64,000 bases of DNA, from IMG/VR virus record IMGVR_UViG_2648501839_000008. The stretch is one strand, 5' to 3'. The translations under genes and the position numbers were made by a program. Source of the stretch: a virus. Lineage: Duplodnaviria > Heunggongvirae > Uroviricota > Caudoviricetes. Below, piece by piece: positions 1 through 64,000 of the stretch. Numbering within the stretch: position 1 is the stretch's first letter; each line of letters starts with the position of its first letter. The notes under the pieces were generated by a model that worked only from the letters and a program-made list of their open reading frames with translations, ran no database searches and was not told the origin of the DNA.

Positions 1-982
1 CGTAGTCGACAACAACCATGTCAGGCACCATGCCGTTGGCTTTCATGCTGTTAAGCATACGGTCCAGATCTGCCGGTGACATACTTCCTGACGGACGCTC
101 AACCACCCACAAACTACCAATCCCCTTCGTGGCTCCCAACTCTGCCAACTTACGATGAACCTCATCGCGCCGTTCCACCAGCTTGGACATTTCCGTCTCC
201 GACAATCTTGCATCAAAACGGTCGGATAAAATGGTGGTGTGAACCTCCAGCGAGAGATACAGAACATTGTAGCCAGCAAGCGTTGCGTTTATGGAAAACT
301 CACCCATTGCGGTCGATTTACCGGATTTAGCGAACCCCATGAAGAGCACCATTTCTCGCTTCGCCCAGCCTTTTTGGTACAGCAACCTATCGAGCAGAGG
401 GAGTCCAGTTGTAATGCTGTTTGGCACATACTCCTCTGAAGCCTCATATTCACGCGCTTTCAATCGCTCACTTGCGGAGGTGTAGTAGTCATAGATTCCG
501 GTCGCTTCGTTCGATCCAATCTGCTGAACCTTGGCCATGATTGCCATCGCCCCCTGAAAGTCGCCTTTCTCTTTCAGTTCAGCAGCCTTAATCAGAGCAT
601 CATCAAACGCTACGCTTTTTGCGAAGGTTGATACTTGGTCAACCATGTACGAGGTATCGGACAATTTTTCTGCAAGGATGCGCTTAAACGCAGCAACAAC
701 ATCGGCGAATAGTTCCTCACGGATAGTCTTATCGCGTTTCGCACGCTTAAGCATATCCAGAATCGCAGATGAAGAGGGCGCGCTCTTGTACATACGGTAA
801 TAGCCCGAAACCATATTAACCAATATGGCATTGGCCGCATTGGCAAATTGGCTAGGCACAACCAGATCTCCCGCACGAGTAAGAAACTCGTGATCACGAC
901 AAAAATATGCCGTCAGTCTGTTCTGGAAATCTTCATCAAACTCTTCGGACAGCCCGCGTCCTGTATGGCAAAGTTCGGTCAT
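1..982 (-). CDS. DnaB-like replicative helicase, N-terminal part (3' end runs off the window)
   Basis: Minus-strand frame open from ATG at 980-982 to position 1; translation MTELCHTGRG... contains a Walker A-like MGFAKSGKST about 225 aa in; RBS AAAGGAAAG upstream. Confidence 0.5.
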   Translation of the reverse strand, partial: MTELCHTGRGLSEEFDEDFQNRLTAYFCRDHEFLTRAGDLVVPSQFANAANAILVNMVSGYYRMYKSAPSSSAILDMLKRAKRDKTIREELFADVVAAFKRILAEKLSDTSYMVDQVSTFAKSVAFDDALIKAAELKEKGDFQGAMAIMAKVQQIGSNEATGIYDYYTSASERLKAREYEASEEYVPNSITTGLPLLDRLLYQKGWAKREMVLFMGFAKSGKSTAMGEFSINATLAGYNVLYLSLEVHTTILSDRFDARLSETEMSKLVERRDEVHRKLAELGATKGIGSLWVVERPSGSMSPADLDRMLNSMKANGMVPDMVVVDY

Positions 983-1002
983 GTGCTTTCCTTTGTTTTT
1001 TT

Positions 1003-1034
1003 AAACAAATTGTTTTCTAGTATTAGTTAATTAG
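1003..1034 (-). promoter_or_regulatory. Class-A palindromic site (AAACAAnTTGTTTTCT) upstream of the helicase gene
   Basis: aaacaaattgttttct followed by gttaattag, about 20 nt upstream of the ATG at 982. Confidence 0.5.
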
Positions 1035-1776
1035 ATAGGGGATCAATAAACCGCCGTGCTTCTTCCAGTTCTTCTGGAAAGTGGGCGGAAATAAGGCGCT
1101 CTGGAACGATTTCCATTAGCCAGATAGCGGAGAAAATTGCGCGTATGCGCTTGCTGCGGGGGATGGCGCGTAAACGCTCCAGAATCCACTCAAAATAGCT
1201 TTCCTGAATCGGGTTGAACTGCATGTCTCCCATATGCTTAAAGCTAACCAGAGAGTCATCCAGACGGGTTGTTGCGCGTCTGGCTAATTTCTCTTCAAAT
1301 ATCTCAATCAGTTCTGGCTGCCACAAATGCTGTGGGCGAGGCAGCTTGTCCCACAAACGTCGTGCAGCTGCGGAAAGCACGGTGGAGATAAAGTAGTCGT
1401 ATGAGCAACAATAGCGGTCAGCAAACTGGCGTGCTTTCCATAGCGACGTTTTATTGGCAGTCGACAACTCCTGATAAGGCAGGCGTTTTAACCCGGTGGT
1501 GAACGGAGCTGTTTCAAAGTGTTCGCGACCGTGCGTCAGCATGATATTTGAGTACTGACGTTTGTATGCCTCCGTAAACAGACAGGTGGCCATAAGAGGA
1601 TGCATGTCGCGGTAATCAAACCACTTCGTATCGAAGAGTTCAGCCTCGTCTTTGCAGCGCGACAAACCAATGTTTTCAGCAACCCACTTATCCATAACAG
1701 CGGTATTCCACTCTGTCATGAAGTCGTACTGGTCGTTGTCGATGGTGTCGAAAAAGATTTGGCTCATGTGGCTCAC
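1027..1776 (-). CDS. Hypothetical protein (249 aa), upstream of the helicase
   Basis: ORF track; track start is GTG, probable ATG at 1765-1767; no recognisable motif. Confidence 0.4.
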   Translation of the reverse strand: MSHMSQIFFDTIDNDQYDFMTEWNTAVMDKWVAENIGLSRCKDEAELFDTKWFDYRDMHPLMATCLFTEAYKRQYSNIMLTHGREHFETAPFTTGLKRLPYQELSTANKTSLWKARQFADRYCCSYDYFISTVLSAAARRLWDKLPRPQHLWQPELIEIFEEKLARRATTRLDDSLVSFKHMGDMQFNPIQESYFEWILERLRAIPRSKRIRAIFSAIWLMEIVPERLISAHFPEELEEARRFIDPLSN

Positions 1777-1779
1777 CTG

Positions 1780-1800
1780 GTAGGTAGTTACTTACTTATC
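1780..1800 (-). promoter_or_regulatory. Class-B palindromic site (TAAGTAAGTA..TACTTACTTA family)
   Basis: gtaggtagttacttacttatc immediately upstream of the gene starting at 1776. Confidence 0.45.
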
Positions 1801-1884
1801 ACAATGAGCTGATGATAGCGATTGGTGGCAGTTTTTGGAAGTGGAAACGGAAGGGAGTTGTTCTGGTGGGTATCTTTTGAAAGA

Positions 1885-1939
1885 CCTGCTTCCGTATATT
1901 TAATAAGTTACTTATTATTTATATATATACAGAAACAGG
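1885..1939. repeat. 55-bp AT-rich palindrome, copy 1 (near-identical to 35506-35560)
   Basis: cctgcttccgtatatttaataagttacttattatttatatatatacagaaacagg; outer arms CCTGCTTC/GAAGCAGG-like, directly 3' of the KAP NTPase gene. Confidence 0.7.
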
Positions 1940-1949
1940 TCATGAATAC

Positions 1950-3644
1950 TTAATTATTAAGCAATCTGCTCACACGTAGTTTGTTAAGACTTGATCTAGA
2001 GGCCAGTTTCGTTAATGCACCTATTGCTTTATTCGTGATTTTTTGCTGTTCTTCTGTTAGTTCTTGCATACTTTTGAATCTGAGCAACCCCTTTCTCACT
2101 AAATCCAAAGCATCCTGATTGCGGGATAGTATCCACTTTAAATAATCATCTTCAGAGAAACTGTTAAGATATGCTATGTCACTATGATTAAATTTGCCTT
2201 CAATTATTTTGTATAAAACATTCTCTAAATTAGTCTCTTCAGGCTTCTTATCCATCAATTTTTTTTGAATTAGCAGACCTAACTTTTCGTTACCAAATAT
2301 CTCTACATACAAATTCCGAAAAGCAGTATAAGCATCATCTTGGCTAACAAAGGCATCTGCATATGCCTCTATATAACTATCACAATCAATCTCCAATCTA
2401 TTTAAGATATCAATCAAGCCTATGAAGTGAGCAACAGGTATGTGTGAAAGATTGTCGTTAATTACACATTTTATCTTAGAAATAAACTCAGATTCATTGT
2501 CCTTGAATGAGTCACTAAAAATATCCCAAACATTGTTAACATCACATAAAGCCTTGTGTTCTTTATATTGTTTATTTTTTTCTTCTATTATACCTCGAAT
2601 ATTGCTTTCAGTAGAAAGATAACCATTCTTGAGATAAAAATCTATGTCATCATCGAAAGCAATTTCCGCTCGTTCATAAATAACATCAAGACTATTAATA
2701 AATGAATATACAGAATCATCCTTTTTATCATCTAACATGTAATCAAATACATGTATGTTTTTAATTGATTCTTTAAACAAGGCATAATCAACACCTGGAA
2801 CACCAGAATAGTAAACCACTGAAAACAGAACCAATCTATTGATAAAACTTTCTCTAACCTTATCCTCTGCCAAGCTTAGCTCATTCCTAAGATTAACCAG
2901 AGATGTTTTTATTTTATTTAATATACGGATATTTTTAATGCCTAAGTCATTTGCTAAGACTTTTAACAAAAGAAAATCAGAATCAGTTTCATAAAAAACT
3001 TTACGTAAGTTCTTCTCAGGCGTAGGATCGTATTTTATTTCGACATCAATTACTTTTTCTCTGTACTCTAAAAACTGTTTTTTTGCAGTTTCATCATGTA
3101 AATTATCTTCATTTAAAATTAGAACAACTTTGCAACCTTTTCTTCTTGCTAATTCATCAATTACCCCCATAATTTCTTTAACTTCTAGCGAATTACCTTT
3201 TCTTTCAACATCATCAATACAAACCAAATAATTATTAACAAATTTATACTCAAGAGATGACAGCAGGTTATCTGTTTTGAACCCAAAAAAATCGTTCTTT
3301 CCGAAATGTATTAAAAATTTTGACAAGGAGTTGTATTTCAACCATCCCCAAAACCCATTTCTATAACGAATCATAGTTCGATCCGTTTCAGATAAAATTA
3401 GTTCTTTATATTTCTTTTCATTAATTGGTGTGGCACAATGATAAAGAGCTTTTTTAATATCACCAATAGAGTTAACCCCAAACAAAGAAACATACGAATA
3501 TGCATTAAAATCTAATCCTTCAGAATGCTTAGTATAAAAACTATTCCAATAATGAGTTTTACCAACGCCCCAATCTCCTTTTATGACGGCAACCCGATGA
3601 TCTGAAACTAGAAAATTTTTTAGAAATGATTCTATCGATTCCAT
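1950..3644 (-). CDS. KAP-family P-loop NTPase (candidate defence or abortive-infection protein), AT-rich cargo gene
   Basis: N-terminal Walker A VIKGDWGVGKTH, Walker B-like LVCIDDVERKG about 140 aa later, long helical C-terminal region; AT-rich codon usage unlike neighbours; probable ATG at 3644 with AAAGGA RBS (track start 3653 is TTG). Confidence 0.55.
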   Translation of the reverse strand: MESIESFLKNFLVSDHRVAVIKGDWGVGKTHYWNSFYTKHSEGLDFNAYSYVSLFGVNSIGDIKKALYHCATPINEKKYKELILSETDRTMIRYRNGFWGWLKYNSLSKFLIHFGKNDFFGFKTDNLLSSLEYKFVNNYLVCIDDVERKGNSLEVKEIMGVIDELARRKGCKVVLILNEDNLHDETAKKQFLEYREKVIDVEIKYDPTPEKNLRKVFYETDSDFLLLKVLANDLGIKNIRILNKIKTSLVNLRNELSLAEDKVRESFINRLVLFSVVYYSGVPGVDYALFKESIKNIHVFDYMLDDKKDDSVYSFINSLDVIYERAEIAFDDDIDFYLKNGYLSTESNIRGIIEEKNKQYKEHKALCDVNNVWDIFSDSFKDNESEFISKIKCVINDNLSHIPVAHFIGLIDILNRLEIDCDSYIEAYADAFVSQDDAYTAFRNLYVEIFGNEKLGLLIQKKLMDKKPEETNLENVLYKIIEGKFNHSDIAYLNSFSEDDYLKWILSRNQDALDLVRKGLLRFKSMQELTEEQQKITNKAIGALTKLASRSSLNKLRVSRLLNN

Positions 3645-3695
3645 TAGTATCAATCCTTTAATTCATATATTGGGCGTAACAAACGCCCAATATAA

Positions 3696-4055
3696 TCAAC
3701 CTTTCTTCATCAACTCTCGTTTAATTTCATCGGTACGCATCGTAACGTCGGCAGCTGTGATCGCCTCGTTAAGCTTCACGATGTCCTCGATTTCCTGCGG
3801 TGACTTCTCTGCCAGATGGAAAATGGCTGCTCGAATCACGTCAGAACGAGTGAACTTCTCGAAGCGAGGGATGAACTTCATCATCTCCAGCAGTTCGAAG
3901 TATTCGTCTTCCAGTGACATTGTGCGGCTTTTAATTTTCTCTTTGCCACGAGTCGGGCGTCCCTGTGGTCTGACTGGTTGGCGCAAAGGAGTTGTGTTCT
4001 TAGCCGGTGCATCAGGCTCTTTGCGCTTTGCTAGGTCACCCATTTTCATGGACAT
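3696..4055 (-). CDS. ParG-like ribbon-helix-helix partition protein
   Basis: 119 aa, basic disordered N-terminus plus C-terminal RHH-like segment; start overlaps parA stop (TAATG coupling). Confidence 0.45.
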   Translation of the reverse strand: MSMKMGDLAKRKEPDAPAKNTTPLRQPVRPQGRPTRGKEKIKSRTMSLEDEYFELLEMMKFIPRFEKFTRSDVIRAAIFHLAEKSPQEIEDIVKLNEAITAADVTMRTDEIKRELMKKG

Positions 4056-4723
4056 TATTCTTCTTCCTCCAGACTCAACAGATAATCTACAAATTCTTCA
4101 AACTCGGCTTCAGCCTTTTTGTCGCGCTCGCTACCGGTCATTTCGAAGATAGAACGACCAGACTCTTCCGCATCATCGTAGACGTTGCGGTTATATAGAT
4201 TGACTGGCGCAGACTCGATGCCAAACGTCTCGACAATCTCTTTAGCCGCCAGAATGCGAGACACTTGTGATGGCAAAGCCGGGCACTGGTTCATGACCGC
4301 GCGGACCTTCACTTTATCGTTTACATTACGAACATTGTCGATAATAGGATCGATGTCACGCAGAGATTTCAAATCACGACGCTTAGGACGAAGCGGGATA
4401 ATGATAACGTCGGCCATCAGCATCGCTTGTCGCTGAATTTCGGAGTCAAAGCCACCAGCATCTACCACTACAAACTCAGCTCTACCCTGAAGCGATTTTA
4501 GGTGCTTAATGATGTCATCCTGGACGTATGCAAAAGGAATCAGCTCAAGGTCTTCGTTCTGTCGACGGTCTTCACACCAGCTCGTTGTCGTGCGCTGAAT
4601 ATCTATATCGGTAATATAAACCTTCTTCTTCTTTTTGACTTTCAGGCAAACGGCAATTTGCTGGGCAACGGTGGATTTGCCAGGCCCGCCCTTTGTGCCG
4701 CCAACCACAAAGATCTTGGTCAT
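4055..4723 (-). CDS. parA: ParA/MinD-family partition ATPase
   Basis: Deviant Walker A GGTKGGPGKST at the N-terminus; 222 aa, small type-Ib ParA size; RBS AAGGGA. Confidence 0.7.
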   Translation of the reverse strand: MTKIFVVGGTKGGPGKSTVAQQIAVCLKVKKKKKVYITDIDIQRTTTSWCEDRRQNEDLELIPFAYVQDDIIKHLKSLQGRAEFVVVDAGGFDSEIQRQAMLMADVIIIPLRPKRRDLKSLRDIDPIIDNVRNVNDKVKVRAVMNQCPALPSQVSRILAAKEIVETFGIESAPVNLYNRNVYDDAEESGRSIFEMTGSERDKKAEAEFEEFVDYLLSLEEEE

Positions 4724-4742
4724 TAGAGAGTTCCCTTTGCGT

Positions 4743-4774
4743 ATATAATTATCGTCTGAAACAACTTGTTTTCT
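4743..4774 (-). promoter_or_regulatory. Class-A palindromic site upstream of parA
   Basis: tataattatcg + gaaacaacttgttttct. Confidence 0.5.
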
Positions 4775-4871
4775 TATATGTGATATAGCCTAAATGCCTA
4801 CGGCTGCGGTGTAAAGGTTAAATGGTAGGTGCTGCCTTAGAATTTTTAGGCGAGAATCAATGGCTGTTAAC

Positions 4872-4893
4872 AAAAAAGGCGACCGAAGTCGCC
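4872..4893 (-). terminator. Rho-independent terminator (minus strand)
   Basis: GGCGACTTCGGTCGCC stem followed by TTTTTT on the minus strand, just 3' of the gene ending at 4900. Confidence 0.6.
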
Positions 4894-4899
4894 TAATTG

Positions 4900-5652
4900 T
4901 TAATCTTTTAGATATAAACCAACTGGGGTTCTTGTTTTGCGGGAGATGATAAGTACGATAAATTTCTCAACGTTAACTTGCACCTTATTTGGAAACCAAG
5001 AGCTTAATTCTGGATCAAGTAACAATCCTCTGTTCCACGGCAAAAAGCCGGTTTCTTTTCCCATCCCATATTCGCCTAACACATCCTCGAACGTCTCAGT
5101 TTTTGCGTTGTAAATTCTTACATCACCTGTTCGCATTAATGGACCGGCCCAGATTTTTGCGCCAGGAATGGTCTGATTGTAATCACAGACAAGATGTTCG
5201 TACCAATGAAGGAGGAAGCGATACGTGAGGTTGCACAGTCCCCTTTGCCTTATTGCTCTTTCTGTCTCAACACCTGCAATCTGATAGCAGTCAATCTCTA
5301 CCCCATCCTCGATGAATGTGTATTCACGCAATGCAATTCTGCCTGCTATCGTGTTTCTGCTCTGATCGAGCATGTCGGAACGCAGAATTGCTTGAATAAT
5401 GTCCGAATCAGACATTCCATCTTCGCCTCTGTCCAGAATGAAGTCCATCAGTTCACCCTGATCTCGTGCTCCAACTTTCTCCATCAGGATATACAGACAG
5501 ATATCATCATCAGGCTCGATAATGGTTATTTCGGATATTTTGAAAAGCGATGCTTCGTTGATGAGGTAGCCAAAACGTGAAACGCGAGTTTCCCCACGGT
5601 GAGGAAACTCATAAAGATTTTTAGAGTATGTGCGTTCTAGTGTAGGTGCCAT
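4900..5652 (-). CDS. Hypothetical protein (250 aa)
   Basis: ORF track; ATG at 5650-5652; overlaps the upstream gene by 16 nt (coupled pair). Confidence 0.4.
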   Translation of the reverse strand: MAPTLERTYSKNLYEFPHRGETRVSRFGYLINEASLFKISEITIIEPDDDICLYILMEKVGARDQGELMDFILDRGEDGMSDSDIIQAILRSDMLDQSRNTIAGRIALREYTFIEDGVEIDCYQIAGVETERAIRQRGLCNLTYRFLLHWYEHLVCDYNQTIPGAKIWAGPLMRTGDVRIYNAKTETFEDVLGEYGMGKETGFLPWNRGLLLDPELSSWFPNKVQVNVEKFIVLIISRKTRTPVGLYLKD

Positions 5653-6020
5653 CTTAGAGCAGTACCATCAGCAGTTGTATTGCTGACAATGCTACCATGA
5701 GTATTAAGAAAGCGGCGAATTGCACTCTCAATAATTTCAGAGAATTGGTCACTAAACCGTGCTAATTCAGGGTATTGTTTTGCTGGCTTCACAATGAAAC
5801 GAACACGATCGTTCAGGAAAATCGCTTCAGCCAACGGTTTTACACTGGCACCAGCATTCTCAACATCGTCTTTGAAAGTTACGATGAAGCGAGTGTCTTT
5901 TGGCGCAGTCGCATCGTTGTTAAGTTTACGCACCTCAAGTTTGCGCTTATTCAGCACATGAGTTGCGATAACACTCGTGCAATCGCGAATTGTTTGTATA
6001 GAACGTTTTTCGTTCAGCAT
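5637..6020 (-). CDS. Hypothetical protein (127 aa)
   Basis: ORF track; ATG at 6018-6020. Confidence 0.4.
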   Translation of the reverse strand: MLNEKRSIQTIRDCTSVIATHVLNKRKLEVRKLNNDATAPKDTRFIVTFKDDVENAGASVKPLAEAIFLNDRVRFIVKPAKQYPELARFSDQFSEIIESAIRRFLNTHGSIVSNTTADGTALRWHLH

Positions 6021-6197
6021 GTGTCCACCTTAGCCGGTATTAACTTAATGTCATAGCGGCGACCCTTGTCAGGGTTTAGAGGCTACGAGTATGCGTCGCA
6101 GCATTAATGCAAGGGATGATTTACTTGACATCCATGTGCCAAATCTACCTTGTGCTCTAATAATATGCAAATTTTATGTTAGAAAACTCCTCTTCTG

Positions 6198-6428
6198 TTA
6201 TGGTACTTTTCTGCCCCATCCACACAATCGCTCCCCTATCATATTGTGAAAAAGTACCTCTCTTTCAGTCTCTTCGGTCATGAGATCATCACGGCTGATG
6301 TATAGCGGTGTAGCCGCATCGCAGAAAAGCACACCAGCGGGTTGAGGCTTAATCACGCAACCACTTATTGTGCAACTCATGATGAACAGTAGAAGCATCC
6401 TTGCTCCGTAACTCATCAAGTGTTTCAT
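6198..6428 (-). CDS. o-spanin (Rz1-like outer-membrane lipoprotein), overlapped with the i-spanin gene
   Basis: Alternative frame across the Rz-like gene; signal peptide with lipobox ...FIMSCTISGC; start placed at internal Met (track ORF is 6198-6506). Confidence 0.4.
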   Translation of the reverse strand: MKHLMSYGARMLLLFIMSCTISGCVIKPQPAGVLFCDAATPLYISRDDLMTEETEREVLFHNMIGERLCGWGRKVP

Positions 6429-6600
6429 TTTTGACGTCCAATGTGCTTTGAAGTCGTTTCCTGTCTTCCTGTTTTGCCTTCTCTTCCATTGCTCGTCGCG
6501 CCGCATTTCCGCCCATCGTGTAAGCGCCGACCAGAACGAAAAGAACGGCAGCCAGCGTAATCAAAGCAACTTTTAGCTTTGTCATCAGGCTGCCTAGCAT
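6349..6600 (-). CDS. i-spanin (Rz-like)
   Basis: N-terminal TM segment (LKVALITLAAVLFVLVGAY) followed by a charged coiled-coil region; contains the Rz1-like ORF in another frame. Confidence 0.5.
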   Translation of the reverse strand: MLGSLMTKLKVALITLAAVLFVLVGAYTMGGNAARRAMEEKAKQEDRKRLQSTLDVKNETLDELRSKDASTVHHELHNKWLRD

Positions 6601-6601
6601 A

Positions 6602-7321
6602 TTAGACCATCCCTTTCTGGTGTCTTCTTACCTGCGACCAGGCAATGAATCCGGCCACAACAATAGTGGCAATGCCGAAGATGATGCGTACTGTATCCCC
6701 GCTAGAGATATGACCTTGTGCCTTATCCATAGCAGCGGAAACCTGCGGCATAACATCGGCCAGCTGCGCCAGACCAATACCTGCTGTAACAGTTGCGCCT
6801 GCAGTTTCTTTAGTTACAGGAACAGCCTTCACGGTTTTCACCGGCTTAACGACGCCAGCTCGACGCAGACCTTCCTCAATAACTTCTGCCGCATACCAGG
6901 TGTTCAGCGTTTTTAGCGGACCTCGCCCATTCTCATGGCGAATGATTGCCTCAACCAAAGGTCGAAGAATGTCGTAATCATGCAGATCGATGATCATGTC
7001 TGCGGTTACACCAACGGCTTTAGACACCTCATTAATGTAGGCGTCAGTGTTGTTTTCATTCGGCGGTGCCCAACGTTCAATAACTTCACGAATGGTATCG
7101 ATACTTGAGCCGTCTTTTGCGCGACGTTTGTCGTGGTAGGTAATTAGAGTCACCGCCAGCGCACGAATCCCCCAAACAGGGTCTTTAAACGTGCAAAAGC
7201 GCGGTTCGTCTGGATTCGCAATCAGACCTTGCCACGGTGATCCTTTATCAAGATTACCGGGGTTATTATTACGAATGCCTCTCGGAGTCTTCATCCTTGA
7301 TCTCCTGTTATTGCAGTCCAT
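6602..7321 (-). CDS. Putative lysis protein / peptidoglycan hydrolase candidate with C-terminal membrane anchor
   Basis: Lies between the holin-like and spanin genes; conserved-looking RNNNPGNL motif; C-terminal hydrophobic segment IIFGIATIVVAGFIAW; family not recognised. Confidence 0.35.
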   Translation of the reverse strand: MDCNNRRSRMKTPRGIRNNNPGNLDKGSPWQGLIANPDEPRFCTFKDPVWGIRALAVTLITYHDKRRAKDGSSIDTIREVIERWAPPNENNTDAYINEVSKAVGVTADMIIDLHDYDILRPLVEAIIRHENGRGPLKTLNTWYAAEVIEEGLRRAGVVKPVKTVKAVPVTKETAGATVTAGIGLAQLADVMPQVSAAMDKAQGHISSGDTVRIIFGIATIVVAGFIAWSQVRRHQKGMV

Positions 7322-7643
7322 TTTTTACGCCATACGCGGCTAACCCCAAAAGCAGTGCAGTAATAATGAACGACGTTATTTTAGAAACAATGCCGCCAAA
7401 GAACCCACTGGAGATGGAATCTAACCGGTTAAGGAGTTTGTCCAGGTTGGAGTGTTGAATACTATGTTGCGCCGGGGTCATATCACCAAAGTAGGTTTTC
7501 AGCTGATCATTGACCTCCTGGCCAATTTCTTCACGTAGCTCTTTACCTAATTTGCCAACAACCTCCCGAGCAACGATCGCGGCAATACGCTCAACTTGCT
7601 CTGTTGTAACGCCCGCCATCTCGTTCGACATGTTTTCCTCCAT
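7308..7643 (-). CDS. Small membrane protein (holin candidate)
   Basis: 111 aa with a single C-terminal TM segment; first gene of the putative lysis cassette. Confidence 0.3.
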   Translation of the reverse strand: MEENMSNEMAGVTTEQVERIAAIVAREVVGKLGKELREEIGQEVNDQLKTYFGDMTPAQHSIQHSNLDKLLNRLDSISSGFFGGIVSKITSFIITALLLGLAAYGVKNGLQ

Positions 7644-7693
7644 GAAAAGTCAAATCGGGATGGCGGATTTATATCACATTTCACCTTCTTGTT

Positions 7694-7714
7694 GTAGGTG
7701 TGTACTTACTTATC
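7694..7714 (-). promoter_or_regulatory. Class-B palindromic site
   Basis: gtaggtgtgtacttacttatc about 50 nt upstream of the gene starting at 7643. Confidence 0.45.
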
Positions 7715-7943
7715 ATTCAACATTGCAACGGACTGATGAGAAAGCACCTACTCCAACCCATCGCCAGTTATAGATGCTACCCGCTTTGTATAAGGTATAG
7801 TCGTTCACTTTTTTAACAGCATATATGGGTATGACTGTCTCCTGTCCACCAATGATAGCCTCACCATAACATATGGGTGTCGGCAATTTCTGACAGCCAG
7901 TAAGAGAGAGAACAACAGCTATTGTTAGAAATAATCTTTTCAT
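7713..7943 (-). CDS. Small lipoprotein (Cor-like superinfection-exclusion candidate)
   Basis: Signal peptide plus lipobox LSLTGC, 76 aa, located just after the tail fiber genes. Confidence 0.4.
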   Translation of the reverse strand: MKRLFLTIAVVLSLTGCQKLPTPICYGEAIIGGQETVIPIYAVKKVNDYTLYKAGSIYNWRWVGVGAFSSVRCNVE

Positions 7944-7953
7944 CGTTTACTCA

Positions 7954-8562
7954 TCAGTTATACAGATTTCTATTTATTACCGGTACTCTGCCATTTACGC
8001 TAAAACTATGGCCGCCATTAAGTTGGTTTACGAATATGGAACTAACAGTATTTCCATATGCCGCATATCCATAAACCATTGTCATGGCCCCGCCCGGTAC
8101 TGGAACCGCGAACACATTTGCATATGTTGGGATTATCGCTGGCGGGTAATCAAAAACATGCCCTCCAGAACTGTTCCACTCCGTATTATTAAGAAAGGTA
8201 AATGAAAGTGGGATATTTGCCGTATTATAGATCTCCTCTCCTCGCGCATTGAAAAAACTCATGCCCCAAGTTTCTTTTTTGGCTATACCTTTCGAAAATA
8301 CGTATATCGTGGCACTAGAGTCGCTACCCTGACCTCCGAAACTGTAAATCACCTGGTTGTTACGCACTATTCTGTTGGCTATTAATGAAACAGCTTTCGA
8401 ATAGGCAACAAAAATCATCGGTGAACGATCTGGAGATATTTGGGTGTTAAACTCTGTCCCGCCAGACAAAGAAACAACCTGCTTTCTCTGAAAAACGATA
8501 GGAGACAAAGAAGGAGACATCCAGACCTTCCCGTCAGATCGATATATCTTGCTTCCGTACAT
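7954..8562 (-). CDS. Hypothetical protein (202 aa), tail-fiber associated
   Basis: ORF track; start overlaps the upstream stop (TAATG). Confidence 0.35.
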   Translation of the reverse strand: MYGSKIYRSDGKVWMSPSLSPIVFQRKQVVSLSGGTEFNTQISPDRSPMIFVAYSKAVSLIANRIVRNNQVIYSFGGQGSDSSATIYVFSKGIAKKETWGMSFFNARGEEIYNTANIPLSFTFLNNTEWNSSGGHVFDYPPAIIPTYANVFAVPVPGGAMTMVYGYAAYGNTVSSIFVNQLNGGHSFSVNGRVPVINRNLYN

Positions 8563-8816
8563 TATTTTTGAAAAACCAATATGTTTAAATTGCCACTAGC
8601 TCCAGACCATGAAATGGTATTTCCAGAAACCGTAAGACTTGTGTATTTCCCATTGGTTACGTCCATTATGTAATAGTCGATTCCCAATCCCGCCTCAACC
8701 TCATATGTTCTACTTCCAGAACCAGAGGGAGTAAAATAATCGAGGTAATAAACAGGGGCCAACGCATCGACCATCTCCTGTCTTGATGGCGACCATACCT
8801 GTGCACCATAGCTCAT
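8562..8816 (-). CDS. Hypothetical protein (84 aa)
   Basis: ORF track; coupled to the downstream gene. Confidence 0.35.
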   Translation of the reverse strand: MSYGAQVWSPSRQEMVDALAPVYYLDYFTPSGSGSRTYEVEAGLGIDYYIMDVTNGKYTSLTVSGNTISWSGASGNLNILVFQK

Positions 8817-8876
8817 AAATATATCCTTATACTTTTAAGCAGGGGCTGGTTTAGTTCCAGCCCCGATTGAAGTTGT

Positions 8877-10499
8877 TTATTCTTTAGGTGAATTTAACTT
8901 CGTTTCAAGCTCCTCAACCCTTTTGGTCAATTGCTGAATATGATGAATGAGTGGTACAACCAAACGCTCATACATCACTCCTTCAGCGACCATACCATTT
9001 GAGGAAATATCTTCTGGAGAATCATTATTTGTTGGTTCACGCCAATGGACATATTGCGGGGCAATCTCACCAACCTCTTCAGCAATAAGGCCGTAATACC
9101 CCCAATCCTTTCGGTCACCTCGACAAATTGAACGATACCAAACAGGTCTTAATGACAAAAGTTCATCAGCATATCGATCTTGTAATGTTTCAATATCCTT
9201 TTTATAGCGCCTTGAAGATGTTGAACGCCAAACTGTATTGATACCTGGGTTTGGATCAATGTACATATTGGCACCGCTAGTAGTTGTGCCAATATCCCAT
9301 ATAGCAAACCCTCCACTACCGCCTGATTTGACAACCAGTGTTTCAGCAATAATATCCAGGTTGCCACTATAGCCTGTCAGTGATGATCTGCTTGCATAGG
9401 AACTTAGAAGGTTTGTTACCTCTGTTTTCGTATAAGCATTAAGGTTAGCCGCAGTCAAAGTAATATCGGCAGAGCCATCAAACGCCACACCAGCAATTTT
9501 CCTTGCTGTCTGCAATTTTGTGGCTGTTGCGGCATTACCAGTAGTATTCTGATTACCGGTTGTATTCACACCAGGGATTGAATCCTTAGCAGTATATACC
9601 TGCGCCCACGCTGACCATGCCGCATCTGTGGTATCTCTTCGTGAGCGAATGAAAACTGGCGCATGTGCACCGCTCGTACCACTCCAGCCAATAAGCAACT
9701 CGCCCTCACCAGCAGCACTCGCACCTTTCATGTGCAATACGTTGCCATACGTGGTCGGGTAGCTATTGTTGTACGCCTCGTACATTTGAATGCCAGCAGT
9801 GCCTTGAGTAGAGCCGCTTAATGCCGTAACTCGGCCACGAGATACCAGTGTATTAATGTTGATATCGCCTGAGCCATCAAACTTAACACCATTGATGTTT
9901 CTCGCTGTTTGCAACTTCGTAGCTGTTGAAGCATTACCGTTCAAACTACCATTTACGCCACCAGTCACATTTAGTCCATTACCAATTGATACCGCACCGC
10001 TGGTATTATTAATTGTAATAGGTCGCAAACCGTTCCATGAACCTAATGTGTCTCCTGATGCTGTTAGCATGAAATATGTGTTCGATCCATCATTACGGAT
10101 AAAGAACCCAAAGCTACCGTAAGCAATGCGGAAACCATTTGCATATTTTGAAATGATCTCGCCAGAAGATGTCAAACCTCCAGATAATGTACCACCGGTA
10201 AGAGGTAATGCACCGACATCAGAGGCTGTTGGTTTGTTTTTCGTGTTATATACTCTTCGCCATCCCGGAGAATAATCTGTGCCATTAAATACATAGATAA
10301 ACTCCGCATTAGTGAGAGCACCAGAGACACTCGTCGTTGTGGCCGTTGTTATACGGATCGTATAATTGTTTGAGCTACTACCGTTATTAAATACCTCTAT
10401 AACAGCTCCTGCCAATGGAATAACGCCACAACCAGTTTCACTATTTGGTATGGTTGCACTATTGGCATAGGCCCACGCACTTTGTGTTAAATGCTCCAT
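8877..10499 (-). CDS. Tail fiber/spike protein with C-terminal intramolecular-chaperone (peptidase S74-like) domain
   Basis: GNASTATKLQTAR tail-fiber repeat motifs; C-terminal ...RRYKKDIETL...GLIAEEV... resembling self-cleaving chaperone domains. Confidence 0.6.
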   Translation of the reverse strand: MEHLTQSAWAYANSATIPNSETGCGVIPLAGAVIEVFNNGSSSNNYTIRITTATTTSVSGALTNAEFIYVFNGTDYSPGWRRVYNTKNKPTASDVGALPLTGGTLSGGLTSSGEIISKYANGFRIAYGSFGFFIRNDGSNTYFMLTASGDTLGSWNGLRPITINNTSGAVSIGNGLNVTGGVNGSLNGNASTATKLQTARNINGVKFDGSGDININTLVSRGRVTALSGSTQGTAGIQMYEAYNNSYPTTYGNVLHMKGASAAGEGELLIGWSGTSGAHAPVFIRSRRDTTDAAWSAWAQVYTAKDSIPGVNTTGNQNTTGNAATATKLQTARKIAGVAFDGSADITLTAANLNAYTKTEVTNLLSSYASRSSLTGYSGNLDIIAETLVVKSGGSGGFAIWDIGTTTSGANMYIDPNPGINTVWRSTSSRRYKKDIETLQDRYADELLSLRPVWYRSICRGDRKDWGYYGLIAEEVGEIAPQYVHWREPTNNDSPEDISSNGMVAEGVMYERLVVPLIHHIQQLTKRVEELETKLNSPKE

Positions 10500-13017
10500 T
10501 ATTTTGCAATAACGTCACTAACTGTGCTGTTGTTATTGCTCCGCCATTACTTCCTGTAGTTAACCAACCAGTAGGAGATGCCGGGCAACCTATATTTGCT
10601 GGCGACAAGGAAATATTTGCCGAGCCGTCAAACGACACCCCATTGATAGTACGCGCAGTCTGCAACTTCGTTGCAGTAGCCGCGTTGCCCGTTGTATTCT
10701 GATTACCAGTCGTATTAACACCTGGCAAATTAATATTCGCAGTACCATCAAAGCTCACGCCGCCGATAGTTCTTGCCGTCTGAAGTTTTGTAGCAGTTGC
10801 AGCATTACCAGTGGTGTTCTGATTACCCGTAGTATTTACACCTGGAAGGTTGATATTTGCAGAACCGTCGAAACCAACTCCACCGATAGATCTTGCCGTC
10901 TGCAATTTCGTTGCTGTACTTGCATTACCATTTAATGTTCCGGTGATCCCACCAGTAACAGACAACGGACCTGAAACTGTTCCTCCGGTTGTTGGCAGTG
11001 CTCCAATATCTAACGGCGTCGGTTTCTGATGTGTGCTATACATCGTATAAACAACACCATCGGTAACGCTGGAAGGCTTACTCGCTGAATATGTTGGCGA
11101 TGTATAAATAGAAACTGTCGCATTTGCAGTACAATCCCAATGGATATTTACACTAGTCGCATAATTGCCAATCTCAACGTAAATATCATATGTATCGCCG
11201 GATGTGTTGATCCAGGCGAAATTCGTTAATCCGACGGCTGTACGCTTCCACAAAGCACCGGTAATCCCTTTGGGGTTTCCATTGCCTGCTCGTAGAACCA
11301 GTTCTGAAATGCCTGCCTGATGTGGGGAGCCGACGTTGTAACCAGCGCCACCAATCAATGCGATGTAAACGATGGAACTCGCTTGTGGCATGGTAACCGT
11401 AGCCAGTTTGAACCACCCAGCCCCGCCAGAGAAAGACATCGTTACTGAATTTAAAGTACCAATATCTTTCGGCGTTAATGTGATATCCGCAGTCAGTGCT
11501 TTACCGTTAACTTTTCGGTTAGATGGCACCCTGCTATTCGCATTGTCATTGGCTGCTTTAACTGCTTTTGGCGTTGCGGCCAGCGATTCACTGGTGCTGT
11601 CGACAGCACTGCTAAGTTTCACAACACCTTTGGTGGTAAGGCTTGCGTCTTCCATCGCAACGGCACCGGCAATCTCTTCAGCACGATCAGCGGCAGCTTC
11701 TGCACGGGTCGCAGCGGATTCAGCAGCAGCTTTGCTCTGAGATGCAGCCGTCGCACTGCCTGCCGCCTCTGTTGCTTTCGTGGATGCCGTTGAAGCACTC
11801 CCCTTCGCAGCTGATGCCTGCTTGGTCGCCTCATCTTTTGAAGCGGATGCCGAGGTGGCTGATGCAGACGCAGAACTTGCAGATTCAGCAGCTGCCTCTT
11901 TAGAGGAAGCGGCATTATCTTCAGAAGCCTTTGCATTTGTTTCAGAGGATTTTGCTGCCGATGCTGAATTTTTAGCGGCTGTAGCCTGATTCGTCGCCTC
12001 AGTCGCTTTTGCGGTAGCTGTTGTCGCTGACGACGACGCGCTTTCCGCAGATTTTCCTGCCGCAGTTGCACTTGATGAAGCACTATCCGCACTTGCTGAG
12101 GCTGCGCTTGCTGACGCTTCTGCCGCAGATTTCGAACTGTTTGCAGACGATGCACTCTGCCCGGCTGCCGTTTCAGATGCTTTTGCGTTTGTCTCTGACG
12201 CTTTTGCTGCCTTAGACGAATTTTCAGCTTCTGTTGCAAATGATGCAGCCGCGTTTGCACTCGATGAAGCGTTAGTCTCTGATGCTTTGGCTGCATCCTT
12301 AGATGCAGAGGCACTGGACGCAGATGTTGCTGCCTCCGATGCTTTGGTCGACGCTACAGACGCTGATTCTGCTGCCGCTAGATATGCTGATTCTGCGTTC
12401 GTTTCAGATTTTTTCGCAGCAGTTGCACTCGCACTTGCGGCACTTTGTGAGGATGCCGCAGCGGATGCACTTTGAGACGCTTGAGAGGCTTTTTCTCCAG
12501 CGGTATTGGCGCTTTCTGCTGCTGCGGCAGCACTGGCCGCCGCCTCACGAGCTTTGTCACCAGCGGCATCAATCGCGTCAGTGTTATTTTTATACCACTC
12601 AACGTTTTCGTTGTGCTCGTTGACGATCTGCATCAGCGGCTTAACGGTCACTTCTGTACCGTCTTCACGCTCGATTGTCACCTCATCCAGAGCAGTCAAC
12701 CAACTACGCATGGACTTGGAATCAGCCGACATACGCGACATTAGCGCGGTAAAGCGCGCGCTAAACTGTGTTAAGTCGCCTTCATAGGTAGTAATGATTC
12801 GGCACGGAACTTCAGACTGAGTTTCACCGGTATAAGGTTCTGAGAGAACAATGTTCGTATCGCTTGTTACGCGCTTGATCTCATACAGCTTATTGTCGGG
12901 GCCAATGACGATCATCCCCGGCAACACACCATTAGCTGTTACGTTCCAGGCTGTCCCAACCCCAACCAGAGTATTACTACCCTGTGTAAATGTGATAGTA
13001 CCTTCCCTGTACCACAT
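10459..13017 (-). CDS. Side tail fiber protein (852 aa)
   Basis: Conserved tail-fiber N-terminal region, long Ala/Ser-rich repetitive shaft, repeated GNASTATKLQTAR...FDGSANI motifs. Confidence 0.7.
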   Translation of the reverse strand: MWYREGTITFTQGSNTLVGVGTAWNVTANGVLPGMIVIGPDNKLYEIKRVTSDTNIVLSEPYTGETQSEVPCRIITTYEGDLTQFSARFTALMSRMSADSKSMRSWLTALDEVTIEREDGTEVTVKPLMQIVNEHNENVEWYKNNTDAIDAAGDKAREAAASAAAAAESANTAGEKASQASQSASAAASSQSAASASATAAKKSETNAESAYLAAAESASVASTKASEAATSASSASASKDAAKASETNASSSANAAASFATEAENSSKAAKASETNAKASETAAGQSASSANSSKSAAEASASAASASADSASSSATAAGKSAESASSSATTATAKATEATNQATAAKNSASAAKSSETNAKASEDNAASSKEAAAESASSASASATSASASKDEATKQASAAKGSASTASTKATEAAGSATAASQSKAAAESAATRAEAAADRAEEIAGAVAMEDASLTTKGVVKLSSAVDSTSESLAATPKAVKAANDNANSRVPSNRKVNGKALTADITLTPKDIGTLNSVTMSFSGGAGWFKLATVTMPQASSIVYIALIGGAGYNVGSPHQAGISELVLRAGNGNPKGITGALWKRTAVGLTNFAWINTSGDTYDIYVEIGNYATSVNIHWDCTANATVSIYTSPTYSASKPSSVTDGVVYTMYSTHQKPTPLDIGALPTTGGTVSGPLSVTGGITGTLNGNASTATKLQTARSIGGVGFDGSANINLPGVNTTGNQNTTGNAATATKLQTARTIGGVSFDGTANINLPGVNTTGNQNTTGNAATATKLQTARTINGVSFDGSANISLSPANIGCPASPTGWLTTGSNGGAITTAQLVTLLQNNGAFNTKCVGLCQ

Positions 13018-13061
13018 GTTGAATATGCTCCTTGATTTGGTGGGCTATCCTTGCCCACCAT

Positions 13062-13080
13062 TAAGTAAGTACATACTTAT
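13062..13080 (-). promoter_or_regulatory. Class-B palindromic site
   Basis: taagtaagtacatacttat between the J-like gene and the tail fiber gene. Confidence 0.45.
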
Positions 13081-13110
13081 TTTTACCGATATAAATATTT
13101 TTTTCTACCA

Positions 13111-16100
13111 TCACAGAAGGCCAATTCTTACTCGTAAGACGTTGTTATCGTCATAAACGTCAATCCGCTGACCATTTATAACCAATCGCCCATTGCCGCC
13201 GCTATTACCGTTGATCTCAAGCGTTCCATTTTTGCCGAACCGCCATCCAGATCTACCGCTAACAAAATTGGTAGATTGCAGATCGCCTACTTTTGCATTG
13301 GTGATTGTGCCATCCTTGATATACGCACCATTCATATAGGCGATACTGTTTTCGATAACAAATGGCGTGGTGATCTTCCCGTTAACAGAGTTGACCAAAC
13401 CAAATCTGTCCGCCTGCACCAAAAACTGAGAAAGACCGGTGGTGTCGATACCAAGCGCAATACCGGCAACATACTTCTGCCCTCCGCTCGTTGAAGTCTC
13501 CATTTTCAACGTCCACGCGGTTGAGACTTTTTTGTTGGTATCAGCAATGGCTGTTGCCTGCTGTTGAATTGTCGCGGTATTTCCATCCACCTCTGCTTTC
13601 AGAGTATCGATTCGCCCACTTAGAGCATTATCTGCCTGCGTTCTCGCTGTCGTTTCAGTTGTGACCGCCGCAGAAATGTTGGCTGCTGTTTGAGACTCTA
13701 AGTTTGTGATTTGAGTCGCCAATGCCGCATCTTGCTCTGTACGCGTTTTCGTTTCGGTTGCTACAGCCGCTTTAATATCCTCTTTGTATTGAGAGGTCAG
13801 CTTGGTGATCTGAGATGACAACGCCGAGTCAGCATCAGTTCGAGCCTGCGTTTCCACTGCAACGGCCGCACTAATATCTTTCGCAGTCTGTGCTTTTAAA
13901 CTTGAAACCTCTTTTGTTAAAGCGGTATCGCCATCTGCACGAGCCGTTGTTTCTTTGGCAAGAGACGCCTCGAGATCATTAGCTTTTGCTGTAAGAGATG
14001 TAATCTGGCTGGACAATGCACTATCGGCGTCAGTCCTTGCCTTTGTCTCTACAGCAACGGCTGCGACAATGTCAGTTCCGGTCTGCGCCCGCAGGCTGTT
14101 AATTTCTCGTGAGAGCGCCTCGTCAGCACTTGCTCTAGCCTCCTGCTCCTGAGTGATGGCGGCGGATATATCACCGTCAACCTTTGCTTGAAGCTGGTTT
14201 ATTTGTTTAGCTAACGCAGAGTCTCCGCTCGCACGCGCCTCCTGCTCACTGCGTATTGCAGCAGAAATATCATCATCAACTTTTGCCTGAAGTTGGGTGA
14301 TCTGGCTTGCCAGAGCCGAATCTTCCGTTGCTCGGGCTTCTTGCTCTTCCTTAATGGCTGCGACAATATCGTTGCTTACTTTCGACTCAAGCTGAGTTAT
14401 TTGTTTCGTCAAAGCTTCATCGGCAGATGTACGAGCCTCCTGTTCTGTACTAATCGCCGCGCTGATATCTCCTTCAAACTTAGATTGCAGCTGAGTGACA
14501 CGCTTTGCCAACGCTTCATCGCCATCGGCACGAGCGGTGGACTCTTCCAGAATACTGGCCTTAATGTCTTCGCCAATTTCTACGCGAATTTCCTCAACCT
14601 TCGTGGCCATTGCAGACATATCATCAGCAAAGGTTTTCTGTGTTGTTGCGATCTTCGCGTTATTGACCATCTGCTTGTGCTGGTCTTCATCTTGACGAAG
14701 AGCCAGGTCAATATTTGTTTTAGCTAACGCCTCAATGTTCGTAGTCAGTTCTGCACTGGCACGATCGACCTCTGCAACCGTCTTTTTCATTTCTTCAACG
14801 GCTGCGGAACTTTCCTCTACCGTCGACTGCAACACTTCCAGTTGTTTAGCGTTTGCGGCATCACCTTCAACACGAGCCTCGCTTTCCTTAGCAATAAGAG
14901 CCGCCGCTTCGTCTCTTGCAGCCTTTATTGCCTCGACTGTATTAGCGAGAGCTTTATCGTGTTCAGATACGGTGTTTTCGATTTCAACAATTGCAGCATC
15001 AGTAGCATCAATTTTTTCAAACGCTTCATTGACCTTGTCGATCGTTGCCGAAACCTCACCTTTAAGCTCGGTTTGTGCGTTCTCCAAAGCATCGCTACGC
15101 TCGTTGAATTTTATTTCAAAACCCGCGAGGTTATCGCTGAACTGCTTATCTAATTCAGCTATATCTTCCTTAACGTCGTTTACCGCCCCCTCCAAAGATT
15201 CGACGCTCTGGTTGATATGCTCATTTAACTCGTCAACTGCTTCTTGAGAGGCTTTGCTGTTGATGTCCTCAAGCAGAGCCTGACCAAGCTCGGAAGATGT
15301 AATTTTGCCAGCCAGGAACGACAGTACATCGCGAGTTGTCGCCTCTGTACCCAAGTTTGAGTTCGGAGGGCTTAACATACCTCGCTTGTTCGATGCTCGA
15401 ACCCAGTAATACCACGTTTCGCTATCCCCAAGACCAGCATGTGTAAAGGTGGTGCTTGCAGACTCTGCGATCAGTTTCGCCGTATCCAGATTGTTGGTCT
15501 GGGATGCGTAAACATTAATGTGATCAAGGTCTACCGAATCTGGATTAACCCAATTCAGTATCACATTACGATAGTCTCCAACGGCCGTTAATGACGTTGG
15601 TGCATCCGGCGGTGTCATTGTGCCCAGCACCTGATAAACGGTACTGATAATTTCTGTTTTTTTACCGTTGAATGAAACCGCATACAGTTGGAAGTCGTAG
15701 CGTCCATTCTCCGCGACATTAACGATTTCGTATTGCTCTTCGGTTACACGCGCCGATTGCCAGTTCGATACATTGTTTTCATCAGAACGTCGCCAACTGA
15801 TCCAATACTCTGGAGATTTCCCTTCCCATGTTGCAGTCAGTTTTACTGACAGGTTGCCCGGGCTTGAGAGGTAAGTCCCTTCAGTGATTTGCAAATTAGA
15901 CGGCTTGGAGTAAGTCGGGTCCAATACCGTCGTATTCTGCGGGATAAGCGTTGCACCATTGTCGATCGCCTCATATTTAGACGGATTGTTTTCAACAGCG
16001 GTGATGTCAAAGCTACCCGACGTTTCCCCCTGAGCGATGTTAACGATGCGAACGCGCATAGGTTCGAGATCTGGTTCTGTAATTGTCCAGACACCGTTCA

Positions 16101-17835
16101 AAACAGGCGTTTCCGCTGACGACAGAGCTTTTGAAAACGTAACCTTTGTTATGTTTTCGCCAGTTTCAAGAACATCGCGCTCAACGATTTTGCCTTCCTG
16201 ATTCAATATCCGAATAAAGCTGCCGCTTTTAGCTAACGACACAGGCGCATCGAGAGTGATGCTGTTTTTGGTAAACTCCACAATTCGACCGGAGTTACGT
16301 TTACCTGCACGATATTTGTTCTGAATCAGAACGGTTTCACCGGGCATCAGAAATGAGGCGTCTAAGCCGGCAGTAAATGTAATTACATCCGACTCCATTC
16401 TGGCGGTATACAAAAGCCACAAACCAACTCGGTGAGCCTGGCCTCGGCTTGTACATCCAAATGCTACGACTTCTGTTTTACGCTCACCATAACGGCGCAT
16501 TGCGTCCTGATCTTCAACGTACTCGATGTTTTGCTTATAACCGTCCTCCTTGTTGTTGTAGGTTACGAGCGCAACGGATGGGCGATCTTTACGCGCAGAA
16601 CCTTTATAGGTAAACAGTCCATCTTTGACGTTGGAGTTGGTAAACATCATTACTGGATCTGATGGGCTATCCTGCATGATGTTAACCATGCCACCAGCCC
16701 AAAACACCATGCCGCGGAATGCACCGGCAATATCCTGAATTAATCGGTATGCGTCTTGTCGACTGGTGATCTGCGTATTGATTGCAAAGCGTTTCTCTTT
16801 ACCCCCAAAGCCATCATCGACCTCTTCGTCACAATATCGACCAATCTGGTAGAGCTGGCCGAGGTCAATCATGGATTCCGACACAAATTGCCCAAGACCA
16901 TACCGAGTATTGGTAAGCAAATCGTAGAGAATCCACGCAGGGTTTGAAGAAGACAACAGCTTAAAAGTACCGTCCCATACGCCGACATAAGTATTGGTGT
17001 ATTCGTTGTAGTTTGACGGCACTCGAATTTTGATACCGCGCACCAAATACGAACGGGAAGGCATTGTGCTACCAAACTGCTCTGAATTGACCTTTAAGCC
17101 AACAAGTGCAGAGTTAGGGTAGTTCATGGGGGTATCTACAATCTCACCGATGGAATCAACCCAAGTATCGTTGTAGAGGTACTGGCTACTGTTATCATCC
17201 GTAAGACGAATCACCCGAACCTTGTATGCACGGCCAGGTTTAGGCAGTTTCAGCTCATAGCTACGGTAATACACGCCGGTTTTCTTTGCCGTTAGCGTGA
17301 TATCAACGCTTTTCTCACCTTCTGCCACTACATCAGAAAATGTTGCGTCTCCGTTGGCGATCTGGAATTTGTACTTCACCGTAGTGCCATTTGTATCGCC
17401 AGAGCTTTTATCAACGCTACGTAAAGAGGGGAATTTCATGATGACACGAACGCGATCAGCTTCATCGTTATCGATTGAAACCGTAACGTCGTGTGTTTTT
17501 TTAAGCTGAATATTTACGGACTTAGGCGTTTCGACAAAATCAAAACCAGCCATTGGCGTCTGGTCTTGTGAGCCGTCACGAAAATCCCATGTAATACCGC
17601 TGAAGTTGGAAGAGCCATCTTCATTCAAGATCGGTAAATCGTCGATGAAGATCGACTTTGCGCCATTTACCAGGCCACCGATAACCCCCTCGCCAAGAAG
17701 GTCGAGGATGGCTGCCATAGCACGAGAATTTACAGTATCATCAGCTTCAACCGGGGTACGGCTGGAGCTTTTACTTTTCTTGCCACCAGCACCGGCAATA
17801 AGAAGCGGTAATTTTTTCTTCTTGAACTGTTCCAT
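13111..17835 (-). CDS. Tail tip / central fiber protein, lambda J-like (host specificity protein)
   Basis: N-terminal about 800 aa align motif-by-motif with lambda gpJ (e.g. ...NYPNSALVGLKVNSEQFGS..., ...AFGCTSRGQAHRVGLWLL...); C-terminal GQKYVAGIALGIDTTGLSQFLV matches the J fiber region; probable ATG at 17835. Confidence 0.85.
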   Translation of the reverse strand: MEQFKKKKLPLLIAGAGGKKSKSSSRTPVEADDTVNSRAMAAILDLLGEGVIGGLVNGAKSIFIDDLPILNEDGSSNFSGITWDFRDGSQDQTPMAGFDFVETPKSVNIQLKKTHDVTVSIDNDEADRVRVIMKFPSLRSVDKSSGDTNGTTVKYKFQIANGDATFSDVVAEGEKSVDITLTAKKTGVYYRSYELKLPKPGRAYKVRVIRLTDDNSSQYLYNDTWVDSIGEIVDTPMNYPNSALVGLKVNSEQFGSTMPSRSYLVRGIKIRVPSNYNEYTNTYVGVWDGTFKLLSSSNPAWILYDLLTNTRYGLGQFVSESMIDLGQLYQIGRYCDEEVDDGFGGKEKRFAINTQITSRQDAYRLIQDIAGAFRGMVFWAGGMVNIMQDSPSDPVMMFTNSNVKDGLFTYKGSARKDRPSVALVTYNNKEDGYKQNIEYVEDQDAMRRYGERKTEVVAFGCTSRGQAHRVGLWLLYTARMESDVITFTAGLDASFLMPGETVLIQNKYRAGKRNSGRIVEFTKNSITLDAPVSLAKSGSFIRILNQEGKIVERDVLETGENITKVTFSKALSSAETPVLNGVWTITEPDLEPMRVRIVNIAQGETSGSFDITAVENNPSKYEAIDNGATLIPQNTTVLDPTYSKPSNLQITEGTYLSSPGNLSVKLTATWEGKSPEYWISWRRSDENNVSNWQSARVTEEQYEIVNVAENGRYDFQLYAVSFNGKKTEIISTVYQVLGTMTPPDAPTSLTAVGDYRNVILNWVNPDSVDLDHINVYASQTNNLDTAKLIAESASTTFTHAGLGDSETWYYWVRASNKRGMLSPPNSNLGTEATTRDVLSFLAGKITSSELGQALLEDINSKASQEAVDELNEHINQSVESLEGAVNDVKEDIAELDKQFSDNLAGFEIKFNERSDALENAQTELKGEVSATIDKVNEAFEKIDATDAAIVEIENTVSEHDKALANTVEAIKAARDEAAALIAKESEARVEGDAANAKQLEVLQSTVEESSAAVEEMKKTVAEVDRASAELTTNIEALAKTNIDLALRQDEDQHKQMVNNAKIATTQKTFADDMSAMATKVEEIRVEIGEDIKASILEESTARADGDEALAKRVTQLQSKFEGDISAAISTEQEARTSADEALTKQITQLESKVSNDIVAAIKEEQEARATEDSALASQITQLQAKVDDDISAAIRSEQEARASGDSALAKQINQLQAKVDGDISAAITQEQEARASADEALSREINSLRAQTGTDIVAAVAVETKARTDADSALSSQITSLTAKANDLEASLAKETTARADGDTALTKEVSSLKAQTAKDISAAVAVETQARTDADSALSSQITKLTSQYKEDIKAAVATETKTRTEQDAALATQITNLESQTAANISAAVTTETTARTQADNALSGRIDTLKAEVDGNTATIQQQATAIADTNKKVSTAWTLKMETSTSGGQKYVAGIALGIDTTGLSQFLVQADRFGLVNSVNGKITTPFVIENSIAYMNGAYIKDGTITNAKVGDLQSTNFVSGRSGWRFGKNGTLEINGNSGGNGRLVINGQRIDVYDDNNVLRVRIGLL
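13850..14850 (-). repeat. Tandem coding repeats (~84 bp, ~28-aa units) inside the J-like gene
   Basis: About 12 units of the form EQEARASADEALTKQITQLQAKVDGDISAAI...; coordinates approximate. Confidence 0.6.
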
Positions 17836-17852
17836 GTCCAAAAAATCCTTGA

Positions 17853-18443
17853 TTACATAAGCTGGTCGATGGTGATAGAAGAACTCACGACCTGTGAGCC
17901 AACTAAAATTTCCTCACCATAGATAAGCTGTACAGGGTTCCCCTGGTTTGTTGTGTTTTGAGGTCCATCGAAGTAATAAGAGTTCGAGTTATCCGCCTGC
18001 CTCACACTTTCGTTAGTGGCTTGCGGAGATATGATTTGCGCTATACCACCCATCATCAGTGACAAACCGAGAGGCGCAAGAGCGGGCACCCATATCGAGG
18101 CAACCATTAATACTGCTCCAACAACCGTCTGAAACCACCCAAAAGCAGATCCACCACTTCCTCGCGGAACAGGGGTAATGCGGATTTTGGCAATGTTGTC
18201 AGACTGCCCCATCATCTGATATTCACTCTCGTCCACAGACCACTTGTGGCCCTGTTTATTGGTGATCTGGATGTGGTATCTGTCATAGGTTTTGATGTTG
18301 CGCTTCATCCATGCTTTAAACCCAGGCTTGTTGGCCTCAATTAAATCCAGAGCCTGTTTTGTATTGCGCACCTTTAAATGCCAGTGGCGGCCAAAATGTT
18401 TGGCCATAGGGCCGCCAAGCTGCACATGAACTAACTCAGACAC
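17853..18443 (-). CDS. Tail assembly protein I-like
   Basis: Position after K and before J; hydrophobic C-terminal half like lambda gpI. Confidence 0.65.
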   Translation of the reverse strand: MSELVHVQLGGPMAKHFGRHWHLKVRNTKQALDLIEANKPGFKAWMKRNIKTYDRYHIQITNKQGHKWSVDESEYQMMGQSDNIAKIRITPVPRGSGGSAFGWFQTVVGAVLMVASIWVPALAPLGLSLMMGGIAQIISPQATNESVRQADNSNSYYFDGPQNTTNQGNPVQLIYGEEILVGSQVVSSSITIDQLM

Positions 18444-19228
18444 GTCTCATCTCCCTTGAGCAAGTCTCTGTGACGCAAGTGATGCGTCGTATGTTTCTGA
18501 TACATTCCGCCGTAATAAGCACGACAACTAAGGCGGTCGATCTGGTGATGAAGAATCATTCCATCGCCGATATAAACCGCGCAGTGGTCAGGCATTTTCC
18601 CGTATTGGATAAAGAAGATGTCCCCACGTTGAGGCTCTGTTCCGGGCGCAAGCCGTACCAATCCTTCGTTTCGGTAGTTCTGGTCGAGAATGTCGTTATC
18701 GCCGGTGTACCACGATGGAATATGCAGGTGTGCGTTCGGGTTTAGTTCGACGTTAAACTCACGCTTCAAATAGTCCCGACACAACATCCAGCAATCGAAT
18801 ACGCCAAATACATACGGTCTGCCCAGGTATGGCATTTCGAAACCATCAGGTGTGATCACATTCATCTCGCTAAAATGGAAAGGGGCATCTCCCTCAACAT
18901 TCTTGCGAATAGCCAGAATCATCCACGGAACTTCCGTCGCTTCGCAGCCTGCACGATCGGCATCAGATGCTTCTGCTGATTCATCAGTATGTGAATGCCA
19001 GATTGCGATAACATCACCCGCATCCTCTGCCGCCATAATGTCGTCAACGTGCATTACAAAAGTGTTCTGCGGGTTCTCCGAAACATTCCGCGCTTCCATA
19101 AAGCGATATTTGTCGCCATTAGTTCTAACCAGAAAGCCACACGCTTCATTAGGGTAGCGATTTATGGCGCAGAGATAGATTTGCTGCATAACGTCAGAGC
19201 CAAGCTCAGGGATTGCTTTATTACCCAT
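18431..19228 (-). CDS. Tail assembly protein K-like (MPN/JAB plus NlpC/P60 domains)
   Basis: Lambda gpK-like architecture and position; probable ATG at 19228 (track start is TTG). Confidence 0.7.
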   Translation of the reverse strand: MGNKAIPELGSDVMQQIYLCAINRYPNEACGFLVRTNGDKYRFMEARNVSENPQNTFVMHVDDIMAAEDAGDVIAIWHSHTDESAEASDADRAGCEATEVPWMILAIRKNVEGDAPFHFSEMNVITPDGFEMPYLGRPYVFGVFDCWMLCRDYLKREFNVELNPNAHLHIPSWYTGDNDILDQNYRNEGLVRLAPGTEPQRGDIFFIQYGKMPDHCAVYIGDGMILHHQIDRLSCRAYYGGMYQKHTTHHLRHRDLLKGDETCLS

Positions 19229-19919
19229 ACCGCGTAGCTCCAATAAATCCGCCAAAATGGATCACACCGTCGGCAAAATAATTCCGACGCGCATTACAGG
19301 CGTCATAACGTTTTGTGCAGTAATCCGCACCAGACATAGACGTCTGCTGGTTATTTTTGTCGAAATATGGACCGGTATATCCGCATTCTGGCCCTCGGTA
19401 TTTCCACGGGCAGGTGTTTTTAATGATCTGACGATACGGCAGTTGCACCCCCATCAAATCGAACACACTGGACAATTCAAACTCGACAACCTGATGAGTT
19501 TCGAGAGTTTTCTGTTCGATAAACCACATTTCATCAGGGAAATGTTGGTTTGGATCTGCTGTTGGGTTGCCGTCTTTAAAATTAACGGCATCGAGGAAGC
19601 GAGCCAGCGTCATCTTGCGAATAATGCGGCAGCCAACAAGATCGTCGTTCGCCTGAACTTCCGCAGAGACGGTTCCGGCAAAGTTCGATACCTGAATTTT
19701 TGGACGTGGCAACGTTCCCTGGCCCGTTTTGTCAAAGCCTGATGCTTTGATTGGCCACGGCTCGTATGTCACCCCTTGCCAGACGACCGGTTGCATCAGT
19801 TCGTTTGTTCCGGCGTGGAAGAATAGCTTCCCCCCTGAAGTTGTGTTCGACATATCCAGTACGAACAACTCAATGAGTGCAGAGGGAGATAAGCTCTGAA
19901 TATCAGCTTTAATTCCCAT
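19221..19919 (-). CDS. Minor tail protein L-like
   Basis: Shares with lambda gpL the ...ARFLDAVNF... and C-terminal Cys cluster (CPWKYRGPECGY...C...C); start at internal ATG with AAGGA RBS. Confidence 0.8.
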   Translation of the reverse strand: MGIKADIQSLSPSALIELFVLDMSNTTSGGKLFFHAGTNELMQPVVWQGVTYEPWPIKASGFDKTGQGTLPRPKIQVSNFAGTVSAEVQANDDLVGCRIIRKMTLARFLDAVNFKDGNPTADPNQHFPDEMWFIEQKTLETHQVVEFELSSVFDLMGVQLPYRQIIKNTCPWKYRGPECGYTGPYFDKNNQQTSMSGADYCTKRYDACNARRNYFADGVIHFGGFIGATRYG

Positions 19920-19981
19920 TGTTTCATCCTTGAAATAAGTAGGCGCTAACATCCTGTCAGCGCCACAATGATAGTAAATTA

Positions 19982-20004
19982 GTACTTACTTATCCAGATA
20001 CTTA
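19982..20004 (-). promoter_or_regulatory. Class-B palindromic site
   Basis: agtaaattagtacttacttatcc overlapping the M stop, upstream of L. Confidence 0.45.
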
Positions 20005-20337
20005 AGCCTCAAATACTTGTCTGAATGTAGCAGTTAAGACACAGTGCCCCTGATATCGCTTGACCGTATGACTGTCACATACAACTACAATCTGCTTGCC
20101 TCTTGGATTAACCCAATAGAACGATTCAACGCCTGATCGCTCAGTCAGGAAGTCATCGATTGCATTAATTTCGTTGTATGATCTGGTAAAGGTTAACGAC
20201 CATTCTTCTTTAATACGATTAAGACCTTGAGCCTGTCGCTGCTCGTAGTCATCACCAAAATTAAGTACCGTTACATTCGGTTTTACGCTTTTTTCAGATT
20301 CGTAATCTGGATACCAATTAAACGTTTGTCTTTCCAT
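20002..20337 (-). CDS. Minor tail protein M-like
   Basis: 111 aa with lambda gpM-like FGDDYEQR and FL.ERSGVESFYW motifs. Confidence 0.75.
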   Translation of the reverse strand: MERQTFNWYPDYESEKSVKPNVTVLNFGDDYEQRQAQGLNRIKEEWSLTFTRSYNEINAIDDFLTERSGVESFYWVNPRGKQIVVVCDSHTVKRYQGHCVLTATFRQVFEA

Positions 20338-20379
20338 CTCACATCCTTGTGAGACTGCCCCGACCGGGGCAGTCGATAG

Positions 20380-23300
20380 TTAGTTACGTTGAGTGTTTGG
20401 GTTGAGTGATCCGCCAGGGCGTTTCTCTTGAGCGATAGTCTCAAGCGCGATTGCTTTCATCCGTTGAGCGGCATTGTTCCATATGCTTTCTGTATCGCCG
20501 GATTCAGTTGTGCTACCGTCACTATGGACGTTGATCTCAATTGATACCGGAGAAAGAACATTTCCTCCTCCACTCATACCATCGGTACTGAGCGTTACAG
20601 GGATTGTTCGACCATCAGGCAATGGAACATACGCCTCATTCATATCGCCTTCCCCAAACAACGCCAATTGAGGTGAGTTGGCGATACCGCCTTTCTGGTA
20701 TGCCCGGAGCGGGATCACGCCGTCTTTTCCAAATATGCCACCATTTGCAAACTTCGGAATTGCAGGAATACCATTCGTGCCATCGGCAGCAGAACTGGTC
20801 AGATTGTTGAAGCCGGAAGTTGAGCCAGAAGAACCGGACATCAATCCATCGAATCCACCACCAGCCCATACTGAAACCAAACCAGATGCAACTGTCGCGC
20901 CGAAATTCAACCACTTATTACCAGAGCCGGAAGCATTAGCTCCAAGCATTGCAAACGCGGCTGACAGAGCGCCGGTAACAGAGCTGAGATTCTGCATCGA
21001 GAAGATGGAGTCCTTCACTGCTTTTGTCTCAGCATCTTTGGCTTCGGTGCTATCAAATAGCCCCGATACCCAGCTACCAATCGCATTTGTTGCTGTGCCA
21101 ATTGCGCTGGTGGTCTGCTGTGTTGTTTGCCCCAATCCAGTTACCGAACTGGACGTCTCCTTCGTGGCTTCTCCTACCGACTTGTCGCCATTAACAGTGT
21201 TGCCCATTCGTACACCTTGATTGGCAACGGCAGAAGCAACCCCGGTCAGCAAATTGCCACTCTGTGAACTACCAGCTGCGGTGGTTCCCATCCCCAACAT
21301 GTTCATTAGAGGCAGCGTGATTTGCGACTTCACGACCATATTGGTGATATCTTTCAAAATGGACTGAGATAGGCTGGAGAAGCTCATCTTCCCGTTAATA
21401 ACGAAATCAGTCAGGACATCAGTTAAGCCACTAAACAAATCAGTCCAGGTGCTTTCAATCTGCTCTGCCAGGTTTTCGTATTCCAGTGCCAACTTCTGCG
21501 TCGCAGTCCCCGTCTCTTTAATAAGCGCGGTATTGCCAGCAGCAATAAGTTGATTGATTTTCTTTGTATAAAGCGCCACGACTTTAGGATCAGACGCCTT
21601 ATCACGAAGTTCTATCAACGCTTTGAGATTGCGGTTGTAGGTGTCTTCGAAATCAGCAACTTTCTCTTCACGAGACGGCGTATAGCCAGCACTAATAATG
21701 GAATCCGCCTCCGGTGCCCAAGTGGAGATCATCTGCTCAACATTGCGGCGATTAAACATCTCGCGATATTCAGGTGTCGCATTTTTGAGGTCTTCAAGAC
21801 GTTTTTTCGCCTTGTCGATCATCTCTTGAGTGATGAACTCGTTAGGAACCGCATTAGCCAAATCAGTTAGCGATTTCGTTGTATCGCGAAGAGACTGATC
21901 AAACGATACCGTAGCCTTAGAGCTTTCACCCATTTGCCCCATAAGCTGATCGGCTTTATCCAGAGCCTTCTGATATCCGGCCGCCAGTTTCTGTTGCGCT
22001 GCCTGTTCTTTCTTGGCCGCACGCTGCGAGGCATTAGCTGATCGTTGGGCTGCTTTCTCGGCGGCTGCGGCATCCTGTTCACGAGCTTTAGTCAGTGCGG
22101 CAATGGCTGCGGCACGCTCTTCATCGCTCATTTTCTCCAGAGAGCTGGCACTGGATGCTTTCTGCAAATTAAGCTGCGTCTTGAGTTGTTTAGGCCCAAT
22201 AATCGGCTTACCTTCGAAGTCCTTCATCGGAGTGCCATCAGGCAAAGTACGCTGATAAGTCGCAGAATCCATCTGGTTTCGCATATATTGCGCCAGCGCC
22301 TTCTGAGCAGCTTTATCAGTTGTACCTAACCCAAGAACCGTCCCCTGGTTTGACATTACGCCCTTACCAGTTTTGGCCGCGTTATCTCTCTCGAACTCTG
22401 CCTGTGTCAGTTCCTGAGCAACGGCTTCCAAATGCTCCTGATAACCACGAATACTGCCTTGCAGTTTCTGGATTTGCTCGGTATTGCCATCTTTTTTGGC
22501 TTTTTCAAGCTGATCATTAAGAGTCGCTATTTGCTTCTCGGTAGCATTCTTACGAGAAGAAAGTGAATCAACCAGTTTTTGCGCAGGCTCCAGATAGCTT
22601 TTGTTTACCGTTTCACGTAACGGTGCCAATAGCTTGTTCTTTTCGTCATCTGAAAGTGAACCGTCATCATTGATTTTCTGGATCTTATCCAGAGCCTCCT
22701 GCCGGGCTTTCACGAATGTTGCCGCGAAAATCTGGTTTTCCGCTCGAATTTTCTCAATCTGAGATTCGGCAGCCTCTTTAGCCAAACGCTTTGCTACAGC
22801 GCCGTCACCAAGAGCTATCGTGCCGGTTATCTTTTGATACTCTTCCTGATTTTTTTTCAGGCGTGCTTCGATGTCAGCCTTCGACTCTTTGTGAGTAATA
22901 ACACCGGCAGAGTTAGATACGTAATTAACACCCTCACCAGTTTTTAATGCTCGTTGATCAGCAAGAATCTGCTTTTCGAGCTTTTCTGCGCGGTCGGCCA
23001 TTTGTGCACGTTTGGCCGCTGTCATCGCTTCTGGTATTTTCCTAATCTCGTCAACGACCTTTGAAGTTTCGCTGCGGAGCATGGTCATGTACGTGATTAG
23101 GCCAGCAACAGCTACAGTGGCAACTGTAAATGCTGCCCCTATAGGGTTTGCTGCAATGAACGCCGTTAATCCTGCAAAAGCGCCTTTCAGCCCCGTAATC
23201 GCCCCACGGATGGCGAAAATGAGAGAGGGGATCGGAGCCAACCCCATACGTGCCGCACGATTGAATCGAGTTACTGCTGTAGCGCCGAGGTTAAATGGAG

Positions 23301-24948
23301 TCTGTATGGCGGTTGCCATCGTGGCGAAGGTACTAACCATCTGGCCGCCAGCACCAACTACGCCCATAATCCCTGCACGCATCAGTTTGAACGCAACCAT
23401 CGCGGCCACGACCTTACCGAGATTAATTACCAGCTCTTGGTTCTTTGCTAACCATTGAGCAAGCTGACGCAACCCATCGATTGCCGTCGTTAACCCCGAA
23501 CCTAAAGAATTAGCAAACGAAATCCCTTCGGCGCTATTCATGATTGAAGCCAGTTCTTTCATCCCCTTCGATAGAGAATCCAGATATCCGGCCTGACCAA
23601 CCCGATCAGCAAATAACGTGAATGACGTCTGAAGTTGCGCCAGCGCACCTGTGTAGGTTTGCATCATGTCTTTCGCTGCGTTCTCATTCTCCGCACGCAG
23701 ACCAACAAACATCAGAGACAACGCCTGTTTTGCCTCAACCGTACCGCTGGCAACGGCTTTAGTCAGTTCCCCCATAGTGATGCCTGCGGCGTCTGCCATT
23801 GCCTGCATCGCGTTAGGAACGGCTTCACCTAATTGCTGACGTAGCTCTTCCATTGACACGACGCCCTTACCGGACATCTGCTGAACGGCCACAGCCGCAC
23901 GTTTCAACAGCTCACTATCACCACCAAAACGAGCAACGGAGTCCACCAGCGCCTTCAGAGAGCCATCGGTTGGATCTAAGCCAGCAGAACGAAACTTCAC
24001 GAAGGAATCTGTTAACGCCTGCATCGCGAACGGCGCATTTTGAGCCATGTCTACGATGTACTTCATGTCATCGGCGGCAGCCTGGCCAGGGTTAGACTTC
24101 TCCTTATTCAACCCACGAAGCATCACCCGCATACGTTCCATTTCGGCCGCAGCTTCAACAATAGGCTTCTGCCATCCAAACATGATGTCAGTAACCGTTC
24201 TGGCTGCATCTCCGATCTCGCCAAGCAGGAAAATGTTGCCACGAAGGCCAGAGAACATACCTCCTTCGTTACTTTTACCGCTATGGCCAGAGCCGCTACG
24301 CCGCCCGCTGCCACCATCGCCACTGCCAGATGTACGAACGCGTACCGGCTTGCTAATCAGTTGCTGACGTCCGATAACTTCGTCCATCTGCTCACGAACC
24401 TTTTTCAGTCCCTCGGCAGCCTGGCTCGTTGTGACACCCCAATTACTGAGTCGCTTCGTCGTGGTATTAAGGCGCGTATTCATGCCACTCACGGACGCAG
24501 AGGCCTCTTTGACCTCCGTACCAAAGCGGCTTGCGCTTTTGCTTGCATAGGTCGACCAATCAGAGAAATCATTTAGCTCTGATTGCACTTTACGTAATGA
24601 CGCGGTGAGTTTATCTACTGAAGAAGTTGTCGTATCGACGCGCTCAATCAGGGCTTTAAGACCAGAATTGAGGCTGGTGATGTTACCACGCATTTTACGC
24701 GTAGCATCTGAAGCAAGCTCAAAACCGGCAGCTACATCCTGTAGTTTATCTGCCGTAGAATCGAGCTTGCTTTCCAGAACGCGAATGATACGGGCGACCG
24801 AACCCAAAGAGCGTTCAAAGGTTTGGATTTTTTGAGCAGGCTTTGTTACCTGCTCACCAAATCGAGTAAGCAGTTTCCCCGCACGATCGATTGACGCTGT
24901 AAACTGTTTGTCTTCCAGCGACAGGATAAACTCTACGTTTTGTGACAT
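20380..24948 (-). CDS. Tail tape measure protein (~1520 aa)
   Basis: Very long helical protein between GT and M with a Gly-rich C-terminal segment; probable ATG at 24948, 8 nt after the T stop. Confidence 0.8.
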   Translation of the reverse strand: MSQNVEFILSLEDKQFTASIDRAGKLLTRFGEQVTKPAQKIQTFERSLGSVARIIRVLESKLDSTADKLQDVAAGFELASDATRKMRGNITSLNSGLKALIERVDTTTSSVDKLTASLRKVQSELNDFSDWSTYASKSASRFGTEVKEASASVSGMNTRLNTTTKRLSNWGVTTSQAAEGLKKVREQMDEVIGRQQLISKPVRVRTSGSGDGGSGRRSGSGHSGKSNEGGMFSGLRGNIFLLGEIGDAARTVTDIMFGWQKPIVEAAAEMERMRVMLRGLNKEKSNPGQAAADDMKYIVDMAQNAPFAMQALTDSFVKFRSAGLDPTDGSLKALVDSVARFGGDSELLKRAAVAVQQMSGKGVVSMEELRQQLGEAVPNAMQAMADAAGITMGELTKAVASGTVEAKQALSLMFVGLRAENENAAKDMMQTYTGALAQLQTSFTLFADRVGQAGYLDSLSKGMKELASIMNSAEGISFANSLGSGLTTAIDGLRQLAQWLAKNQELVINLGKVVAAMVAFKLMRAGIMGVVGAGGQMVSTFATMATAIQTPFNLGATAVTRFNRAARMGLAPIPSLIFAIRGAITGLKGAFAGLTAFIAANPIGAAFTVATVAVAGLITYMTMLRSETSKVVDEIRKIPEAMTAAKRAQMADRAEKLEKQILADQRALKTGEGVNYVSNSAGVITHKESKADIEARLKKNQEEYQKITGTIALGDGAVAKRLAKEAAESQIEKIRAENQIFAATFVKARQEALDKIQKINDDGSLSDDEKNKLLAPLRETVNKSYLEPAQKLVDSLSSRKNATEKQIATLNDQLEKAKKDGNTEQIQKLQGSIRGYQEHLEAVAQELTQAEFERDNAAKTGKGVMSNQGTVLGLGTTDKAAQKALAQYMRNQMDSATYQRTLPDGTPMKDFEGKPIIGPKQLKTQLNLQKASSASSLEKMSDEERAAAIAALTKAREQDAAAAEKAAQRSANASQRAAKKEQAAQQKLAAGYQKALDKADQLMGQMGESSKATVSFDQSLRDTTKSLTDLANAVPNEFITQEMIDKAKKRLEDLKNATPEYREMFNRRNVEQMISTWAPEADSIISAGYTPSREEKVADFEDTYNRNLKALIELRDKASDPKVVALYTKKINQLIAAGNTALIKETGTATQKLALEYENLAEQIESTWTDLFSGLTDVLTDFVINGKMSFSSLSQSILKDITNMVVKSQITLPLMNMLGMGTTAAGSSQSGNLLTGVASAVANQGVRMGNTVNGDKSVGEATKETSSSVTGLGQTTQQTTSAIGTATNAIGSWVSGLFDSTEAKDAETKAVKDSIFSMQNLSSVTGALSAAFAMLGANASGSGNKWLNFGATVASGLVSVWAGGGFDGLMSGSSGSTSGFNNLTSSAADGTNGIPAIPKFANGGIFGKDGVIPLRAYQKGGIANSPQLALFGEGDMNEAYVPLPDGRTIPVTLSTDGMSGGGNVLSPVSIEINVHSDGSTTESGDTESIWNNAAQRMKAIALETIAQEKRPGGSLNPNTQRN

Positions 24949-24955
24949 TCCCTTG

Positions 24956-25225
24956 TCATCCTCTGCCAAATATTTGCATCAGTTGCTCTTTGGCGTCAGG
25001 GTCTGCCTTATCCTGGCTTGGATCGTAGACTTTATCTGTTACGACTGGTCTTCCAATCCTGAGTTGCAAACCCTCCATGAACGCCTTCACAGCCTCGCCA
25101 TCCGCCTGGGACGCACGAGCGACTTGTAAGTTGCGGACATCCTCTTCCGCACGCAGACGGTCTATATTGCGACTGAGCATCCAGAACATCGTGAGAGGAA
25201 CGTTCAGTAGCTCTAATGGCGACAC
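24956..25225 (-). CDS. Tail assembly chaperone T segment (probable G-T -1 frameshift product)
   Basis: The T frame stays open across the 3' end of G and is -1 relative to G. Confidence 0.5.
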   Translation of the reverse strand: MSPLELLNVPLTMFWMLSRNIDRLRAEEDVRNLQVARASQADGEAVKAFMEGLQLRIGRPVVTDKVYDPSQDKADPDAKEQLMQIFGRG

Positions 25226-25305
25226 GGCGTAGTGAGCAACTACACGACTGAAATAGAATCCGAGATCTATTGAGACGGTCCTTGTCCCGGATTCATCACG
25301 GGAAA

Positions 25306-25623
25306 TTACTTTGCCCCTTCGCCAGCCGCTTTTTCGTTTTCTTCATCAATCACTTCCATAGCGAAGGTGAAGATCTGCTGGAGTTGCGGAACAGTCAGTT
25401 TTTCAAGAACTTCATCAGGCACTGAAGGGATAACCTTACGAACCAGATCTGCATAAGCTGTCACTTGCTCAACAGGAGACATGTTCATGAGATCTTTGCC
25501 TTCCATCTGCTTGATGGAAACGAACAAACCTACCGTCATTTCAACGATGGGATATTCCTGACCGCCAAATTTGATGCTTTTCTTCGGAGGCAGAATGGAA
25601 TCGAGATCGAGTAATTTGGTCAT
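25306..25623 (-). CDS. Tail assembly chaperone G-like
   Basis: 105 aa acidic protein between the major tail protein and tape measure genes. Confidence 0.55.
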   Translation of the reverse strand: MTKLLDLDSILPPKKSIKFGGQEYPIVEMTVGLFVSIKQMEGKDLMNMSPVEQVTAYADLVRKVIPSVPDEVLEKLTVPQLQQIFTFAMEVIDEENEKAAGEGAK

Positions 25624-25678
25624 TGGTTAAAATCCTTTTAAAAGAGAGGCTCATCCTGAGCCTCTGCTTAATTACTGA

Positions 25679-26425
25679 TTAACCTGCGGAGTTAATCGTT
25701 ACTGACTTAGTAGCCTTCTTAGAACCGCTATTGCTGGTGAAGGAGATGTTTGCAGTACCCTGCGCCACACCGCGCACAAGACCCGTTTGATCTACCGTGG
25801 CCTTTTCCTGGTCTTCGGATTCCCAAACACCGGTTTTGTCTGCGGCATCAGCTGGAGTGATTTCGGCTGTCAGTTGCACAGTTTCTCCAGCTTTTACGGT
25901 TGGAGATTCCGGTGCGATCGACACAGTTTTTACCGGTTTAGGGCCGCTCATTCTTCCCAGAACGCCTTCGTCATCAGGGTATGCGCTGAACTGAACAGAG
26001 AACACACGAACATCATCAGACTGGTAGGTCATAGTGAAGTTGCCCGCGGTTGCCGCTTTCGGGATGGTCAACACATAGTCGGTGGTGTCCTGCGGAGTCA
26101 GAACCAGCTCCTTCGCCACATCAATCAGGTTAACGCCCTGTGCAGATGTGATCGTGACAGAGTTGTCATCTTCGCTCAGAGTAGAACCAGGCATCAGGTC
26201 AACCATGTTTTGGAGTACAGACTCAGCCAGAGGCGCGGTGATGGTAATGTTGCGCCCCTGAACTAATTCGGAAATTACGGTCTGCCCCAACTGATCGACG
26301 GTGACTTTCAGCGTTTCAGTGGCTACTTCAACCTGAACACCACCTTTGGTGTAACCCAAATCCACACCACCAAACGACACCTTACAGGCACCAAGTTTGA
26401 TGTTTTTTACATGGGTATTAGACAT
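25679..26425 (-). CDS. Major tail protein with C-terminal Ig-like (Big_2-type) domain
   Basis: Position; C-terminal ...TVKAGETVQLTAEITPADAADKTGVWESEDQEKATVDQTGLVRGV... Ig-like domain; probable ATG at 26425 with AAAGGAG RBS. Confidence 0.6.
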   Translation of the reverse strand: MSNTHVKNIKLGACKVSFGGVDLGYTKGGVQVEVATETLKVTVDQLGQTVISELVQGRNITITAPLAESVLQNMVDLMPGSTLSEDDNSVTITSAQGVNLIDVAKELVLTPQDTTDYVLTIPKAATAGNFTMTYQSDDVRVFSVQFSAYPDDEGVLGRMSGPKPVKTVSIAPESPTVKAGETVQLTAEITPADAADKTGVWESEDQEKATVDQTGLVRGVAQGTANISFTSNSGSKKATKSVTINSAG

Positions 26426-26473
26426 TGATGGAAAACTCCTTTTTCCGTTAATTCTACGCATTCATTGCGCTAA

Positions 26474-26493
26474 TAGTAAGTATATACTTACTA
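26474..26493 (-). promoter_or_regulatory. Class-B palindromic site
   Basis: tagtaagtatatacttacta upstream of the major tail protein gene. Confidence 0.45.
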
Positions 26494-26499
26494 ATTGAG

Positions 26500-26856
26500 T
26501 TAATTCAATAAATAGCCAGCAAATTCAACAGGAATGCCTGCTTCTATTAATGCCCCATCATTTTTGGGATAAATGATTGGCATCGCCATCGGTCGTACAA
26601 GTCGAAAATAAACACCACCAGATTCCGTTTCCTCTACTGGAAACATCTCAATGATTTTATTGGCTTTCTCAACCGTCGTAGTAATTGACGAACCACGCAC
26701 AATGATTGTGAATGATTCGAGATAAAAGCCCTGTAGCTCATGATCGATGCTGATACCGGTATTTGGGTTAATAAGCAGGACGCCAGATTTCACATTGGCA
26801 GGCAAGTAGTGACAGAAAATGTCAGTCCCGACCGTGCCAATCTTTGCCTTCTGCAT
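26500..26856 (-). CDS. Tail terminator candidate (gpU-position)
   Basis: Gene order only; start trimmed to an internal ATG to avoid overlap. Confidence 0.35.
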   Translation of the reverse strand: MQKAKIGTVGTDIFCHYLPANVKSGVLLINPNTGISIDHELQGFYLESFTIIVRGSSITTTVEKANKIIEMFPVEETESGGVYFRLVRPMAMPIIYPKNDGALIEAGIPVEFAGYLLN

Positions 26857-26884
26857 CAAACTTGCAAACGCTTCAATAAACACA

Positions 26885-27358
26885 TTAACCTCTCGTAAAT
26901 CCGGCTTTTCTGGCAGCCTCAAGAATCGCTTCTGAGAACTGCTTCTCGCTAATTTCCACCGCTCTTTCCAGAAAGTGTGGCCCAACACGGGGTTTAACAC
27001 CGGCAATTGGTGGGTTTGTCACGTTCTTCATTCGAGAAAGATAACCGAGTCGGTATTTACCCAGCTCCATGTACTTAGCATAGTCACCTACTTCTACGCC
27101 CGGATGCCCCTGACGTGGTTTTGCTCCAGACACAGAAAGCTCAATACGCAGCCCTGAATAACCTTCTTTAATCACCCTGGCAAAGATGGCTGTCTCCAGA
27201 GATCCGGTTTCCAGCGGGGCCATTGCACGGCTGAGACGCTCAACCAAACGCGCCAGCTTTTCCATGTCCCGAATAAGATATCGCTTAAATGCTTTCTGGC
27301 TGTTGTTGAGTCTATTCCCCGCACGTTTGAACTGATGCGCATCGTATTTCAGACCCAT
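26885..27358 (-). CDS. Tail completion / HK97 gp10-like candidate
   Basis: Gene order and size (157 aa). Confidence 0.4.
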   Translation of the reverse strand: MGLKYDAHQFKRAGNRLNNSQKAFKRYLIRDMEKLARLVERLSRAMAPLETGSLETAIFARVIKEGYSGLRIELSVSGAKPRQGHPGVEVGDYAKYMELGKYRLGYLSRMKNVTNPPIAGVKPRVGPHFLERAVEISEKQFSEAILEAARKAGFTRG

Positions 27359-27693
27359 ATATTCGCCCCTACTTCAAGATGCCCAGGTCTTCCTCGTAGC
27401 CCCCAGCGGCGATGAACACTGGACACCTTTAATTTTTGACCTTCAAGGATCAGTACATCATCAAGTTGTACAGCCGCTTCCAAAGGGACAACTAACACAG
27501 CATCAAACAGCTCCAGACTCGCCTTACCACGACTACCAGAGCTATCAGCACGAACTGACGATTTCTCATTACTCTGTTCGAACTTAACCACGCCGACATT
27601 CGTCTTCCTGACGAATTGTAATTGCGCCTCACCGTAAACGTTCTTTGCGCCAAAGCGGTAGATCGCAATTTCTGTTTGCCATGAAATATTCAT
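27349..27693 (-). CDS. Head-tail adaptor candidate
   Basis: Gene order; start trimmed to an internal ATG. Confidence 0.35.
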   Translation of the reverse strand: MNISWQTEIAIYRFGAKNVYGEAQLQFVRKTNVGVVKFEQSNEKSSVRADSSGSRGKASLELFDAVLVVPLEAAVQLDDVLILEGQKLKVSSVHRRWGLRGRPGHLEVGANIWV

Positions 27694-27772
27694 GCTCTCT
27701 CCCTGTTGTTGTCGGTCGCTCTCATTACTGGCCAAAAACCCTTTAGACCAAAAGTAAATAATGCGACTGGCG

Positions 27773-28606
27773 TTACGCACGGCGAACAATCATACGGTTG
27801 TTGATGTAACTGACCAGCAAGCGCCAGGTACTACGAGCCACATGCACGTTTGCAGCTTTACCGGTACGGTACATGTTGGTTGTTTCACCGATGGACTCTG
27901 ACAAAATGCCATCCTCTCGTGCTGCGGCTACATCATTGCCATTTGCGATCTCACACGCTTCGTTGACAACGGCAAGCATCAACGCTTCTTTGAAGTAGTC
28001 AGGGAACTCTTCAAACTTCTCCTGCGTCATCTTTTCCCAATCGACTAAATCATGCCGGTACGCTCCATCTGCTCCCCACGGAATGTCATACACATTCAGC
28101 ATATTTTGAGGGCGATCGTATCGGTCAAAGTCGATACGTAGAATTTTGCGGATTGAGAACGGTAAAGTTTTAATTCGTCTGGTAGCCTCAATGAGACGCT
28201 TGCGCATTAAGCCTTCACCATCCGACAGCAAAGTGTCCCCATTCAGCATATCGATCGCCTGCATTTGAGCATCAGCGACAGTTGCAAACGACTGTTCTGG
28301 TATCGACAGTTCAAAACTATTCAGCAGAACATACATTTGCCGCTCTTCATGCGTCAGACCCGATGCAACAGCCTTCACAATGACGTACCGCAGATCTCGC
28401 TCTTTCACAGAGAGCTGGTTATATTCAGCCGACACGACAACCGGAATCGACATTTGACCGCTGGTAATTTCTAGCGGCTCGCCATCAACGAGAATAGCCC
28501 CGGTGCTGTCCTTTACTGTGTAGGTGGCAGATTCGATATCCAGCACGTTGAAGGCAAATGAAAGAGAAACAGCTTCACCGCTACGATACGAGTCGATCTG
28601 CGCCAT
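27773..28606 (-). CDS. Hypothetical structural protein (277 aa)
   Basis: ORF track; lies within the head-tail joining block. Confidence 0.4.
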   Translation of the reverse strand: MAQIDSYRSGEAVSLSFAFNVLDIESATYTVKDSTGAILVDGEPLEITSGQMSIPVVVSAEYNQLSVKERDLRYVIVKAVASGLTHEERQMYVLLNSFELSIPEQSFATVADAQMQAIDMLNGDTLLSDGEGLMRKRLIEATRRIKTLPFSIRKILRIDFDRYDRPQNMLNVYDIPWGADGAYRHDLVDWEKMTQEKFEEFPDYFKEALMLAVVNEACEIANGNDVAAAREDGILSESIGETTNMYRTGKAANVHVARSTWRLLVSYINNRMIVRRA

Positions 28607-29040
28607 TACTCACCGCCTTGTGCTTTCAGGATGCCGTCAATCATTTCGACAATTCCTTTCGCTTTGACACCAACCTGATTACCAATAACTCGTAGACCGG
28701 CAATACCTTCGTTGTCTGCAATTGACTCCAGCTCTTCTCGTGTGAAAGTCTGGATCTGTTTGGCCGGTTCATCTGGTGTCCCACGTTTCATTGGCACAAT
28801 GTCAGGCGCTGCTGGCTCGGTAATCAGGTCTGCTGTCAATTCACCACGATCACTGTATGCGGCAGACGGAGAAACATTTTTGCCCTCTACTGTTGACGCT
28901 CGCATTGAAGCACAAATCCTCTGCTGATCGATAAAAGGCAACTCCGCTACGGATACCCCGTTCTCGAACTGAACGCCACACAGCATTCCCGAATAACCGG
29001 AAAATTGCGGTTCTAATAAAACAATTTTTGCTGGTTTCAT
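28606..29040 (-). CDS. Hypothetical structural protein (144 aa)
   Basis: ORF track; coupled to the downstream gene. Confidence 0.4.
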   Translation of the reverse strand: MKPAKIVLLEPQFSGYSGMLCGVQFENGVSVAELPFIDQQRICASMRASTVEGKNVSPSAAYSDRGELTADLITEPAAPDIVPMKRGTPDEPAKQIQTFTREELESIADNEGIAGLRVIGNQVGVKAKGIVEMIDGILKAQGGE

Positions 29041-29084
29041 AACGCTTTCTCTCCACTTGGGCGGCGAAAGCCGCCCAATATCGG

Positions 29085-30005
29085 TTATTCCTGTGCGGCA
29101 GTAACTTCTACAGTTGCTGTCGCTTTGTGGCTACCATCTTGGGTAGTAACCTCGATTGTGGCAGTACCAGCCGCAACACCAGTTACAACACCGGTTTCGC
29201 TGTCAACCGTTGCAAACTCGGTATTTTTGGATTCCCAAGTAACGGTTTTATTTGTGGCTCCTGCCGGCTCGACATTTGCTGTCAGCTGAACAGTTTTGTT
29301 TGCCTCAACGGTTGTGCTATTTGGGTCGATTTCGACGCCGGTAACAGCCACAACAGGCGCAGTTACTTCCACCGTTGCAGTTGCCTTTTTGCTGCCATCT
29401 TGGGAAACGATCTCAATCGTCGCAGTGCCAACTTCTACACCAGTAACGTTCCCGCTCTGGTCTACCGTTGCCTTATCTTCATTTTTGGAAGACCAGGTAA
29501 CAGCCTTATTCGTCGCATTTGACGGCTGAACATTCGCTTTCAGACTGACTGATTTCCCTTTCTCAACAGACGTTGATTCTGGCGTTACCGTTACGGATTG
29601 AACGGCTACCGGATTTACGGTGACTTCCACTGAAGCGGAAAGCTGGGTTTCCTGATCAGTTGCAGTAATTTTTACTTTGCCTGGTGCTACGCCAGTTACT
29701 AATCCAGTGCCGTTAACGGTTGCAATTTGGTCATTGGCTGACTTCCAGGTGAATGAACTGGCACTCTTACCCATACTAATACCTGCACTAAGTTGAACAG
29801 TTTTCCCAACCAAAACTGACGGTGAAGCCGGGGTTATGTTTACGGATTGGGAGAGGGGAACCGCCTGCAAACAAGCAGATAGCTGACTTTGTTGCCGCTC
29901 GGTTAAAGGTTCATCGGAGATAGAATTGGTAAATCCGGCACGGCACATATGCCCCGTAAAATCCGAAAATGCCTCTTCCGTAATCTTCATCTTTTGTTCT
30001 GGCAT
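29085..30005 (-). CDS. Ig-like (Big_2) repeat protein, head decoration/fiber candidate
   Basis: Three tandem Ig-like repeats (...VTPESTSVEKGKSVSLKANVQPSNATNKAVTWSSKNEDKATVD...); directly follows the capsid gene. Confidence 0.55.
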   Translation of the reverse strand: MPEQKMKITEEAFSDFTGHMCRAGFTNSISDEPLTERQQSQLSACLQAVPLSQSVNITPASPSVLVGKTVQLSAGISMGKSASSFTWKSANDQIATVNGTGLVTGVAPGKVKITATDQETQLSASVEVTVNPVAVQSVTVTPESTSVEKGKSVSLKANVQPSNATNKAVTWSSKNEDKATVDQSGNVTGVEVGTATIEIVSQDGSKKATATVEVTAPVVAVTGVEIDPNSTTVEANKTVQLTANVEPAGATNKTVTWESKNTEFATVDSETGVVTGVAAGTATIEVTTQDGSHKATATVEVTAAQE

Positions 30006-30016
30006 TTCTCGCTCCT

Positions 30017-30044
30017 ACAAAAAGGGTGGGCGTATAGCCCACCC
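30017..30044 (-). terminator. Rho-independent terminator/attenuator between capsid and decoration genes
   Basis: GGGTGGGC...GCCCACCC stem followed by TTTTTGT on the minus strand, about 15 nt before the downstream RBS. Confidence 0.55.
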
Positions 30045-30053
30045 TTTAACATA

Positions 30054-30070
30054 GATAACTACTTATCTAC
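30054..30070 (-). promoter_or_regulatory. Class-B palindromic site
   Basis: gataactacttatctac. Confidence 0.4.
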
Positions 30071-30078
30071 TGCACTGA

Positions 30079-30954
30079 TTAAATTTTTACATTGGTCAGT
30101 GCAGCGATAGCCTTATCGTGCTTATTCGCCAGAGAGCAGTACCACTTCACACGGGTACGTACTGCGTCTTTGTTCTGTACAGTACCAATGTTTTCAACAA
30201 CGATACCTGCGTTATCGCCGCCATACAGACCAGTAACGCCGTTCTCTTCTGACAGATGCAAGCAGTAGATGCTTGCTTTGCCAGAATCAGTCGGGATGAA
30301 GTCGTTGATGATGAACGGAACGCCGTTATGACACAGCATCGGACGACCGAAGTTCTCCATCATGATTTCAGACGGACCTACGTTTACTGTACGCAGCAGC
30401 GCACGGTAAGCACGAAGGTGCTCTGAACGCATCATGATGCAGTCAGCACCAAGATCTTTCACCGCATCGACCAGTTCGTCGAACATAGAGAAAGTCATAG
30501 ATGCACCGGCGATATCGATCTTCTGATCTGCGTGCATCAGGCGTGGAATGCCGTCAAACGCTTTGTTGTTGGTGCTGGAGTCACCCAAAATCAGATTGCG
30601 ACGGAACGCACGAGCCAGACCTTTAACTTTCTGACGAACCTGAATAGCCAACTGGTTATTGGTGTCGGCCATAGTGGTTGCCAGGAATTTATCAACGTCT
30701 ACGTCACCAGCCAGAATACGCAGTTTCGCAACGCATTCTTCGAAGGTTGCTGCACCTTCCGGGATGGTGTCGTTAACGTCGATGAAGGTAGCTTCACTCA
30801 GCGTTTTTTCACGGTTGTACAGATATGCCTTTGAAGTAATTTTCATAAAAGGCAGGATGGCAAACAGGTCATCGCGATCGATGATGGTTTCAATCACGCC
30901 CTGTTCAAGTTCGTTGTTAGACAGCTTTTCAGCTTCTTCACGCAGTAATGGCAT
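30079..30954 (-). CDS. Major capsid protein candidate
   Basis: 291 aa, located after portal and scaffold, followed by a terminator/attenuator typical of highly expressed capsid genes. Confidence 0.55.
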   Translation of the reverse strand: MPLLREEAEKLSNNELEQGVIETIIDRDDLFAILPFMKITSKAYLYNREKTLSEATFIDVNDTIPEGAATFEECVAKLRILAGDVDVDKFLATTMADTNNQLAIQVRQKVKGLARAFRRNLILGDSSTNNKAFDGIPRLMHADQKIDIAGASMTFSMFDELVDAVKDLGADCIMMRSEHLRAYRALLRTVNVGPSEIMMENFGRPMLCHNGVPFIINDFIPTDSGKASIYCLHLSEENGVTGLYGGDNAGIVVENIGTVQNKDAVRTRVKWYCSLANKHDKAIAALTNVKI

Positions 30955-30979
30955 CTATCAATTCCCTTTGATTTAGATG

Positions 30980-31867
30980 TTACTTAAGTCCAATTTTCCC
31001 CAGACCGGAGGCCAACTTATCCATAGTCGACTTGTTCTTCGGTTGGGATATTGTGTAGGTCGATTTGGAATGTGAGCCTACACCCTGCTTGGCTTCGCTA
31101 CGCATCAATGCGTCAGCTTCCGGATCTGCCCGCACAATGCGTTCAATCGCGGATTCAAACGGCAACGGCTTACCTTCACCGTCAACCAGAACAGCTCGTT
31201 CTTTATGACCTGCCGGTTTGTCATAACCCACTACGCTACCGTCTTCACCCACTTCAAAATGAGAACCGTAGATCACGCGGGCTTTTGCCGGAGTCATCAG
31301 AACTTTGTCACGTAGGAAGAGAGAGTTACTGAAGGAAGCGCCCACGGTCATCTCGACTAATTGAGATTTCAGTGATGCGTTTTCACTTTCCAGTGCTGCA
31401 TAACGTTCGTCACGCTGTGCCAGCTCTGCCTGGTGTGCTTCGATCATCTGTTTTTTAACAGCATCGAACTCACCACGACGCTCCAGTTCAGCTTGCTCCG
31501 CCTCACGACGTGCGTTTTCTGCGGCCTGTTCAGCTTCTAAAAGCTGGCGAGCACGCGCCGGGTCGATTTCACCGTACTGAGCAAGCTGATCGGCCAATGT
31601 GCGCTCTTTCTCTTTGCGCTTCATGTTCTCTTTCAGCAGTTCAGCACCAGCTTTCTTGGTTTTGCGAAGTTCGGCCAGTAACTCTTCATGAGTCATGCCA
31701 GCGTATTCGTCATCACCCTTCGGCTGCTCTTTTTGTTCACCCTGCTTGTCAGGATCTTGTGTACTCTGCTCATTATCAGCAGCTACACCGCCAGCGCCCC
31801 CACGCTCATGCGCTTCAGCAACATCCATCAGACCACGACGGGCCAAAAGCATTTGCCACAGTTTCAT
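30980..31867 (-). CDS. Scaffolding protein candidate
   Basis: Glu/Ala/Arg-rich coiled-coil protein between portal and capsid. Confidence 0.55.
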   Translation of the reverse strand: MKLWQMLLARRGLMDVAEAHERGGAGGVAADNEQSTQDPDKQGEQKEQPKGDDEYAGMTHEELLAELRKTKKAGAELLKENMKRKEKERTLADQLAQYGEIDPARARQLLEAEQAAENARREAEQAELERRGEFDAVKKQMIEAHQAELAQRDERYAALESENASLKSQLVEMTVGASFSNSLFLRDKVLMTPAKARVIYGSHFEVGEDGSVVGYDKPAGHKERAVLVDGEGKPLPFESAIERIVRADPEADALMRSEAKQGVGSHSKSTYTISQPKNKSTMDKLASGLGKIGLK

Positions 31868-31888
31868 AAAAATTCCCTTTGTTACTTA

Positions 31889-33463
31889 TCACTCGTTCTC
31901 TTGAGTAGATGAGTCCCCATTCCCTCGGGGTTGATCTTGCCCGCTTTCTTGGGCTGCACCACGATCATAAGTAAGTACTGACTTATTTTCAAGGGTATTT
32001 AGATCATTTTTTGGCGGAAAATTCAAGAGATCTTTATCAAATTCCTTTTTCATCGCCTCAGTAATGTTCGGGAAAATCTTCTCAATAAGCATTTCCATCT
32101 GGTGACGACGTACAGAGTCCGGTGCCTGAAGTAATGACAGTTTCTCGGCAACAGAAAATTCATCTGTAAGGCCACGAATATCGAAACTTTCTGGATACGC
32201 AATTAAAGAGTGGTCTTCGTCCAGATCTACCCCCATCCATTTCGCAACCAGTAGCATGATTTGGCGTTCAGCCCTTTCCAGACGCTCTGCTTTTGTGACA
32301 AGCAAGCTATTTACACGCTGGAAGTCATACATTTTTGCGGCACCAGATGAGTTATCAATTCCCTGTGCGTTGTCCTGCTTCGTTCGCTCACCAGCGACAC
32401 CAACTGAATGGTAGATTTCGTTAATCACCGTCTTAATCGTAGTGATGATCATCTGAGCTTGTTTCGGGTCTGGTGACAAATAAAACGGCTGGTTTCCACC
32501 TTCAGAATCGTAGGTGAAGACTCGCTTTGTGCCCATTTCAAGCACTTTAGTGTGGTTTTCATCACCAGGTAAAAGCGACTGTACCGGTATAGCCAACTGG
32601 CTAAATGTCTGATCCTGAATAATGGCATCAAGGTTTGACAGATAGTTTGCAACCGCACGATCAAGATAAGCGATATCATCGATCAACGATGGGCTGAAAT
32701 ACGGTGATTCACTTTCTCCAATACAATCAACAGGAAACACAGGAACTACGCCGAGATTATGCTCACCGCTATCCTCTAAAATAACTTTTGCCTGACGGCG
32801 ACCTGCTCCACCAGCGCCCTTCTTCACTTCCTCACGGAACAGATACCACTCGTTTTGTGTCCACAGACGATAACGTTGGTATTCCTGACCTGTAGAAGTA
32901 AAAGGATCTGCGTCATCACGAGCGACTTCCACAATTAACGCCCACAACATATTCCCGTCGTCGTCCCATGCCACATCCAGCATTTGCTGAGGTGAAATCC
33001 AGTAGGCGTAGGCGCGAGCATCTTTCTTTTTCTCGTCAGCTACTGACTCAACATCACCACTCATCGTGCTATCGACAACAACCCATATGCGACCGTAAAT
33101 AGACGACTGCAAATCAATAGCGGCCATAAATGAGTCAATAGAGGCATTCTGGCGAGTCGCACGTTTCCAGAAATTGCGGATCTGCTCTGGTGCCTCTTCG
33201 ATATTTCTATGAATGTCTTCTTTAAAGAGATATTTGTTGATGAGGTTTACCACCTCACGAGTGTGGTTGAAGCGATAAGCACGCTCAACTCGCTCCTTAA
33301 ACTCCTGATCTCCCTCTTTAAAGTAACGAAAGATATTGTCTGTAAACCAACCACGCCCGCCAGCGTAAGTGCTGGCGAGGAAGTCCCAATGTTCTTTTTT
33401 CTTTTCGTATTCCGGGTGGCGTCGCGCCACCAGATCCTTAATTTGTTTGTCGTTCAATTCCAT
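31889..33463 (-). CDS. Portal protein
   Basis: 524 aa, immediately downstream of TerL; size and position typical. Confidence 0.7.
   Translation of the reverse strand: MELNDKQIKDLVARRHPEYEKKKEHWDFLASTYAGGRGWFTDNIFRYFKEGDQEFKERVERAYRFNHTREVVNLINKYLFKEDIHRNIEEAPEQIRNFWKRATRQNASIDSFMAAIDLQSSIYGRIWVVVDSTMSGDVESVADEKKKDARAYAYWISPQQMLDVAWDDDGNMLWALIVEVARDDADPFTSTGQEYQRYRLWTQNEWYLFREEVKKGAGGAGRRQAKVILEDSGEHNLGVVPVFPVDCIGESESPYFSPSLIDDIAYLDRAVANYLSNLDAIIQDQTFSQLAIPVQSLLPGDENHTKVLEMGTKRVFTYDSEGGNQPFYLSPDPKQAQMIITTIKTVINEIYHSVGVAGERTKQDNAQGIDNSSGAAKMYDFQRVNSLLVTKAERLERAERQIMLLVAKWMGVDLDEDHSLIAYPESFDIRGLTDEFSVAEKLSLLQAPDSVRRHQMEMLIEKIFPNITEAMKKEFDKDLLNFPPKNDLNTLENKSVLTYDRGAAQESGQDQPRGNGDSSTQENE
31966..31989 (-). 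promoter_or_regulatory. Class-B palindromic site (inside the portal 3' end)
   Basis: cataagtaagtactgacttatttt. Confidence 0.4.
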
Positions 33464-33475
33464 TTGAATAACCTT

Positions 33476-33497
33476 AGATAATTACTTACCTATCTAG
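33476..33497 (-). promoter_or_regulatory. Class-B palindromic site (overlaps the TerL stop / portal RBS)
   Basis: agataattacttacctatctag. Confidence 0.4.
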
Positions 33498-34746
33498 AAC
33501 CACCAAGAATAACACGGTTTTTGACTGGATACCTACGATGTACTGGATAGCCCAATGCGTCTGCACTATGCTCAATGCCACCTGTCTTATCCATATCTCG
33601 TGTTCCAGGCTTGTAGATGACTTTTTCCAGTGAATCAATCAAATGCTTGCACTTCGGATCGATATACAACCGGATATCTCCAGATGCGGTCATCAGCATT
33701 CGGTTAACAGCATTAACACGATCCGCAATTGGCGGGTGCTTTTTCGAATAATCGACACGTAAGAATCCCTTCTCTTTGAATATGTCGACGTCAGACTCCC
33801 CGCGAGCATGTTGGCGATAAGCACCTGCCGGATCTGGAAATACCGTTATCTGTGATTTCCAGCGCCAGAAGCGTCTCTCAAGCTCATCACAAACCTCTGC
33901 CGTGTTAGAGGAAAAGAGCACCAATTCATCAATTGCCCATAGCTCACCATTTGGCTGAGGTTGCAAAATTACTGAAGACATCGGGTCAATGTTGAAGTCC
34001 TGCCCTACCCATATAGGCAACCGAGGGTTGAACTGAAGCGGTTTTACATGCACGTTACGATCGAACGGGTAGTAAACGCGCCCGGACATGTTCTCAAAGC
34101 TCGCCAGGTACTCCTGAGCGAACGATTTCGGGTCCATATCGTTCTTAGCAGCTTCAATTTCCGCCGTAGGCACAAACGGAGAATCGGCAGTTACAAACTG
34201 CCAGCTCTTCCACTGTCCCTTTCTTTGCAGCTCTACGTTCTGGCCTATAGTCCACAGTTTGTGAAATTCCGAGAAACCTTTTGGCGTACCAATGATAAGT
34301 GCACCGCCGCGTGTCGATGAAAGAGTAGGTCGTAACACCTTGTACCAGGTGTCAGCCTTCATATCCTGAAATTCATCAAGCACTACAAAATGCAACGCTA
34401 CGCCGCGCAGAGTGTCAGGCTTATCAGCACCTTTGAGGGCGATCTCCGAACCGTTCTTCAACACGATTGTCATCGTGGTGTCGTTCTTTTTCCTAACCCA
34501 CTTACGAGGCAGAACTTCCTGTAGATCGTCCCACAAAATCTGGCGAGCCATCTGGTAAGTAGGAGCGACATACCAGACCCTTTGCTTTTTTTCCTTTGCC
34601 GCCGCACGAATAATAGTGGAGATCGACAACCGGGATTTTCCCCAGCGTCGACCAGCACAAACAACTTTAAATCGATGCGGAGACTGGAAGACTTTCATCT
34701 GTCCAGAATGCAGTTGCACAAGACTGAGCGAGGACGGGATTGCCAT
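33490..34746 (-). CDS. Terminase large subunit
   Basis: Walker A-like CAGRRWGKS, Walker B VVLDEF, C-terminal nuclease-like half; 418 aa. Confidence 0.85.
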   Translation of the reverse strand: MAIPSSLSLVQLHSGQMKVFQSPHRFKVVCAGRRWGKSRLSISTIIRAAAKEKKQRVWYVAPTYQMARQILWDDLQEVLPRKWVRKKNDTTMTIVLKNGSEIALKGADKPDTLRGVALHFVVLDEFQDMKADTWYKVLRPTLSSTRGGALIIGTPKGFSEFHKLWTIGQNVELQRKGQWKSWQFVTADSPFVPTAEIEAAKNDMDPKSFAQEYLASFENMSGRVYYPFDRNVHVKPLQFNPRLPIWVGQDFNIDPMSSVILQPQPNGELWAIDELVLFSSNTAEVCDELERRFWRWKSQITVFPDPAGAYRQHARGESDVDIFKEKGFLRVDYSKKHPPIADRVNAVNRMLMTASGDIRLYIDPKCKHLIDSLEKVIYKPGTRDMDKTGGIEHSADALGYPVHRRYPVKNRVILGGSR

Positions 34747-35378
34747 TATTCGTCCTCCCCTTCACTTCCATCATCTGTCGCATCAAATTCGCTTAGAGCT
34801 TCTTCTTCCAACGTCTCAAGCAATTCGTCATCGATGATTTCAGGCTCGTCGTCTTCCTGACGTAATTTCGCCACCTGGGAAGGCGTAAGCTCACCAAATA
34901 CCAGGTTCGGAATTTCTTCCTCGTCATTTTCCGCATGATCCATGCCCAATGCTTTGGACGAAACTTCAAAGCATTTTGCAAGGGTATTACTGGCTCTCTG
35001 TAAGCTCTTGAGAGAATCCTCAATCGCCCCTAAAGGCTTACCCTCACGTTTGGCCGTAGTGACTTCGACCATCACCATCTGCCCCAACGCATACGCCCAG
35101 CCGTCATAACGTGTACGACGTTCTTCTATCTTTTCCGCACGGGCTTTAGCGCGAAGCTCTGCGTCAGATTTAAGAGACTCACGAACCATCTTCCCAACAG
35201 AGTCCGCGCCTTTCTCTAATCCTCGCTTTTTGAAATGTCTGGAGAGTGTTTCACGACGAATGCCGTACTCTTCCTCCAGCTTTGAGAGTGTATATTCGCC
35301 TGACGTCCATTTGGCTTCAGCTTCGGCCCACTCCGCTGGTGTCAGGCGAGTTTTTACCTCGTCTTTTTCGACCGTCAT
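34746..35378 (-). CDS. Terminase small subunit candidate
   Basis: 210 aa, HTH-like N-terminus, acidic C-terminal tail; stop overlaps the TerL start. Confidence 0.55.
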   Translation of the reverse strand: MTVEKDEVKTRLTPAEWAEAEAKWTSGEYTLSKLEEEYGIRRETLSRHFKKRGLEKGADSVGKMVRESLKSDAELRAKARAEKIEERRTRYDGWAYALGQMVMVEVTTAKREGKPLGAIEDSLKSLQRASNTLAKCFEVSSKALGMDHAENDEEEIPNLVFGELTPSQVAKLRQEDDEPEIIDDELLETLEEEALSEFDATDDGSEGEDE

Positions 35379-35417
35379 AGATCCCTCTAAAACACACAGA
35401 GCGCGTCCATGCGCTCT

Positions 35418-35475
35418 AAAACAACTTGTTTACTGCATTTTCTAACCAACTTGTTTTCTGGGTTGTTTAATTAGG
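35418..35475 (-). promoter_or_regulatory. Class-A palindromic sites (two) upstream of the packaging operon
   Basis: aaaacaacttgtttact and aaccaacttgttttct + ggttgtttaattagg. Confidence 0.5.
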
Positions 35476-35505
35476 TCTGGGCATGTCTTATTAAGCCTGC
35501 TTCCG

Positions 35506-35560
35506 TATATATTTAATAAGTTACTTATTATTTATATATACAGAAGCAGGTCTTTAAATA
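35506..35560. repeat. 55-bp AT-rich palindrome, copy 2
   Basis: cctgcttccgtatatatttaataagttacttattatttatatatacagaagcagg, directly 3' of the wHTH gene. Confidence 0.7.
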
Positions 35561-35574
35561 AGCTCCCAGACCGA

Positions 35575-35841
35575 TTACATCACCAGTAACTTCGCTTTGG
35601 CTCGACCTAAAGTGGTTAACCCAAGAGTTCGGCGGTGATAGCGATTGTCACTGCGTTGGCGCGTATGCCCTTTCTCCACAAGCCCCTTTTTTATCAGAGC
35701 GCGAATTGAGAACTGGATACTTTGCTTGGTTGTCTTGTACGGCAAAACTTCAAGCAATTCGTCCAGATCAAGTAGATGACCTCGCTCATAACCGAGATTG
35801 AGCGTTTTGATGATGTCCTTTTGTTTATCGGTTAACGTCAT
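35575..35841 (-). CDS. Small winged-helix-like DNA-binding protein (last gene of the five-gene operon)
   Basis: 88 aa, basic; ATG at 35841, 9 nt after the GNAT stop. Confidence 0.4.
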   Translation of the reverse strand: MTLTDKQKDIIKTLNLGYERGHLLDLDELLEVLPYKTTKQSIQFSIRALIKKGLVEKGHTRQRSDNRYHRRTLGLTTLGRAKAKLLVM

Positions 35842-35850
35842 GGCAAATCC

Positions 35851-36741
35851 TTATGCCGGTAAAGCAATTTCTAACGGTTTATCCAAAGGTTGTTTGTCGA
35901 ATGCCAGCAGTGGCAGCGTGTCAGGCAGTCGACGACCAAAGTCAGGGTTTCGATACACCCCATACAACGGAGACGTAAAGCTCAGGTTGTGAATGTCCTT
36001 GAGCAACTTCACAATGCTGGCCTCGTCCACCAGACTGTCGGCAATGTCCTGAATCGTCGTGCCACGATTCCGCCCAGCTTTTGCCAGGGAACTGTTCTTG
36101 TGGTAGTCCGCCACCAGATCACGCAGTGCACGGCGACGACGAGACTCGCTCATTGCGAACAACTCTTTGACGATCGCCTCGTTATCACCCGGGTCGGAAC
36201 GGAAATGGCGCTGGAATACACGCAGTGCACTTTCATAGCTCTTCGGTCGCTCAGGGCGGATGAACTTAAACCCTGCTTTCATGGCGAAGGGATTGTATTT
36301 ACTCATCGAGGACTGGATCTCAATGATTGGCCGGTCATGCATCCTGCTAACCAGGTTAATCATTCGATAAGAGACGCCTACGCCACGATACTGAGTATCC
36401 ACAACTGAGCGACTGATCACCGCAAAGTTGTTATTCACGTACCGACCCCAGTACTGGTTAGCCACGGTGGTATTAGTGGTTGGTTTCAACTTAGGAAACA
36501 TGCGGTGGCGAGGTGCCAACAGTAGTTTCGGGTAAGCCATAACCACGACGCCCACCAGACGGTCATCAAGTTCGCAGCGATAGTAAGTTGGCGCGAAAGG
36601 TTTGCCGTCTGTTTTGTAGTGAAGCGACTTAAGAGCGTGCCAGTCCTCTACAGTTCCCTTTGTAACAGTCATTCGCTCCAGAAAGTCCAGATGACGCGGA
36701 AACTCTTCAGGGCGGTAGCGTTTAATGATGATGTCCGTCAT
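35851..36741 (-). CDS. GNAT-like acetyltransferase-fold protein with C-terminal extension
   Basis: ...AVISRSVVDTQYRGVGVSYRMINL... resembles GNAT motif A (acetyl-CoA binding); 296 aa. Confidence 0.45.
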   Translation of the reverse strand: MTDIIIKRYRPEEFPRHLDFLERMTVTKGTVEDWHALKSLHYKTDGKPFAPTYYRCELDDRLVGVVVMAYPKLLLAPRHRMFPKLKPTTNTTVANQYWGRYVNNNFAVISRSVVDTQYRGVGVSYRMINLVSRMHDRPIIEIQSSMSKYNPFAMKAGFKFIRPERPKSYESALRVFQRHFRSDPGDNEAIVKELFAMSESRRRRALRDLVADYHKNSSLAKAGRNRGTTIQDIADSLVDEASIVKLLKDIHNLSFTSPLYGVYRNPDFGRRLPDTLPLLAFDKQPLDKPLEIALPA

Positions 36742-37403
36742 GAATGGACCTCATCGTGACTACCATTGTGATATTCCACCTTCACGCGTTCTTTGTAGTG
36801 CTTGGTGATCTGCATATCCGGGCGCAGCGCGTTCTTCAGGTCTTCGTGAGTCGTCGCCACCATTACCGTCGCACCAACCTTTCGAGCGGCACGCTGGAGG
36901 TTAGACGCCACAACCTGAGCGGTTACACGGTCGAGAACAGCGCCGAACTCGTCAGCAGCCCACACTTTAGCGCCTGACTCAATCAGTTTGGCAATCTTGA
37001 GACGATATTTCTGGCCGTCTGACATTTCAGAAGGCTTGCGAACAAACAGATATGCATCGTTCAGACCAGCCATAGATAACAACCCAAGCGCATCACTGGT
37101 CGTTTTGCCCAACTGATCGATGACGTTAACCTCATTATCGAAGGTAAAATCATCGATGGAGGCTACAGACAGCCCTTCATCCTTCATCTGTCGTTGCAAC
37201 TCGCGCAGCACAACGGATTTGCCGGAACCGGATTGGCCGGTGATGTACACCACATCGCCCTGCTTCACTTCCAGCTCCAGATTGTCGTAAAGCGTCCACT
37301 CTTTTTCGTCCAGGCCAAGCCCGAACGACTCAGCGATTTCCAACGTGCGCGTGGTTTTATTTACGCGTGTCTGAAACGATACGTTGATGATGTATTTGCT
37401 CAT
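36738..37403 (-). CDS. ABC-type ATPase (stand-alone nucleotide-binding domain)
   Basis: Walker A GQSGSGKS, signature-like SDGQKYR, Walker B VWAADEF, H-loop TTHE; 221 aa. Confidence 0.65.
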   Translation of the reverse strand: MSKYIINVSFQTRVNKTTRTLEIAESFGLGLDEKEWTLYDNLELEVKQGDVVYITGQSGSGKSVVLRELQRQMKDEGLSVASIDDFTFDNEVNVIDQLGKTTSDALGLLSMAGLNDAYLFVRKPSEMSDGQKYRLKIAKLIESGAKVWAADEFGAVLDRVTAQVVASNLQRAARKVGATVMVATTHEDLKNALRPDMQITKHYKERVKVEYHNGSHDEVHS

Positions 37404-38068
37404 GCAGCCATCTCCCCGGAAGAGATCTTCTCCGCATATGCCACAAATGCGTCTACCCCGCTTTCTCCCGTCATTTCTTCCATGTGGGCAAGCAAATCAC
37501 CAACAACAATGGCAGAGCCAGCAGGGAGCGTTTTAAAGCCCAATACGTCGACAACACGTACTTCTTCCGCTGCAACTTCACGACTGATCTCGGTGTGTTC
37601 ATCCTTCTGTCGTTTAGTTTCTTCGCCAAGATCGATAACTAGCGAGTCGGTGTCCATTTCTTCTGTCATACTGCCAACGAGAACATTCAACTCACGCTCT
37701 TCAAAGCCGAAAACCTCGATATCGTCCAGAACAAGCGACTCAAGCTCTTTCTGTAGCTTAATTGCATCGTAATCAATGCTGGCAAGTCGGTTATCTTCAA
37801 GGCGCTTCGCACGAACCTCGTCATCACTGAGATCATCGCGAACAATAACCGGTACGCGCTCAAGTCCAGCAAAAATTGCAGCCTCACGGCGGCCGTGGCC
37901 AGTAATAATTACGTCGTTCTTATCGACCGTAATTGGCTGGTCAAATCCGCGCTTTTTAATGGCTGCGGCTAGATCTCGGATCTGCTGTTCATCATGCTTT
38001 TTGGCATTCATCTCATAGGGAATAAGATCTGCCGGGTCGCGATATACGATTTCAAACTTTTTGGTCAT
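37400..38068 (-). CDS. ParB-like nuclease-domain protein 1
   Basis: ParB-box-like ITGHGRREAA; start trimmed to ATG 38066-38068, overlapping the upstream stop (TAATG). Confidence 0.6.
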   Translation of the reverse strand: MTKKFEIVYRDPADLIPYEMNAKKHDEQQIRDLAAAIKKRGFDQPITVDKNDVIITGHGRREAAIFAGLERVPVIVRDDLSDDEVRAKRLEDNRLASIDYDAIKLQKELESLVLDDIEVFGFEERELNVLVGSMTEEMDTDSLVIDLGEETKRQKDEHTEISREVAAEEVRVVDVLGFKTLPAGSAIVVGDLLAHMEEMTGESGVDAFVAYAEKISSGEMAA

Positions 38069-38748
38069 TACATACGCTCCTTGTAGTAGTCGACCAGCCA
38101 CACCAGAGCCTCACCAGCGTTCTCCATTTCATTACCGGTGTTAATAGCCTGCTCTTTGATGATGTTTTTTATGGTTTCTGCAACACGATCTGACGCATCG
38201 AAAGTTACTTTGAAGCGCATGGTCTGATGTTCCGCACCCACACGTTCGGTTTTCTCTCGTTTGTCGGTATCGACAGGCTCATCACTACCACGAGACAACG
38301 CCTCCAGTGCTTCAAGGTCGATTGCCGCCTCTTTTGCTAAAACCATCGAGATTTCGTCGTCATACGGGGCGATTTCAGACAGTTGATAGTCAAGTTCTGA
38401 CTGAATTTCTTCAATGAAGCGTTGCAATGCGATTTGGTCGTCTTCACCGTATCGCTCGTTGTCCACCAGTGACATCTGTTTAGCTACGACATCGCTAATT
38501 TTGCCCACAGAAAGCACCGGAACCGTTGAAATTCCTTGCTCAATAGCAGCACGCCAGCGATGTTCGCCGCCGAGGATTTCAAAAAATCCATCTTCAAGTT
38601 CACGAGCCAAAATTGGCTTAAAAAAGCCCAATTTTTCGATAGAACCTTTCAGTTTTTCAAAATTCTGCGCACCAACCGAATTGGTGTTCCAGGTATTCGG
38701 GCGAAGGTTGGCAACATCAACCTGCAAAATCGTGATTTTTACATCCAT
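38068..38748 (-). CDS. ParB-like nuclease-domain protein 2
   Basis: ParB-box-like EILGGEHRWRAA; 226 aa. Confidence 0.6.
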   Translation of the reverse strand: MDVKITILQVDVANLRPNTWNTNSVGAQNFEKLKGSIEKLGFFKPILARELEDGFFEILGGEHRWRAAIEQGISTVPVLSVGKISDVVAKQMSLVDNERYGEDDQIALQRFIEEIQSELDYQLSEIAPYDDEISMVLAKEAAIDLEALEALSRGSDEPVDTDKREKTERVGAEHQTMRFKVTFDASDRVAETIKNIIKEQAINTGNEMENAGEALVWLVDYYKERM

Positions 38749-38767
38749 TTTATTGCTACAATCTACT

Positions 38768-38791
38768 AGGTATTCACTTACTTATTATAAT
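38768..38791. promoter_or_regulatory. Class-B-like site in the divergent region between the ParB operon and the helicase module
   Basis: aggtattcacttacttattataat; contains a perfect TATAAT on the plus strand. Confidence 0.4.
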
Positions 38792-38830
38792 AGCCAAATA
38801 ACATACAAAAGGCACTAAGGAAAGAGGTTT

Positions 38831-40390
38831 ATGACTGTTCGGATTGTATCTAACGCAGTAAATGCGCTTATTTCTGGCGCAGATGACAAGGTAAAGCAAC
38901 TGGTGCAGCAAATGTTGAGCTACGAAGTCGAGACTGGCGACTGGAAGGGCACAAGCACGATGTTCAACTGGAGTAAAAACTCGTTCCCTGCTGGCTTTGC
39001 CAAGCCTGTAGCGGCGAACTTGAACAAGGCGGGCATCAAATGTGTTCATATCCGCAAAGACAAAGCCCCGGCGCTTGGTAAACCAAATCCGGCGGTTAAC
39101 CCATTCCCATACAATCCTGATTATGCGTATCAGGATCAGACTGTGGAAACACTGGTTCGAGAGGGAATGATGATTGCGCAGATCGCTACTGGTGGCGGGA
39201 AATCTAACGTTGCCTGCAAAGCAGCTGCACGTATCGGTCGAATGACATTATTTTTAACAACCCGCTCTGTTCTGATGTTTCAAATGGCCGAAAACTTCCA
39301 GAGATCCATCGACTACCGCGCCGAAAATGGCGAACCGTGGTTAAAAGACCAAAAGGTTGGAGTCATTGGCTCGGGTGAGTTCCAGGTATCACGACATATC
39401 AACGTCGCTACAGTTCAAACTCTTGCAAGTTTCCTCGAAGAACCACCACGCGATGCAACACCAGATAAGAAAAGCTACCACCTCAAACGTCGGGAGTTGG
39501 TGAAACGCTTCCTTTCAAGTGTCTCTCTTCTTATTCTGGAAGAGGCGCATGAGTCTTCAGGCTCAAATTTCTATGACATCGCCAGATTATGTGTGAACGC
39601 GGACTATCGTCTGGCGCTTACAGCCACGCCGTTCATGAAGGATTCGACGGAAGCCAACATGCGCCTGATGGCGGTGGCCGGGCGAATTGAAATTAAAGTC
39701 ACAGAAAAGTACCTGATTGATCGAGGCATTCTGGCAAAGCCGTACTTCCTTTATCATAAAGTTGCCTACAAGCCAGACGAGGCCAGAATCAAGGCCGAAC
39801 TTGCCAACAAACACCTCAATTTTAGAGTTGGTATGAGCACCGCCTACCAAAAGGCTTATCAGTTGGGGATCGTGTATAATTTGGGACGTAACGAGGCCAT
39901 TGTTCGCGAAGCATTGCTCTATAAGCAACATTCTCTCAATTGTATGACTCTGGTTCGTCTTAAACGCCACGGGCAAATCCTGATGGAAATGATGAAAGAG
40001 TCCGGCCTTAGAGTTGACTTCATCTATGGGGAATCTAACCAGGCGACAAGGCAAGCAAAGCTGAACAGTTTAGCGTCTGGAGAAATAGATGTTTTAATAG
40101 GCTCGACTATTCTGGATGTCGGTGTTGATGTGCCAAGCGTTGGTGCGGTCATTCTTGCTGGTGGTGGGAAAGCAGAAGTTGAAATGAGGCAGCGTGTCGG
40201 TCGTGGCTTACGAGCCAAAAAAAATCAGGCAAACGTGTGTTTTATCACTGATTTCATTGACATTAGCAACAAATACCTGTTGTCTCACTCTTATGAGCGA
40301 AAACACATCATCGACACCACACCTGGCTTTGCAGAAGGTGTATTGCCTATTGATGGAGCATTCGATTTTGGAGTTCTGAAACGAGATTAG
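38831..40390 (+). CDS. SF2 (DEAD/DEAH-box type) helicase
   Basis: Motif I ATGGGKS, motif II ILEEAHES, motif III LTATP, motif VI QRVGRGLR; RBS AAAGAGG. Confidence 0.7.
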   Translation: MTVRIVSNAVNALISGADDKVKQLVQQMLSYEVETGDWKGTSTMFNWSKNSFPAGFAKPVAANLNKAGIKCVHIRKDKAPALGKPNPAVNPFPYNPDYAYQDQTVETLVREGMMIAQIATGGGKSNVACKAAARIGRMTLFLTTRSVLMFQMAENFQRSIDYRAENGEPWLKDQKVGVIGSGEFQVSRHINVATVQTLASFLEEPPRDATPDKKSYHLKRRELVKRFLSSVSLLILEEAHESSGSNFYDIARLCVNADYRLALTATPFMKDSTEANMRLMAVAGRIEIKVTEKYLIDRGILAKPYFLYHKVAYKPDEARIKAELANKHLNFRVGMSTAYQKAYQLGIVYNLGRNEAIVREALLYKQHSLNCMTLVRLKRHGQILMEMMKESGLRVDFIYGESNQATRQAKLNSLASGEIDVLIGSTILDVGVDVPSVGAVILAGGGKAEVEMRQRVGRGLRAKKNQANVCFITDFIDISNKYLLSHSYERKHIIDTTPGFAEGVLPIDGAFDFGVLKRD

Positions 40391-40392
40391 TT

Positions 40393-40671
40393 ATGAGCGA
40401 AAAGAAAACAACTTATTGTCAGGTAGCATTGTCTGATAAGGCCAATGACAAACTTGGAAAGTTTCAAGTGAAACTAAAAGAAAAAAATATCAAAATGTCT
40501 AAGGCTGAAGTCATAAATACCATTCTGGAACAATTGACAATGGCCGACTTTGACAAGGTTATATCTTCTGTCGGGGCTTCCGCTAAGACTCGTGAGAAAA
40601 TCATGCGTATCTATGAGAACTCTAATATGACAAAGGAAGATCTCGAAACGCTATTAAGCAGATTAAAATAA
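40393..40671 (+). CDS. Small ribbon-helix-helix-like DNA-binding protein
   Basis: 92 aa; predicted beta-strand then two helices (TYCQVAL...KLKEKNIKMSKAEVINTILEQL). Confidence 0.4.
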   Translation: MSEKKTTYCQVALSDKANDKLGKFQVKLKEKNIKMSKAEVINTILEQLTMADFDKVISSVGASAKTREKIMRIYENSNMTKEDLETLLSRLK

Positions 40672-40697
40672 TCACGCTATCAATTAGGGAGACAAAG

Positions 40698-41162
40698 ATG
40701 AAGTCTCCCATACTGTTCACTTTCTGTTCTAAAACTATCATGAAATACTCGCTTCTCCCTCTACTAACGTTACCAGTGTTGATGCTTACCGCGTGCCAAT
40801 CACGCCCAATATCAATCCATGACGCCAAACCAGCACCGCAGGCCAAAGTGTTCAAGTATCAAAGCGCAGCGCCAGCTACGTTGGTGGTAATGAGAGACAC
40901 AGGTTTTGTAGGAGCTGGATGTGATGCTTCCATTTTCATCAACGGCGAAACTGTCGCAAAACTGGCTACAGGCGAAAAAGCGACTTTCCATTTAAATGCC
41001 GGAGAATTAATTGTGGGTGCATCTCTTGAAGGTGCAGGTTTATGTGCTCTAAACCCCGCTCGTCAAGAGCGAGAAACGACTCTGAAGAATGGAGACACAA
41101 AAGCGTTCAGGGTGTTCACCAGCAATTCTGGTGACATCGACATTCTGCCAACAACTCTGTGA
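40698..41162 (+). CDS. Lipoprotein
   Basis: Signal peptide with lipobox LMLTAC; GGGAG RBS. Confidence 0.5.
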   Translation: MKSPILFTFCSKTIMKYSLLPLLTLPVLMLTACQSRPISIHDAKPAPQAKVFKYQSAAPATLVVMRDTGFVGAGCDASIFINGETVAKLATGEKATFHLNAGELIVGASLEGAGLCALNPARQERETTLKNGDTKAFRVFTSNSGDIDILPTTL

Positions 41163-41166
41163 TGAC

Positions 41167-41691
41167 ATGACAACCAAAGATATTACCTACGGTATCCAAG
41201 CTGAACTCTGGCCGCGAGATTACACTAACGTTGAAAAACTACTGATGTTCTGGCGCAGAGAACAAATTCCTGTAAGGGTCACTCTCGAAGATGGCCAGGC
41301 GTTTTGCATGTACGTTTATGGCCTCATGCCATCTCGTAACAAAGTTGACCTTTGCCCAGCCCCTTTTGACAAAGAAAATCGTATAAGGCTCCCACTTGAA
41401 CGCATTAGTACAATTGAATCAGGTGTGGTTGACAGTATCGCTCACGATTTCAAAGGTCGACTAACAGTTCACCCTGATTATGTCGATAATCGGCCATCAC
41501 GCCGCGATTTTTTTGCAATTTGCAACCAAGCCTACAAAGCAAACAAATCTATAAGGGTGTACATGGCGGATGGCCGTGAAATTGAGGGGGTGTCAGCAGG
41601 CGCAGATGCTTGTCAGGTTACACTACGTGTCGAGAACGGTAGAAAAATAGTTGTTTTGTTCGATTGGGTTGAACGAATTTTGCCTTTTTGA
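41167..41691 (+). CDS. Hypothetical protein (174 aa)
   Basis: ORF track trimmed to the ATG at 41167 after the upstream stop. Confidence 0.4.
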   Translation: MTTKDITYGIQAELWPRDYTNVEKLLMFWRREQIPVRVTLEDGQAFCMYVYGLMPSRNKVDLCPAPFDKENRIRLPLERISTIESGVVDSIAHDFKGRLTVHPDYVDNRPSRRDFFAICNQAYKANKSIRVYMADGREIEGVSAGADACQVTLRVENGRKIVVLFDWVERILPF

Positions 41692-41694
41692 GTT

Positions 41695-42003
41695 ATGAAA
41701 TCGATATTGTTACCACCATTATTTTTACTTTGCTCAGTTGCGGCAAATGCAATGGACTATAAGCCTGTCATTCAGTCGCTGATGAATGACGTGTGCTCAA
41801 CGTCTCAGAATGTATCAGTTTGCATGTATCAATTTTCGGCAGCCGTAAAAGCAGGAAAAGCGATAGGTGAGAATGTGGAACTGTGTAAGAAAGTGGCAAA
41901 TGAAGAAAGGGCAATGTTGGATTGCGAATCTAGCGAGTCATCGGCACAGTTCGTTGATGCGCTATTTGACACCAATCGTAAGGCTGTAGAGTCTGTTCAA
42001 TAA
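41695..42003 (+). CDS. Small secreted Cys-containing protein
   Basis: Signal peptide MKSILLPPLFLLCSVAANA; 102 aa. Confidence 0.45.
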   Translation: MKSILLPPLFLLCSVAANAMDYKPVIQSLMNDVCSTSQNVSVCMYQFSAAVKAGKAIGENVELCKKVANEERAMLDCESSESSAQFVDALFDTNRKAVESVQ

Positions 42004-42194
42004 ATCTATAAGGTTAATAACCGGCTAAGTCCGGTTATTATTTTTCACATCACTTCTTTATATCTACAAATCAAATAACCTAAATATATATAAGGTCTAA
42101 AGCCGCAATCGATTATTTATTTAGGGAACACCTTCGACGATCTCGCTTTTATTTCTAGGACTTTCATCCCTGCAAAAAATTTTAAAAAAAACAC

Positions 42195-42222
42195 TTGCAA
42201 TCTTTTTTCGCGTATCGATAAT
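42195..42222 (+). promoter_or_regulatory. Sigma70-type promoter of the AT-rich moron
   Basis: TTGCAA-16 bp-GATAAT with an upstream A-tract (UP-like), about 65 nt before the ATG at 42288. Confidence 0.55.
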
Positions 42223-42287
42223 TGAACTCGTCGAAAGCGAAGACGCTAACGACAATAAATTTTAAATTTACATAAGGAAAAATTATC

Positions 42288-42938
42288 ATGGCTAACATTA
42301 TCATTTCTAAAAAATCCATCATTGAAGCTGCTTCCATTGTATCCGATGAACTGCGCGAAAAAGCAGATCTGGCAACTCAAACATATAACGAACATTATAA
42401 AAATGGTACGCACACTAAAGCAGACAAAGCAAATATGCAAGCTGCGACCACTAAACTTGCTTACTTCATCAACAACGTCGTAAACGCAGTAGAAGACGAA
42501 AAATTATGCTCTGTTTTCTACTATGCGATTAAAGCAAGCAAACAAGCGCCAGAAGTATTTTTCCGTGATGCAATGACTAATAGTTATTCTCTGGAAAAAC
42601 TGGTTTATCTGGTTAAATCAATTAAATCTGGTAAATGCGTTTATTCCATCGCTGATATGTCAGGATCTCGTGTATTCGCTTTAATCGATATGATTAACGA
42701 CGAGATCGACACGTTCACCAATGGCGCTGTTTTCGATTTAATGAATGAAGCTAAAAAAGCGTGTGAAATTAAATTGGACGCTGGCTATACTCAAGCCAAC
42801 CAGTTGATCAATCTTTGCGAACGTCTTGGACTTGTTGAAAAAGTCAAAGGAGCTGGGAGCGCGAAAGCTGGTACTCAGCAATATCGCTTCATTAAAAATG
42901 ATTTCTACAATTATTTAGCTGATGCTTTCAAAGCGTAA
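42288..42938 (+). CDS. Hypothetical protein (216 aa), AT-rich moron gene 1
   Basis: ORF track; RBS AAGGAAAAA; codon usage much more AT-rich than the flanks. Confidence 0.5.
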   Translation: MANIIISKKSIIEAASIVSDELREKADLATQTYNEHYKNGTHTKADKANMQAATTKLAYFINNVVNAVEDEKLCSVFYYAIKASKQAPEVFFRDAMTNSYSLEKLVYLVKSIKSGKCVYSIADMSGSRVFALIDMINDEIDTFTNGAVFDLMNEAKKACEIKLDAGYTQANQLINLCERLGLVEKVKGAGSAKAGTQQYRFIKNDFYNYLADAFKA

Positions 42939-42986
42939 TAAATGGAATCAAGCGCCCATAGTGGGCGCTTTAAAGGAGCTTTAAAG

Positions 42987-43190
42987 ATGGTCAGCTATGA
43001 CAAGATCCGCGCGGAATATCGCGCAAAGTATCGCGCTTATAAACTGGAATTAATCGATGATTTGATCGCGCAACGCGACCAATTAAATTTTACGTTTTCT
43101 GATTTGCTTAACAGCAAGCGAGATTGCAAGCGCAAACGTGAATACTTACGTTTAAGCGCATTAATCGGAAAACTTCAAAATTCTATTTAA
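42987..43190 (+). CDS. Small basic coiled-coil protein (67 aa), moron gene 2
   Basis: ATG at 42987 with AAAGGAG RBS; preceded by hairpin AGCGCCCATAGTGGGCGCT. Confidence 0.4.
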   Translation: MVSYDKIRAEYRAKYRAYKLELIDDLIAQRDQLNFTFSDLLNSKRDCKRKREYLRLSALIGKLQNSI

Positions 43191-43209
43191 TTTTTTAAGG
43201 AGCTTAATC

Positions 43210-43440
43210 ATGTTTGTTCTTATCGCTGGCGTTAACGTCCATAATGAATATTATGTTAATCGCATCGCTGGGATCGCTGGTTACGCTGGGCGCGCAGTCG
43301 AGCTTATAGATGAAACGACGCGCAAAATTGACTTATTGAGCGACCAGGAGCGAAAAAAAGCAGACGTGAACGACGCTGATATATTTTTAATGTTAAAAGC
43401 GTTTGTAGAAATGGGATTTAAAATCAGTTTACACAAATAA
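43210..43440 (+). CDS. Small protein (76 aa), moron gene 3
   Basis: ORF track; RBS AAGGAG. Confidence 0.4.
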   Translation: MFVLIAGVNVHNEYYVNRIAGIAGYAGRAVELIDETTRKIDLLSDQERKKADVNDADIFLMLKAFVEMGFKISLHK

Positions 43441-43445
43441 AATCG

Positions 43446-43470
43446 AGCGCCCACTATGGGCGCTTTTTTC
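43446..43470 (+). terminator. Rho-independent terminator of the moron
   Basis: AGCGCCCACTATGGGCGCT followed by TTTTTT. Confidence 0.7.
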
Positions 43471-43924
43471 GTTTCCAATACTCCCACCATAACGCGCCAT
43501 CATTAGCGCGTTTTTTATTGTCTTTAACTCACTCCAACAACATAAAAATAAGCGCCAAAATAACGCCATAGACGCGCTTTTATATCCTTACCAGTACATA
43601 CCCATTACTTAACACATTAACGCGCTTAAAACGCGTTATATTGCGCTATAGAGTATGGTTAATCATTGGCTTTTAGTCTTGCTTTATGATCCGCGTTTAT
43701 TTGTCGGCGCGGATCGGCATTTTGTTTTGTTCCGTATCCGCTCGCGTATTATGTGCGCGTGATTTTTCACATAATCACACCACTTAATCACGTATGTGAT
43801 TATGCTACGAAAGAAATCTGGATGTCTCAGGCGACGAAAGTCATCATAATTTTCGCCGCTCACCTGTCCGACAACCGCTGGTTGGATTCCACCAGCTTCC
43901 CGATGTTTTTTCTACATAAAGGCG

Positions 43925-44048
43925 AATGCAGCCGTTTCCCGAAAAAATCCTGGCCGTTTCCCGTCGGCTCATGAATGCTTTCCTCGCCGTTTCTGAAAAT
44001 TTCCCTGCGGCAGCTGGTGGCTATAGATAAAGGGCCGTTTCTGGCCCT
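43925..44048. repeat. Iteron-like direct repeats (GCCGTTTCCCG/GCCGTTTCTG family), cluster 1
   Basis: At least 4 copies (about 43930, 43953, 43985, 44033); same repeat family as 46820-46960. Confidence 0.5.
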
Positions 44049-44056
44049 CTTCTCAG

Positions 44057-44539
44057 TTACACGCCATCAAGGATGTGGATGCGGTTGCTTGCGTATACAT
44101 TCAGCATAAAGTTAGCGCAAAACAGTTTCCATGTGTCAACGCCAGCGGTATACGTAATGTTTTTGCATTTAATCGCATTGTTGGCGATCCGCATCCCCTG
44201 CGATACTGCTTCATCGTCGGAAAATTTGAACGACGATTGAGTTTTAATCCAGAAAGAAATCTGCGTAGCGAACTCAATCAGCTTGGACTGGCAGAATCGC
44301 CCGGAGCGCACCGGAAAGACGAACGTTCCGAATCCAGAATTTACCACATACGCTTTCTCAAATACCCGCGAGTAACGACGATTGCCAATGATGTCGCGTG
44401 CAATAATGCATTTTTCTTGTGCTGACAGTTCTACCGTCTCATTGTCGCGCCATGCACCAAGTACTCGTTTTTCAATGTCAGAGAACGTTACAGCGATATT
44501 GCCATGTGCGGGTGCGTTTACAGTAGCGATAAAATTCAT
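44057..44539 (-). CDS. Hypothetical early protein (160 aa)
   Basis: ORF track; terminator hairpin GGGCCAGAAACGGCCC just 3' of the stop. Confidence 0.4.
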   Translation of the reverse strand: MNFIATVNAPAHGNIAVTFSDIEKRVLGAWRDNETVELSAQEKCIIARDIIGNRRYSRVFEKAYVVNSGFGTFVFPVRSGRFCQSKLIEFATQISFWIKTQSSFKFSDDEAVSQGMRIANNAIKCKNITYTAGVDTWKLFCANFMLNVYASNRIHILDGV

Positions 44540-44560
44540 GATTAATTCCTTATCGTAAAT

Positions 44561-44593
44561 AACAAATTGTTTTCTTGTTTGTGTTAATTATCG
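44561..44593 (-). promoter_or_regulatory. Class-A site (palindrome plus extended -10-like element)
   Basis: aacaaattgttttct + gtgttaattatcg. Confidence 0.5.
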
Positions 44594-44743
44594 TTGTACG
44601 AATAAGGCGTCAAAGTGGAAAGTTGCGGTAGCCGGACGGGAACAGGTGGGTTTGTCGGTTGCCTGGAGGTAAGAGGTTGGTGTTTTTAGCCTGAGGGAAG
44701 CAGGATGGTCATTTAAGGCCACCAGCATTGGTGACCTTATTCT

Positions 44744-45031
44744 TCAGTGGAGCAGACCGATGTCGATGGTATCCCCTGAATCATCCACACGGATCATCAG
44801 CATGGCAAAGGCGTTTAGTGGATAGCTTGCGTGCCATTCAGGGAAGCGGTCATCTCGCATGAAGTCGGCAATGTCGTAAACGCATCCCTCAAAGTGGAAG
44901 AATCGCGTGCTTACCTGCTCATCATAATCCACATGATCCATTTCTTGCTGTTCTGTTTCCGGCAAGTCCAGCCATGATTCGAGGAATACATTTTGTGCTT
45001 TGGTGGTAATGGTGAAATCAGTCATGAGCAT
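44744..45031 (-). CDS. Small highly acidic early protein (95 aa)
   Basis: ORF track; about 20 Asp/Glu versus 5 Lys/Arg. Confidence 0.4.
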   Translation of the reverse strand: MLMTDFTITTKAQNVFLESWLDLPETEQQEMDHVDYDEQVSTRFFHFEGCVYDIADFMRDDRFPEWHASYPLNAFAMLMIRVDDSGDTIDIGLLH

Positions 45032-45044
45032 ATCCTCACTGCGT

Positions 45045-45110
45045 AAACATGTTGTTTTCTTGTTGTTGTAATTATCGCAGCGAGATAAAGGCAGAAAACA
45101 AATTGTTATC
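45045..45110 (-). promoter_or_regulatory. Class-A sites (two palindromes flanking TGCGATAATTA)
   Basis: aaacatgttgttttct + tgttgtaattatcgca + gaaaacaaattgttatc. Confidence 0.5.
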
Positions 45111-45153
45111 GGGCATAAGAAAATGGCGCGGTTTACGCGCCATTCAAAGAGGA

Positions 45154-45549
45154 TTAAGCGAATACGCTTTCAGGGATTAAGGTGCCGGCAGGAATGCCAG
45201 AGGTAATGCGCAGACCGTACTGGCCAATCCAGGTGGTGCTGGTGTTCAGGCTGGAGGCGAATACGGTGTTAACCATATTCATCATGGTTTCAAACACCTC
45301 TTCATCAACCTGGCGGAAGTAGTTCTCGATTTTCAGCAGCAGCGGGTCAGTTGCATCGAGAATGGACTGGTATTGAGTCGCGTACTCGCCGCCGGAGGCA
45401 TCACCTTTACGCACGATCGTACTGGCCTGGACTTCGGCACCAGTTTCGGTGTTGTACGTAACAACGGTGATTTTTGCCACATTCTTACCTTCGGCGGTTT
45501 CAGAGGCATAGTAAACATCAACTGTCAGTTTTTCGCGTTTAACGGTCAT
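45154..45549 (-). CDS. Hypothetical early protein
   Basis: ORF track trimmed to the internal ATG at 45549. Confidence 0.4.
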   Translation of the reverse strand: MTVKREKLTVDVYYASETAEGKNVAKITVVTYNTETGAEVQASTIVRKGDASGGEYATQYQSILDATDPLLLKIENYFRQVDEEVFETMMNMVNTVFASSLNTSTTWIGQYGLRITSGIPAGTLIPESVFA

Positions 45550-45591
45550 TTCACTCTCCGTAGTGTATTGGTTATTTTTATATTCTATGAT

Positions 45592-45613
45592 CGTAAGTAT
45601 GTACTTACAATAC
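45592..45613 (-). promoter_or_regulatory. Class-B palindromic site preceded by a terminator hairpin (45615-45641)
   Basis: cgtaagtatgtacttacaatac; adjacent GCCCCG...CGGGGC hairpin with a T-run on the minus strand. Confidence 0.4.
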
Positions 45614-45675
45614 AAAAAAGCCCCGTAAGGATGGCGGGGCTGTCGTACTGTCGACTAATTACCACTTGCACATTA

Positions 45676-45987
45676 TCAGGCTATTGCCATCACTGATGCT
45701 CTCTGAATTTCTTGCTGGGCCACGCGGTTAACTTCCATCAAGGCCAGTTCGAGCTGATGTTCCGGCCACATTCTTTGAAATGCCACCCATCCTTTTCCAC
45801 GCTGGCGACGAACATTCATTACATAACGAGTAAAGGTGTTTTTATCGAAAGACACCGCTGTTTCACGGAACAGACGAATAGAAGTTCCATTGGCAACGAT
45901 GTCTAGCAAAGTTAATTGAGCAACCAGTGCAGGCTTCTCTTTTCTCTTCTGGTCTTTGTCCAGACCAAGAACCAATGATTTTTTCAT
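45676..45987 (-). CDS. Hypothetical early protein
   Basis: ORF track trimmed to the ATG at 45987. Confidence 0.4.
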   Translation of the reverse strand: MKKSLVLGLDKDQKRKEKPALVAQLTLLDIVANGTSIRLFRETAVSFDKNTFTRYVMNVRRQRGKGWVAFQRMWPEHQLELALMEVNRVAQQEIQRASVMAIA

Positions 45988-45997
45988 CACAACTCCG

Positions 45998-46040
45998 TAA
46001 ACAACTTGTTTTCTCAATGGCGTAAATAATACCAGTAAGA
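45998..46040 (-). promoter_or_regulatory. Class-A site
   Basis: taaacaacttgttttct. Confidence 0.5.
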
Positions 46041-46140
46041 AAACGGCTACAAAGCATAATGATCAGGTGCATGATCGATATGCAGGTTCCTCCCAGCGGC
46101 TATAGAGAAATTAAGCCAGCAATGCTGGCTTTGGTTGGGA

Positions 46141-46470
46141 TTACGCGAATACCTCAAGAAACTCCTGAACGTCCCAATGCTGGACGAGGTGAAGATAGAC
46201 CTTAGAAATCACGTCATTTTCGCTATCGCATGTGAAGTAGTACTTCTGGCTGCGGTTGTATGTGTCCACACAAAATTCGCTCATATCCATAAAGTCAGCA
46301 TCTTCACCCATGTCGCAAATCATCAAAGCAGGTGCGTCATCACGAGTCATCAGCTCAAGCACCCACCGCGAATTGATCAGAGTGGAAGACCAACCTTCTA
46401 ACTCATAAAACTGATCAAACTCTTTTTGAGTTAATTTCTTGATTTGGTTGATGTCGATATTTGCAAACAT
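46141..46470 (-). CDS. Small acidic early protein
   Basis: ORF track trimmed to the ATG at 46470 (AAGGA RBS); the track start lies inside the class-A palindrome. Confidence 0.4.
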   Translation of the reverse strand: MFANIDINQIKKLTQKEFDQFYELEGWSSTLINSRWVLELMTRDDAPALMICDMGEDADFMDMSEFCVDTYNRSQKYYFTCDSENDVISKVYLHLVQHWDVQEFLEVFA

Positions 46471-46482
46471 AAAGCAATCCTT

Positions 46483-46520
46483 AAACAACATGTTTTCTTG
46501 ATGGTGTTATTATCGCAATA
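46483..46520 (-). promoter_or_regulatory. Class-A site
   Basis: aaacaacatgttttct + gatggtgttattatcgcaat (TGcGATAAT on the minus strand). Confidence 0.5.
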
Positions 46521-46819
46521 ACGCACAGGCGAAAAAGGATTTTATTCCGGTGAATGTGGTTTTGGCAGTGAGTTTTCAGGTTCAGTACCGAGTACACTTT
46601 TTACATTATTCTGATTTAGTGGCTGGTGGGCAGAATAATCCTCTCCCCGAAAACCTACTGAAATCGATTGTGACCCGTTGGCTGTCTGGCACAATTACGC
46701 TGTAGCTGGGCATTCAGAGGGAATCCAGCGGTAAGCAAGTCCGCCTACGTGAGCGCCTCTCTTCTTCCCGCACATTACAGGTGGGTAGCCGCAACTCTCC
46801 CTCTCGCTATACCGGTACG

Positions 46820-46960
46820 CCACCTTTCCTGAACCGGCATCGAGCCTTCTCCCGAAATCCACACAGGCAACTCGACCGTTTCCCTGAAAACCTCCAGCCG
46901 TTCCCCGAAGGCAACCCAGCCGTTTCTGTAGCGGGATGCAGCCTTTTCCCTGTATGGACC
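46820..46960. repeat. Iteron-like direct repeats with ~21-22 bp periodicity, cluster 2
   Basis: Five to six copies of cAGCCgTTtCCCtGaa-like units (46842, 46873, 46895, 46917, 46938). Confidence 0.55.
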
Positions 46961-46999
46961 GAAGGCTGACCGTAGGGGTGTTACGGGGGATAAAATCAG

Positions 47000-47960
47000 G
47001 AGTTGAATAAATACGAAAAAGGAGGCGACACCCCTCCTTCCCTCCCCACTTATACATACCTGGCTTCTTCGCTATGCATGTTGTGTTTTATCTGTCTCAA
47101 CCTCTCTATAGGCGTTAATGCTCACTCCTTCCAGAATGTTCTATACGGCGACTATTTCTGTTGGTGAATTGGGTGTGTTGTTTTCTCTGTCGGTGTATGT
47201 GGTTTCGTTCGTTTTGCGGTGGTTCTTCTATGGGGTGTTCTCGTCGTTTTGGTGATTGTTCTTCTCCATGTATGGAGTAATGGCAGGTGGGCGAATCCTT
47301 TCGTTATTGTGTTTGAGTTGTTTGTCTGGAGTGTGTGAAGGGCTTTTGTAGTTATTCGTGTATTGGGTAATGGCGTTTCCCGTGATTGTTATGTTTCGTG
47401 TCTTTTGGGATTGAGAGAATCCTTGCGGTTACAGGCTTCGTTGGGTTTTCAGTGATTCTGGTGTTTCTTCGCTGTTTGGGGAATGGCGTGTCGTGGGTAT
47501 CGCGCGTATGAATGTTTTCGGATTGCCTGTGAAAGTTAGGTTGGCTGTCCGGTAGCCTGGGGAGAAGAGGTGGGTCTTTTCGGTAGCCTGCCATAAAGAG
47601 GTTGGTTGTTTTGGGGAATGGCATGTGTGTTATTTAGTTGTTTTGTTATAGCTGAAAATAAGTTGTTTATATAGTTATGTAACGCAATGGGAGTGATTTT
47701 GAGCGTGTGTTTTTTCTTGGTAGTGTGTTGGGTCGTCTGTGGTGAAAATTGGACGCTGTGGCGCTGTCTGCTGCGTAGAATTACGGGTATAAGAAGTGAT
47801 GTGTGAATACGTCAATTTTTTAGACCAAATCGGGTGAAAGCGTTGACGTTTCGTTGATCTGTTATTTAGTTGTTTTCTTATTGGTATAAACAACGTTAAC
47901 CTATTGATATTTAAAGGTGTGATTGCAGGTATGGAAGAAGAGTAGTGGCGATCAACGGAT
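47000..47960. repeat. Noncoding, strand-biased (G+T-rich on plus) degenerate repeat region
   Basis: No credible ORF; recurrent GGGGAATGGCGTGT-like and CGGTAGCCTGG..GAGGTGGGT-like units; the latter also occur at 44615-44690. Confidence 0.5.
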
Positions 47961-48022
47961 TCTTATAGAAAAGAATCAAATTGTGACCGCCATTATCAAC
48001 TGATTGATTAAGCTAATTACAC

Positions 48023-49252
48023 TCAAACATCCCCGTTCTTAATCCACTGCCTGACTTGCTCGTCTTGTGCGACTTCTTTCTCATGTTTGGCAATATACAA
48101 GTCTGGCAATAGGGGTGGAGCGAATTCAGGCTCTGTCGCACGCCACTTTTCATATGCGTCACGCATGGATTTCTCAACATTCCAATGCTCCAACTCTTGG
48201 TATTCAATCGGCCAGTTATCCTGCAATCTCTTCACTGCATTAGCCAGGTCGTATCGGAAGTAAGGATTAAGACCAATGAAATTACCAGCCAGCATGTCAT
48301 CAACCTCCTTCACTCTGGCAATCTTAGAAAACTTACCAATAGCAATGTTGAGGTCCCAATCTGACACGAACAACAAAAGTGCTGCAAATGCCAGAAACTT
48401 AGCTTCCCCGTATGCTCTGTCGCTAACCGTTTTTGTCTGAAACTCAATGTAATTGCCCATCACAAAACTAGTAAGCTTACAGGTATTACTTATCTCGTCC
48501 TCCAAATGCGATGGATCGAGAATTGTGCGGTCACGATTATTGTTTATGTGTTCTAAGATTACAGCAATGTCTCTATGTGAGACTGAAATTTCACGCAATT
48601 GCTGGAGAGTCTTGATGTGAACTCTTAGCACCTCTTTGTCAATCGCACGCTTCCAAGAAAAACCAGGCACAGTAACCTGAATGGGCGCGAAAGGTAGAAT
48701 ATCAGGAGTTGTCCATGCTAGATATGCATCACGTAACCCACTAATATAATAAAGCCAGTCTAAATGCTCGCTTTCTAACCATATTTCAAATGTGGAATCC
48801 TTTCGCTTATTGAAGAACCATTCCCTCATCTGCCACATTTTTTCTTGAGTAAATATCCCTTCCTGTATGCCGGCACAGACCAGCTTTCGTATTACCTGCG
48901 AATACTTTGTTCGATCTTTTGTGAATGAGACAAGGTGCTGCTTCACCTCAGATGTTAGTCTATCTCCATAGAAATCACATGATGGATGATGGCCTTGACC
49001 ATCTTCACCGGTAAATCTGAAATGCGCCTTCTTGTGATAGCCACCATTCCTAGTGGCTCTAACGAACGAACCACCTCCAACTTTGCAAATGGGGCAGATG
49101 ATATCGTCACGGGCAATAGCATGAACCGAGCTGTCATCTAAATTCTTTAGCGCCAAGTACTGCTCAGGATCGACTTCTTTTTGTAACGATTTTGAAAAAG
49201 CGGTATCAGTCATTCCAAGCTCCGAGCAAGGGGTTATTTGTTCAATTATCAT
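48023..49252 (-). CDS. Hypothetical protein (409 aa) with N-terminal Cys/His cluster
   Basis: ORF track; ...CPICKVGGG...HHPSCDF... possible zinc-binding motif; AT-richer than the structural genes. Confidence 0.45.
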   Translation of the reverse strand: MIIEQITPCSELGMTDTAFSKSLQKEVDPEQYLALKNLDDSSVHAIARDDIICPICKVGGGSFVRATRNGGYHKKAHFRFTGEDGQGHHPSCDFYGDRLTSEVKQHLVSFTKDRTKYSQVIRKLVCAGIQEGIFTQEKMWQMREWFFNKRKDSTFEIWLESEHLDWLYYISGLRDAYLAWTTPDILPFAPIQVTVPGFSWKRAIDKEVLRVHIKTLQQLREISVSHRDIAVILEHINNNRDRTILDPSHLEDEISNTCKLTSFVMGNYIEFQTKTVSDRAYGEAKFLAFAALLLFVSDWDLNIAIGKFSKIARVKEVDDMLAGNFIGLNPYFRYDLANAVKRLQDNWPIEYQELEHWNVEKSMRDAYEKWRATEPEFAPPLLPDLYIAKHEKEVAQDEQVRQWIKNGDV

Positions 49253-49383
49253 TCGGAATTATTTACTGTCTCGCCCAGTTTCACGTCATTTTATTCCCTA
49301 GTCTAGCTTTTCTAGGGTATACAGCTTATTACAAGCTCCTCATTATTAACTGTTTCCGTAACTCATTGATCCGCTTATACACT

Positions 49384-49683
49384 CTACCAACACCAGCACT
49401 CAAGCCCTTCAACGATCGGCGCACCACAATCAAAATGTACAGAGTCAAAGCCTACATCAAGTACTTTCTGAATGTTAGCAATCGCGCCTTCGGATATACC
49501 ATATCGACGCAAGTCGTCTTTCCAGACATCATCCTGTAACCCGGCGTGGACAATACAACCGCCATCAATTTGTGAAACCCAATCCAGCTCATTGCTTGCG
49601 ATCATGAATCGGCGAGCATCTTCCTCTGATGTATGAGATGAACTGATCAATGCCACCTGGTAGGCTTGGGTAATGTTCAACAT
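49384..49683 (-). CDS. Hypothetical early protein
   Basis: ORF track trimmed to the ATG at 49683 with GGAG RBS. Confidence 0.4.
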   Translation of the reverse strand: MLNITQAYQVALISSSHTSEEDARRFMIASNELDWVSQIDGGCIVHAGLQDDVWKDDLRRYGISEGAIANIQKVLDVGFDSVHFDCGAPIVEGLECWCW

Positions 49684-49695
49684 TTCAACCACTCC

Positions 49696-49762
49696 GAAAC
49701 AATTTGTTTTCTTATGTGGCTTATTATCTCAATCAACAAAAGGTAGAAAACAAATTGTTTTA
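49696..49762 (-). promoter_or_regulatory. Class-A sites (two palindromes)
   Basis: gaaacaatttgttttct ... ttattatctc ... gaaaacaaattgtttta. Confidence 0.5.
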
Positions 49763-49797
49763 GGGCTTGTGTAAATCAGGAGGGATTGTGTCTATAT

Positions 49798-49825
49798 GAA
49801 AAATGCCCAGCGTGTTGCCGGGCAT
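49798..49825 (-). terminator. Rho-independent terminator of metG
   Basis: ATGCCCGG...CTGGGCAT stem plus TTTTT on the minus strand, 20 nt after the metG stop. Confidence 0.7.
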
Positions 49826-49845
49826 TGCGAACAGAGGTTGCTTAA

Positions 49846-51879
49846 TTACTTAACCTGGTGGCCAGGTTTAGCACCAGCATCCGGGCTTAACAGGAAGATA
49901 TCTTTCCCGCCGGGGCCAGCAGCCATCACCATACCTTCGGAGATGCCGAAGCGCATCTTACGCGGAGCCAGGTTAGCCACCATAATGGTGTGACGACCAA
50001 TCAGTGCCTGTGGGTCTGGATAAGCAGAACGGATGCCTGAGAAGACATTGCGTTTTTCACCGCCGAGATCCAGCGTCAGGCGCAGCAGTTTGTCAGAACC
50101 TTCAACAAACTCTGCGTTTTCGATCAGTGCCACGCGCAGGTCAACTTTGGCAAAGTCGTCAAAGGTGATGGTTTCCTGAATCGGGTCGTCTGCCAGCGGG
50201 CCAGTAACTGGCGCGGCAGTAGCTTTCACTTCTTCTTTAGACGCTTCCACCAATGCTTCCACCTGTTTCATGTCGATACGGTTATACAGTGCTTTGAACG
50301 GATTCACTTTATGGCCCAGCAGCGGTTGCTGGATGCCATCCCAGGTCAGTTCCGTATTCAGGAATGCTTCCGCACGTTCTGTCAGTTTCGGCAGTACCGG
50401 TTTCAGGTAAGTCATCAGCACGCGGAACAGGTTGATGCCCATTGAGCAAATCGCCTGCAGGTCAGCATCGCGACCTTCCTGTTTTGCGACTACCCAAGGA
50501 GCCTGCTCGTCGACATAGCGGTTAGCCAGGTCAGCCAGTGCCATGATTTCACGGATAGCTTTACCAAATTCGCGGCTTTCCCACGCTTCACCAATCACTT
50601 CAGCGGCATCAGTGAAGGTTTTGTACAACTGCGGGTCAGCCAGCTCGCTTGCCAGCACACCGTCAAAACGCTTATTGATAAAGCCAGCGTTACGGGACGC
50701 CAGGTTAACCACTTTGTTCACGATATCGGCATTCACACGCTGAACGAAATCCTCCAGGTTGAGATCGATATCATCAATGCGCGAAGAGAGTTTCGCAGTG
50801 TAGTAGTAACGCAGGCTGTCAGCGTCAAAATGATTCAACCAGGTGCTGGCTTTAATAAAGGTGCCGCGAGACTTGGACATCTTCGCGCCGTTCACCGTCA
50901 CATAGCCGTGAACAAACAGGTTGGTCGGCTTGCGGAAGTTGCTGCCTTCCAGCATGGCAGGCCAGAACAGGCTGTGGAAGTAAACGATATCTTTACCGAT
51001 GAAGTGGTACAGCTCGGCGGTGGAGTCTTTCTTCCAGTATTCATCGAAGCTGGTAGTGTCGCCGCGCTTGTCGCACAGATTCTTGAAGGAACCCATGTAG
51101 CCAATCGGTGCGTCCAGCCAGACGTAGAAATATTTACCCGGCGCGTTCGGAATTTCAAAACCGAAGTAAGGTGCGTCGCGGGAGATATCCCACTGTTGCA
51201 GACCAGATTCAAACCACTCCTGCATTTTGTTTGCCACCTGCTCCTGCAACGCACCGCTGCGGGTCCATGCCTGCAACATTTCGCTGAAAGAGGGCAGATC
51301 AAAGAAGAAGTGTTCAGAATCACGCATTACCGGGGTAGCACCAGAAACCACCGATTTCGGCTCGATCAGTTCAGTCGGGCTGTAGGTCGCGCCGCAAACT
51401 TCACAGTTATCGCCGTATTGATCTGGCGCTTTACATTTCGGGCAGGTGCCTTTCACAAAACGATCCGGCAGGAACATGCCTTTTTCCGGGTCGTACAACT
51501 GAGAGATAGTGCGATTTTTAATAAAACCGTTCTCTTTCAGGCGAGTATAGATAAGCTCAGACAACTGACGGTTCTCTTCGCTGTGCGTCGAGTGATAGTT
51601 GTCATAGCTGATGTTAAAGCCTGCGAAATCAGTCTGGTGTTCCTGACTCATTTCGCCAATCATCTGCTCCGGTGTGATACCAAGTTGCTGTGCTTTCAGC
51701 ATGATCGGCGTACCGTGGGCATCGTCGGCACAGATGAAATTAACCTCGTGGCCGCGCATTCGCTGGTAACGAACCCAGACATCAGCCTGGATGTGCTCCA
51801 GCATATGGCCGAGGTGGATTGAGCCGTTAGCGTACGGCAGCGCGCACGTCACCAGAATTTTCTTCGCGACTTGGGTCAT
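49846..51879 (-). CDS. metG: Methionyl-tRNA synthetase
   Basis: 677-aa translation from [26 protein letters not shown] (HIGH-type motif) through KMSKS to the C-terminal tRNA-binding domain; enterobacterial MetRS; true ATG at 51877-51879 (track ORF extended upstream). Confidence 0.95.
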
Positions 51880-52036
51880 AGTAGGCATTACTTCTTTGTA
51901 GTGAAAAGGGGCTTGATAGTAACAAAATGGCCTTATGTCTGCCATGTGATAACAGCATTTCTCATAAATGATTAAATGTCGCAGCTGGAGTACACTACAA
52001 GGCGACAATTGCGCAAATTAAAATAAAGGAGACGGG

Positions 52037-53137
52037 ATGAGCGAGTCCAAATCGCCGGATGCCCTGAGAGCAATGGTAGCCGGTACGCTGGCTAATTTTC
52101 AGCACCCAACCCTGAAACACAACCTGACTACGCTTAAAGCGTTACACCATGTTGCGTTGATGGATGACACACTGCATGTCGAACTAATCATGCCTTTCGT
52201 GTGGAATAAGCCTTTTGAAGACCTGAAAGAGCAATGTAGTGGTGATCTGCTCCGTATCACTGGCGCAAAGGCTATTGACTGGAAGCTGTCGTACAACATT
52301 GCCACGCTTAAGCGCGTCAAAAACCAACCAGGCATTAATGGTGTTAAGAATATTATCGCCGTAAGCTCAGGCAAGGGCGGTGTAGGCAAATCGTCCACAG
52401 CAGTAAACTTGGCACTGGCTTTGGCTGCTGAAGGTGCGAAAGTTGGTATTTTGGATGCCGATATCTATGGTCCATCAATTCCAACCATGCTGGGCGCGGA
52501 AAACCAACGTCCAACCTCACCTGACGGTACTCACATGGCACCTATCATGTCTCATGGCCTGGCAACCAACTCTATTGGTTATCTGGTCACCGACGACAAT
52601 GCAATGGTGTGGCGTGGACCGATGGCCAGCAAGGCGCTGATGCAGATGTTGCAGGAAACTCTATGGCCTGATCTGGACTATCTCGTTCTCGATATGCCGC
52701 CGGGCACTGGTGATATTCAGTTGACGCTGGCGCAGAACATTCCTGTAACTGGTGCGGTTGTGGTAACTACGCCGCAAGACATCGCGCTGATCGATGCGAA
52801 GAAAGGCATTGTGATGTTCGAAAAAGTCGAAGTGCCGGTACTAGGTATCGTCGAAAACATGAGTGTGCATATTTGCAGTAACTGCGGTCATCACGAGCCA
52901 ATTTTTGGCACCGGTGGCGCACAGAAACTGGCCGAGAAATACAACACGCAGTTGTTAGGCCAAATGCCACTTCATATCTCTCTTCGTGAAGATCTGGATA
53001 ACGGAACACCAACCGTTATTAGTCGTCCAGATAGCGAATTTACGGCTATTTATCGTGACCTCGCAGATCGCGTTGCTGCCCAAATGTATTGGCAAGGTGA
53101 AGTAATACCTGGCGAAATCGCATTCCGCGCAGTGTGA
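52037..53137 (+). CDS. apbC: Fe-S cluster carrier ATPase ApbC/Mrp
   Basis: Deviant Walker A SGKGGVGKSS, CxxC motif ...HICSNCGHH..., divergent from metG as in enterobacterial chromosomes; RBS AAGGAG. Confidence 0.9.
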   Translation: MSESKSPDALRAMVAGTLANFQHPTLKHNLTTLKALHHVALMDDTLHVELIMPFVWNKPFEDLKEQCSGDLLRITGAKAIDWKLSYNIATLKRVKNQPGINGVKNIIAVSSGKGGVGKSSTAVNLALALAAEGAKVGILDADIYGPSIPTMLGAENQRPTSPDGTHMAPIMSHGLATNSIGYLVTDDNAMVWRGPMASKALMQMLQETLWPDLDYLVLDMPPGTGDIQLTLAQNIPVTGAVVVTTPQDIALIDAKKGIVMFEKVEVPVLGIVENMSVHICSNCGHHEPIFGTGGAQKLAEKYNTQLLGQMPLHISLREDLDNGTPTVISRPDSEFTAIYRDLADRVAAQMYWQGEVIPGEIAFRAV

Positions 53138-53174
53138 TAAAAAGGTGGTGCAATGCACCACCTAAACAGTTCTC

Positions 53175-53564
53175 CTACATCACAGGACAATCATCAAACT
53201 CGCCACTTCTTGCGTCGTTGATAATGTGAGTGATCACACCAAACACGGCATTGCTGCCCGTGCATCCATCATCATCCTTTGGCAATGCTTCCTTCTTACC
53301 AGTTCTTAAATCCTCCAGATGCTGACGTGGATACTTCCGGTATCTTTTTACGCGATATTCCCCATCCAGAGCACATACAAGAAGAGATCCATCAACAGGA
53401 GTCAGTGAGGAATCGACCACCAGCAATGCACCCTGCAATATTCCCTCACGATGATGACTATCAGCCGCCCTCATGAAGTAGGTCGCTGAAGGATGTCTAA
53501 TTATCTGCTGATCAAGAGAAATACGGCTCTCAGCATAATCCGCCGCAGGAGAAGGGAAGCCCAT
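53175..53564 (-). CDS. UmuD-like (LexA/S24 peptidase family) protein
   Basis: C-terminal domain aligns with the UmuD/LexA catalytic core (Ser in ...AADSHH..., Lys in ...RVKRYRK...); SOS box immediately upstream. Confidence 0.65.
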   Translation of the reverse strand: MGFPSPAADYAESRISLDQQIIRHPSATYFMRAADSHHREGILQGALLVVDSSLTPVDGSLLVCALDGEYRVKRYRKYPRQHLEDLRTGKKEALPKDDDGCTGSNAVFGVITHIINDARSGEFDDCPVM

Positions 53565-53580
53565 AATACTCGCCTCTTAA

Positions 53581-53600
53581 TACTGTATATGCATACAGTA
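53581..53600. promoter_or_regulatory. LexA (SOS) box
   Basis: TACTGTATATGCATACAGTA = CTGT-N8-ACAG consensus, about 17 nt upstream of the UmuD-like start. Confidence 0.75.
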
Positions 53601-53894
53601 TATGTTGAAGCTATATATTTTTGAACTCTATCTCTTAAAAAAGATGTTAATAAGATGCTAACTATTGAAAGGCATAAATATATACAATTCCAACAAACGT
53701 TATTTTTAACAAATTTTTACTTCCCATTGACTTTCCCAGACTCCTTGTCTGAACTAATGTCCGCGGAAACCACTTTTTCCTTTACGAGTTATCCACAAAG
53801 TTATGCACTTGCACATAGTCTCTATAAATCCTATCTTAATTCGCAAGACACTGATGTTGCGGTATTGTGGGTACATTTGGTTAAAAACGGACAT

Positions 53895-53928
53895 TAAAAA
53901 AGCCCAGTTGACTAGGCTGGGCTTTTTA
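53895..53928. terminator. Bidirectional rho-independent terminator
   Basis: AAAAAAGCCCAG...CTGGGCTTTTT. Confidence 0.6.
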
Positions 53929-53959
53929 AAAGGAAACAGAGTTTGCGCCTCTGTTCCTG

Positions 53960-54157
53960 AGCCATAAGTATCTGGCGACTGAGCTAAGATTAACCGAATG
54001 TACTGGATTCATCAAGAAACGTTGAGCCGTCATGCTAGGTAATAATGACCATTTACCAAACATCGTTGTTCTCAAAGAAGATTTAAGTCCAGGTTTTTGG
54101 TGACTCTAAAACCTTACCTTAACTCGAAATCGTGCCGTAAGTATCTGGCGACTACAG
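53960..54157. repeat. Direct repeats (gtaagtatctggcgact x2; aaatcgtgccg x2) in a noncoding region
   Basis: Copies at 53965/54136 and 54126/54246. Confidence 0.5.
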
Positions 54158-54325
54158 ATATTGCAACTGCAAAGGCAAGCTCAAAGGTATTTGCAGCTAG
54201 GTGCGATAAAACTAAGTGAGGCCTATAGTGCTTAACTTACTTTTCAAAATCGTGCCGCCTATGTTCGCAATCATCGAAGCGATCATTGAGTACGTCAACC
54301 AGCGCCCATAATGCTAGTTGTTACC

Positions 54326-54350
54326 GGCCCCATCCAAATGGGGCCATTTT
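54326..54350 (+). terminator. Hairpin terminator
   Basis: GGCCCCATCCAAATGGGGCC followed by ATTTTATT. Confidence 0.5.
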
Positions 54351-54360
54351 ATTGTATTGA

Positions 54361-55032
54361 CTACATACTTTCTGATCTAATTGAGTTGTTCACTGCTCTG
54401 GCAATTTTCTCCCGCAATTGCTGCGTTCCGTGGTACTGAACCGCAATATCCCGCAACTCATTCACCAGTTCTCTAATCTGGTGATCTTTAAGCTCATTAT
54501 TTGGGTGATGGGCAACAACTCTGGTTAATTCACCCTTGTCTTTTGCTCTTACGTATGCAGCTCTTGTGCATTCGACCCATGTATTACCGCCTACATTAAC
54601 TTCGTAGATTAGGCTGGACTTATCTGTCAATTCGGAACAAATACGGGCCGTGGTCTGGCAACTAGAGCATTCGCAGTTATCGCGGAAACCGTGATCTACT
54701 GGCTTCGGTTTCACATCATCAACTTTTTCTACCCTATCGGAATTTAAATACTTCGAAGCCTTGCTATGCCAATCGCTGGTTTTAGGATCTTGTCCATCCA
54801 TCAAACGCCAGGCTTCAGCGATTAACTCATAACTAGTGACTGTAGCTTCCTGCGCATCACCAATAAGTCGTGTAATCTCTCTTTCAAGCCGACCGCCTAA
54901 CTCCGTTTTAGTGCAATGTTCTGACCAATCGCCAGCCTCAAGAAGCGCGAGAATGCTTAAAATATCGTCCAATAGAACGGTAGTATTATCGACTTCCTTC
55001 TGAAACTCACCGGCTACTGATTTATGCATCAT
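54361..55032 (-). CDS. Hypothetical protein (223 aa)
   Basis: ORF track; last gene of a coupled nine-gene operon. Confidence 0.4.
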   Translation of the reverse strand: MMHKSVAGEFQKEVDNTTVLLDDILSILALLEAGDWSEHCTKTELGGRLEREITRLIGDAQEATVTSYELIAEAWRLMDGQDPKTSDWHSKASKYLNSDRVEKVDDVKPKPVDHGFRDNCECSSCQTTARICSELTDKSSLIYEVNVGGNTWVECTRAAYVRAKDKGELTRVVAHHPNNELKDHQIRELVNELRDIAVQYHGTQQLREKIARAVNNSIRSESM

Positions 55033-55682
55033 TCGTCATCCTCATCCGAGTCATCCTCATCACAGGATGAGAGTAGTGGGTTAGTCATTCGCCCTACTTG
55101 AGTGGCGTAGCCACGCCGACAGAGATTGCGCAGCACACTGTATATTTCGAACATCTCGGTTCGTTCATCGCCAACATCAAGCTCAGATGCTATAGCGTGG
55201 CATTCAGTCGCGAGAGCCGATATTTTCTGAAATAACTCTGCATTATTCACTGTTCGACTCCTGCGGCGTTCTGGTAGTGGCATCCAGTGTGTGACATTGC
55301 TAATCAGACCATATTCATTAGTTTGAGGATGGTTGCCGTTATCGTCTCCGTATTTAAGACTCTCCATAAAGCCATAATGCCTATTACCATTAACGCTCAC
55401 AAAGCCGTAATAAGCAGGTATAACGCCGATCTCACACGTAACCAGTAAAGGAAAACTAGTTCTCCAATTTAGCTCGCCAATTACAGGCATTCGCTCACTA
55501 CAGCTTATCCAACCATCCTTAGATGCGGCTGTATTGGCATAGGCCTTACGGTGCTTCTGTAGCTCTGCTGCAATCGCTCTCACGACTTCAACTGGTGCCC
55601 TTGCAGCAAACTCAATGTTGGTGATCAGCTCATTAAGATATTTCTCGCTTGGGTAGCATTTCTTATTGTTAACGGTGGTCAT
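55029..55682 (-). CDS. Hypothetical prophage protein (DUF551-like WMPLPE motif, acidic C-terminal tail)
   Basis: ORF track; motif recognition only. Confidence 0.4.
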   Translation of the reverse strand: MTTVNNKKCYPSEKYLNELITNIEFAARAPVEVVRAIAAELQKHRKAYANTAASKDGWISCSERMPVIGELNWRTSFPLLVTCEIGVIPAYYGFVSVNGNRHYGFMESLKYGDDNGNHPQTNEYGLISNVTHWMPLPERRRSRTVNNAELFQKISALATECHAIASELDVGDERTEMFEIYSVLRNLCRRGYATQVGRMTNPLLSSCDEDDSDEDDE

Positions 55683-55867
55683 TAGGCAGCTCTCTCAACA
55701 ACAAGCAATTCGTCGTAGTCATAATCAGTTTCGGAACCATCCGTACCGAACAGAGTCACTTTGTCATTTTCCATCCAAAAAGATTTAACCGCACATTGTT
55801 GACCTTTAGATGTTATGAGCACATCACCAGGGATTACGTCTTCAGCGCGAACCTCTAGTGTTCTCAT
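55682..55867 (-). CDS. Small hypothetical protein (61 aa)
   Basis: ORF track; coupled overlaps on both sides. Confidence 0.3.
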
Positions 55868-56745
55868 CGTGCTGCCCCCTCTTTGGTGAAAATACCTGCT
55901 GCAATGCTGTTTATGATGCTGTCAGTGCATGGAGTAGAAAGCTGGGCATCTCCAGCAATTTTCATGACCTCAACATCCGCATATCGAATACCGAGGTGTA
56001 TCAGACCGGCTATACCTGACTTAAGTCGAACATTTTCCATAAACAGATCTTTTTCCCGCTGTTTAGCGGCTTCCAACTCCATCGACAATTTTTCCAACTG
56101 CTCTTTATGCTTCTTGTATTCCTGATACGCGTGCCAAGACTGACCTTTGCGCACACTATCAGTGATATCAGCAACCTGCTCTGGTGTTAGCGTGGTCAGT
56201 GGCTGTGATGGAAAAATCATCACTTGCCCGGCATCCCAATCAAAACCCGCCTTAATTGACTGAACCTCAACTGATGGTGTTGAACCGATGCGACCAGGCG
56301 AATGAACAACGATCGTTACATCCATATCGCGACGATGGCTGTGGTTGTTGGACAAAATACGATTCACCAACTCAGAAAATTTGGATAATTTCATGCTGAT
56401 CCCTCTTTCTCTCCCCGGATAATTCTGTTGCACACATCCACACTCGTCGCAGATGAAAACGGCGTCCCCAGCAATTAACTTTTTGACGGCGTACTGGGAT
56501 TTGTTGCAGAAGCTGCAACAAAGTGTTCGCCTGACTGATAAGGATGGAGCGCCAGATGTCAGCCGCTCCATATCGTTCTTGCGACGCAATATCACACGGC
56601 TGAACTCAACCAGTTTCTCCGGGGATATCTCCTCCTCCGTAGCGAGCGTCTCTAGTCGTTCGAGTATGTTGAAGGCTTTTTCTTGGTAATAGCAGAGTGC
56701 GATGTGGTCATTTTCTTTCACCTTCAATGTTCGTGGCGCTGGCAA
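55864..56745 (-). CDS. Protein with ClpX-type C4 zinc ribbon
   Basis: ...[29 protein letters not shown]... resembles the ClpX N-terminal zinc-binding domain. Confidence 0.4.
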
Positions 56746-57109
56746 GATTGTCCTTGCGAAGAAGAGCGGCTATGCGCTTACTTCCATCCGAGATAACGCC
56801 CTCGTAATACTCACGCTGCTCGTTGAGTTTTGATTTTGCCAACTCCAGTTGTTTTGTTAGTTCCGCAATACGGCAAACATCGTTGATACGCGTTTCCTCT
56901 AATGCGTTGATCTCATCCAGTAGTGCCAGCACGGTTTCTGGTCCGGCCAGAAATTTGAAGGCGTTGAGGGCATCAATATCAACACCGCTATCTTTAAGTT
57001 CCTGTTCGCTTATCAGATCATCATCAACTGGCAACATTAACAGGCGTTCCATTGCCGGAATTGCACGCTCTGCCGCCTCACGCAGTGCCTGATAGTCAAT
57101 CTTGCTCAC
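56708..57109 (-). CDS. Hypothetical coiled-coil protein (133 aa)
   Basis: ORF track. Confidence 0.35.
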
Positions 57110-57606
57110 TGGATGACTCCTTTACGAAGCTGTTCAGCAATACTTACGCATATCTCTGCGCCTCTAATCAGCCCCGGAACGTTCTTGTTTGGCCCAACTT
57201 CACCATCAACAAAATCAATCATCGCGTTACGAGCCATATCCACGCCCTGCGCACGTACTTCAGCCAGAAAAGCATCGGTGGCTGGAGTCTCCGTTAATTC
57301 GCTAACCCAATTATCTCCGTGTTCCTCGGCACACATCGCATCGAATGCTCGCTCAGATTCTTTCAGGGCTGCATTCTCCGCCGCTAATGCGTCTCTCTGC
57401 GCTCGCAACTTCTCAATTTCGGCAGCCATGTAGTAACCAACCATAGCGAAAGTGGCGAAAGGGTAGTCAGAATCATCAGGAGATACGGAGGCCATTAGCA
57501 GACCATCGTGCATGTTCTGGCTTCCATCAGTGATGGATACCGCATAAGAATCGCTGGTTTCCCGTTTATACAATACGACGACCGGGTTCTTGATTTTCTC
57601 TCTCAT
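57106..57606 (-). CDS. Hypothetical protein (166 aa)
   Basis: ORF track. Confidence 0.35.
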   Translation of the reverse strand: MREKIKNPVVVLYKRETSDSYAVSITDGSQNMHDGLLMASVSPDDSDYPFATFAMVGYYMAAEIEKLRAQRDALAAENAALKESERAFDAMCAEEHGDNWVSELTETPATDAFLAEVRAQGVDMARNAMIDFVDGEVGPNKNVPGLIRGAEICVSIAEQLRKGVIQ

Positions 57607-58160
57607 TACGATGCCTCTAACTTATCTAACTCTTTCAGCCCTTCACGTACCGCGTTCACAATGCGTTCCAGATACTGGTATTTCGGGTTTGGTACCGTTG
57701 GCCAGTCGGCATACCACGGATCATCACCAAAGAGATTCAGCAGTTTGTTACCGACGCCGAAACAACAGCAGCTTTCTTTTACGTCATCGGCGTTTTCCGC
57801 CTCGTCCCACATTTCACGAGCCAGTACGGCGTCGATTTCTCTCTCTCTTCGTAACTTTATGATTTCTGACTTCACGAAAAGCAGATTTGCATCGTTGTCA
57901 TCGTCGACCGTGCTTCGCAGTTGAGAGTCGAAATAGCCGATTAGATACTCGTTGCTGACCCGCTTAATGAACGTCTGCACATCATCACCGCCCATAGCAA
58001 ACCAAGCCGCAGTCCACGCTTTTCCGTAGCAGATGATGGTGATTCTTCCCTTACCAGGTTCGTAGTTTTCAATCATTACTCGAACCGGATCGAGGCGTTC
58101 CAGATCCGTCAGCACAAAGGAAAGAACATCTATTTTTTCGACCTTCATGCAGCCTCCCAC
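57606..58160 (-). CDS. Hypothetical protein (184 aa)
   Basis: ORF track. Confidence 0.35.
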   Translation of the reverse strand: MGGCMKVEKIDVLSFVLTDLERLDPVRVMIENYEPGKGRITIICYGKAWTAAWFAMGGDDVQTFIKRVSNEYLIGYFDSQLRSTVDDDNDANLLFVKSEIIKLRREREIDAVLAREMWDEAENADDVKESCCCFGVGNKLLNLFGDDPWYADWPTVPNPKYQYLERIVNAVREGLKELDKLEAS

Positions 58161-58786
58161 GCGCTCCAGATCAGCGATTTGTGTTTTTCATAACGTTTGA
58201 TGTGTACCGGTTTCAGAAGCGCAATACCTTCAGTGACTTTCGCCATTGCGCTTAATAGCAACGGGTGTTCTATTCCTATCCTCTCCATGTACTCGACAAC
58301 ATCAGCGTTGGCACCAATCTCTTTGCCGTGAAAGAGTACGTCCAGCATCAGTTCTTTCTCTGCGAGGTAGACAGCTGAAAACTCGGGATCGCGACTCACG
58401 ATAGAAGAGGTATTGTCGAGCAGGTCAGCCAGCTTGATCATGCGCGTCTGCATGTCGAGATTTTGCTCCAGCTCCAGGACATTGATGATGAAACGCTGTA
58501 TTCGATTGCCGTCTTCTGGCCTTGCAATGTTGGTCAGAGCCTGAACCATTTCAGCTACGCGCTCACCGAAGTGATCACGAACCATCTCTATGGTTACATG
58601 GGTGTCTTCGACCACATCATGCAGAAGCGCCGCGATTTGCATCTCCACGGTTCCGTCATGCAATGCAACAATCTCTCGGACAGCAACCGGGTGGTTGATG
58701 TAGTCTTCGCCGGTATATTTTCTTTTCTGACCAACGCCACCATGAGCGCCAGCGGCGAACATATGAGCTTCGGAAATACTAGACAT
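58145..58786 (-). CDS. HD-domain hydrolase, SpoT/RelA-hydrolase-like (small alarmone hydrolase candidate)
   Basis: ...HPVAVREIVALHDGTVEMQIAALLHDVVEDT... matches the HD motif arrangement of (p)ppGpp hydrolase domains. Confidence 0.55.
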   Translation of the reverse strand: MSSISEAHMFAAGAHGGVGQKRKYTGEDYINHPVAVREIVALHDGTVEMQIAALLHDVVEDTHVTIEMVRDHFGERVAEMVQALTNIARPEDGNRIQRFIINVLELEQNLDMQTRMIKLADLLDNTSSIVSRDPEFSAVYLAEKELMLDVLFHGKEIGANADVVEYMERIGIEHPLLLSAMAKVTEGIALLKPVHIKRYEKHKSLIWSAWEAA

Positions 58787-58795
58787 TCTTAACTC

Positions 58796-58854
58796 CGTTG
58801 TTTTCTAGTTGTGGTTATTTTCACAAATAAGAAAAGGTAGAAAACAATTTATTT
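58796..58854 (-). promoter_or_regulatory. Class-A sites upstream of the nine-gene early operon
   Basis: ccgttgttttct + gttgtggttattttcac + gaaaacaatttattt. Confidence 0.5.
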
Positions 58855-58905
58855 AAGGCCACAACTTATGGCCTTTATTTATTCATGCCGAAGGATTTGT
58901 AGCGT

Positions 58906-59286
58906 CTAATTGCCGGATAAAATGGGGTGAGGTGCTTGCCAGTAGGCTCCACCGGTCCATGTGAACCCCATGCGAATAAGAGTGTTTATTGCGGCTTTGG
59001 TAGACTCCGATTCGACACTGGCTTTTCGAAACTCTTGAACCTCTTTCGCCAACTTGTATGTAATTGTGCAGGGGACGATTGCAGCCCAGCCTTTCTCATG
59101 ACTGTTAATGACCATCTGGATGTGACCATCCAGAATAGGTTGATTAGGCATGTTATTGAAAATGTCTGCCTGTTTTTGAATGTGAAGAAAAAGCCTTGCC
59201 AGCTCCATTTGCTCACTACGAGACAAGGGATTATCAAGAGGGCTTTTTGCAAAAGCGGCTATACGCTGTGCGTCAATGCCAAACAT
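58906..59286 (-). CDS. Hypothetical protein (126 aa)
   Basis: ORF track. Confidence 0.35.
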   Translation of the reverse strand: MFGIDAQRIAAFAKSPLDNPLSRSEQMELARLFLHIQKQADIFNNMPNQPILDGHIQMVINSHEKGWAAIVPCTITYKLAKEVQEFRKASVESESTKAAINTLIRMGFTWTGGAYWQAPHPILSGN

Positions 59287-59990
59287 CAGCGCACCTCACC
59301 ATCTTTATGGCTGGAGTTAACTTCCGCCATTAAATGTCTGACGTAATCGACAAGAGAGCCACCTGGTGGAATCTGGCATTCCTCAACTAACTGGAAGTAG
59401 ATATCCGCTGCATTACGTGTATTGCTACCCGCACATATTCTTTCTTCCCGAAGTGCATGAAGCTCGTTGATCAAACGGTCACACTCTCCGTTACGCTGAT
59501 CCACAACGGCCTCAAGCTCTGCGACGCGTTCACCTGGCGTCTTACCTTCTTTGCGTTGGATGGTAACGACGAAATCGCCAATTGCAGAGACGTTGTAATC
59601 CAGCTCAAGGTAGTTTTTGGCACCGCTGCGGACGAACTCACCCGCGAACATGGTGGCGAACATCGCAGAGGCCACTTCGCCGTTGAAAAGTGACTCAAGA
59701 TCTAACGGAGTCCCGGCAGCAAGAGCCTCTTTTGCTGTATCCATTGCATCCATGAACCGATCAAACTCACTAGCGCGCTTTTCCAGGTCTTTCCATTGCT
59801 CGCTCCAACGTTTGGCAACGAAGTCTATGAATGTTTTCGCGGATTCATCAAAATTCCCCTCAAACTTAACGATGCCTTTATCAATAATGATCTGGCCTAC
59901 CGCATCCTCTGCATAACCTTTCAATGTAAACTTGAAAGGAAAATCAGAATGGCCTGTGACGTTAAAATGCTCTAACTGGAGGTTGTTCAT
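59286..59990 (-). CDS. Hypothetical protein (234 aa)
   Basis: ORF track. Confidence 0.35.
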   Translation of the reverse strand: MNNLQLEHFNVTGHSDFPFKFTLKGYAEDAVGQIIIDKGIVKFEGNFDESAKTFIDFVAKRWSEQWKDLEKRASEFDRFMDAMDTAKEALAAGTPLDLESLFNGEVASAMFATMFAGEFVRSGAKNYLELDYNVSAIGDFVVTIQRKEGKTPGERVAELEAVVDQRNGECDRLINELHALREERICAGSNTRNAADIYFQLVEECQIPPGGSLVDYVRHLMAEVNSSHKDGEVR

Positions 59991-60032
59991 GTGTTTTTCT
60001 CTTATCGTTTAGCCACTAAATTCTTACACAAA

Positions 60033-60053
60033 TTAAGTAAGTATTTACCTATC
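60033..60053 (-). promoter_or_regulatory. Class-B palindromic site
   Basis: ttaagtaagtatttacctatc. Confidence 0.4.
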
Positions 60054-61737
60054 ATTTAACGCGTTTGAAAACGTATACGCTGACTGTGATCCCTGTGTCT
60101 TCAAACTCGTTGGTAAACGACTTCCCTCTGGCATAAACGTAATTATCCATCGTCATCCAGTCCAGTATTGGCGCAGTGCCCGGCAATACTGCTACAAGAC
60201 GCCCGCCGACTTTCAGATGCCCCAGCGCAGCCATCGTGTGCTCTCTATGACGACCAAGCGAGTACGGCGGGTTCATAACGATTTTGTCGAACTGATAACC
60301 TGCGTTGTCCTCAGACCACTTTATGAAGTCGCAGCAAATCGTGTTCGTATACCCTTTTCCACGCAGGATATCAGCGAAGAGAGGTGCGATTTCTATGCAG
60401 GTAACATCTTCCAGATCGGCGTTAATATAGGCCAGAAGATCCCCACGTCCGGCTTGAGGCTCCAGCAGCTTCTCACCAGACTTCAATTCAGTGGCTCTGG
60501 CAACGTACTCAGCAATCAAGCGTGGGGTAGGGTAGAACTGGTGTGATTTAGTATCCGGTATTAAACCGGTAGCCACAATCGTATTTAGCGTATGGCCGAT
60601 GTCATACGGGAACTGCCAGTGCTTTTTCTCCTGCACGCCGCCAATGAAGCTCAGTGTGCGCTCAAGCTCTTCCACCTGCGACTTCTGGAGAGCTGAATCA
60701 GAGAAGTACCATACGCCTTTGTCTTTGCTCAATCGCCCGTCACGAAGCGCAGTGCGAACCGGCACAGAGATCGTCTTCTGGATTAACCCGAACTGCTTTG
60801 GTGCCCGTGTTTTTGGCGCAGTTCGGCATGGCGCGGGGATTGCAGCAGGCATACTGTAAGCCAGCACCTCATTCAACTTCCAGGCCACGTCAGGATGTAT
60901 TTCAAAGTGAACGTTGCCGTTCTTGAACATCTTCACGCGCATCAGATTTCCATCGACGTTCATCCAGTCACCGGTCTGGCAGTCGTTTGCCCTATACGCA
61001 GCTGATAGCACCTCAGCAGTGCGGTTGATGGTAATAAATTCTTTGTGCGCGAAGAAATGAAGCAAGACACGCAGATCGTCGATGTAGTCCTCTTTGCGAT
61101 AGTTCACGCTAACGCTGTCCCGCCAGAAATCAGAAATGCAGTCAGCGATTATCAGCCGCTCGCTGAAACCGTTTGTCTTATTTGTCTTGTGCGCAGGACT
61201 CAGCGCCTTAAACAAGCCATACACGCGCTCAGAGAGATATTTGTGCCTGTCATTCAGCAAATTAAGCATCGTGGGTATGACCGTTTCTGCTTTGAACTCC
61301 GGTACACCAACGAACTCTTTAACCTTCATCTGGTAGCCGGTTCTGTCAGTTTTGATGACTTCCTGTTTGCCCTCTATAAACTGCTCGCGCCACTCATCTC
61401 GACGGGAAGCTGGCATGATCAGCAAAACGTTAGTCATGTCCGTGACCTTCCTCCAGTACTCGGCCCAAATATTCTGTTTCACCCATTCCAGATCGACTTT
61501 ATCCAACCAACCTCGATTTAAACGCGAGCGATCTTCATCTGGTCGATGGTTTAGTCTCAGCAGGCGATTAATCATGTTGTGGCGTTCGTCGCCATAAACG
61601 AAGTCGTGTACCTGATACATGAAGGCGATCTCTTTCTCGCACTCGGCCACGATTTCGTGGATGACATTCATTTCCTGACGATAGTCGATAGCCGTGTTTG
61701 AGCTGGCATCGTCGATGATAGAAAGGGCTGTATTCAT
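60052..61737 (-). CDS. N6-adenine DNA methyltransferase with large N-terminal domain
   Basis: Motif I-like LEPQAGRGDLL and motif IV NPPY in the C-terminal about 200 aa; 561 aa. Confidence 0.65.
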   Translation of the reverse strand: MNTALSIIDDASSNTAIDYRQEMNVIHEIVAECEKEIAFMYQVHDFVYGDERHNMINRLLRLNHRPDEDRSRLNRGWLDKVDLEWVKQNIWAEYWRKVTDMTNVLLIMPASRRDEWREQFIEGKQEVIKTDRTGYQMKVKEFVGVPEFKAETVIPTMLNLLNDRHKYLSERVYGLFKALSPAHKTNKTNGFSERLIIADCISDFWRDSVSVNYRKEDYIDDLRVLLHFFAHKEFITINRTAEVLSAAYRANDCQTGDWMNVDGNLMRVKMFKNGNVHFEIHPDVAWKLNEVLAYSMPAAIPAPCRTAPKTRAPKQFGLIQKTISVPVRTALRDGRLSKDKGVWYFSDSALQKSQVEELERTLSFIGGVQEKKHWQFPYDIGHTLNTIVATGLIPDTKSHQFYPTPRLIAEYVARATELKSGEKLLEPQAGRGDLLAYINADLEDVTCIEIAPLFADILRGKGYTNTICCDFIKWSEDNAGYQFDKIVMNPPYSLGRHREHTMAALGHLKVGGRLVAVLPGTAPILDWMTMDNYVYARGKSFTNEFEDTGITVSVYVFKRVK

Positions 61738-61750
61738 AATTACACCATTA

Positions 61751-61784
61751 AATAATTTGTTTTCTGATTGGTGTAATTATCGCA
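61751..61784 (-). promoter_or_regulatory. Class-A site
   Basis: aataatttgttttct + gtgtaattatcgca (TGCGATAAT on the minus strand). Confidence 0.5.
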
Positions 61785-61839
61785 AACTTGAAAAGGCATA
61801 AAAGCTGCATTCATAGGCGTTACAGCAGATTTAAGGCGT

Positions 61840-61861
61840 AAAAATGGGGGCTTTCGCCCCC
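61840..61861 (-). terminator. Rho-independent terminator (minus strand)
   Basis: GGGGGCGAAAGCCCCC followed by ATTTTT on the minus strand. Confidence 0.6.
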
Positions 61862-61878
61862 TGTCGACTGGTGCAGTA

Positions 61879-62445
61879 TTAGAGTGCGTATTGCGTTTTG
61901 TGCGGCTGCTTATTCAAGTCATGGCGATGCGTGAGCTCCCGCATCATGTCTTCAAGGCGACTCTTTGTGTCGTCGAGCTGGTCGGCCATTGCACCTAAAA
62001 GCTGGCGAACGGCCATCGGATCGTCGCTGTTTAGTGATGGCATTTTATAACCTGCTTTAGAAGACATAAGGTTGATTGCAGACATCAACATCGTTAGAGA
62101 GGATTTAAGCCCGGCAATTTCACGATCTTTGCTGGCAATAATCGTCTCACTTTTGTTACCGTCATCAGTTCCTTGAGTCTCGCTCACCATATCCAAAGTC
62201 GCTTGCAACTTATCAGCTCTCTCTTTTTCAGCAAGGTAATGAACACCGAAATGGTGTGCCAAAGCTACAATCTGAGTTGGCTCTTCAAAGGTGGAATTAA
62301 AATTAAGTATTGTAAACAGTCTCTCAAATATGGAAACGTCTTCTATTCCTCGAAGAATGGATAACATTTTGACAAGTTCATTAGCATCCATTTCTTCGAA
62401 TAGGGCGTTTTGTTCATCAGCTATTGCTTTGCATTTCTCGCACAT
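61879..62445 (-). CDS. Hypothetical protein (188 aa)
   Basis: ORF track. Confidence 0.35.
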   Translation of the reverse strand: MCEKCKAIADEQNALFEEMDANELVKMLSILRGIEDVSIFERLFTILNFNSTFEEPTQIVALAHHFGVHYLAEKERADKLQATLDMVSETQGTDDGNKSETIIASKDREIAGLKSSLTMLMSAINLMSSKAGYKMPSLNSDDPMAVRQLLGAMADQLDDTKSRLEDMMRELTHRHDLNKQPHKTQYAL

Positions 62446-62463
62446 GTGTTTTCCTTAATGCTT

Positions 62464-62499
62464 AAACAAGTTGTTTTCTTATTGGTTTTATTGTGATGT
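62464..62499 (-). promoter_or_regulatory. Class-A site
   Basis: aaacaagttgttttct + ttggttttattgtgatg. Confidence 0.5.
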
Positions 62500-62584
62500 G
62501 GCATATAAGGGGAGCAAGCTAAACGTAAAGGTGCAAACTCTCTATTTCGGTCAACGAAACACAAGGGCCAAATGGCCCTTGTCA

Positions 62585-62743
62585 TTAACACTTTGCTTTA
62601 CGAACTAACGGATAAGCGAAGTAGATCGCCAAACCAATGAGGACGCCATCAGAAATGACAGACATCATCTTTCCCGTAAAATCCACCAACACCGCCATCA
62701 CCAGAAGAGCAATGACGATCACAAGCCGGAATCTCTCAAGCAT
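62585..62743 (-). CDS. Small hydrophobic peptide (52 aa, two predicted TM segments), not in the ORF track
   Basis: Hand translation MLERFRLVIVIALLVMAVLVDFTGKMMSVISDGVLIGLAIYFAYPLVRKAKC; ATG overlaps the TerB-like stop (TAATG). Confidence 0.35.
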   Translation of the reverse strand: MLERFRLVIVIALLVMAVLVDFTGKMMSVISDGVLIGLAIYFAYPLVRKAKC

Positions 62744-63168
62744 TAGAGATAAGCATCCAGTGACAACTGAAGCGCCTGGGCGATCTTTTTCAGTGCCTGC
62801 TCTTCTTGTTCACCAATGCCGTCCTGATCGGCAATATCAAGGCACAGACACAGAACATCGACCGCCTCTGGAGTACCCGCAATATCAGACAGCTCACGAA
62901 TAGCCTGTGCATTAGCAGAACGAGGGGACGCTTCGTAACGAGCACGGATATTGGCGCTCATTTGGGCAATTTCACCAGCAAACGGAGAAAACGCAGGCAG
63001 AGCTGCAATTGTCTTCTCAAGAATGGCAATTTCTTTTGCGTCACATGTGCCGTCGGCATAGGAGATCATGTACGCGCCCCACACGGTGGCCTCAACCGCA
63101 TCACGGTTCTCCATTTTTTTGACTTCGATAACTGCTTTACGAGTTTTCTTTTTGAAGAAACCTAACAT
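62743..63168 (-). CDS. TerB-like domain protein
   Basis: 141 aa with TerB-like paired acidic helices (...YADGTCDAKEIAILE... and ...DIADQDGIGEQEEQALKKIAQ...). Confidence 0.45.
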   Translation of the reverse strand: MLGFFKKKTRKAVIEVKKMENRDAVEATVWGAYMISYADGTCDAKEIAILEKTIAALPAFSPFAGEIAQMSANIRARYEASPRSANAQAIRELSDIAGTPEAVDVLCLCLDIADQDGIGEQEEQALKKIAQALQLSLDAYL

Positions 63169-63191
63169 GTGTTTTCCTTTTGTTATTTGTC

Positions 63192-63208
63192 AAAACAAGT
63201 TGTTTTCT
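63192..63208 (-). promoter_or_regulatory. Class-A site
   Basis: aaaacaagttgttttct. Confidence 0.5.
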
Positions 63209-63261
63209 AGTTAAATAAATTGCTTACGCAAAGACGGTCAATGCATATGCACTAACAACCG

Positions 63262-63450
63262 TCAGAAATAACCAAGTACCGAACCGACTGGAAAAATAAA
63301 AATCCCAACTACACGAGCCAAGGTCATGCCAGCCTGAAACTGGAGATCGCCAGAGCAAACAAGTTTTATAATGTTCGATACCCAACCGGCGGCCATGAGG
63401 GCAAGAATTGCCAGCCAAATTTTTCCAAAGTGATTTGAAAACCAGTTCAT
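63262..63450 (-). CDS. Small membrane protein (62 aa)
   Basis: ORF track; two hydrophobic segments. Confidence 0.35.
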   Translation of the reverse strand: MNWFSNHFGKIWLAILALMAAGWVSNIIKLVCSGDLQFQAGMTLARVVGIFIFPVGSVLGYF

Positions 63451-63698
63451 ACAACCGCCTTAGTCACAGCATGATCCTGAGTAACTGGATGAACTTGAGG
63501 TATCGCATCCACCGCCATCCCATCCAGAGTGACAGGACGCTCCACTGGAGTGGTGGTAATTGTCGTCGACGAAGGTGTGGTGATGGATGAATCCGGCATC
63601 AAAAGGCTCTGACCGGCTGGAACGGCTACCGTCGCCAGTGAAACTATAATGAGAACGTAGGCCATTGGTTTCAGCCTCTTTCTTTGAAAATTTTCCAT
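63447..63698 (-). CDS. Small secreted/Thr-rich protein (frame uncertain)
   Basis: ORF track; coupled (ATGA) to the downstream gene; overlaps 63460-63954 in another frame. Confidence 0.25.
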   Translation of the reverse strand: MENFQRKRLKPMAYVLIIVSLATVAVPAGQSLLMPDSSITTPSSTTITTTPVERPVTLDGMAVDAIPQVHPVTQDHAVTKAVV

Positions 63699-63954
63699 TC
63701 GAACTGTCCTTGTTGTTTTTCTCCTTCACTAAAGGCCGTGCATTTTTCGCTTCGCGTGAAGAACCAGAGGCAACAATCGCCCCCACGTTCGCAACAACTG
63801 ACGCTTGATTATCTAAACGTTCATTCAGCAACCGAACGGTAGTCTCTAGTTCATCAAGACGTGACATAACACGACCGCTAAATAATTCGGCCAAAATTTG
63901 ACGTAAAGAACGAGGACGTTTAGTTACAGAAGTGAAATAGGTTTGACGTGCCAT
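63460..63954 (-). CDS. Hypothetical protein (frame conflict with 63447-63698 over the 3' half)
   Basis: ORF track; the N-terminal about 85 codons are unique to this frame. Confidence 0.3.
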   Translation of the reverse strand: MARQTYFTSVTKRPRSLRQILAELFSGRVMSRLDELETTVRLLNERLDNQASVVANVGAIVASGSSREAKNARPLVKEKNNKDSSNGKFSKKEAETNGLRSHYSFTGDGSRSSRSEPFDAGFIHHHTFVDDNYHHSSGASCHSGWDGGGCDTSSSSSYSGSCCD

Positions 63955-64000
63955 GTGGACTCCATCCAGTGTCAGAAAGAGTTGCGGCTGGCGATTGCCA

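Follow-up and report, generated by a model that had tools for sequence, protein, structure and literature searches.

Two arrays of a conserved 10-bp motif bracket the variable small-gene block of SSU5-type phage-plasmids and look like protein-binding sites

Two arrays of a short asymmetric repeat, about 2.9 kb apart, flank a set of small genes in a phage-plasmid of the SSU5 type, and the best-supported reading, as judged from sequence comparison, is that they constitute a conserved pair of protein-binding arrays bracketing a gene block that is itself variable. They are contained in a 64,000-nucleotide stretch of a viral record (IMGVR_UViG_2648501839_000008), which is termed the window here. 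The cis control sites, lytic origin and lysogeny circuit of SSU5-type elements are essentially unmapped so far, and in the literature consulted no description was found of these repeats or of a lytic origin for the family. Defined here is a 10-bp motif that is limited to the two arrays and conserved supergroup-wide, together with a named candidate for the protein that would bind it, and the combination provides a handle on control of the variable gene block and on switching between the plasmid and phage states.

The 4.4 kb around the repeat-containing gap has 96-99% identity to Escherichia phage Cyrano (pLF82), and equally to PhiR41_1 and about 170 E. coli plasmids, each of roughly 108 kb, with a 65-80% match in more than 500 plasmids from Klebsiella, Enterobacter, Salmonella, Citrobacter, Cronobacter and Yersinia. 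Because of the Cyrano, PhiR41_1 and plasmid identities the window is assigned, on sequence grounds, to an SSU5-type phage-plasmid of E. coli. The supergroup concerned (pHCM2, pMT1, pKpn, pECOH89, pLF82/Cyrano) has already been described, is the largest of the enterobacterial phage-plasmids and is common in clinical E. coli, Klebsiella and Salmonella (PMC7969092). Alignment of the window to Cyrano runs from 33,093 down to 1 and then from 108,379 down to 79,754, and all genes around the gap are labelled 'hypothetical' in every record inspected. A + strand block extending from 38831 to 43440 (a UvsW-like helicase, a lipoprotein, an FljA-like regulator, a 216-aa protein and two small proteins) converges on a long minus-strand block whose last gene, 44057..44539, specifies a 160-aa protein (phrog_1641) with no assigned function, and so the 590-bp non-coding gap between them, 43470-44057, separates two 3' ends. 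The original prediction placed this region between a moron terminator and the early genes; it is between convergent 3' ends, and is not upstream of the small genes. The interval 44057-46470, to the right of the gap, is occupied by five small genes on the minus strand, and a conserved promoter box, GATAAT..AAGAAAACAAnnTGTTTA, stands ahead of each. Next come the second cluster of repeats (46819-46957), then a hairpin resembling a minus-strand terminator (47016-47042), and then a 900-bp region of skewed composition. Pfam, PHROGs and PDB sequence searches returned no function for the proteins neighbouring the gap. FljA is the post-transcriptional repressor of phase-1 flagellin, and the FljA-like protein of the + strand block (41089-41691) has a Pfam Flag1_repress (FljA) match with E = 2.5e-84 and also a weak Hfq-like match; it is kept in all SSU5-like lineages, pMT1 included.

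The repeat has the consensus (A/G)GCCGTTTCC(C/T), with GCCGTTTCCC as its core. Cluster A, the one within the gap, has its copies exclusively on the + strand: four at 43931, 43953, 43986 and 44034 and two weaker matches at 43977 and 43997. Their TTTC(C/T) cores have the relative positions 0, 22, 44 (weak), 55, 65 and 103. Directly upstream of the first repeat is a 16-mer, TTTTCTACATAAAGGC (43908..43923). Following it on the + strand are R1, CAGCCGTTTCCCGAAAA (43929..43945; 18.8 bits), R2, TGGCCGTTTCCCGTCGG (43951..43967; 16.5 bits), and, within 43977..44010, the weak copy GCTTTCCTC at 43977, R3, GCCGTTTCTG (43986-43995), and R3b, AAATTTCCCTGCGG at 43997; a further GCCGTTTCTG at 44034-44043, also on the + strand, spans stem and loop of the hairpin at 44032-44047 considered below. 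Cluster B (46819-46957) has six + strand copies of the same family, spaced by 23, 31, 22, 22 and 22 bp, and there is an outlying degenerate + strand copy, CCTCTCCCCGAAAACC (46640..46655), that is beside a Chi site and is kept in most relatives. The expectation that the gap would contain at least four repeats matching a cluster at 46820-46960, and that two clusters of one family flank small genes, is borne out by these positions. Where 1.14 exact occurrences of GCCGTTTCY would be expected in the 64-kb window there are five, a number reached by one of 100 shuffles, with all five sites (43931, 43953, 43986, 44034 and 46919) on the + strand. A position-weight scan of the window gave nine matches of at least 13.8 bits, all of them within 43929-44045 or 46842-46952, and in the complete 108-kb Cyrano genome strong matches are at the same two loci only. 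A gapped-pattern scan of viral contigs returned SSU5-like loci only, besides unrelated simple or coding repeats. In their sequence features the repeats look like protein-binding arrays, and strongly conserved ones.

Conservation was followed in two sets of relatives. In the closer one, comprising elements of E. coli, Klebsiella, Enterobacter, Salmonella and Citrobacter and the Yersinia pestis plasmid pMT1, per-column identity of the gap is 86%, and neither R1-R3 nor the 16-mer TTTTCTACATAAAGGC varies; the 16-mer, which recovered 41 related viral contigs, is missing from the most diverged lineages. The distant lineages are K. pneumoniae pKSB1_7G.2 (L068), a Logan contig (L070, from SRR23468752) and two from IMG/VR, L095 and L086; apart from the motif their gap sequences cannot be aligned, and the adjacent proteins are 30-50% identical (33% for the 160-aa protein, 50% or 36% for the 216-aa protein, 36% for the FljA-like protein, with 52% for a ParG-like protein encoded elsewhere in the element). 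Across seven diverged lineages GCCGTTTCCC is the sole invariant island of the spacer: R1 has it unchanged in all seven of those aligned, R2 keeps CCGTTTCCC in six of the seven, and the E. coli, Klebsiella and L095 types retain R3 and R3b. In the distant lineages GCCGTTTCCC is found twice ahead of the 160-aa gene's terminator, with another four or five copies upstream of the small genes. Without exception the two arrays enclose the minus-strand small-gene block, though its content varies from 5 to 11 genes and its extent from 2.75 to 5.1 kb. Cluster B is present in all relatives except pMT1, where an IS1541-associated deletion took both it and the skewed region; elsewhere its copy number is 3 to 7, and PhiR41_1 and the Citrobacter element have clean deletions of 22-bp units. 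Changes in copy number by whole 22-bp units fit the expectation for tandem binding sites. Helical phasing was considered as a sign of cooperative binding on one face of the DNA and was set aside: the E. coli and Klebsiella types fit it (22 and 11 bp), but copies in distant lineages are 17-37 bp apart, so that a 22-bp phase is not a conserved requirement.

Much of what else is in the gap has a more ordinary explanation. Three palindromes had been claimed there and all are present, including TAATCAC-GTAT-GTGATTA at 43785-43802; AACGCGC..GCGCGTT proves to be part of a terminator, and the other two are confined to the E. coli lineage. The + strand operon is ended by a bidirectional intrinsic terminator at 43445..43471, whose hairpin, AGCGCCCA-cta-TGGGCGCT followed by a T run, is unchanged in seven relatives, and then by a second + strand terminator at 43491..43518, in which the AACGCGC/GCGCGTT palindrome (43491-43512) forms a 7-9 bp stem that precedes a T run and that is invariant among relatives while the loop varies (TCAT, ACAA, TTGT). 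On the minus strand the terminator hairpin of 44057..44539, GGGCC-gtttct-GGCCC with its T run, is at 44032..44047. Around the same CGTTTC the stems differ in three lineages (GGGCC..GGCCC, GGGGC..GCCCC and AGCG..CGCT), and L068 and L070 have an unrelated GGGAGA..TCTCCC hairpin without the repeat motif. A G+C-rich hairpin with a T run just 3' of a stop codon, conserved in relatives, is what was found in these cases, with the stems either conserved or compensatorily changed, and the structures at 43445-43471, 43491-43518 and 44032-44047 are ordinary terminators, the last of which additionally bears a repeat copy. Where the E. coli lineage has TAACGCG..CGCGTTA (43618..43640), relatives instead have direct repeats GTTATAGCG / GTTTTAGCG; in L070 the spacer between the 160-aa and 216-aa genes has, in the place of the palindrome, about nine tandem 8-bp TTTAGC units (NNTTTAGC), which from their sequence are a second repeat family of lineage-dependent copy number. 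Operator-like inverted repeats, CATAATCACA/TGTGATTATG with TAATCAC-N4-GTGATTA, occupy 43770..43804 and overlap a weak match to a minus-strand promoter; the TAATCAC-N4-GTGATTA palindrome is not conserved, since relatives have TCACATAATCACAT at its site. On sequence criteria, then, the palindromes are two intrinsic terminators plus operator-like repeats, the latter limited to the E. coli lineage, and what remains of the gap apart from the arrays is two terminators of the + operon, one of the minus-strand gene, and sets of repeats that vary with lineage.

A candidate for the protein that would recognize the arrays is encoded close by. The gene for the 216-aa protein (42288..42938, + strand; phrog_1513) is directly upstream of cluster A in every lineage, with its end about 500 bp away, so that a gene for a putative DNA-binding protein adjoins the sites in all of them, and inspection of the sequence gives it a sigma-70-like promoter of its own, TTGCAA-N17-GATAAT. 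The protein has no Pfam match and no PDB sequence match. Its structure modelled from a 19-sequence alignment (pLDDT 84, pTM 0.75) has an N-terminal helical hairpin and bundle and then, at the C-terminus, a canonical winged helix, comprising helix 126-137, a strand, helix 145-158, a recognition helix at 168-179 (TQANQLINLCER) and a wing at 183-201; the recognition helix is invariant among relatives. What makes the protein a candidate is adjacency and co-conservation alone, and by these it is probably the reader of the arrays. The wider proposal, that the two arrays are paired DNA-binding sites for an element-encoded protein with the 216-aa winged-helix protein as the best candidate, is advanced tentatively, its chances being put somewhat below even. 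The GCCGTTTCC(C/T) copies at 43929-44045 are one of two arrays of a short asymmetric motif; under the proposal, a sequence-specific protein of the element would bind the double-stranded sites at both, and could bridge them through its helical N-terminal domain; and the bridging would regulate or insulate the intervening genes as well as the convergent transcription that meets at the gap. Counting against the 216-aa protein, winged helices of the MarR and ArsR types usually bind palindromes and not direct repeats. A further point against the proposal is that no motif copy overlaps a recognisable promoter; the arrays bracket genes each of which has its own promoter box. A more ambitious version, considered rather doubtful, is that the arrays and the 900-bp skewed region together make up an undescribed cis control module in which a winged-helix bridge silences or insulates the small-gene block in the plasmid state or, alternatively, defines the lytic origin. 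If true, it would tie the switch from plasmid to phage to a DNA loop.

Other functions for the arrays have to be weighed against binding by the 216-aa protein, and two of these concern replication. In the original prediction the pair of clusters was likened to an origin plus an incompatibility locus. Such a layout, in which the repeats would be plasmid-replicon iterons and one of the clusters would serve copy control or incompatibility, is that of P1 or RepFIB, and takes its appeal from there being two clusters of the same family with 22-bp spacing in the E. coli lineage, but it was not borne out and has next to no probability left. No rep gene is between or beside the clusters, and inspection of the five genes between them and of their neighbours disclosed no Rep, Par or other recognisable domain in the between-cluster genes. 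The RepA of Cyrano (CYRAN_63, 60,633-61,688) has no homologue in the window; its gene is beyond the window's limits, at a distance of about 37 kb from cluster A, and to either side of it are iterons, CTCTCTATAGTGGATA, phased at 21 bp, together with DnaA boxes and GATC runs, which is a textbook RepFIB layout; that iteron is unrelated to GCCGTTTCCC and has 0 matches in the window. Further, GCCGTTTCCC is identical in relatives typed as rep_cluster_488, IncFIB and rep_cluster_2469, i.e. across three replicon types, and pMT1 is maintained without cluster B. Since the replicon was found in Cyrano and its motif is missing from the window, the reading of the arrays as RepA iterons was rejected and a wrong lead is removed: on this evidence they are not the plasmid's replication origin. 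The fallbacks offered in the original prediction, a centromere or an operator, retain some probability. An origin used in the phage mode is a different matter, though still unlikely. It would have one phage initiator binding both arrays as cis elements of lytic replication, with the skewed region also involved, and a pattern of one motif at two separate loci is indeed seen, the arrays being initiator-like direct repeats a few kb apart that are conserved with the phage core and not with the variable plasmid replicon. The gap has several other repeat families, GATC-containing repeats among them, the large conserved unannotated region of extreme strand skew adjoins cluster B, the element has a T4-like replication and recombination set and no mapped lytic origin, and both cluster B and the skewed region are gone from pMT1, which has ceased to be a phage. 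Set against this, the genes for initiator, helicase and primase are about 43 kb away instead of adjacent, cluster A is at a gene convergence and not a divergence, and the 216-aa protein is unlike the two-winged-helix Rep initiators. Neither array has a marked AT-rich unwinding element or a DnaA box beside it (none was found on reading 43480-44060 and 46500-47100, where GC content is 0.39-0.57), and cumulative GC skew is monotonic, with no replication switch seen at the arrays.

The remaining alternatives to a pair of sites read by the 216-aa protein invoke other partners. As short direct repeats on one strand, i.e. an array of repeated sites, the arrays could be centromere-like partition sites dispersed from the par operon and bound by the ParG-like or the ParB-N-domain proteins, and the parA and parG-like genes are without an obvious adjoining repeat array of their own, no centromere-candidate array being found upstream or downstream of them in 3696-4900. 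The ParG-like protein also occurs, at 90-100% identity, in the same genera as the arrays (Klebsiella, Escherichia, Enterobacter, Salmonella, Citrobacter and Cronobacter), Yersinia being the one array genus without it. The probability of this is nevertheless low: 39 kb separate the arrays from the par operon, whose promoter has an unrelated box, AAGAAAACAAGTTGTTT; the ParG-like protein is 52% identical in pKSB1_7G.2, where the motif is unchanged, and known centromeres normally diversify along with incompatibility; and cluster A is intact in pMT1, which lacks the ParG-like protein, though this last point is weak because pMT1 diverged recently. The same invariance can be turned into an argument for a conserved factor of the enterobacterial (Enterobacterales) host that the element recruits. 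Pairings of an element-specific protein with its operator, iteron or centromere usually diversify, so the invariance argues for a partner that is not co-evolving, and a 10-bp core unchanged across Escherichia, Klebsiella, Enterobacter, Salmonella, Citrobacter, Yersinia and Buttiauxella, while nearby element proteins are at 30-50% identity, would fit a host factor too. However, no E. coli regulator is known to have the consensus GCCGTTTCCC, among the closest being those of YpdB, GGCATTTCAT, and AlgR, CCGTTCGTC, and the neighbouring winged-helix protein shows the same invariance in its recognition helix, which accounts for the conservation without a host factor; a host partner is improbable. Even less probable is action of the repeats in RNA, with GGGAAACGG motifs in minus-strand read-through transcripts binding or titrating an RNA-binding protein such as CsrA or the FljA-like protein. 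Both arrays are just downstream of a minus-strand terminator, the minus strand of each has about twice the expected frequency of GGA, the gene for an FljA-like RNA-binding regulator is 2 kb distant, and the presence of a copy in the terminator hairpin of three lineages with different stems leaves room for a role at the RNA level. But there is no evident promoter for such a transcript and no covariation support, and it is the whole of GCCGTTTCCC that is conserved and not GGA alone. An Rfam search gave sub-threshold, chance-level matches only, neither strand of cluster B gives a fold signal (z +0.24 and +0.57), and the z of -2.6 for cluster A is due to the terminator together with a 9-bp pairing not found in relatives; on these three counts a structured RNA was rejected.

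Parallels with known systems are instructive both for what is shared and for what is not. Like P1 and RepFIB, where oriR-incC and incA flank repA, the element has two clusters of direct repeats on one strand a few kb apart, with a spacing, here in the E. coli lineage, of about 22 bp. Unlike them, it has no rep gene between the clusters and no adjacent DnaA boxes, its RepFIB-type replicon is about 37 kb off and uses another iteron, and the motif is constant across replicon types. P4 ori/crr and SPP1 oriL/oriR are two-part phage origins bound by an initiator, and have in common with the present case one short motif at two loci several kb apart; P4, in addition, is like the SSU5-type element a phage able to live as a plasmid. 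The present arrays differ from these in having no identified initiator gene and no evident unwinding element. In the phage-plasmid N15 the cis sites are likewise among phage genes and far from the par operon, but the N15 SopB sites, a dispersed centromere, are single-copy inverted repeats, whereas those here are asymmetric direct repeats in arrays that have no clear link to the ParA/ParG-like pair. Asymmetric phage repressor operators in multiple copies are represented by those for P1 C1 and by O1-O3 of the Mu c repressor. Both share with the SSU5-type arrays a motif of about 10-17 bp that is not palindromic and occurs in several copies, a nearby winged-helix protein with a helical oligomerisation domain, and sites that flank genes of the lytic type; they differ in that here no overlap with a promoter is seen, there are two arrays only instead of many scattered operators, and the annotated repressor of the element is encoded elsewhere (CYRAN_45).

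The 900-bp non-coding region next to cluster B (47050-47950) is conserved across the SSU5 supergroup (L007, L008, L010, L011 and L068) and annotated in no record. T accounts for about 41% of its + strand, G for 33%, A for 14% and C for 12%, with a GC skew of +0.45 and an AT skew down to -0.58. It has 4-6 copies of GGGTAATGGC(G/A), a 31-bp tandem pair at 47545-47606, and two small-gene promoter boxes facing the minus strand near 47885 and 47655; it is bounded by the minus-strand terminator-like hairpin at 47016-47042, and is lost in pMT1. The possibility that the CA-rich minus-strand RNA of 47060-47950 is an Hfq sponge of (A-R-N)n type was tried and dropped, there being no enrichment over shuffles, and large Klebsiella plasmids that match 47550-48010 proved uninformative, the match being an IS-bounded fragment.

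Several other features of the window were noted. A near-palindromic box, AAGAAAACAAnnTGTTT, has 31 matches in the window at up to three mismatches against 4.1 expected (examples being at 1003, 4759, 35419, 35444, 44560, 45045, 45999, 46483, 49697, 49744, 62464 and 63193). It is positioned just downstream of -10-like hexamers ahead of small genes, parA and other operons, and the distribution suggests a global operator or promoter element of the phage-plasmid. The window has 14 Chi sites (GCTGGTGG) and the 108-kb genome of Cyrano has 25 where, by our own arithmetic, about 2 and 3.3 would be expected, a density equal to that of the E. coli chromosome. One pair, 43889(-)/44013(+), flanks cluster A in the orientation that would stop RecBCD from either side, and further sites are at 46622(+), upstream of cluster B, and 44719(-). 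As a functional feature the pair was discounted: the whole element is host-like in Chi density, the left site is shifted in relatives and the right one is missing in two.

With respect to partition, the element has a type Ib ParA (4055..4723) and, as its partner, a 119-aa ribbon-helix-helix-like, ParG-like protein (3696..4055), the latter being annotated in Cyrano as a RelE/ParE toxin. Beside the terminase genes there is a conserved five-gene minus-strand block, 35851-38748, that specifies two proteins with ParB-N/Srx domains (37400..38748), two ABC-type ATPases and an 88-aa DNA-binding protein (35575..35841), all 66-87% identical even in the diverged pKSB1_7G.2. Between the par and replication genes, 1950-3653 on the minus strand encodes a 567-aa P-loop NTPase of the KAP family, and because Cyrano does not align to the window across this stretch, it may be a defence-type insertion. 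Lastly, a 120-bp tandem repeat, in 2.3 copies of 75% identity, is found at 10658-10930 within the tail-region ORF 10459..13017.

Follow-up and report, generated by a model that had tools for sequence, protein, structure and literature searches.

What does a 1.5-kb region without genes do in an SSU5/pHCM2-type phage-plasmid? These elements are frequent in clinical E. coli, Klebsiella and Salmonella, and the literature examined describes no cis-acting sites for their packaging, lytic replication or early-gene control. Previous work established SSU5-type phage-plasmids as inducible carriers of resistance genes (PMC9600943), and published accounts of SSU5, pHCM2 and Cyrano describe no virion ends, origin or transcripts for this region. 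Obvious candidates for such sites are the region itself, at 46492-48022 of a 64-kb stretch of one such element (hereafter the window), and a small twin at 43.9 kb.

Here, we examine the coding status, repeats, composition and conservation of the region, and propose that a long direct terminal repeat (DTR) of the virion DNA most likely has its inner boundary here. As a whole we tentatively read it as a cis-acting DNA control region, a terminal-repeat boundary joined to control elements at one edge of an early-gene cassette.

A conserved region without genes

The gene-free DNA is flanked by minus-strand genes at 46141..46491 and 48023..49252, with a hotspot of variable cargo starting at its right edge, at 48.0 kb. 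Besides it and the iterons of the rep locus, the element has no large noncoding DNA. Synteny around it is kept across 840 plasmid records from at least seven genera. Elements of this type, which plasmid typing assigns to IncFIB, are present in 239 of 5,426 complete E. coli genomes, and in none of those 239 does PGAP place a feature under the region. All open reading frames within it are interrupted by stop codons in other lineages, and no protein-coding frame under purifying selection is conserved across lineages; pN/pS was ~0.5–1.3 across all six frames and low in none, a weak test in which the control gene was misaligned. The preliminary description, which had found no credible reading frame here, was thus correct on this point. 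A tblastn hint that the plus strand encodes small hydrophobic peptides or has TAATG-coupled mini-ORFs was not sustained, as pN/pS was not low, stops were frequent and PGAP agreed. Partial copies in large Klebsiella plasmids, considered as a possible independent mobile module, are an IS-truncated fragment of an SSU5-type element.

The same description had called the plus strand strongly G+T-rich. This holds for 47100-47900 only (GC skew +0.2 to +0.6, AT skew −0.3 to −0.6) and fails for the iteron block at 46700-47060, which is C-rich on the plus strand. No other tract of the window is as extreme in C>G as 47145-47989 read in the minus sense, with C/G up to 8. The G+T-rich tract (47100..47546, plus strand; minus strand C+A-rich, G-poor and unstructured) carries copies of GGGkAATGGCr inside larger units of ~90–115 nt, the four occurrences of this motif falling at 47275-47623. 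Composition and repeats are retained in 15 diverse lineages. Apart from two conserved Chi sites, searches for a Chi cluster, DnaA boxes and GATC enrichment found nothing.

Repeats recur on both sides of an early-gene cassette

Three genuine repeat families lie within 46492-48022, as the earlier observation of repeats had proposed. The right cluster (46817..46956, plus strand) consists of six iteron-like copies of CAGCCgTTTCCCtG, all on the same strand and starting at about 46817, 46839, 46871, 46892, 46914 and 46936. Their spacing of 22, 32, 21, 22 and 22 bp bears out the regular two-helical-turn phasing described before, with steps of 21–22 bp and a single gap of 32. Tandem Repeats Finder did not detect this array. 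At up to three mismatches, CAGCCgTTTCCCtG matches 12 times window-wide against 4.9 expected, with 4 of the 12 within 80 bp here. A position weight matrix (PWM) of the GCCGTTTCCC repeat scored five times in the right cluster, once in a second cluster and once by chance across the ~144 kb scanned, and the repeat is confined in that DNA to two places, 46817-46955 and 43926-44000. A scan of viral contigs for the iterons in other phages found them in SSU5-type elements alone, apart from four chance hits that lay in GC-rich coding repeats.

The left cluster (43926..44000, plus strand), which lies outside the 46500-48020 interval first described, has three clear GCCGTTTCCC copies, at 43926, 43948 and 43981, plus partial copies, and its sequence aligns with the right cluster. 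The two clusters have the same orientation and stand 2.9 kb apart with five genes between them. On the left, the repeats occupy a silent zone between convergent terminators, with two or three intrinsic terminators preceding them. They are retained in Salmonella, Klebsiella and pHCM2; conservation across genera at such a position favours a DNA-level site over an RNA one. On the right, copy number varies among lineages by exact 22- or 44-nt units, which fits an array of binding sites. The preliminary description had named a lack of repeat conservation in related elements as evidence against its proposal, and the repeats are present in those elements.

The second family, D2, comprises tandem 31-bp units of the form GGTAGCCTG-N6-AnAGGTkGGT, each with CGGTAGnnTG, at 47547..47612 (plus strand). 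The full motif occurs at 47551, 47582, 44627 and 44657 (4 matches against 0.04 expected); the left units (44623..44690, plus strand), with copies of GGTAGCC..AGGTGGGT, agree with the additional copies claimed earlier for 44615-44690. CGGTAGnnTG is the core of the RfaH ops element GGCGGTAGnnTG, and its sole window matches, at 47550 and 47581, lack the first two G, with ~2 expected by chance; plus-strand genes lie downstream of these cores only in Klebsiella lineages. For the third family, GGGkAATGGCr, we considered a reverse copy of the C-rich repeat, as 8 of 10 positions agree, but the PWM of the C-rich repeat misses the G-rich motif. A CRISPR-repeat mimic or CsrA sponge, considered from sequence only, was rejected as no consistent hairpin was found.

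The five genes between the clusters (44057..46491, minus strand) encode proteins of 160, 95, 131, 103 and 109 aa, each gene preceded by its own copy of a promoter and palindrome, and form the extreme end of a leftward gene array of ~105 kb. This array is closed by a minus-strand terminator, the hairpin GGGCC-N6-GGCCC at 44032-44047, which shares the interval 44013..44049 with a Chi octamer (GCTGGTGG, 44013-44020). Three of the cassette proteins are very acidic (pI 4.1–4.6), and these acidic, individually promoted genes resemble host-takeover or anti-restriction genes. An AF2 model of the basic 103-aa protein (pLDDT 79) had no significant PDB match, and we abandoned a DNA-binding fold for it; three neighbouring proteins likewise had no PDB match by phmmer.

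The region itself opens with the promoter and operator of the 109-aa gene (46482..46517, minus strand; extended −10 TGcGATAAT, palindrome AAACA-N3-TGTTT), one of ~10 such sites in the window. A second Chi octamer (46622..46629, plus strand), conserved in most lineages, is followed by a predicted sigma-70-like promoter (TTGTGA-16-TGgCACAAT, 46668..46695, plus strand). We take this Chi to be oriented so that it halts RecBCD coming from the right. The promoter, the best conserved of the region (10 of 15 lineages), is directed rightward into the array, and in pHCM2-type lineages an 80-aa plus-strand gene replaces it. Beyond the array lies a moderately A+T-rich stretch (46980..47042) with an IHF-consensus match at 46994, then a minus-strand hairpin with a T-run (47042-47016) that is not conserved beyond the E. 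coli lineage. The right block (47624..48015), which ends at the variable cargo, contains operator-type palindromes (47636-47669) and a half-site (47868-47880). Each strand has weak conserved promoters there, and an imperfect palindrome, TGGCGATCA-N-TGACCGCCA, is invariant at 47946-47990. Duplex stability within the region is lowest in this block, at 47642-47682 and 47874-47914.

A candidate boundary of a long terminal repeat

A DTR boundary predicts the same cis elements at two same-orientation sites enclosing early genes, and this is the arrangement we found: two same-orientation GCCGTTTCCC clusters enclose the cassette, and the D2 family is likewise at both places. The position of the cassette at the end of the long leftward array, with individual promoters and acidic products, supports this reading further, and we also count in its favour that the region is the sole large noncoding DNA besides the rep iterons.

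Relatives provide additional support. The portal is ~50% identical to the portals of two long-DTR phages, B1VFA and Nickievirus Nican01, and the gene order of helicase, ParB-like genes, TerS, TerL and portal is common to all. Fixed termini were reported for B1VFA, with a DTR of 3,605 bp, and for V1VFA-S, with one of ~3,939 bp (PMC12509600), and Nican01 was scored as 'DTR (long)' (PMC11256456). DTR packaging in phages with such similar portals and the same gene order argues for a DTR here. We also count in favour of this reading that TerL is ~25% identical to T5-like terminases; it also matches phages with other packaging strategies. In B1VFA and Nican01, as in the element, transcription of a small-gene cassette runs towards a convergent point and noncoding gaps precede the cassette; the two phages differ in that no equivalent repeat arrays were seen, a crude k-mer scan of nickie and B1VFA revealing no obvious counterpart. 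A search for boundary motifs in B1VFA did not place its DTR from sequence, and we found no coordinates for the DTR of B1VFA or Nican01 in publications, which we count against the boundary.

T5 offers a precedent in which a repeat region stands at the end of a terminal repeat. There, the terminal repeat with its individually promoted pre-early genes has its end within an untranslated, conserved repeat region of 1.2 kb, and nine same-orientation 14-mers straddle the end (10.1101/866236). Both T5 Repeat Region 3, a candidate injection stop signal, and the region described here are gene-free tracts of ~1.2–1.5 kb beside small, individually promoted early genes, with several direct-repeat families, palindromes, a G-rich skewed segment and a same-orientation 14-mer array. 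In contrast to these similarities of layout, the two share no sequence similarity; irregular spacing of the T5 repeats stands against a regular 22 bp here, and DnaA-type boxes are present in T5 and absent from this region. The T5 region is reportedly better conserved than many terminal-repeat ORFs, while conservation here is about the same as that of the flanking small genes. At BLAST level the element has no homologues of T5 pre-early proteins, and we discarded such homology.

We infer that SSU5-type virions have a DTR, that the two arrays mark its ends, and that the protein binding them belongs to the packaging machinery. In this model, the terminal repeat would be present in single copy in the plasmid form. 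During lytic growth, a terminase or an accessory end-binding protein would recognise both same-orientation GCCGTTTCCC arrays, and cuts at fixed sites would leave a ~3-kb block of five early genes duplicated at both ends of the packaged DNA. The remainder of the region would isolate and control this early block: on the minus (sense) strand, an 850-nt C-rich, G-poor untranslated tract would halt read-through from the variable cargo genes, and the operator-type palindromes would link the block to the early-promoter regulon of the element. Besides the missing counterparts in nickie and B1VFA and the lack of similarity to T5 in sequence and pre-early proteins, two further observations weigh against a DTR boundary. 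The clusters are 2.9 kb apart compared with DTRs of 3.6–3.9 kb in relatives, and regular 22-bp phasing is commoner in initiator or centromere arrays than in known terminase sites.

A possible lytic origin

The preliminary description had proposed an iteron origin matching the partition cassette found elsewhere in the element. Direct repeats of 17–22 bp in helical phase, a feature of iteron plasmid origins, are indeed present, but the plasmid origin of the family is elsewhere. In NZ_CP027358.1, a 97.7%-identical relative, a RepB-family rep gene lies ~34 kb away, flanked by at least 14 iterons. These iterons (GTATGCTGTCAGCGGT, 21-bp phase) are unrelated in sequence to the array repeat CAGCCGTTTCCCTG, and the array-repeat PWM has no match near the rep gene. 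The plasmid-mode origin is this rep/GTATGCTGTCAGCGGT iteron locus and not the 1.5-kb region. Further findings also go against such an origin: no DnaA box (TTWTNCACA) occurs in 46400-48100, few parts of the window are as stable as the array, and no initiator gene adjoins it, the replication genes being 40–60 kb away.

A second, phage-type origin used in lytic growth is a live rival, though not the best-supported reading and somewhat less probable than the boundary. Here, a phage initiator would bind the six phased repeats, transcription from the plus-strand promoter would activate the origin, nearby A+T-rich DNA would open, and the left mini-cluster would serve as an additional cis site, in the manner of crr at the P4 origin. 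The array has what lambda, P4 and P1/F-type origins share, same-orientation repeats about two helical turns apart in variable copy number. In the lambda origin a promoter is directed into the iteron array and transcription activates the origin, and the P4 origin has its second repeat cluster, crr, a few kb away; the conserved promoter directed into the array and the second cluster some kb distant echo both. With genes for a helicase, primase, Pol III alpha, RNase H and ligase of its own, the element probably needs such an origin, and the region is again the only large noncoding DNA outside the rep iterons in which to place it. Compared against a lambda-type layout, the DNA after the array offers the mild A+T-rich stretch, the IHF-consensus match and a palindrome, but conservation does not extend to the palindrome, and duplex stability falls only mildly beside the array (46980-47020), by ~1.5 SD. 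The least stable DNA lies instead inside the best-conserved block, the right block, together with a single oriC-13-mer-like GATCTGTTATTTA at 47856 that is confined to this lineage. Iteron origins differ from the array in the features missing here, an adjacent initiator gene, a DnaA box and a clear unwinding element, and the left cluster sits within a silent convergent zone.

Less likely readings: termination, a protein array or RNA

A less likely explanation is that the region is a transcriptional insulator, in which Rho would be loaded on leftward transcripts from the cargo as they run through the 850-nt untranslated C-rich tract, so that they end short of the cassette, with the C-rich plus-strand arrays acting likewise on rightward transcripts. 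Rho utilization (rut) sites are untranslated RNAs of at least ~80 nt with C well above G and little structure. Minus-sense 47145-47989 has these properties, being without an ORF, with the skew given above and folds near 0 kcal/mol, and it resembles Rho-dependent terminators in presenting a long unstructured C-rich, G-poor sense RNA downstream of genes. Wherever a C-rich tract occurs, a transcription unit lies upstream of it on the strand that would give C-rich RNA, and this composition is kept in 15 lineages. By contrast, rut sites require neither specific 14-mers phased at 22 bp nor 850 nt, and the tract extends far beyond the required length and contains conserved specific motifs. In addition, two or three intrinsic terminators already precede the left cluster, and the relative nickie lacks such a skew. 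Insulation is compatible with the DTR boundary and may be just one part of the story.

The clusters could also be an array for a partition-type or silencing protein, which would bridge them to loop out or silence the cassette in the lysogen; we consider this improbable. Candidate binders are the two ParB/Srx-like proteins that the element encodes beside the terminase, ParB-like genes are conserved throughout the whole phage group, and two regularly phased, same-orientation clusters around one cassette would suit such a protein. Against this, the repeats are not palindromic whereas typical parS sites are, and a ParA-type cassette elsewhere in the element has a different palindrome upstream of it.

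The preliminary description had offered a noncoding RNA locus as its second possibility, and this fared slightly worse. The transcript would be a long G+U-rich plus-strand RNA, or a C/A-rich minus-strand RNA of ~770 nt starting at a weak promoter (47815-47787) and ending at the hairpin (47042-47016). In keeping with a transcript are the conserved weak promoters of both strands, the terminator-like minus-strand hairpin of the E. coli lineage and a predicted plus-strand fold more stable than that of the minus strand (−285 versus −224 kcal/mol). However, Rfam at gathering thresholds found no match in the whole window, and permissive thresholds over 44400-48200 gave only two chance-level matches (E ≥ 3). 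Sliding RNAalifold windows all had a structure conservation index below 0.5, and pair counts revealed no covariation, as the only stable hairpin is invariant. A giant plus-strand rod pairing a C-rich arm with a G+U-rich arm, seen in three lineages, was rejected because 25-nt block shuffles fold equally well (z ~0), and a DNA-level inverted-repeat alignment was not significant. The terminator hairpin is not conserved, and copies of the repeats also occur in the silent zone.

Finally, the original proposal taken literally would make the array an incA-like copy-control element or a second iteron set for the plasmid replicon. Iteron-like phasing and IncFIB typing favour this, but it is highly improbable, as the rep iterons of the family differ in sequence, adjoin rep and are ~34 kb distant.

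Implications for SSU5-type elements

The terminal-repeat boundary leads to a broader and more speculative picture, which we regard as a long shot. SSU5/pHCM2-type elements would be temperate relatives of the T5 strategy, with a ~3-kb terminal repeat whose cassette, for host takeover or anti-defence, would be the first DNA into the cell. The region would then combine the repeat boundary with a T5-like stop-and-control element through which the DNA enters stepwise, and an end-recognition protein would bind the two arrays.

Whether the region provides virion ends, an origin or an insulator would explain how the element switches from plasmid to phage. The same answer would tell which DNA reaches a new host first, and this bears on anti-defence genes and on the variable cargo hotspot that begins at 48.0 kb. 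It would also guide the engineering or typing of SSU5-type elements.

Conservation of a noncoding region in SSU5-type elements

The element is an SSU5/pHCM2-type phage-plasmid of ~110 kb, in which the region (46492–48022) is bounded by two minus-strand genes, the start of one (109 aa) on the left and the stop of the other (409 aa) on the right. At high identity it matched 4 phage records (Cyrano, CMS-2020a, PhiR41_1) and 273 plasmids, and at lower stringency phage SSU5 itself plus 840 plasmids from Klebsiella, Escherichia, Enterobacter, Salmonella (including pHCM2), Citrobacter, Cronobacter and Buttiauxella; 239 of 5,426 complete E. coli genomes carry it, on a plasmid in every case. The preliminary description's view that it holds no credible ORF stands: PGAP annotates no feature under the region in these 239 carriers, and its ORFs are interrupted by stops in other lineages, with purifying selection in no frame. 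Because the positive control of the selection test failed, the noncoding call rests on PGAP as well. Nucleotide identity to other genera is 0.53–0.83 per block, similar to or higher than that of the flanking small genes (0.61–0.67), which in noncoding DNA implies constraint. The remaining unannotated gaps in the relative plasmid NZ_CP027358.1 are coding or contain apparent tRNA genes, leaving the region, a 0.6-kb twin and the rep iterons as the only large noncoding DNA.

Gene content diverges between lineages from the region's right end (~48010), and the cargo from there rightward is a 409-aa protein, a 561-bp gene, small genes, or DUF262 with type I restriction-modification. Several draft contigs stop 0.2–2 kb right of the region. 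Directly right of the cargo lie full-length metG (methionyl-tRNA synthetase) and apbC (49846–52008 and neighbours), unusual for a phage. Large non-phage Klebsiella plasmids (150–230 kb; NZ_CP043934.1 58446–66911) join an IS-truncated fragment of the region to DUF262 and type I restriction-modification genes, and are recombinants with an SSU5-type element.

Two repeat clusters bracketing a gene cassette

Six CAGCCgTTTCCCtG repeats start at approximately 46817, 46839, 46871, 46892, 46914 and 46936, clustered far above chance, confirming the direct repeats described before; the array is kept in all lineages, its copy number varying in exact 22- or 44-nt steps. Units of the form GGTAGCCTG..AGGTkGGT number four against 0.04 expected, two in the region and two at 44627 and 44657, so the further units reported near 44615–44690 are also real, and GGGkAATGGCr occurs in four copies. 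The claimed G+T-richness holds for 47100–47900 only, the repeat block being C-rich on the plus strand. The RfaH ops core CGGTAGnnTG has its sole two matches in the window inside tandem D2 units, the two-part repeats with an AGGTkGGT half (47550–47559 and 47581–47590); on the same strand, these units precede a type I restriction-modification operon and a DUF262 gene in Klebsiella lineages.

The same CAGCCgTTTCCCtG motif forms a second, smaller cluster at 43926–44000. The two clusters share one orientation and, 2.9 kb apart, flank five small minus-strand genes (44057–46491); no third site was found in ~144 kb scanned, and no such repeats in other phage groups. Conserved in Salmonella, Klebsiella and pHCM2, the left cluster sits between convergent terminators; next come a conserved Chi site and the minus-strand terminator that closes the leftward gene array. 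It belongs to a second gene-free stretch of 0.6 kb (43441–44056) at the convergent junction, conserved across genera. Besides the cluster, this stretch carries plus-strand terminators (two or three in tandem), a CCCATTAC motif and recurring TAACGCG/TAAGCGCC words.

A copy of one promoter-and-palindrome element stands ahead of every cassette gene, with an extended −10 at the 109-aa gene. Of the five encoded proteins, three are very acidic (pI 4.1–4.6; 44744–45031, 45154–45549 and 46141–46470, minus strand), have no Pfam or PDB match, and are candidate DNA-mimic or anti-restriction early proteins. A basic 103-aa protein (45676–45987, minus strand) is confined to this phage-plasmid group; its AF2 model (pLDDT 79), a four-stranded sheet with a long C-terminal helix, has no significant structural neighbour.

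Comparison with phage termini and competing readings

The element's TerL is ~25% identical to T5-like terminases, and its portal ~50% identical to those of 106–122-kb siphophages of Rhizobium, Pseudomonas (Nickievirus), Xanthomonas and Stenotrophomonas. These relatives share its gene order (helicase, ParB-like genes, TerS, TerL, portal) and have a small-gene cassette running into a convergent point; the positions of their direct terminal repeats were sought and not located. B1VFA and V1VFA-S reportedly have fixed ends, with long direct terminal repeats of 3,605 bp and ~3,939 bp respectively (PMC12509600), and Nican01 packaging was scored 'DTR (long)' (PMC11256456). The T5 terminal repeat bears individually promoted pre-early genes and ends within a conserved 1.2-kb untranslated repeat region, the end being straddled by nine same-orientation 14-mers (10.1101/866236). 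Our element has the same topology, from terminator through early cassette and repeat-rich noncoding region to more leftward genes, although no homologues of T5 pre-early proteins were found in it. A tRNA cluster is a further T5 trait, in which NZ_CP027358.1 would be alike: tRNA 3'-end-like sequences (..GGAGTCGAACCACC..) occur in an unannotated gap outside the window (~72.3–72.9 kb; 42300–42930 of our extracted locus, L003). We tentatively favor, at rather less than even likelihood, a reading in which the early cassette sits in a terminal repeat and the region bounds and controls that repeat in cis.

A phage-type lytic origin, a somewhat unlikely but real contender, would fit the repeat phasing, the scarcity of other noncoding DNA and a conserved, predicted sigma-70-like promoter (46668–46695) directed rightward into the array. 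However, there is no DnaA box, no clear unwinding element by the array and no adjoining initiator gene. The array is very stable DNA, and the least stable stretches (47642–47682 and 47874–47914) fall in the right block (47624–48015). In lineages of the pHCM2 and Enterobacter types (L009 2019–2261 in pHCM2; L008), the Chi and promoter block (46540–46700) gives way to an 80-aa plus-strand gene oriented towards the array.

The minus (sense) strand of 47145–47989 is the window's most extreme C-rich, G-poor tract and is unstructured; a Rho-type insulator, compatible with the terminal-repeat boundary, is unlikely. The cassette's GAAAACAA-N-TTGTTT(TC) palindrome recurs at ~10 promoter-proximal sites in the window (minus strand at 1017, 4773, 44576, 45059, 46013, 46497, 49711, 62478 and 63207; plus strand at 49746), several with a GATAAT-like −10 box ahead and one in the inferred upstream region of the ParA-type partition operon. 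This family resembles an operator set, either for a single global repressor or for the DNA-binding protein of the partition system. That the repeats form a ParB-type bridging array is improbable.

The suggested ncRNA locus was not borne out, and a noncoding RNA is most improbable: the region has no Rfam match or tRNA, on neither strand does any 120-nt window reach a structure conservation index of 0.5, and the only strong hairpin (47946–47990, z = −3.7) is invariant, so a known or structured RNA was rejected. The plus strand folds as a 950-nt rod in three lineages, but block-shuffled sequences fold equally and the rod thus reflects composition only. The proposed iteron (plasmid) origin was likewise rejected, because in NZ_CP027358.1 (97.7% identical) a RepB-family gene flanked on both sides by at least 14 GTATGCTGTCAGCGGT iterons in 21-bp phase (L003 22245–22386 and 23480–24033) lies ~34 kb off, outside the window, as the real origin; a second set of plasmid iterons is scarcely credible.

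For the terminal-repeat boundary, both arrays would serve as end-recognition sites, while the C-rich sense tract and palindromes would give insulation and control; we infer that SSU5-type virions would carry such a terminal repeat, marked by the arrays. Iteron-like arrays in general are familiar, as are repeat arrays in the terminal or control regions of phages; what is new, with no description found in the accessible literature, is this two-site arrangement of repeats in phage-plasmids of a clinically common family.

Follow-up and report, generated by a model that had tools for sequence, protein, structure and literature searches.

The 64,000-nt stretch of DNA analysed here (the window) carries on its minus strand a gene, which we call X, whose 3′ end adjoins a long noncoding region with short repeats, and this arrangement raises the question of whether X encodes a replication protein that acts on those repeats or is cargo with another purpose. 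A sequence-only reading of the locus had proposed a replication initiator or a regulator acting on the repeats, and had named unrelated cargo as an equal alternative. The evidence backs the alternative, through the distributions of X and of the noncoding region and through the other genes found in the same slot of related plasmids. X is accessory cargo: it occupies a variable slot of an SSU5/pHCM2-like phage-plasmid, and most likely encodes a trans-acting protein that works on its own and belongs to the gene pool of phage-host conflict. Within that pool we favour, with a probability of about 0.5, a defence-type role that would benefit the lysogen or plasmid carrier.

Gene X and its predicted protein

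The open reading frame listing gives X 409 codons (48023..49252, minus strand), and X had accordingly been described as a 409-aa protein. The open reading frame is real, but its likely product is a 396-aa protein encoded by 48023-49213, and the ATG at 49213 (M14 of the listed frame) is almost certainly the real start. Several observations point to this start. First, a GGAG precedes it by 6 nt. Second, the resulting 1,191 nt equal the RefSeq annotation of X (WP_047659412.1) in a 98.8%-identical plasmid. Third, nearly all aligned X homologues share a common M-x-x-T-A-F/Y-S start. Finally, transcription from the sole promoter-like site (49272-49245) would begin downstream of the ATG at 49252. The features of the gene are as follows, with the evidence in brackets where it is specific to the feature.

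48023..49213, minus strand: coding sequence of X, 396 aa, phrog_12525, homologue of SSU5_107, with a TGA stop at 48023-48025 (open reading frame listing, RefSeq, homologue starts, PHROG)
49214..49252, minus strand: the 13 extra codons, a 5′ leader with the GGAG ribosome-binding site, probably untranslated (GGAG spacing, homologue starts, overlapping promoter-like site)
49245..49272, minus strand: weak sigma-70-like promoter candidate, GAGACA, 16 nt, GATAAT, with 9/12 matches (consensus scan)
48908..49213, minus strand: N-terminal alpha/beta domain, residues 1-102, with S7, E13, D15, Q18, the C40-x2-C43 knuckle, F65/F67 in AHFRF, and H75-x3-C79
48977..49096, minus strand: putative C2HC zinc site, from CPIC to HHPSC (ligands invariant in 50 sequences)
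48026..48907, minus strand: C-terminal all-helical domain, residues 103-396 (AlphaFold model, invariant residues)
48353-48397, minus strand: conserved core helix FLAFAALLLFVSDWD of the C-terminal domain
48260-48289, minus strand: conserved loop/strand AGNFIGLNPY of the C-terminal domain

X had also been credited with a class-A promoter of its own, and this claim does not hold. The element does contain a repeated promoter family, GATAAT-AA-N7-AAGAAAACA, with 6 copies against 0.02 expected. Each of the six copies stands upstream of another minus-strand gene. The closest to X, at 49705, precedes the DUF5983 gene, and X itself has no copy in front of it. The site before X is just a non-significant generic 9/12 sigma-70 match, and generic sigma-70 matches around the gene number 2 versus 6.4 in shuffles, fewer than in shuffled sequence. 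The description of the gene as AT-richer is true but the difference is modest (GC 43.3% versus 46.5% for the window).

The suggestion of a probable zinc-binding N-terminus is supported at the sequence level. CPIC occupies residues 40-43 of the 396-aa form (window positions 49085-49096) and HHPSC occupies residues 75-79 (48977-48991). The four Cys/His positions of this C-x2-C...H-x3-C (C2HC) motif, C40, C43, H75 and C79, stand in knuckle spacing and are invariant across 50 homologues, down to 25% identity, as well as in a 24-sequence N-terminal alignment. Such invariance argues that the cluster is a conserved motif and not a product of chance, and we regard it as a putative zinc site. Other residues invariant in the 50 sequences are S7, E13, D15, Q18, F65, F67, R130, A275, L281, N311, G314 and L315, and every invariant residue is kept in the phage-plasmid copy of X.

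An AlphaFold model of X is confident (pLDDT 88.5, pTM 0.81), and with no structural neighbour found for it among PDB structures, the predicted fold is new-looking; the N-terminal domain alone likewise gave no fold match. Sequence searches found no match to X in Pfam, NCBIfam or PADLOC, and no PDB sequence match with the X family profile. X belongs to phrog_12525 (match 5e-209), a PHROG without an assigned function, and contains no recognisable effector domain (nuclease, TIR, SIR2 or transmembrane segment).

The N-terminal domain does offer one lead. The CoiA-type N-terminal zinc ribbon has the form C-P-x-C ... H-F-A-H ... C, and X shares its order of motifs: CPxC, a strand with (A)HF(R)F, then a His/Cys pair. 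We treat this likeness as a lead only. Unlike CoiA, X has no Pfam match to CoiA, HNH or zinc-ribbon models above noise, and no downstream PD-(D/E)xK domain. Neither profile nor fold comparison matched X to the catalytic core of an HNH, His-Me or CoiA-like nuclease, and an HNH, CoiA or PD-(D/E)xK assignment of the N-terminal domain was rejected for want of Pfam, profile or fold support.

X is separable from the adjacent noncoding region

The 3.4 kb around X match 245 complete E. coli genomes, always in plasmids and never in chromosomes. The matching plasmids are 110-kb E. coli plasmids with 98-99% identity (best match 98.8%). Salmonella phage SSU5 encodes a homologue of X with 56% identity, SSU5_107, and two Klebsiella phage records, 109.6 kb in length, also contain homologues. 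Genes annotated in the neighbourhood of X include terminase, ParB-like genes, a DEAD-box helicase, metG, apbC and a umuD-like gene, and farther off in a related plasmid are nrdAB, dnaE, a DnaB-like helicase, a primase and a RepB-family initiator. Together, the plasmid-only matches, the SSU5 homologue and the gene content identify the window as part of an SSU5/pHCM2-like phage-plasmid of E. coli, rather than a T7-like phage or a chromosomal island. A chromosomal prophage next to metG is ruled out as well, because the region as a whole has matches in plasmids and nowhere else. SSU5/pHCM2-like phage-plasmids occur widely in clinical Enterobacteriaceae, and sorting their core replication genes from swappable conflict cargo helps to read their biology.

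As the sequence-only reading stated, the 3′ end of X abuts a noncoding region of about 1.5 kb: the stop codon (48023-48025) borders a 1,531-nt stretch, 46492-48022, that contains no credible open reading frame and ends at the next gene (46141-46491). This region is 66-72% identical across plasmids of E. coli, Salmonella, Citrobacter, Enterobacter and Klebsiella and phage SSU5, a conservation at least equal to that of X, and about 950 nt of its minus strand are strikingly poor in G. The region had been called iteron-bearing. Short repeat families do exist, and the conserved ones include GCCATTACYC-type motifs, CACCTCTT...CAGGCTACCG units, CGTTGA motifs in both orientations and GGGAAAMGG, which has four copies with a spacing of 22-44 nt. 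However, the repeats are degenerate, and tandem iterons were rejected because TRF finds no tandem array in the region, just degenerate motif clusters. Read by eye, the region also has a conserved promoter-like site (TTGACG, 18 nt, TATACC). A UUCG-containing stretch was considered as an obvious structured RNA and dropped, since the noncoding region has no Rfam match at the gathering score nor at E up to 10, and the MFE z-score of about +1.0 on both strands over 46690-47010 gives no thermodynamic structure signal.

The position of X beside this conserved, repeat-bearing region is what makes a replication initiator, or a dedicated regulator, worth weighing. Iteron-type initiators (RepA, RepB, Rep_3) are likewise encoded beside a repeat-bearing noncoding region on a plasmid replicon, and the zinc motif of X could bind DNA. 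Against this, the element has a RepB-family initiator elsewhere. In the closest record, NZ_CP027358, that initiator occupies 52266-53480 and X occupies 18771-19961, about 33 kb apart, and the sister plasmids all type as IncFIB.

X and the noncoding region are also not inherited together. The region is present in 840 plasmid records and X in 267 (tblastn), some of the latter being unrelated Acinetobacter, Ralstonia and Burkholderia plasmids, so that at least 573 plasmid records have the noncoding region without X. Among the 245 E. coli genomes with a match to 46400-49800, just 35 contain 80% or more of that interval. In sister plasmids from Salmonella Tennessee, Klebsiella and another E. coli (L012, L015 and L016), the slot upstream of the noncoding region is filled by a GIY-YIG nuclease and a 172-aa protein, or by small open reading frames, and in an Enterobacter plasmid it holds GIY-YIG plus X. 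Conversely, X occurs without the region. No noncoding-region similarity was found downstream of X relatives of 44-53% identity in lambdoid prophages and other elements; coding genes directly follow the X relatives inspected in lambdoid prophages, prophage-like viral contigs and chromosomes; and the surroundings of distant chromosomal homologues are entirely different.

Homology and structure searches agree with the distribution. X resembles no Rep or DNA-binding family in sequence or fold: Pfam, NCBIfam, PHROG functions and a PDB profile search gave no homology to Rep_3, RepA/RepB or IncFII RepA, and no winged-helix DNA-binding fold was found. The noncoding region is independent of X. The proposal that X initiates replication or regulates the repeats is largely refuted by these distributions and is essentially excluded, and X can come off the list of replication candidates. 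The slot that it occupies is a cargo hot spot, a picture that fits the metG-apbC pair next door, which is plasmid cargo too, shares about 90% identity with its chromosomal counterpart and is found in 223 plasmid places.

Distribution and neighbourhood of the X family

The family of X is small, orphan and uncharacterised, and is found in hot spots of mobile elements and in defence islands of bacteria. It forms 86 clusters in a collection of 5.8 billion proteins, and 218 representatives were found in 1.84 billion. Those of full length measure about 340-440 aa and stand alone. The hosts of the family are Enterobacterales, Alpha-, Beta- and Gammaproteobacteria, cyanobacteria and one flavobacterium. 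No conserved partner gene of X was found across the loci, which argues that X is an autonomous module, and a two-gene system with a conserved upstream partner was rejected because the upstream genes differ between X lineages.

To describe the surroundings of the family, 56 genome, 79 metagenome and 33 viral loci were fetched. The analysis took in 53 genome-derived loci, of which the genome scan supplied 49 and protein look-ups the other 4. Known or candidate defence genes stand beside X in at least 29 of them (24 Gabija, 2 Hachiman, 2 Lamassu-like and 1 PDC-S02), in counts that ignore shared ancestry, many of the Gabija-linked loci being related alphaproteobacterial islands.

Gabija consists of GajA, an OLD-family ATPase/TOPRIM nuclease, and GajB, a UvrD-like helicase. 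In the 24 Gabija loci GajA/GajB genes are within 6 kb of X, mostly directly adjacent, and they match the PADLOC GajA/GajB models at E < 1e-160. Three GajA subfamilies are represented (PDLC00093/95, PDLC00099 and PDLC04168), in four arrangements. The order X-gajA-gajB is found in Sphingomonas, Pseudomonas antarctica, Xanthobacter/Prosthecomicrobium and Shewanella with gaps of 136-222 nt; gajA-gajB-X has gaps of about 70-230 nt; X is convergent with gajB-gajA across a 39-nt gap; and in other versions one gene stands between X and Gabija. The Gabija-linked members are spread over deep branches of the X tree, and further Gabija-X loci occur among the metagenome contigs. X itself is homologous to neither Gabija protein, with no PADLOC or Pfam match to GajA (AAA_15 + OLD TOPRIM) or GajB (UvrD helicase), and GajA and GajB are absent from this window and from every phage-plasmid X locus.

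Other defence systems also adjoin X. Hachiman HamA/HamB ends 52 nt upstream of X in two loci (L019 and L020), Lamassu LmuB-like genes adjoin it in two more (L029 and L031), Shedu stands beside it in L008, and the PDC-S02 candidate lies directly upstream of it in 8 loci. In a metagenome locus, type II CBASS Cap2 and a SAVED effector sit beside X with a 30-nt gap, and other metagenome neighbours are IetS and the PADLOC candidates PDC-S20, S25 and S49. When X was clustered at 60% identity, 6 of the 25 lineages with adequate flanks had Gabija and 19 had no Gabija within reach, so that Gabija is near X in 24/53 genome loci and yet most X lineages lack it. At least 11 of the 25 have some PADLOC-recognised neighbour, a tally that comes from partly scanned neighbours and has no control family. 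The PADLOC scan covered part of the neighbours and left out those in Burkholderia; within it, the Serratia group, the cyanobacteria, a metagenome group (L134/L135/L138/L148) and L104 had no known defence neighbour.

In phages and prophages X keeps different company. Lambdoid prophages carry it in the nin region, between O-like/DnaC-like replication genes and NinB/NinG/Q, and in a P2-like prophage of Pseudomonas viridiflava it directly follows umuDC. A umuD-like gene lies 4 kb from X in the window, and X is in an early-looking region of SSU5-like elements.

A proposed defence role and its alternatives

The distribution described above points to a mobile, autonomous cargo gene of the phage-host conflict pool, and three considerations favour a defence-type role within it. 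First, X is directly adjacent to many different chromosomal defence systems, which is a classical signature of defence genes. Second, an inhibitor placed beside intact Gabija in many lineages would be self-defeating. Finally, temperate phages and phage-plasmids often carry defence cargo. In these respects X resembles the orphan genes of defence islands, as known from Doron-type guilt by association and from the PADLOC PDC candidates: it encodes about 380 aa and stands alone, without a partner gene that is kept across loci; it is found on prophages, plasmids and integrase-bearing islands; and its direct neighbours include Gabija, Hachiman, Lamassu, CBASS, Shedu, IetAS and PDC candidates. Unlike the PDC candidates, X is absent from the PADLOC-DB v2 candidate sets and lacks a recognisable effector domain, and its phage copies lie in early regions.

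We hypothesize that the N-terminal C2HC zinc domain, with the invariant E13/D15/Q18 and the conserved H64/R66, forms a nucleic-acid-binding or catalytic site, and that this site could recognise a DNA or protein cue related to infection. Transmitting or executing the response would then fall to the conserved helical C-terminal domain, as an effector or a scaffold. This biochemical model is speculative, because X has no recognisable catalytic or effector domain. If X is indeed a new defence gene, or a modulator of Gabija-type systems, it would represent a new protein class in phage-host conflict, and if it is inert it would be ordinary cargo.

The main rival, although we consider it unlikely, is counter-defence. 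Here X would be an early protein of phages and phage-plasmids that inactivates a DNA-sensing nuclease-helicase system of the host, for example Gabija, and the chromosomal copies beside Gabija, Hachiman and Lamassu would be island-borne relatives or built-in negative regulators. Its standing as main rival comes from the position of X in phages: a place in the nin region of lambdoid prophages, or in the early-gene cluster of SSU5-like elements with its repeated operator-bearing promoters, suits a lytic-cycle or counter-defence role better than defence expressed by a lysogen. The neighbouring DUF5983 gene and the recurrent RadC genes, which we take to be typical of mobile-element establishment regions, are consistent with this position, and the striking adjacency to Gabija would also fit an inhibitor of that system. 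On the other hand, an inhibitor gene next to a complete Gabija would shut the system down, and the pairing should be unstable, yet X has this position in many lineages, with three subtypes and four arrangements. X also adjoins mechanistically different systems, namely CBASS, the SIR2-like PDC-S25 and IetAS.

The known Gabija inhibitors Gad1 and Gad2 of Bacillus SPbeta-like phages provide a further comparison. Like X, they are carried by phages, measure about 300-400 aa, lack an annotated function, are encoded at a swappable locus and are linked thematically to Gabija. Unlike them, X is also common in chromosomes beside intact Gabija. Homology to either was considered and rejected. Gad2 is a predicted nucleotidyltransferase (10.1101/2023.05.01.538930), and its sequence (MSYQFEKNKLY...), compared in part and by eye, looks unrelated to X. 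No PDB chain matches X by sequence or fold, and the deposited Gad1 complexes should be among these chains, so X does not appear to be Gad1-like.

The neighbourhood data also allow a broader reading, which we hold to be possible but improbable: X may be a new facultative partner or modulator of DNA-sensing nuclease-helicase immunity, of Gabija first and also of Hachiman and Lamassu, kept by bacteria beside these systems and captured, fully conserved, by phages, prophages and phage-plasmids to manipulate immunity or to arm their hosts. If this were true, X would add a new fold and a new functional class tied to one of the commonest defence systems.

A narrower form of this link, in which X is a facultative accessory or regulatory subunit of OLD-nuclease/UvrD-helicase (Gabija-type) immunity, sensing a cue or tuning GajAB, is in our view rather improbable. 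The phage-plasmid copy would in that case be a captured orphan. A Gabija-specific link is suggested by the dominance of Gabija among the neighbours of X across three subtypes, and the scatter of Gabija-linked members over deep branches and the short gaps of the co-directional arrangements (136-222 nt before gajA, about 70-230 nt after gajB) add to it, as do the metagenome loci. However, the 19 of 25 lineages without Gabija within reach include the lineage of the window, convergent arrangements occur, and X also follows Hachiman, Lamassu, CBASS and others. Moreover, canonical Gabija is a two-gene system (PMC10781630). Nor is X the protein named GajC in type II Gabija, an identification that was rejected because GajC is a different, MazF-like protein that replaces GajA (PMC13069673).

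The least probable of the surviving alternatives, and a decidedly doubtful one, is that X assists mobile elements in DNA repair or recombination, as an accessory of the nin type (Orf/NinB, Rap/NinG) and unrelated to immunity. The place of X between replication genes and NinB/NinG in lambdoid prophages, UmuD-UmuC directly upstream of it in the P. viridiflava prophage and the umuD-like gene in the window are consistent with such a role, as is a large open reading frame near X in L027 that, read by eye, resembles an error-prone polymerase. These links are few, each is a common cargo neighbourhood, and X has no homology to known recombination or repair families, whereas defence systems are the dominant signal in its neighbourhood.

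The variable cargo slot and the noncoding region beside it

In sister phage-plasmids, the slot held here by the gene for the 396-aa orphan zinc-motif protein (48023-49213, minus strand) is occupied by a GIY-YIG nuclease (278 aa) and a 172-aa protein without a family match. The observations on the slot come from the following sister loci.

L012, 1045-2484: slot
L015, 1020-2444: slot
L014, 331-1167: slot

The Enterobacter version of the slot carries the GIY-YIG and zinc-motif genes together. The slot, directly upstream of a conserved noncoding region, is a swappable cargo hot spot, and the role of that noncoding region is independent of the zinc-motif gene.

The 1.5-kb noncoding region (46492-48022) is conserved in 840 plasmid records and in Salmonella phage SSU5 (66-72% identity). 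Its minus strand is G-poor between 47050 and 48000 (A 369, C 275, T 178, G 129), and its conserved repeat families comprise GCCATTACYC, CACCTCTT..CAGGCTACCG, CGTTGA in both orientations, and GGGAAAMGG at 22-44-nt spacing. Searches of the region returned no match in Rfam, no MFE signal and no array in TRF. Two further elements lie within it.

Near 47815-47780: conserved promoter-like site (TTGACG, 18 nt, TATACC)
47016-47042, minus strand: terminator-like hairpin GGGAAGGAGGGGTGTCGCCTCCTTTTT

Conservation of the hairpin in other plasmids is only partial; a transcript from the promoter-like site, approximately 770 nt upstream, could end there.

A second small cluster of the GGGAAACGG-type repeat was observed at 43932-44020, just downstream of a 160-aa ORF (44057-44539). 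It includes two exact minus-strand copies (43932 and 43954, 22 nt apart) and is similar to the array at 46845-46950.

A repeated promoter family

The promoter family GATAAT-AA-N7-AAGAAAACA is present in six copies, against 0.02 expected, and each of the six has a minus-strand gene immediately downstream.

45053-45076, minus: promoter copy
46491-46514, minus: promoter copy
49705-49728, minus: promoter copy
58799-58822, minus: promoter copy
61758-61781, minus: promoter copy
62472-62495, minus: promoter copy

Half of the copies (3/6) have an inverted TAGAAAACAA/CAGAAAACAA partner on the plus strand approximately 40 nt upstream, at 45092, 49744 and 58838. In these three cases, the pairing resembles a double operator for a single repressor.

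Neighbours of the zinc-motif gene

In other loci encoding homologues of the zinc-motif protein (L027, L031, L032, L035, L036, L043, L097 and L140), a 257-aa protein family with no match in PADLOC or Pfam is encoded directly upstream, at a distance of approximately 60 nt, and may be a lineage-specific partner. The alphaproteobacterial islands with this family also encode an integrase, and some of these appear, judging by sequence likeness, to hold a RadC-like ORF.

Within the window, plasmid cargo and a lone gene adjoin one another.

49846-53137: metG (methionyl-tRNA synthetase) and apbC/mrp pair, plasmid cargo
53175-53564: umuD-like S24 peptidase gene, without an adjacent umuC

The metG-apbC pair occurs on plasmids at 223 places across complete E. 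coli genomes and shares only ~90% identity with the E. coli chromosomal pair; the phage-plasmid metG represents a second, diverged gene for a housekeeping aminoacyl-tRNA synthetase.

Follow-up and report, generated by a model that had tools for sequence, protein, structure and literature searches.

A host-type metG-apbC cassette on a probable SSU5-supergroup phage-plasmid

Results and Discussion

A second host metG-apbC pair is carried by a phage-plasmid. The window analyzed here, a 64,000-nucleotide Caudoviricetes record from IMG/VR (IMGVR_UViG_2648501839_000008), is a 64-kb piece of one circular element whose relatives are closed circular replicons, with one of them, Cyrano, also known as virions. 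The explanation that accounts for the sequence as a whole, and that we regard as very probable, is an SSU5-supergroup phage-plasmid in which a moron cassette at 49775-53174 supplies a second copy of the host genes metG and apbC (Table 1). The presence of metG on phage-plasmids has already been published (Tam et al. 2024, as cited in PMC12452169), so that the cargo itself is already known. What our comparisons would add to the phage-plasmid metG as it is described there is that this copy has probably been overwritten repeatedly by the chromosomal allele.

Table 1 Features of the metG-apbC cassette and its surroundings (positions in the window)
Feature	Position	Strand	Description
DUF5983 gene	49384-49683	-	Left neighbor, 163 bp from the metG stop
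Operator-like palindrome pair, AAACAATTTGTTTTCT / AGAAAACAAATTGTTT	49697-49760	-	16 nt; brackets the DUF5983 promoter
Cargo slot	49775-53174		Variable; filled by the cassette (backbone comparison)
Left junction	49775-49845	-	71 bp; predicted metG terminator hairpin (49802-49826) and T-run
metG	49846-51879	-	Full-length methionyl-tRNA synthetase, 677 aa, Escherichia-type
Recombination tract in metG	50152-50938		From mismatch positions and sliding identities
Divergent metG/apbC promoter region	51880-52036		157 bp; acquired together with the genes
apbC/mrp	52037-53137	+	Iron-sulfur cluster carrier P-loop ATPase, 366 aa; old diverged copy
Right junction	53138-53174		37 bp; no match to chromosome or P1
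Hairpin after apbC	53143-53163	-	T-run on the minus strand (terminator scan)
humD	53175-53564	-	UmuD-like S24 peptidase, P1-type; right backbone neighbor, 38 bp from the apbC stop

metG encodes a complete Escherichia-type enzyme. The first-pass annotation had placed a full-length enterobacterial MetRS and a divergent apbC at 49846-53137, and both the coordinates and the families hold (NF001100 and NF008669). The metG product scored 1019.8 bits against NF001100, the NCBIfam MetRS equivalog (cut-off 587), over residues 4-677, and contains the Pfam domains tRNA-synt_1g, Anticodon_3, and tRNA_bind. With HLGH, KMSKS, and the zinc knuckle CPKC...CEVC present in the translation, it has the motifs, the zinc knuckle, and the anticodon-binding and C-terminal tRNA-binding domains of a methionine--tRNA ligase. 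The gene is 94.1% identical to that of K-12 at the nucleotide level, and the protein is 98.8% identical to the K-12 enzyme and 99.4% to that of E. albertii. Inhibitor resistance or neofunctionalization of MetRS was considered and rejected, as only eight residues differ from K-12 and none of these lies in a catalytic motif; most are common to E. albertii or Citrobacter. A tRNA scan of the window returned no tRNA genes, and thus no tRNA-Met partner for the enzyme there.

The second gene is far more diverged. ApbC scored 759.3 bits against NF008669 (cut-off 348) and contains the deviant Walker A motif GKGGVGKS and the CxxC-containing CSNCGHH typical of the carrier, with an N-terminus three residues shorter than that of the chromosomal protein. 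At the nucleotide level, apbC is about 81% identical to its counterparts in K-12, E. albertii, and C. werkmanii alike, compared to 89% between K-12 and E. albertii; its dS against K-12 is 1.3-2.1. Third-position G+C is 0.50 in phage-plasmid apbC versus 0.61-0.65 in the chromosomal gene. No donor was found among 80 listed GTDB species representatives, a set without E. coli, E. fergusonii, and Salmonella, in which the best apbC match was 82% at the nucleotide level. The promoter region shared by the two genes is composite. The 47 bp nearest metG are Escherichia-like, and the remainder is Citrobacter/Salmonella-like and includes a stretch of about 24 nt absent from Escherichia; overall identity is 57% to K-12 versus 74-79% to Citrobacter.

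The cassette fills a variable slot and ends at the two stop codons. In order to find its limits, we compared the window with chromosomal metG-apbC loci and with related plasmids. Alignment to K-12 and to the 80 listed representatives, as the first-pass annotation had proposed, bounded the homology by both stop codons: it was limited to 49845-53133 in K-12, and the representatives gave the same limits, with the right one at 53133-53144. Overall identity of the cassette to K-12 is 88%. The annotation had also raised the possibility that the flanking genes are ordinary chromosomal neighbors of metG; the chromosomal neighbors are instead yehE and yehF/DUF4132. In the metG-less plasmid pBHD6, homology to the backbone stops at 49774 and restarts at 53175, and homology to P1 and pBHD6 on the right begins at 53175-53185. 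The slot of pBHD6 holds a DUF4145 gene, with 919 bp of other cargo between the equivalent of 49774 and humD, and that of pHCM2 holds small ORFs and ydfZ. The cassette is therefore present or absent at a single site, as is typical of morons. Its G+C content is 50-52%, compared to 43-45% in the flanks.

The junctions are specific to the element. At the left, the terminator scan predicted a 10-bp stem with six GC pairs running from 49826 to 49802, followed by a T-run. The left junction had no match among the 80 species-representative chromosomal loci listed, and is homologous to the one in the Salmonella phage-plasmid CP053410.1. Chromosomal metG terminators in E. coli, E. albertii, Salmonella, Citrobacter, and Enterobacter are hairpins unlike this one, the pattern of which was seen only in metG-bearing phage-plasmid loci. 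Neither junction showed an IS or integrase, in agreement with the first-pass annotation, nor a target-site duplication or bounding inverted repeat, and only the operator pair stood out. An Rfam scan of the window at gathering thresholds had no matches.

Each gene had been said to possess its own terminator. This stands for metG. In the hairpin following apbC, the T-run lies on the minus strand, which is the orientation of a predicted terminator for the convergent humD, not for apbC. By ending the humD transcript, it would insulate apbC from antisense transcription. Predicted from sequence, the cassette thus has the promoter and terminators expected of a moron, in the form of its native divergent intergenic region, the metG terminator, and the humD-blocking hairpin, and a terminator on each side may insulate it from phage transcription.

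Probable recombination with the chromosome and proposed history of capture

In its interior, each cassette looks like the chromosome of the genus that hosts it. When the window was compared with the near-identical sister plasmid pCP027358, all 53 differences fell inside the metG tract listed in Table 1. Within that tract, 50381-50853 is 99.6% identical (2 mismatches in 473 bp) to the chromosomal metG of E. coli RM14723, and likewise 99.6% to that of GF130. This patch was found at 99% identity or more in only eight plasmids, and about 25 chromosomes matched it at 95-99%. Exact runs shared with chromosomal alleles were 239-344 bp long, versus a 99.9th percentile of about 200 under uniform divergence, and the topology of metG conflicts with that of apbC and the intergenic region. 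Individual tracts were probably transferred from chromosome to plasmid. Alleles of the RM14723 type are themselves mosaic relative to K-12.

The distantly related Salmonella phage-plasmid CP053410.1 has the left junction, the terminator, and the final metG codons in common with the window. These codons read xTT AAG TAA in phage-plasmids versus GTG AAA TAA in chromosomes. Compared with the Salmonella chromosome, its metG is 93.3% identical, its intergenic region matches at 161 of 164 positions, and the 5′ part of its apbC is 97.2% identical. The right junctions of the Salmonella and E. coli phage-plasmid cassettes differ. Together these observations lead us to favor, with moderate confidence and on the basis of one Salmonella phage-plasmid, a single capture that took place before the Escherichia and Salmonella phage-plasmid lineages split, the interior then being repeatedly overwritten by resident alleles.

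Separate captures from each host genus, in which the host-like interiors are recent acquisitions, are an unlikely alternative to this. They would fit the 93-98% identity of the Salmonella cassette to the Salmonella chromosome, the 94% identity of E. coli phage-plasmid metG to E. coli, and the unlike right junctions. However, both lineages have in common the slot, about 70 bp of left junction, a non-chromosomal terminator, and derived last codons of metG that are unlike those of their hosts. Furthermore, a non-Escherichia promoter region and apbC lie beside an Escherichia-type metG, which one capture from Escherichia cannot yield, and conversion tracts are directly visible between near-identical sister plasmids.

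Under the single capture that we prefer, the host pair and its shared promoter would have been cut from an enterobacterial chromosome exactly at both stop codons. This would have been one old event in a non-Escherichia enterobacterium, after which the cassette would repeatedly have undergone homologous recombination (gene conversion) with the chromosomal copy of its resident host. Repeated conversion would have made metG Escherichia-like, and apbC, which is more diverged, would have escaped it together with the greater part of the promoter region, both drifting toward the lower G+C of the element. Copies from phage-plasmids hosted by E. albertii had no E. albertii-type tracts, and so provided no third example of host tracking.

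Some larger plasmids also contain metG and apbC. These include pNJS001-2 (438 kb), pKLP00155_4 (257 kb), and Salmonella plasmid records of 300-500 kb, all of which contain whole chromosomal neighborhoods and were set aside as unrelated to the precise two-gene capture.

Selection and expression of the cassette genes

Both metG and apbC are under strong purifying selection. The metG reading frame is intact in all nine phage-plasmid copies examined, and comparisons among phage-plasmid metG copies gave 42-107 synonymous and 1-4 nonsynonymous changes (dN/dS 0.003-0.026). The five apbC copies are also intact, with 13-35 synonymous differences and no nonsynonymous ones. Such a record is hard to reconcile with a neutral passenger, that is, a hitchhiking fragment without a role and heading for decay, and we consider this very improbable. 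We know of no phage function for MetRS or ApbC, which would agree with a passenger, as would the low transcription of metG in the LF82 lysogen (PMC9928086). In addition to the intact frames and the excess of synonymous changes, the cassette has been kept across elements of E. coli, Shigella, E. albertii, E. fergusonii, E. marmotae, and Salmonella, and a phenotype has been published. According to Tam et al. 2024 (doi 10.1101/2024.10.27.24316207), as described in PMC12452169, the phage-plasmid metG gives rise to a sub-population surviving antimicrobials in Shigella sonnei.

Expression data are available for a relative. In RNA-seq of LF82, apbC reached about 92 fpkm (9 times the prophage background), humD 148, and metG 16, which for metG is about 1.6 times background in stationary LB; the copy number of the phage-plasmid was 5.5, or about five per chromosome (PMC9928086). 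In the plasmid state, the cassette may be transcribed autonomously and supply extra, near wild-type MetRS and ApbC. Since metG was only about 1.6 times background in LF82, any effect of dosage may be minor or limited to certain conditions.

The window is colinear with complete phage-plasmids

Complete SSU5-group relatives are colinear with the window. The complete circular plasmid AP024133.2 matches it from 304 to 64000 at 94-99.4% identity and is 100% identical over 49000-54000; pECOH89 (NC_023916.1) and phage Cyrano, also circular and like AP024133.2 about 110 kb, are 98.7% and 96% identical in this focal region. Cyrano virions have been detected by qPCR and TEM (PMC9928086). Colinearity with these named complete members places the window in the SSU5 supergroup (pECOH89 / pLF82-Cyrano clade), and its annotated genes fit, including those for tail, tape measure, terminase, ParB, and helicase as well as rnhA, nrdAB, and thyA. 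The 5-kb metG-apbC region was found in 197 of 5,426 complete E. coli genomes, in 159 PLSDB plasmids (at least 80% of 49000-54000 covered), and in four phage records, among them Cyrano, PhiR41_1, and CMS-2020a. The cassette with its two junctions recurs in about 160-200 complete plasmids and in phage genomes, and many of the independently closed plasmids, as well as phage genomes, match the junctions base for base.

The phage-type genes reported on both sides of the cassette were confirmed, as was the promoter/operator motif said to be common to both flanks. On the right, HumD scored 219.8 bits against NF051876, and its gene is 83-85% identical at the nucleotide level to humD of P1, P7, and D6; a predicted LexA box, CTGTATATGCATACAG, lies at 53584-53599 in its promoter, overlapped by a promoter-like site at 53625-53597. 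On the left, the palindromes AAACAATTTGTTTTCT and AGAAAACAAATTGTTT form a fully complementary inverted repeat, the final conserved backbone before the cargo slot. The core AAACAATTTGTTTTC had 23 matches in the window with up to two mismatches, versus 0.43 expected, and there are 16 good palindromes of the form AAACAAnnTGTTT, all immediately upstream of leftward genes; they occur to either side of the cassette as well as in other parts of the window. A module GATAAT-N8-10-AGA-AAACAAnTTGTTT-RBS-ATG precedes at least 14 leftward genes. This motif is spread across the whole element, from 1003 to 63193, and reads as the predicted early-region promoter/operator of a single element, not as a signature of the junctions.

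Three arrangements had been suggested for the locus: one mobile element with a captured chromosomal segment, two related elements around a chromosomal island, or a chimeric contig. The colinearity with AP024133.2 and the recurrence of the junctions bear out the first. Two related mobile elements flanking a short chromosomal island would agree with the motif shared by both flanks, but this is refuted by the element-wide distribution of that motif, the 63.7-kb colinearity, the recurrent junctions, the joined flanks of cassette-less pBHD6 (other cargo, then humD), and chromosomal homology that ends at stop codons without yehE or yehF. Misassembly of a chromosomal metG-apbC fragment into phage-like sequence, for which only the abrupt change in gene type and G+C at both edges speaks, is likewise refuted, as the same junctions occur in many independently closed circular plasmids and phage genomes, one plasmid is colinear over 63.7 kb, and the cassette is unlike every chromosome, including that of K-12 (apbC 81%).

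Relation to known systems

The closest systems are other members of the same group. pECOH89, pLF82 (Cyrano), p09EL50, and SP15_P2 are 94-100% colinear with the window and have an identical cassette and junctions; the differences are the metG recombination tract and small replaced segments at 6096-6313 and 44724-45083, and otherwise nothing substantial. The announcement of pECOH89 does not mention metG. As a metG on an SSU5-group phage-plasmid of Shigella or E. coli, the gene belongs with the auxiliary metG of the pWPMR2 type in S. sonnei (Tam et al. 2024, as cited in PMC12452169 and bioRxiv 10.1101/2025.09.12.675607). This type was represented here by CP104415.1, a 107-kb plasmid of UK S. sonnei that may not be pWPMR2 itself. 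It has the same metG-apbC-humD order, with apbC and the intergenic region 98.4% identical. Its MetRS has the private changes G134C, A410T, A556V, and D565E, which are absent from the MetRS of the window, and where the window has T112, A151, T275, and T276 it has the E. coli/Shigella-type S, S, S, and V.

Roughly 3-4% of complete E. coli genomes contain a temperate phage-plasmid with a working gene for an essential aminoacyl-tRNA synthetase, and the metG phage-plasmid is common in epidemic S. sonnei. Because the metG copy has a published link to antimicrobial survival, recognizing the cassette matters for surveillance. If the proposed history is true, the phage-plasmid copy of an essential translation gene "tracks" whichever host the element is in, and the element could conversely ferry segments of metG alleles between strains. 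Confirmed recombination would explain the strong variability of phage-plasmid metG copies, and would mean that a core gene on a mobile element can remain matched to its host even when matching is not selected for, and that plasmid-chromosome exchange can confound metG-based typing or GWAS signals.

The cassette resembles phage morons (as the concept is used in PMC9928086) in having a promoter region of its own and terminators on its flanks, in its deviating G+C, and in being present in some relatives and absent from others. Autonomous expression in the lysogen may be a further parallel, with apbC well above but metG close to background in LF82 (PMC9928086). It differs in being a core housekeeping pair, one gene of which is essential, rather than a virulence, exclusion, or defense gene. 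Owing to its homolog in the chromosome, it would also keep recombining with the chromosomal copy, unlike the usual moron. The IleRS genes mupA and mupB (NF000257 and NF000258) are likewise extra aminoacyl-tRNA synthetase genes on mobile replicons. They encode highly diverged, inhibitor-insensitive paralogs, whereas the MetRS of the window is 98.8-99.4% identical to Escherichia enzymes, and with no change in its catalytic motifs, inhibitor resistance by an altered target is unlikely.

Giant viruses and some large phages encode aminoacyl-tRNA synthetases, and so also have a translation-charging enzyme in a viral genome. In this case, the gene looks like a recent host allele and resides on a temperate phage-plasmid; the window contains no tRNA-Met gene to accompany it, and metG of this type is reported to act in the lysogen.

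Source of the metG-apbC cassette

The region around the cassette (49000-54000) matches SP15_P2 (AP024133.2), a closed circular plasmid of 111.6 kb, at 100% identity and pECOH89 at 98.7%, and 159 plasmids in PLSDB span 80% or more of it. The metG-apbC region was found in 197 of 5,426 complete E. coli genomes, every time on replicons of about 110 kb, and in four phage records (Cyrano, PhiR41_1 and two CMS-2020a). Over 304-64000 the window is colinear with AP024133.2 at 94-99.4% identity, and it encodes tail, tape-measure, terminase, ParB, helicase and nucleotide-metabolism genes. This colinearity, together with recurrence of the cassette in plasmids and phages, identifies the window as a piece of an SSU5-supergroup phage-plasmid. 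Of the three readings offered in the first-pass annotation, a chimeric contig is refuted by the plasmids and genomes that share the region, and two related elements around a chromosomal island by the colinearity; the third, capture of chromosomal metG-apbC by one mobile element, is correct, as the closed plasmids and phages demonstrate.

Other features of the element were observed in passing. An AT-rich island (31-36% G+C; 1950-3653, minus strand) encodes a 567-aa KAP-family P-loop NTPase matching the PADLOC candidate defence family PDC-S49 (E = 2.8e-22), and adjoins a ParA/MipZ-like ATPase gene (4055-4723). A 1.5-kb stretch without annotated genes (46500-48020) has a strong G+T bias on the plus strand (GC skew +0.32 and AT skew -0.32 over 47001-48000) and shows 77.6% conservation with pHCM2; an Rfam scan of it gave no match, and it held no significant tandem repeat, with a weak 9-nt array (score 32) just beyond, at 46400-46422. 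The E. albertii plasmid p3RM15115, a 62-kb circular record of the same replicon cluster, is much shorter than the usual ~110 kb and keeps metG-apbC without humD; it may be a deleted, defective derivative that retained the cassette.

A variable cargo slot between phage-type genes

Homology to the K-12 chromosome is confined to 49845-53133, stop codon to stop codon, at 88.3% nucleotide identity, and the limits were the same among the listed matches to 80 species-representative chromosomes, from species other than E. coli, E. fergusonii and Salmonella. On chromosomes the neighbours of metG-apbC are yehE and yehF/DUF4132, so the genes flanking the cassette are not conserved chromosomal neighbours; they are phage-type on both sides, as first proposed. 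In the related E. coli phage-plasmid pBHD6 (CP141793.1), which has no metG, similarity to the window runs as far as 49774 and picks up at 53175, with a DUF4145 gene in the gap; the corresponding site of S. Typhi pHCM2 is occupied by small ORFs plus ydfZ. With other content at the site in these relatives, the cassette sits in a variable cargo slot.

Features of the cargo slot and its flanks
Feature	Coordinates	Strand	Description
DUF5983 gene	49384-49683	minus	left neighbour of cassette
Cargo slot	49775-53174		variable
Left piece			71 bp; holds metG terminator (stem 49802-49826, T-run)
Middle piece			metG-apbC pair with native divergent promoter region (157 bp)
metG	49846-51879	minus	intact, 677 aa (ORF listing and translation)
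apbC/mrp	52037-53137	plus	divergent from metG; intact, 366 aa (ORF listing and translation)
Right piece			37 bp; hairpin 53143-53163, T-run on minus strand
humD, P1-type	53175-53564	minus	right neighbour; HumD equivalog, 219.8 bits
LexA box	53584-53599		in humD promoter
Palindrome sites (examples)	44560, 45045, 45999, 46483, 49697, 49748, 58842, 61750, 62464, 63193

Both genes are intact, as had been read from the sequence. NCBIfam equivalog models scored MetRS at 1019.8 bits (curated cut-off 587) and ApbC at 759.3 bits (cut-off 348), the expected Pfam domains were found in both, and the translations contain HLGH, KMSKS and the zinc knuckle in MetRS and GKGGVGKS and CxxC in ApbC. G+C content is 50-52% over the two genes vs 43-45% in the flanks. 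Each gene had been credited with its own terminator, which holds for metG only; the hairpin beyond apbC is the terminator of the convergent humD. Inspection of both junctions found no IS, integrase, direct repeat or bounding inverted repeat at the cassette edges, in line with the first reading for IS and integrase.

To the right, humD with its LexA-box promoter (53175-53672) is 83-85% identical in nucleotide sequence to humD of P1, P7 and D6 and is missing from the Salmonella relative CP053410.1, which marks it as a mosaic piece common to two E. coli phage-plasmid groups. Beyond humD lies a non-coding region (53900-54360) that contains a terminator-like hairpin (53901-53918) and in which GTAAGTATCTGGCGACT is repeated at ~53966 and ~54141 and AATCGTGCCG at ~54128 and ~54248. 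Two large replicons deposited as plasmids, pKLP00155_4 (K. pneumoniae, 257 kb) and pNJS001-2 (E. coli, 438 kb), also carry metG-apbC, alongside a long ordinary chromosomal neighbourhood (btsSR, yeh fimbrial operon); each may have derived from a chromosome or be an assembly error.

The promoter/operator motif described on both flanks is genuine: AAACAATTTGTTTTC with at most two mismatches has 23 matches vs 0.43 expected. Sixteen good palindromes AAACAAnnTGTTT are spread over 1003-63193, each reading on the minus strand as GATAAT-N8-10-AGA-AAACAAnTTGTTT-N10-25-RBS-ATG directly upstream of a leftward gene, and the module precedes at least 14 such genes. It is a putative scattered promoter/operator of the element itself, and a single element explains why the motif occurs to the left and right of the cassette. 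P1 has dispersed C1 operators, to which the layout is comparable; the module probably denotes either a class of early promoters or the set of genes under the element's repressor.

A proposed single capture followed by gene conversion

The histories of the cassette's parts are incongruent. metG is Escherichia-type (94.1% identity to K-12, 92.7% to E. albertii, 87% to Citrobacter) and its GC3 stays at 0.61. apbC is about 81% identical alike to K-12, E. albertii and C. werkmanii, while K-12 and E. albertii apbC share 89%; its dS to K-12 is 1.3-2.1 and its GC3 0.50 vs 0.61-0.65 in chromosomes. In an alignment of the intergenic region, the promoter region is Citrobacter/Salmonella-like (74-79% to Citrobacter vs 57% to K-12), with ~24 nt that have no counterpart in Escherichia.

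The Salmonella phage-plasmid CP053410.1, the one element on which this comparison rests, belongs to the same replicon cluster and has metG-apbC in the same slot, on a backbone merely 67-80% identical to the window. The two share the operator pair, the ~70-bp left junction, the same non-chromosomal terminator and derived last metG codons (xTT AAG TAA vs GTG AAA TAA in both host chromosomes). CP053410.1 nevertheless matches Salmonella chromosomal sequence in metG (93.3%), the promoter region (161/164) and the 5' part of apbC (97.2%), and its metG shares just 86% identity with the copy from E. coli phage-plasmids. Chromosomal hairpins 3' of metG in E. coli, E. albertii, Salmonella, Citrobacter and Enterobacter all differ from the phage-plasmid one, which among 100 loci was restricted to metG-bearing phage-plasmids; the predicted terminator is specific to these elements.

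Conversion tracts can be seen directly in metG. Across the cassette the window and pCP027358 differ at 53 positions, all within 50152-50938, and are otherwise identical. Within this, 50381-50853 departs from the metG on the E. coli RM14723 and GF130 chromosomes at only 2 of 473 bp, with ~94% identity outside. Exact runs of 296 bp (PhiR41_1 with chromosome Z0423) and 344 bp (S. sonnei phage-plasmid with K-12) compare with a 99.9th percentile of ~200 bp under a uniform 5-6% divergence model. Some apbC copies have short patches nearer K-12 in the conserved middle, and apbC ends are 74-77% identical to K-12 and 99-100% among phage-plasmids. No E. albertii tracts were found in E. albertii-hosted phage-plasmid copies.

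Four lines of evidence agree on one old capture followed by host tracking through gene conversion. The simplest reading of these alignments is that an ancestor of the lineages concerned would have captured the cassette once, from an enterobacterium outside Escherichia, and that homologous recombination then repeatedly replaced the cassette interior with the allele of the resident chromosome. Such replacement would be confined to stretches similar enough for recombination, and the direction of individual events is inferred. Separately, about 25 of 5,400 genomes (RM14723, GF130 and Z1323HEC0423 among them) carry minority chromosomal metG alleles with a typical E. coli 5' half (97-99% to K-12) and 91.5-94% identity to K-12 at 50146-50745, within the 3' half. 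At 50381-50853 these alleles are almost identical to some phage-plasmid copies, which suggests that exchange may also run from plasmid to chromosome.

Selection, expression and relation to known cargo

Comparison of five phage-plasmid copies gives 42-107 synonymous vs 1-4 nonsynonymous differences for metG (dN/dS 0.003-0.026), and for apbC 13-35 synonymous and no nonsynonymous differences in differing pairs, one pair being identical. The window MetRS differs from K-12 at eight residues, most of them common to E. albertii or Citrobacter. This pattern and the few MetRS changes show that both enzymes are essentially wild-type and maintained by selection. A decaying passenger is rejected by the scarcity of nonsynonymous differences, and a diverged resistance paralogue by the closeness to K-12, with none of the eight residues in catalytic motifs. 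The cassette is an intact, selected part of the phage-plasmid, insulated by terminators. Because MetRS of E. coli is homodimeric, mixed dimers of plasmid-encoded and chromosomally encoded subunits could form.

Both the cargo and the phage-plasmid lineage that carries it are already known, and the finding itself is not new; host-tracking recombination is potentially the sole new part. A 2025 preprint, which names the element pWPMR2, reports it from 18% of S. sonnei and from E. coli CC131, CC23 and CC73. The window's cassette also occurs on CP104415.1, a UK S. sonnei plasmid whose MetRS carries private G134C, A410T, A556V and D565E, all four absent from the window. Cyrano, at 5.5 copies per chromosome in LF82, makes virions, and LF82 RNA-seq lists its apbC homologue as a moron (9x prophage background, fpkm ~92), with humD at ~148 fpkm and metG at ~16 fpkm, roughly 1.6x background (PMC9928086). 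By these published data, apbC is transcribed during lysogeny of this sister element and metG weakly so. Persistence is raised by chromosomal metG mutants and by lower metG expression (PMC11004401). According to the summary in PMC12452169 of Tam et al. 2024 (medRxiv 10.1101/2024.10.27.24316207), phage-plasmid metG expression would promote antimicrobial survival. Such an effect may come from dosage or allele mixing and not from a new enzymatic property.
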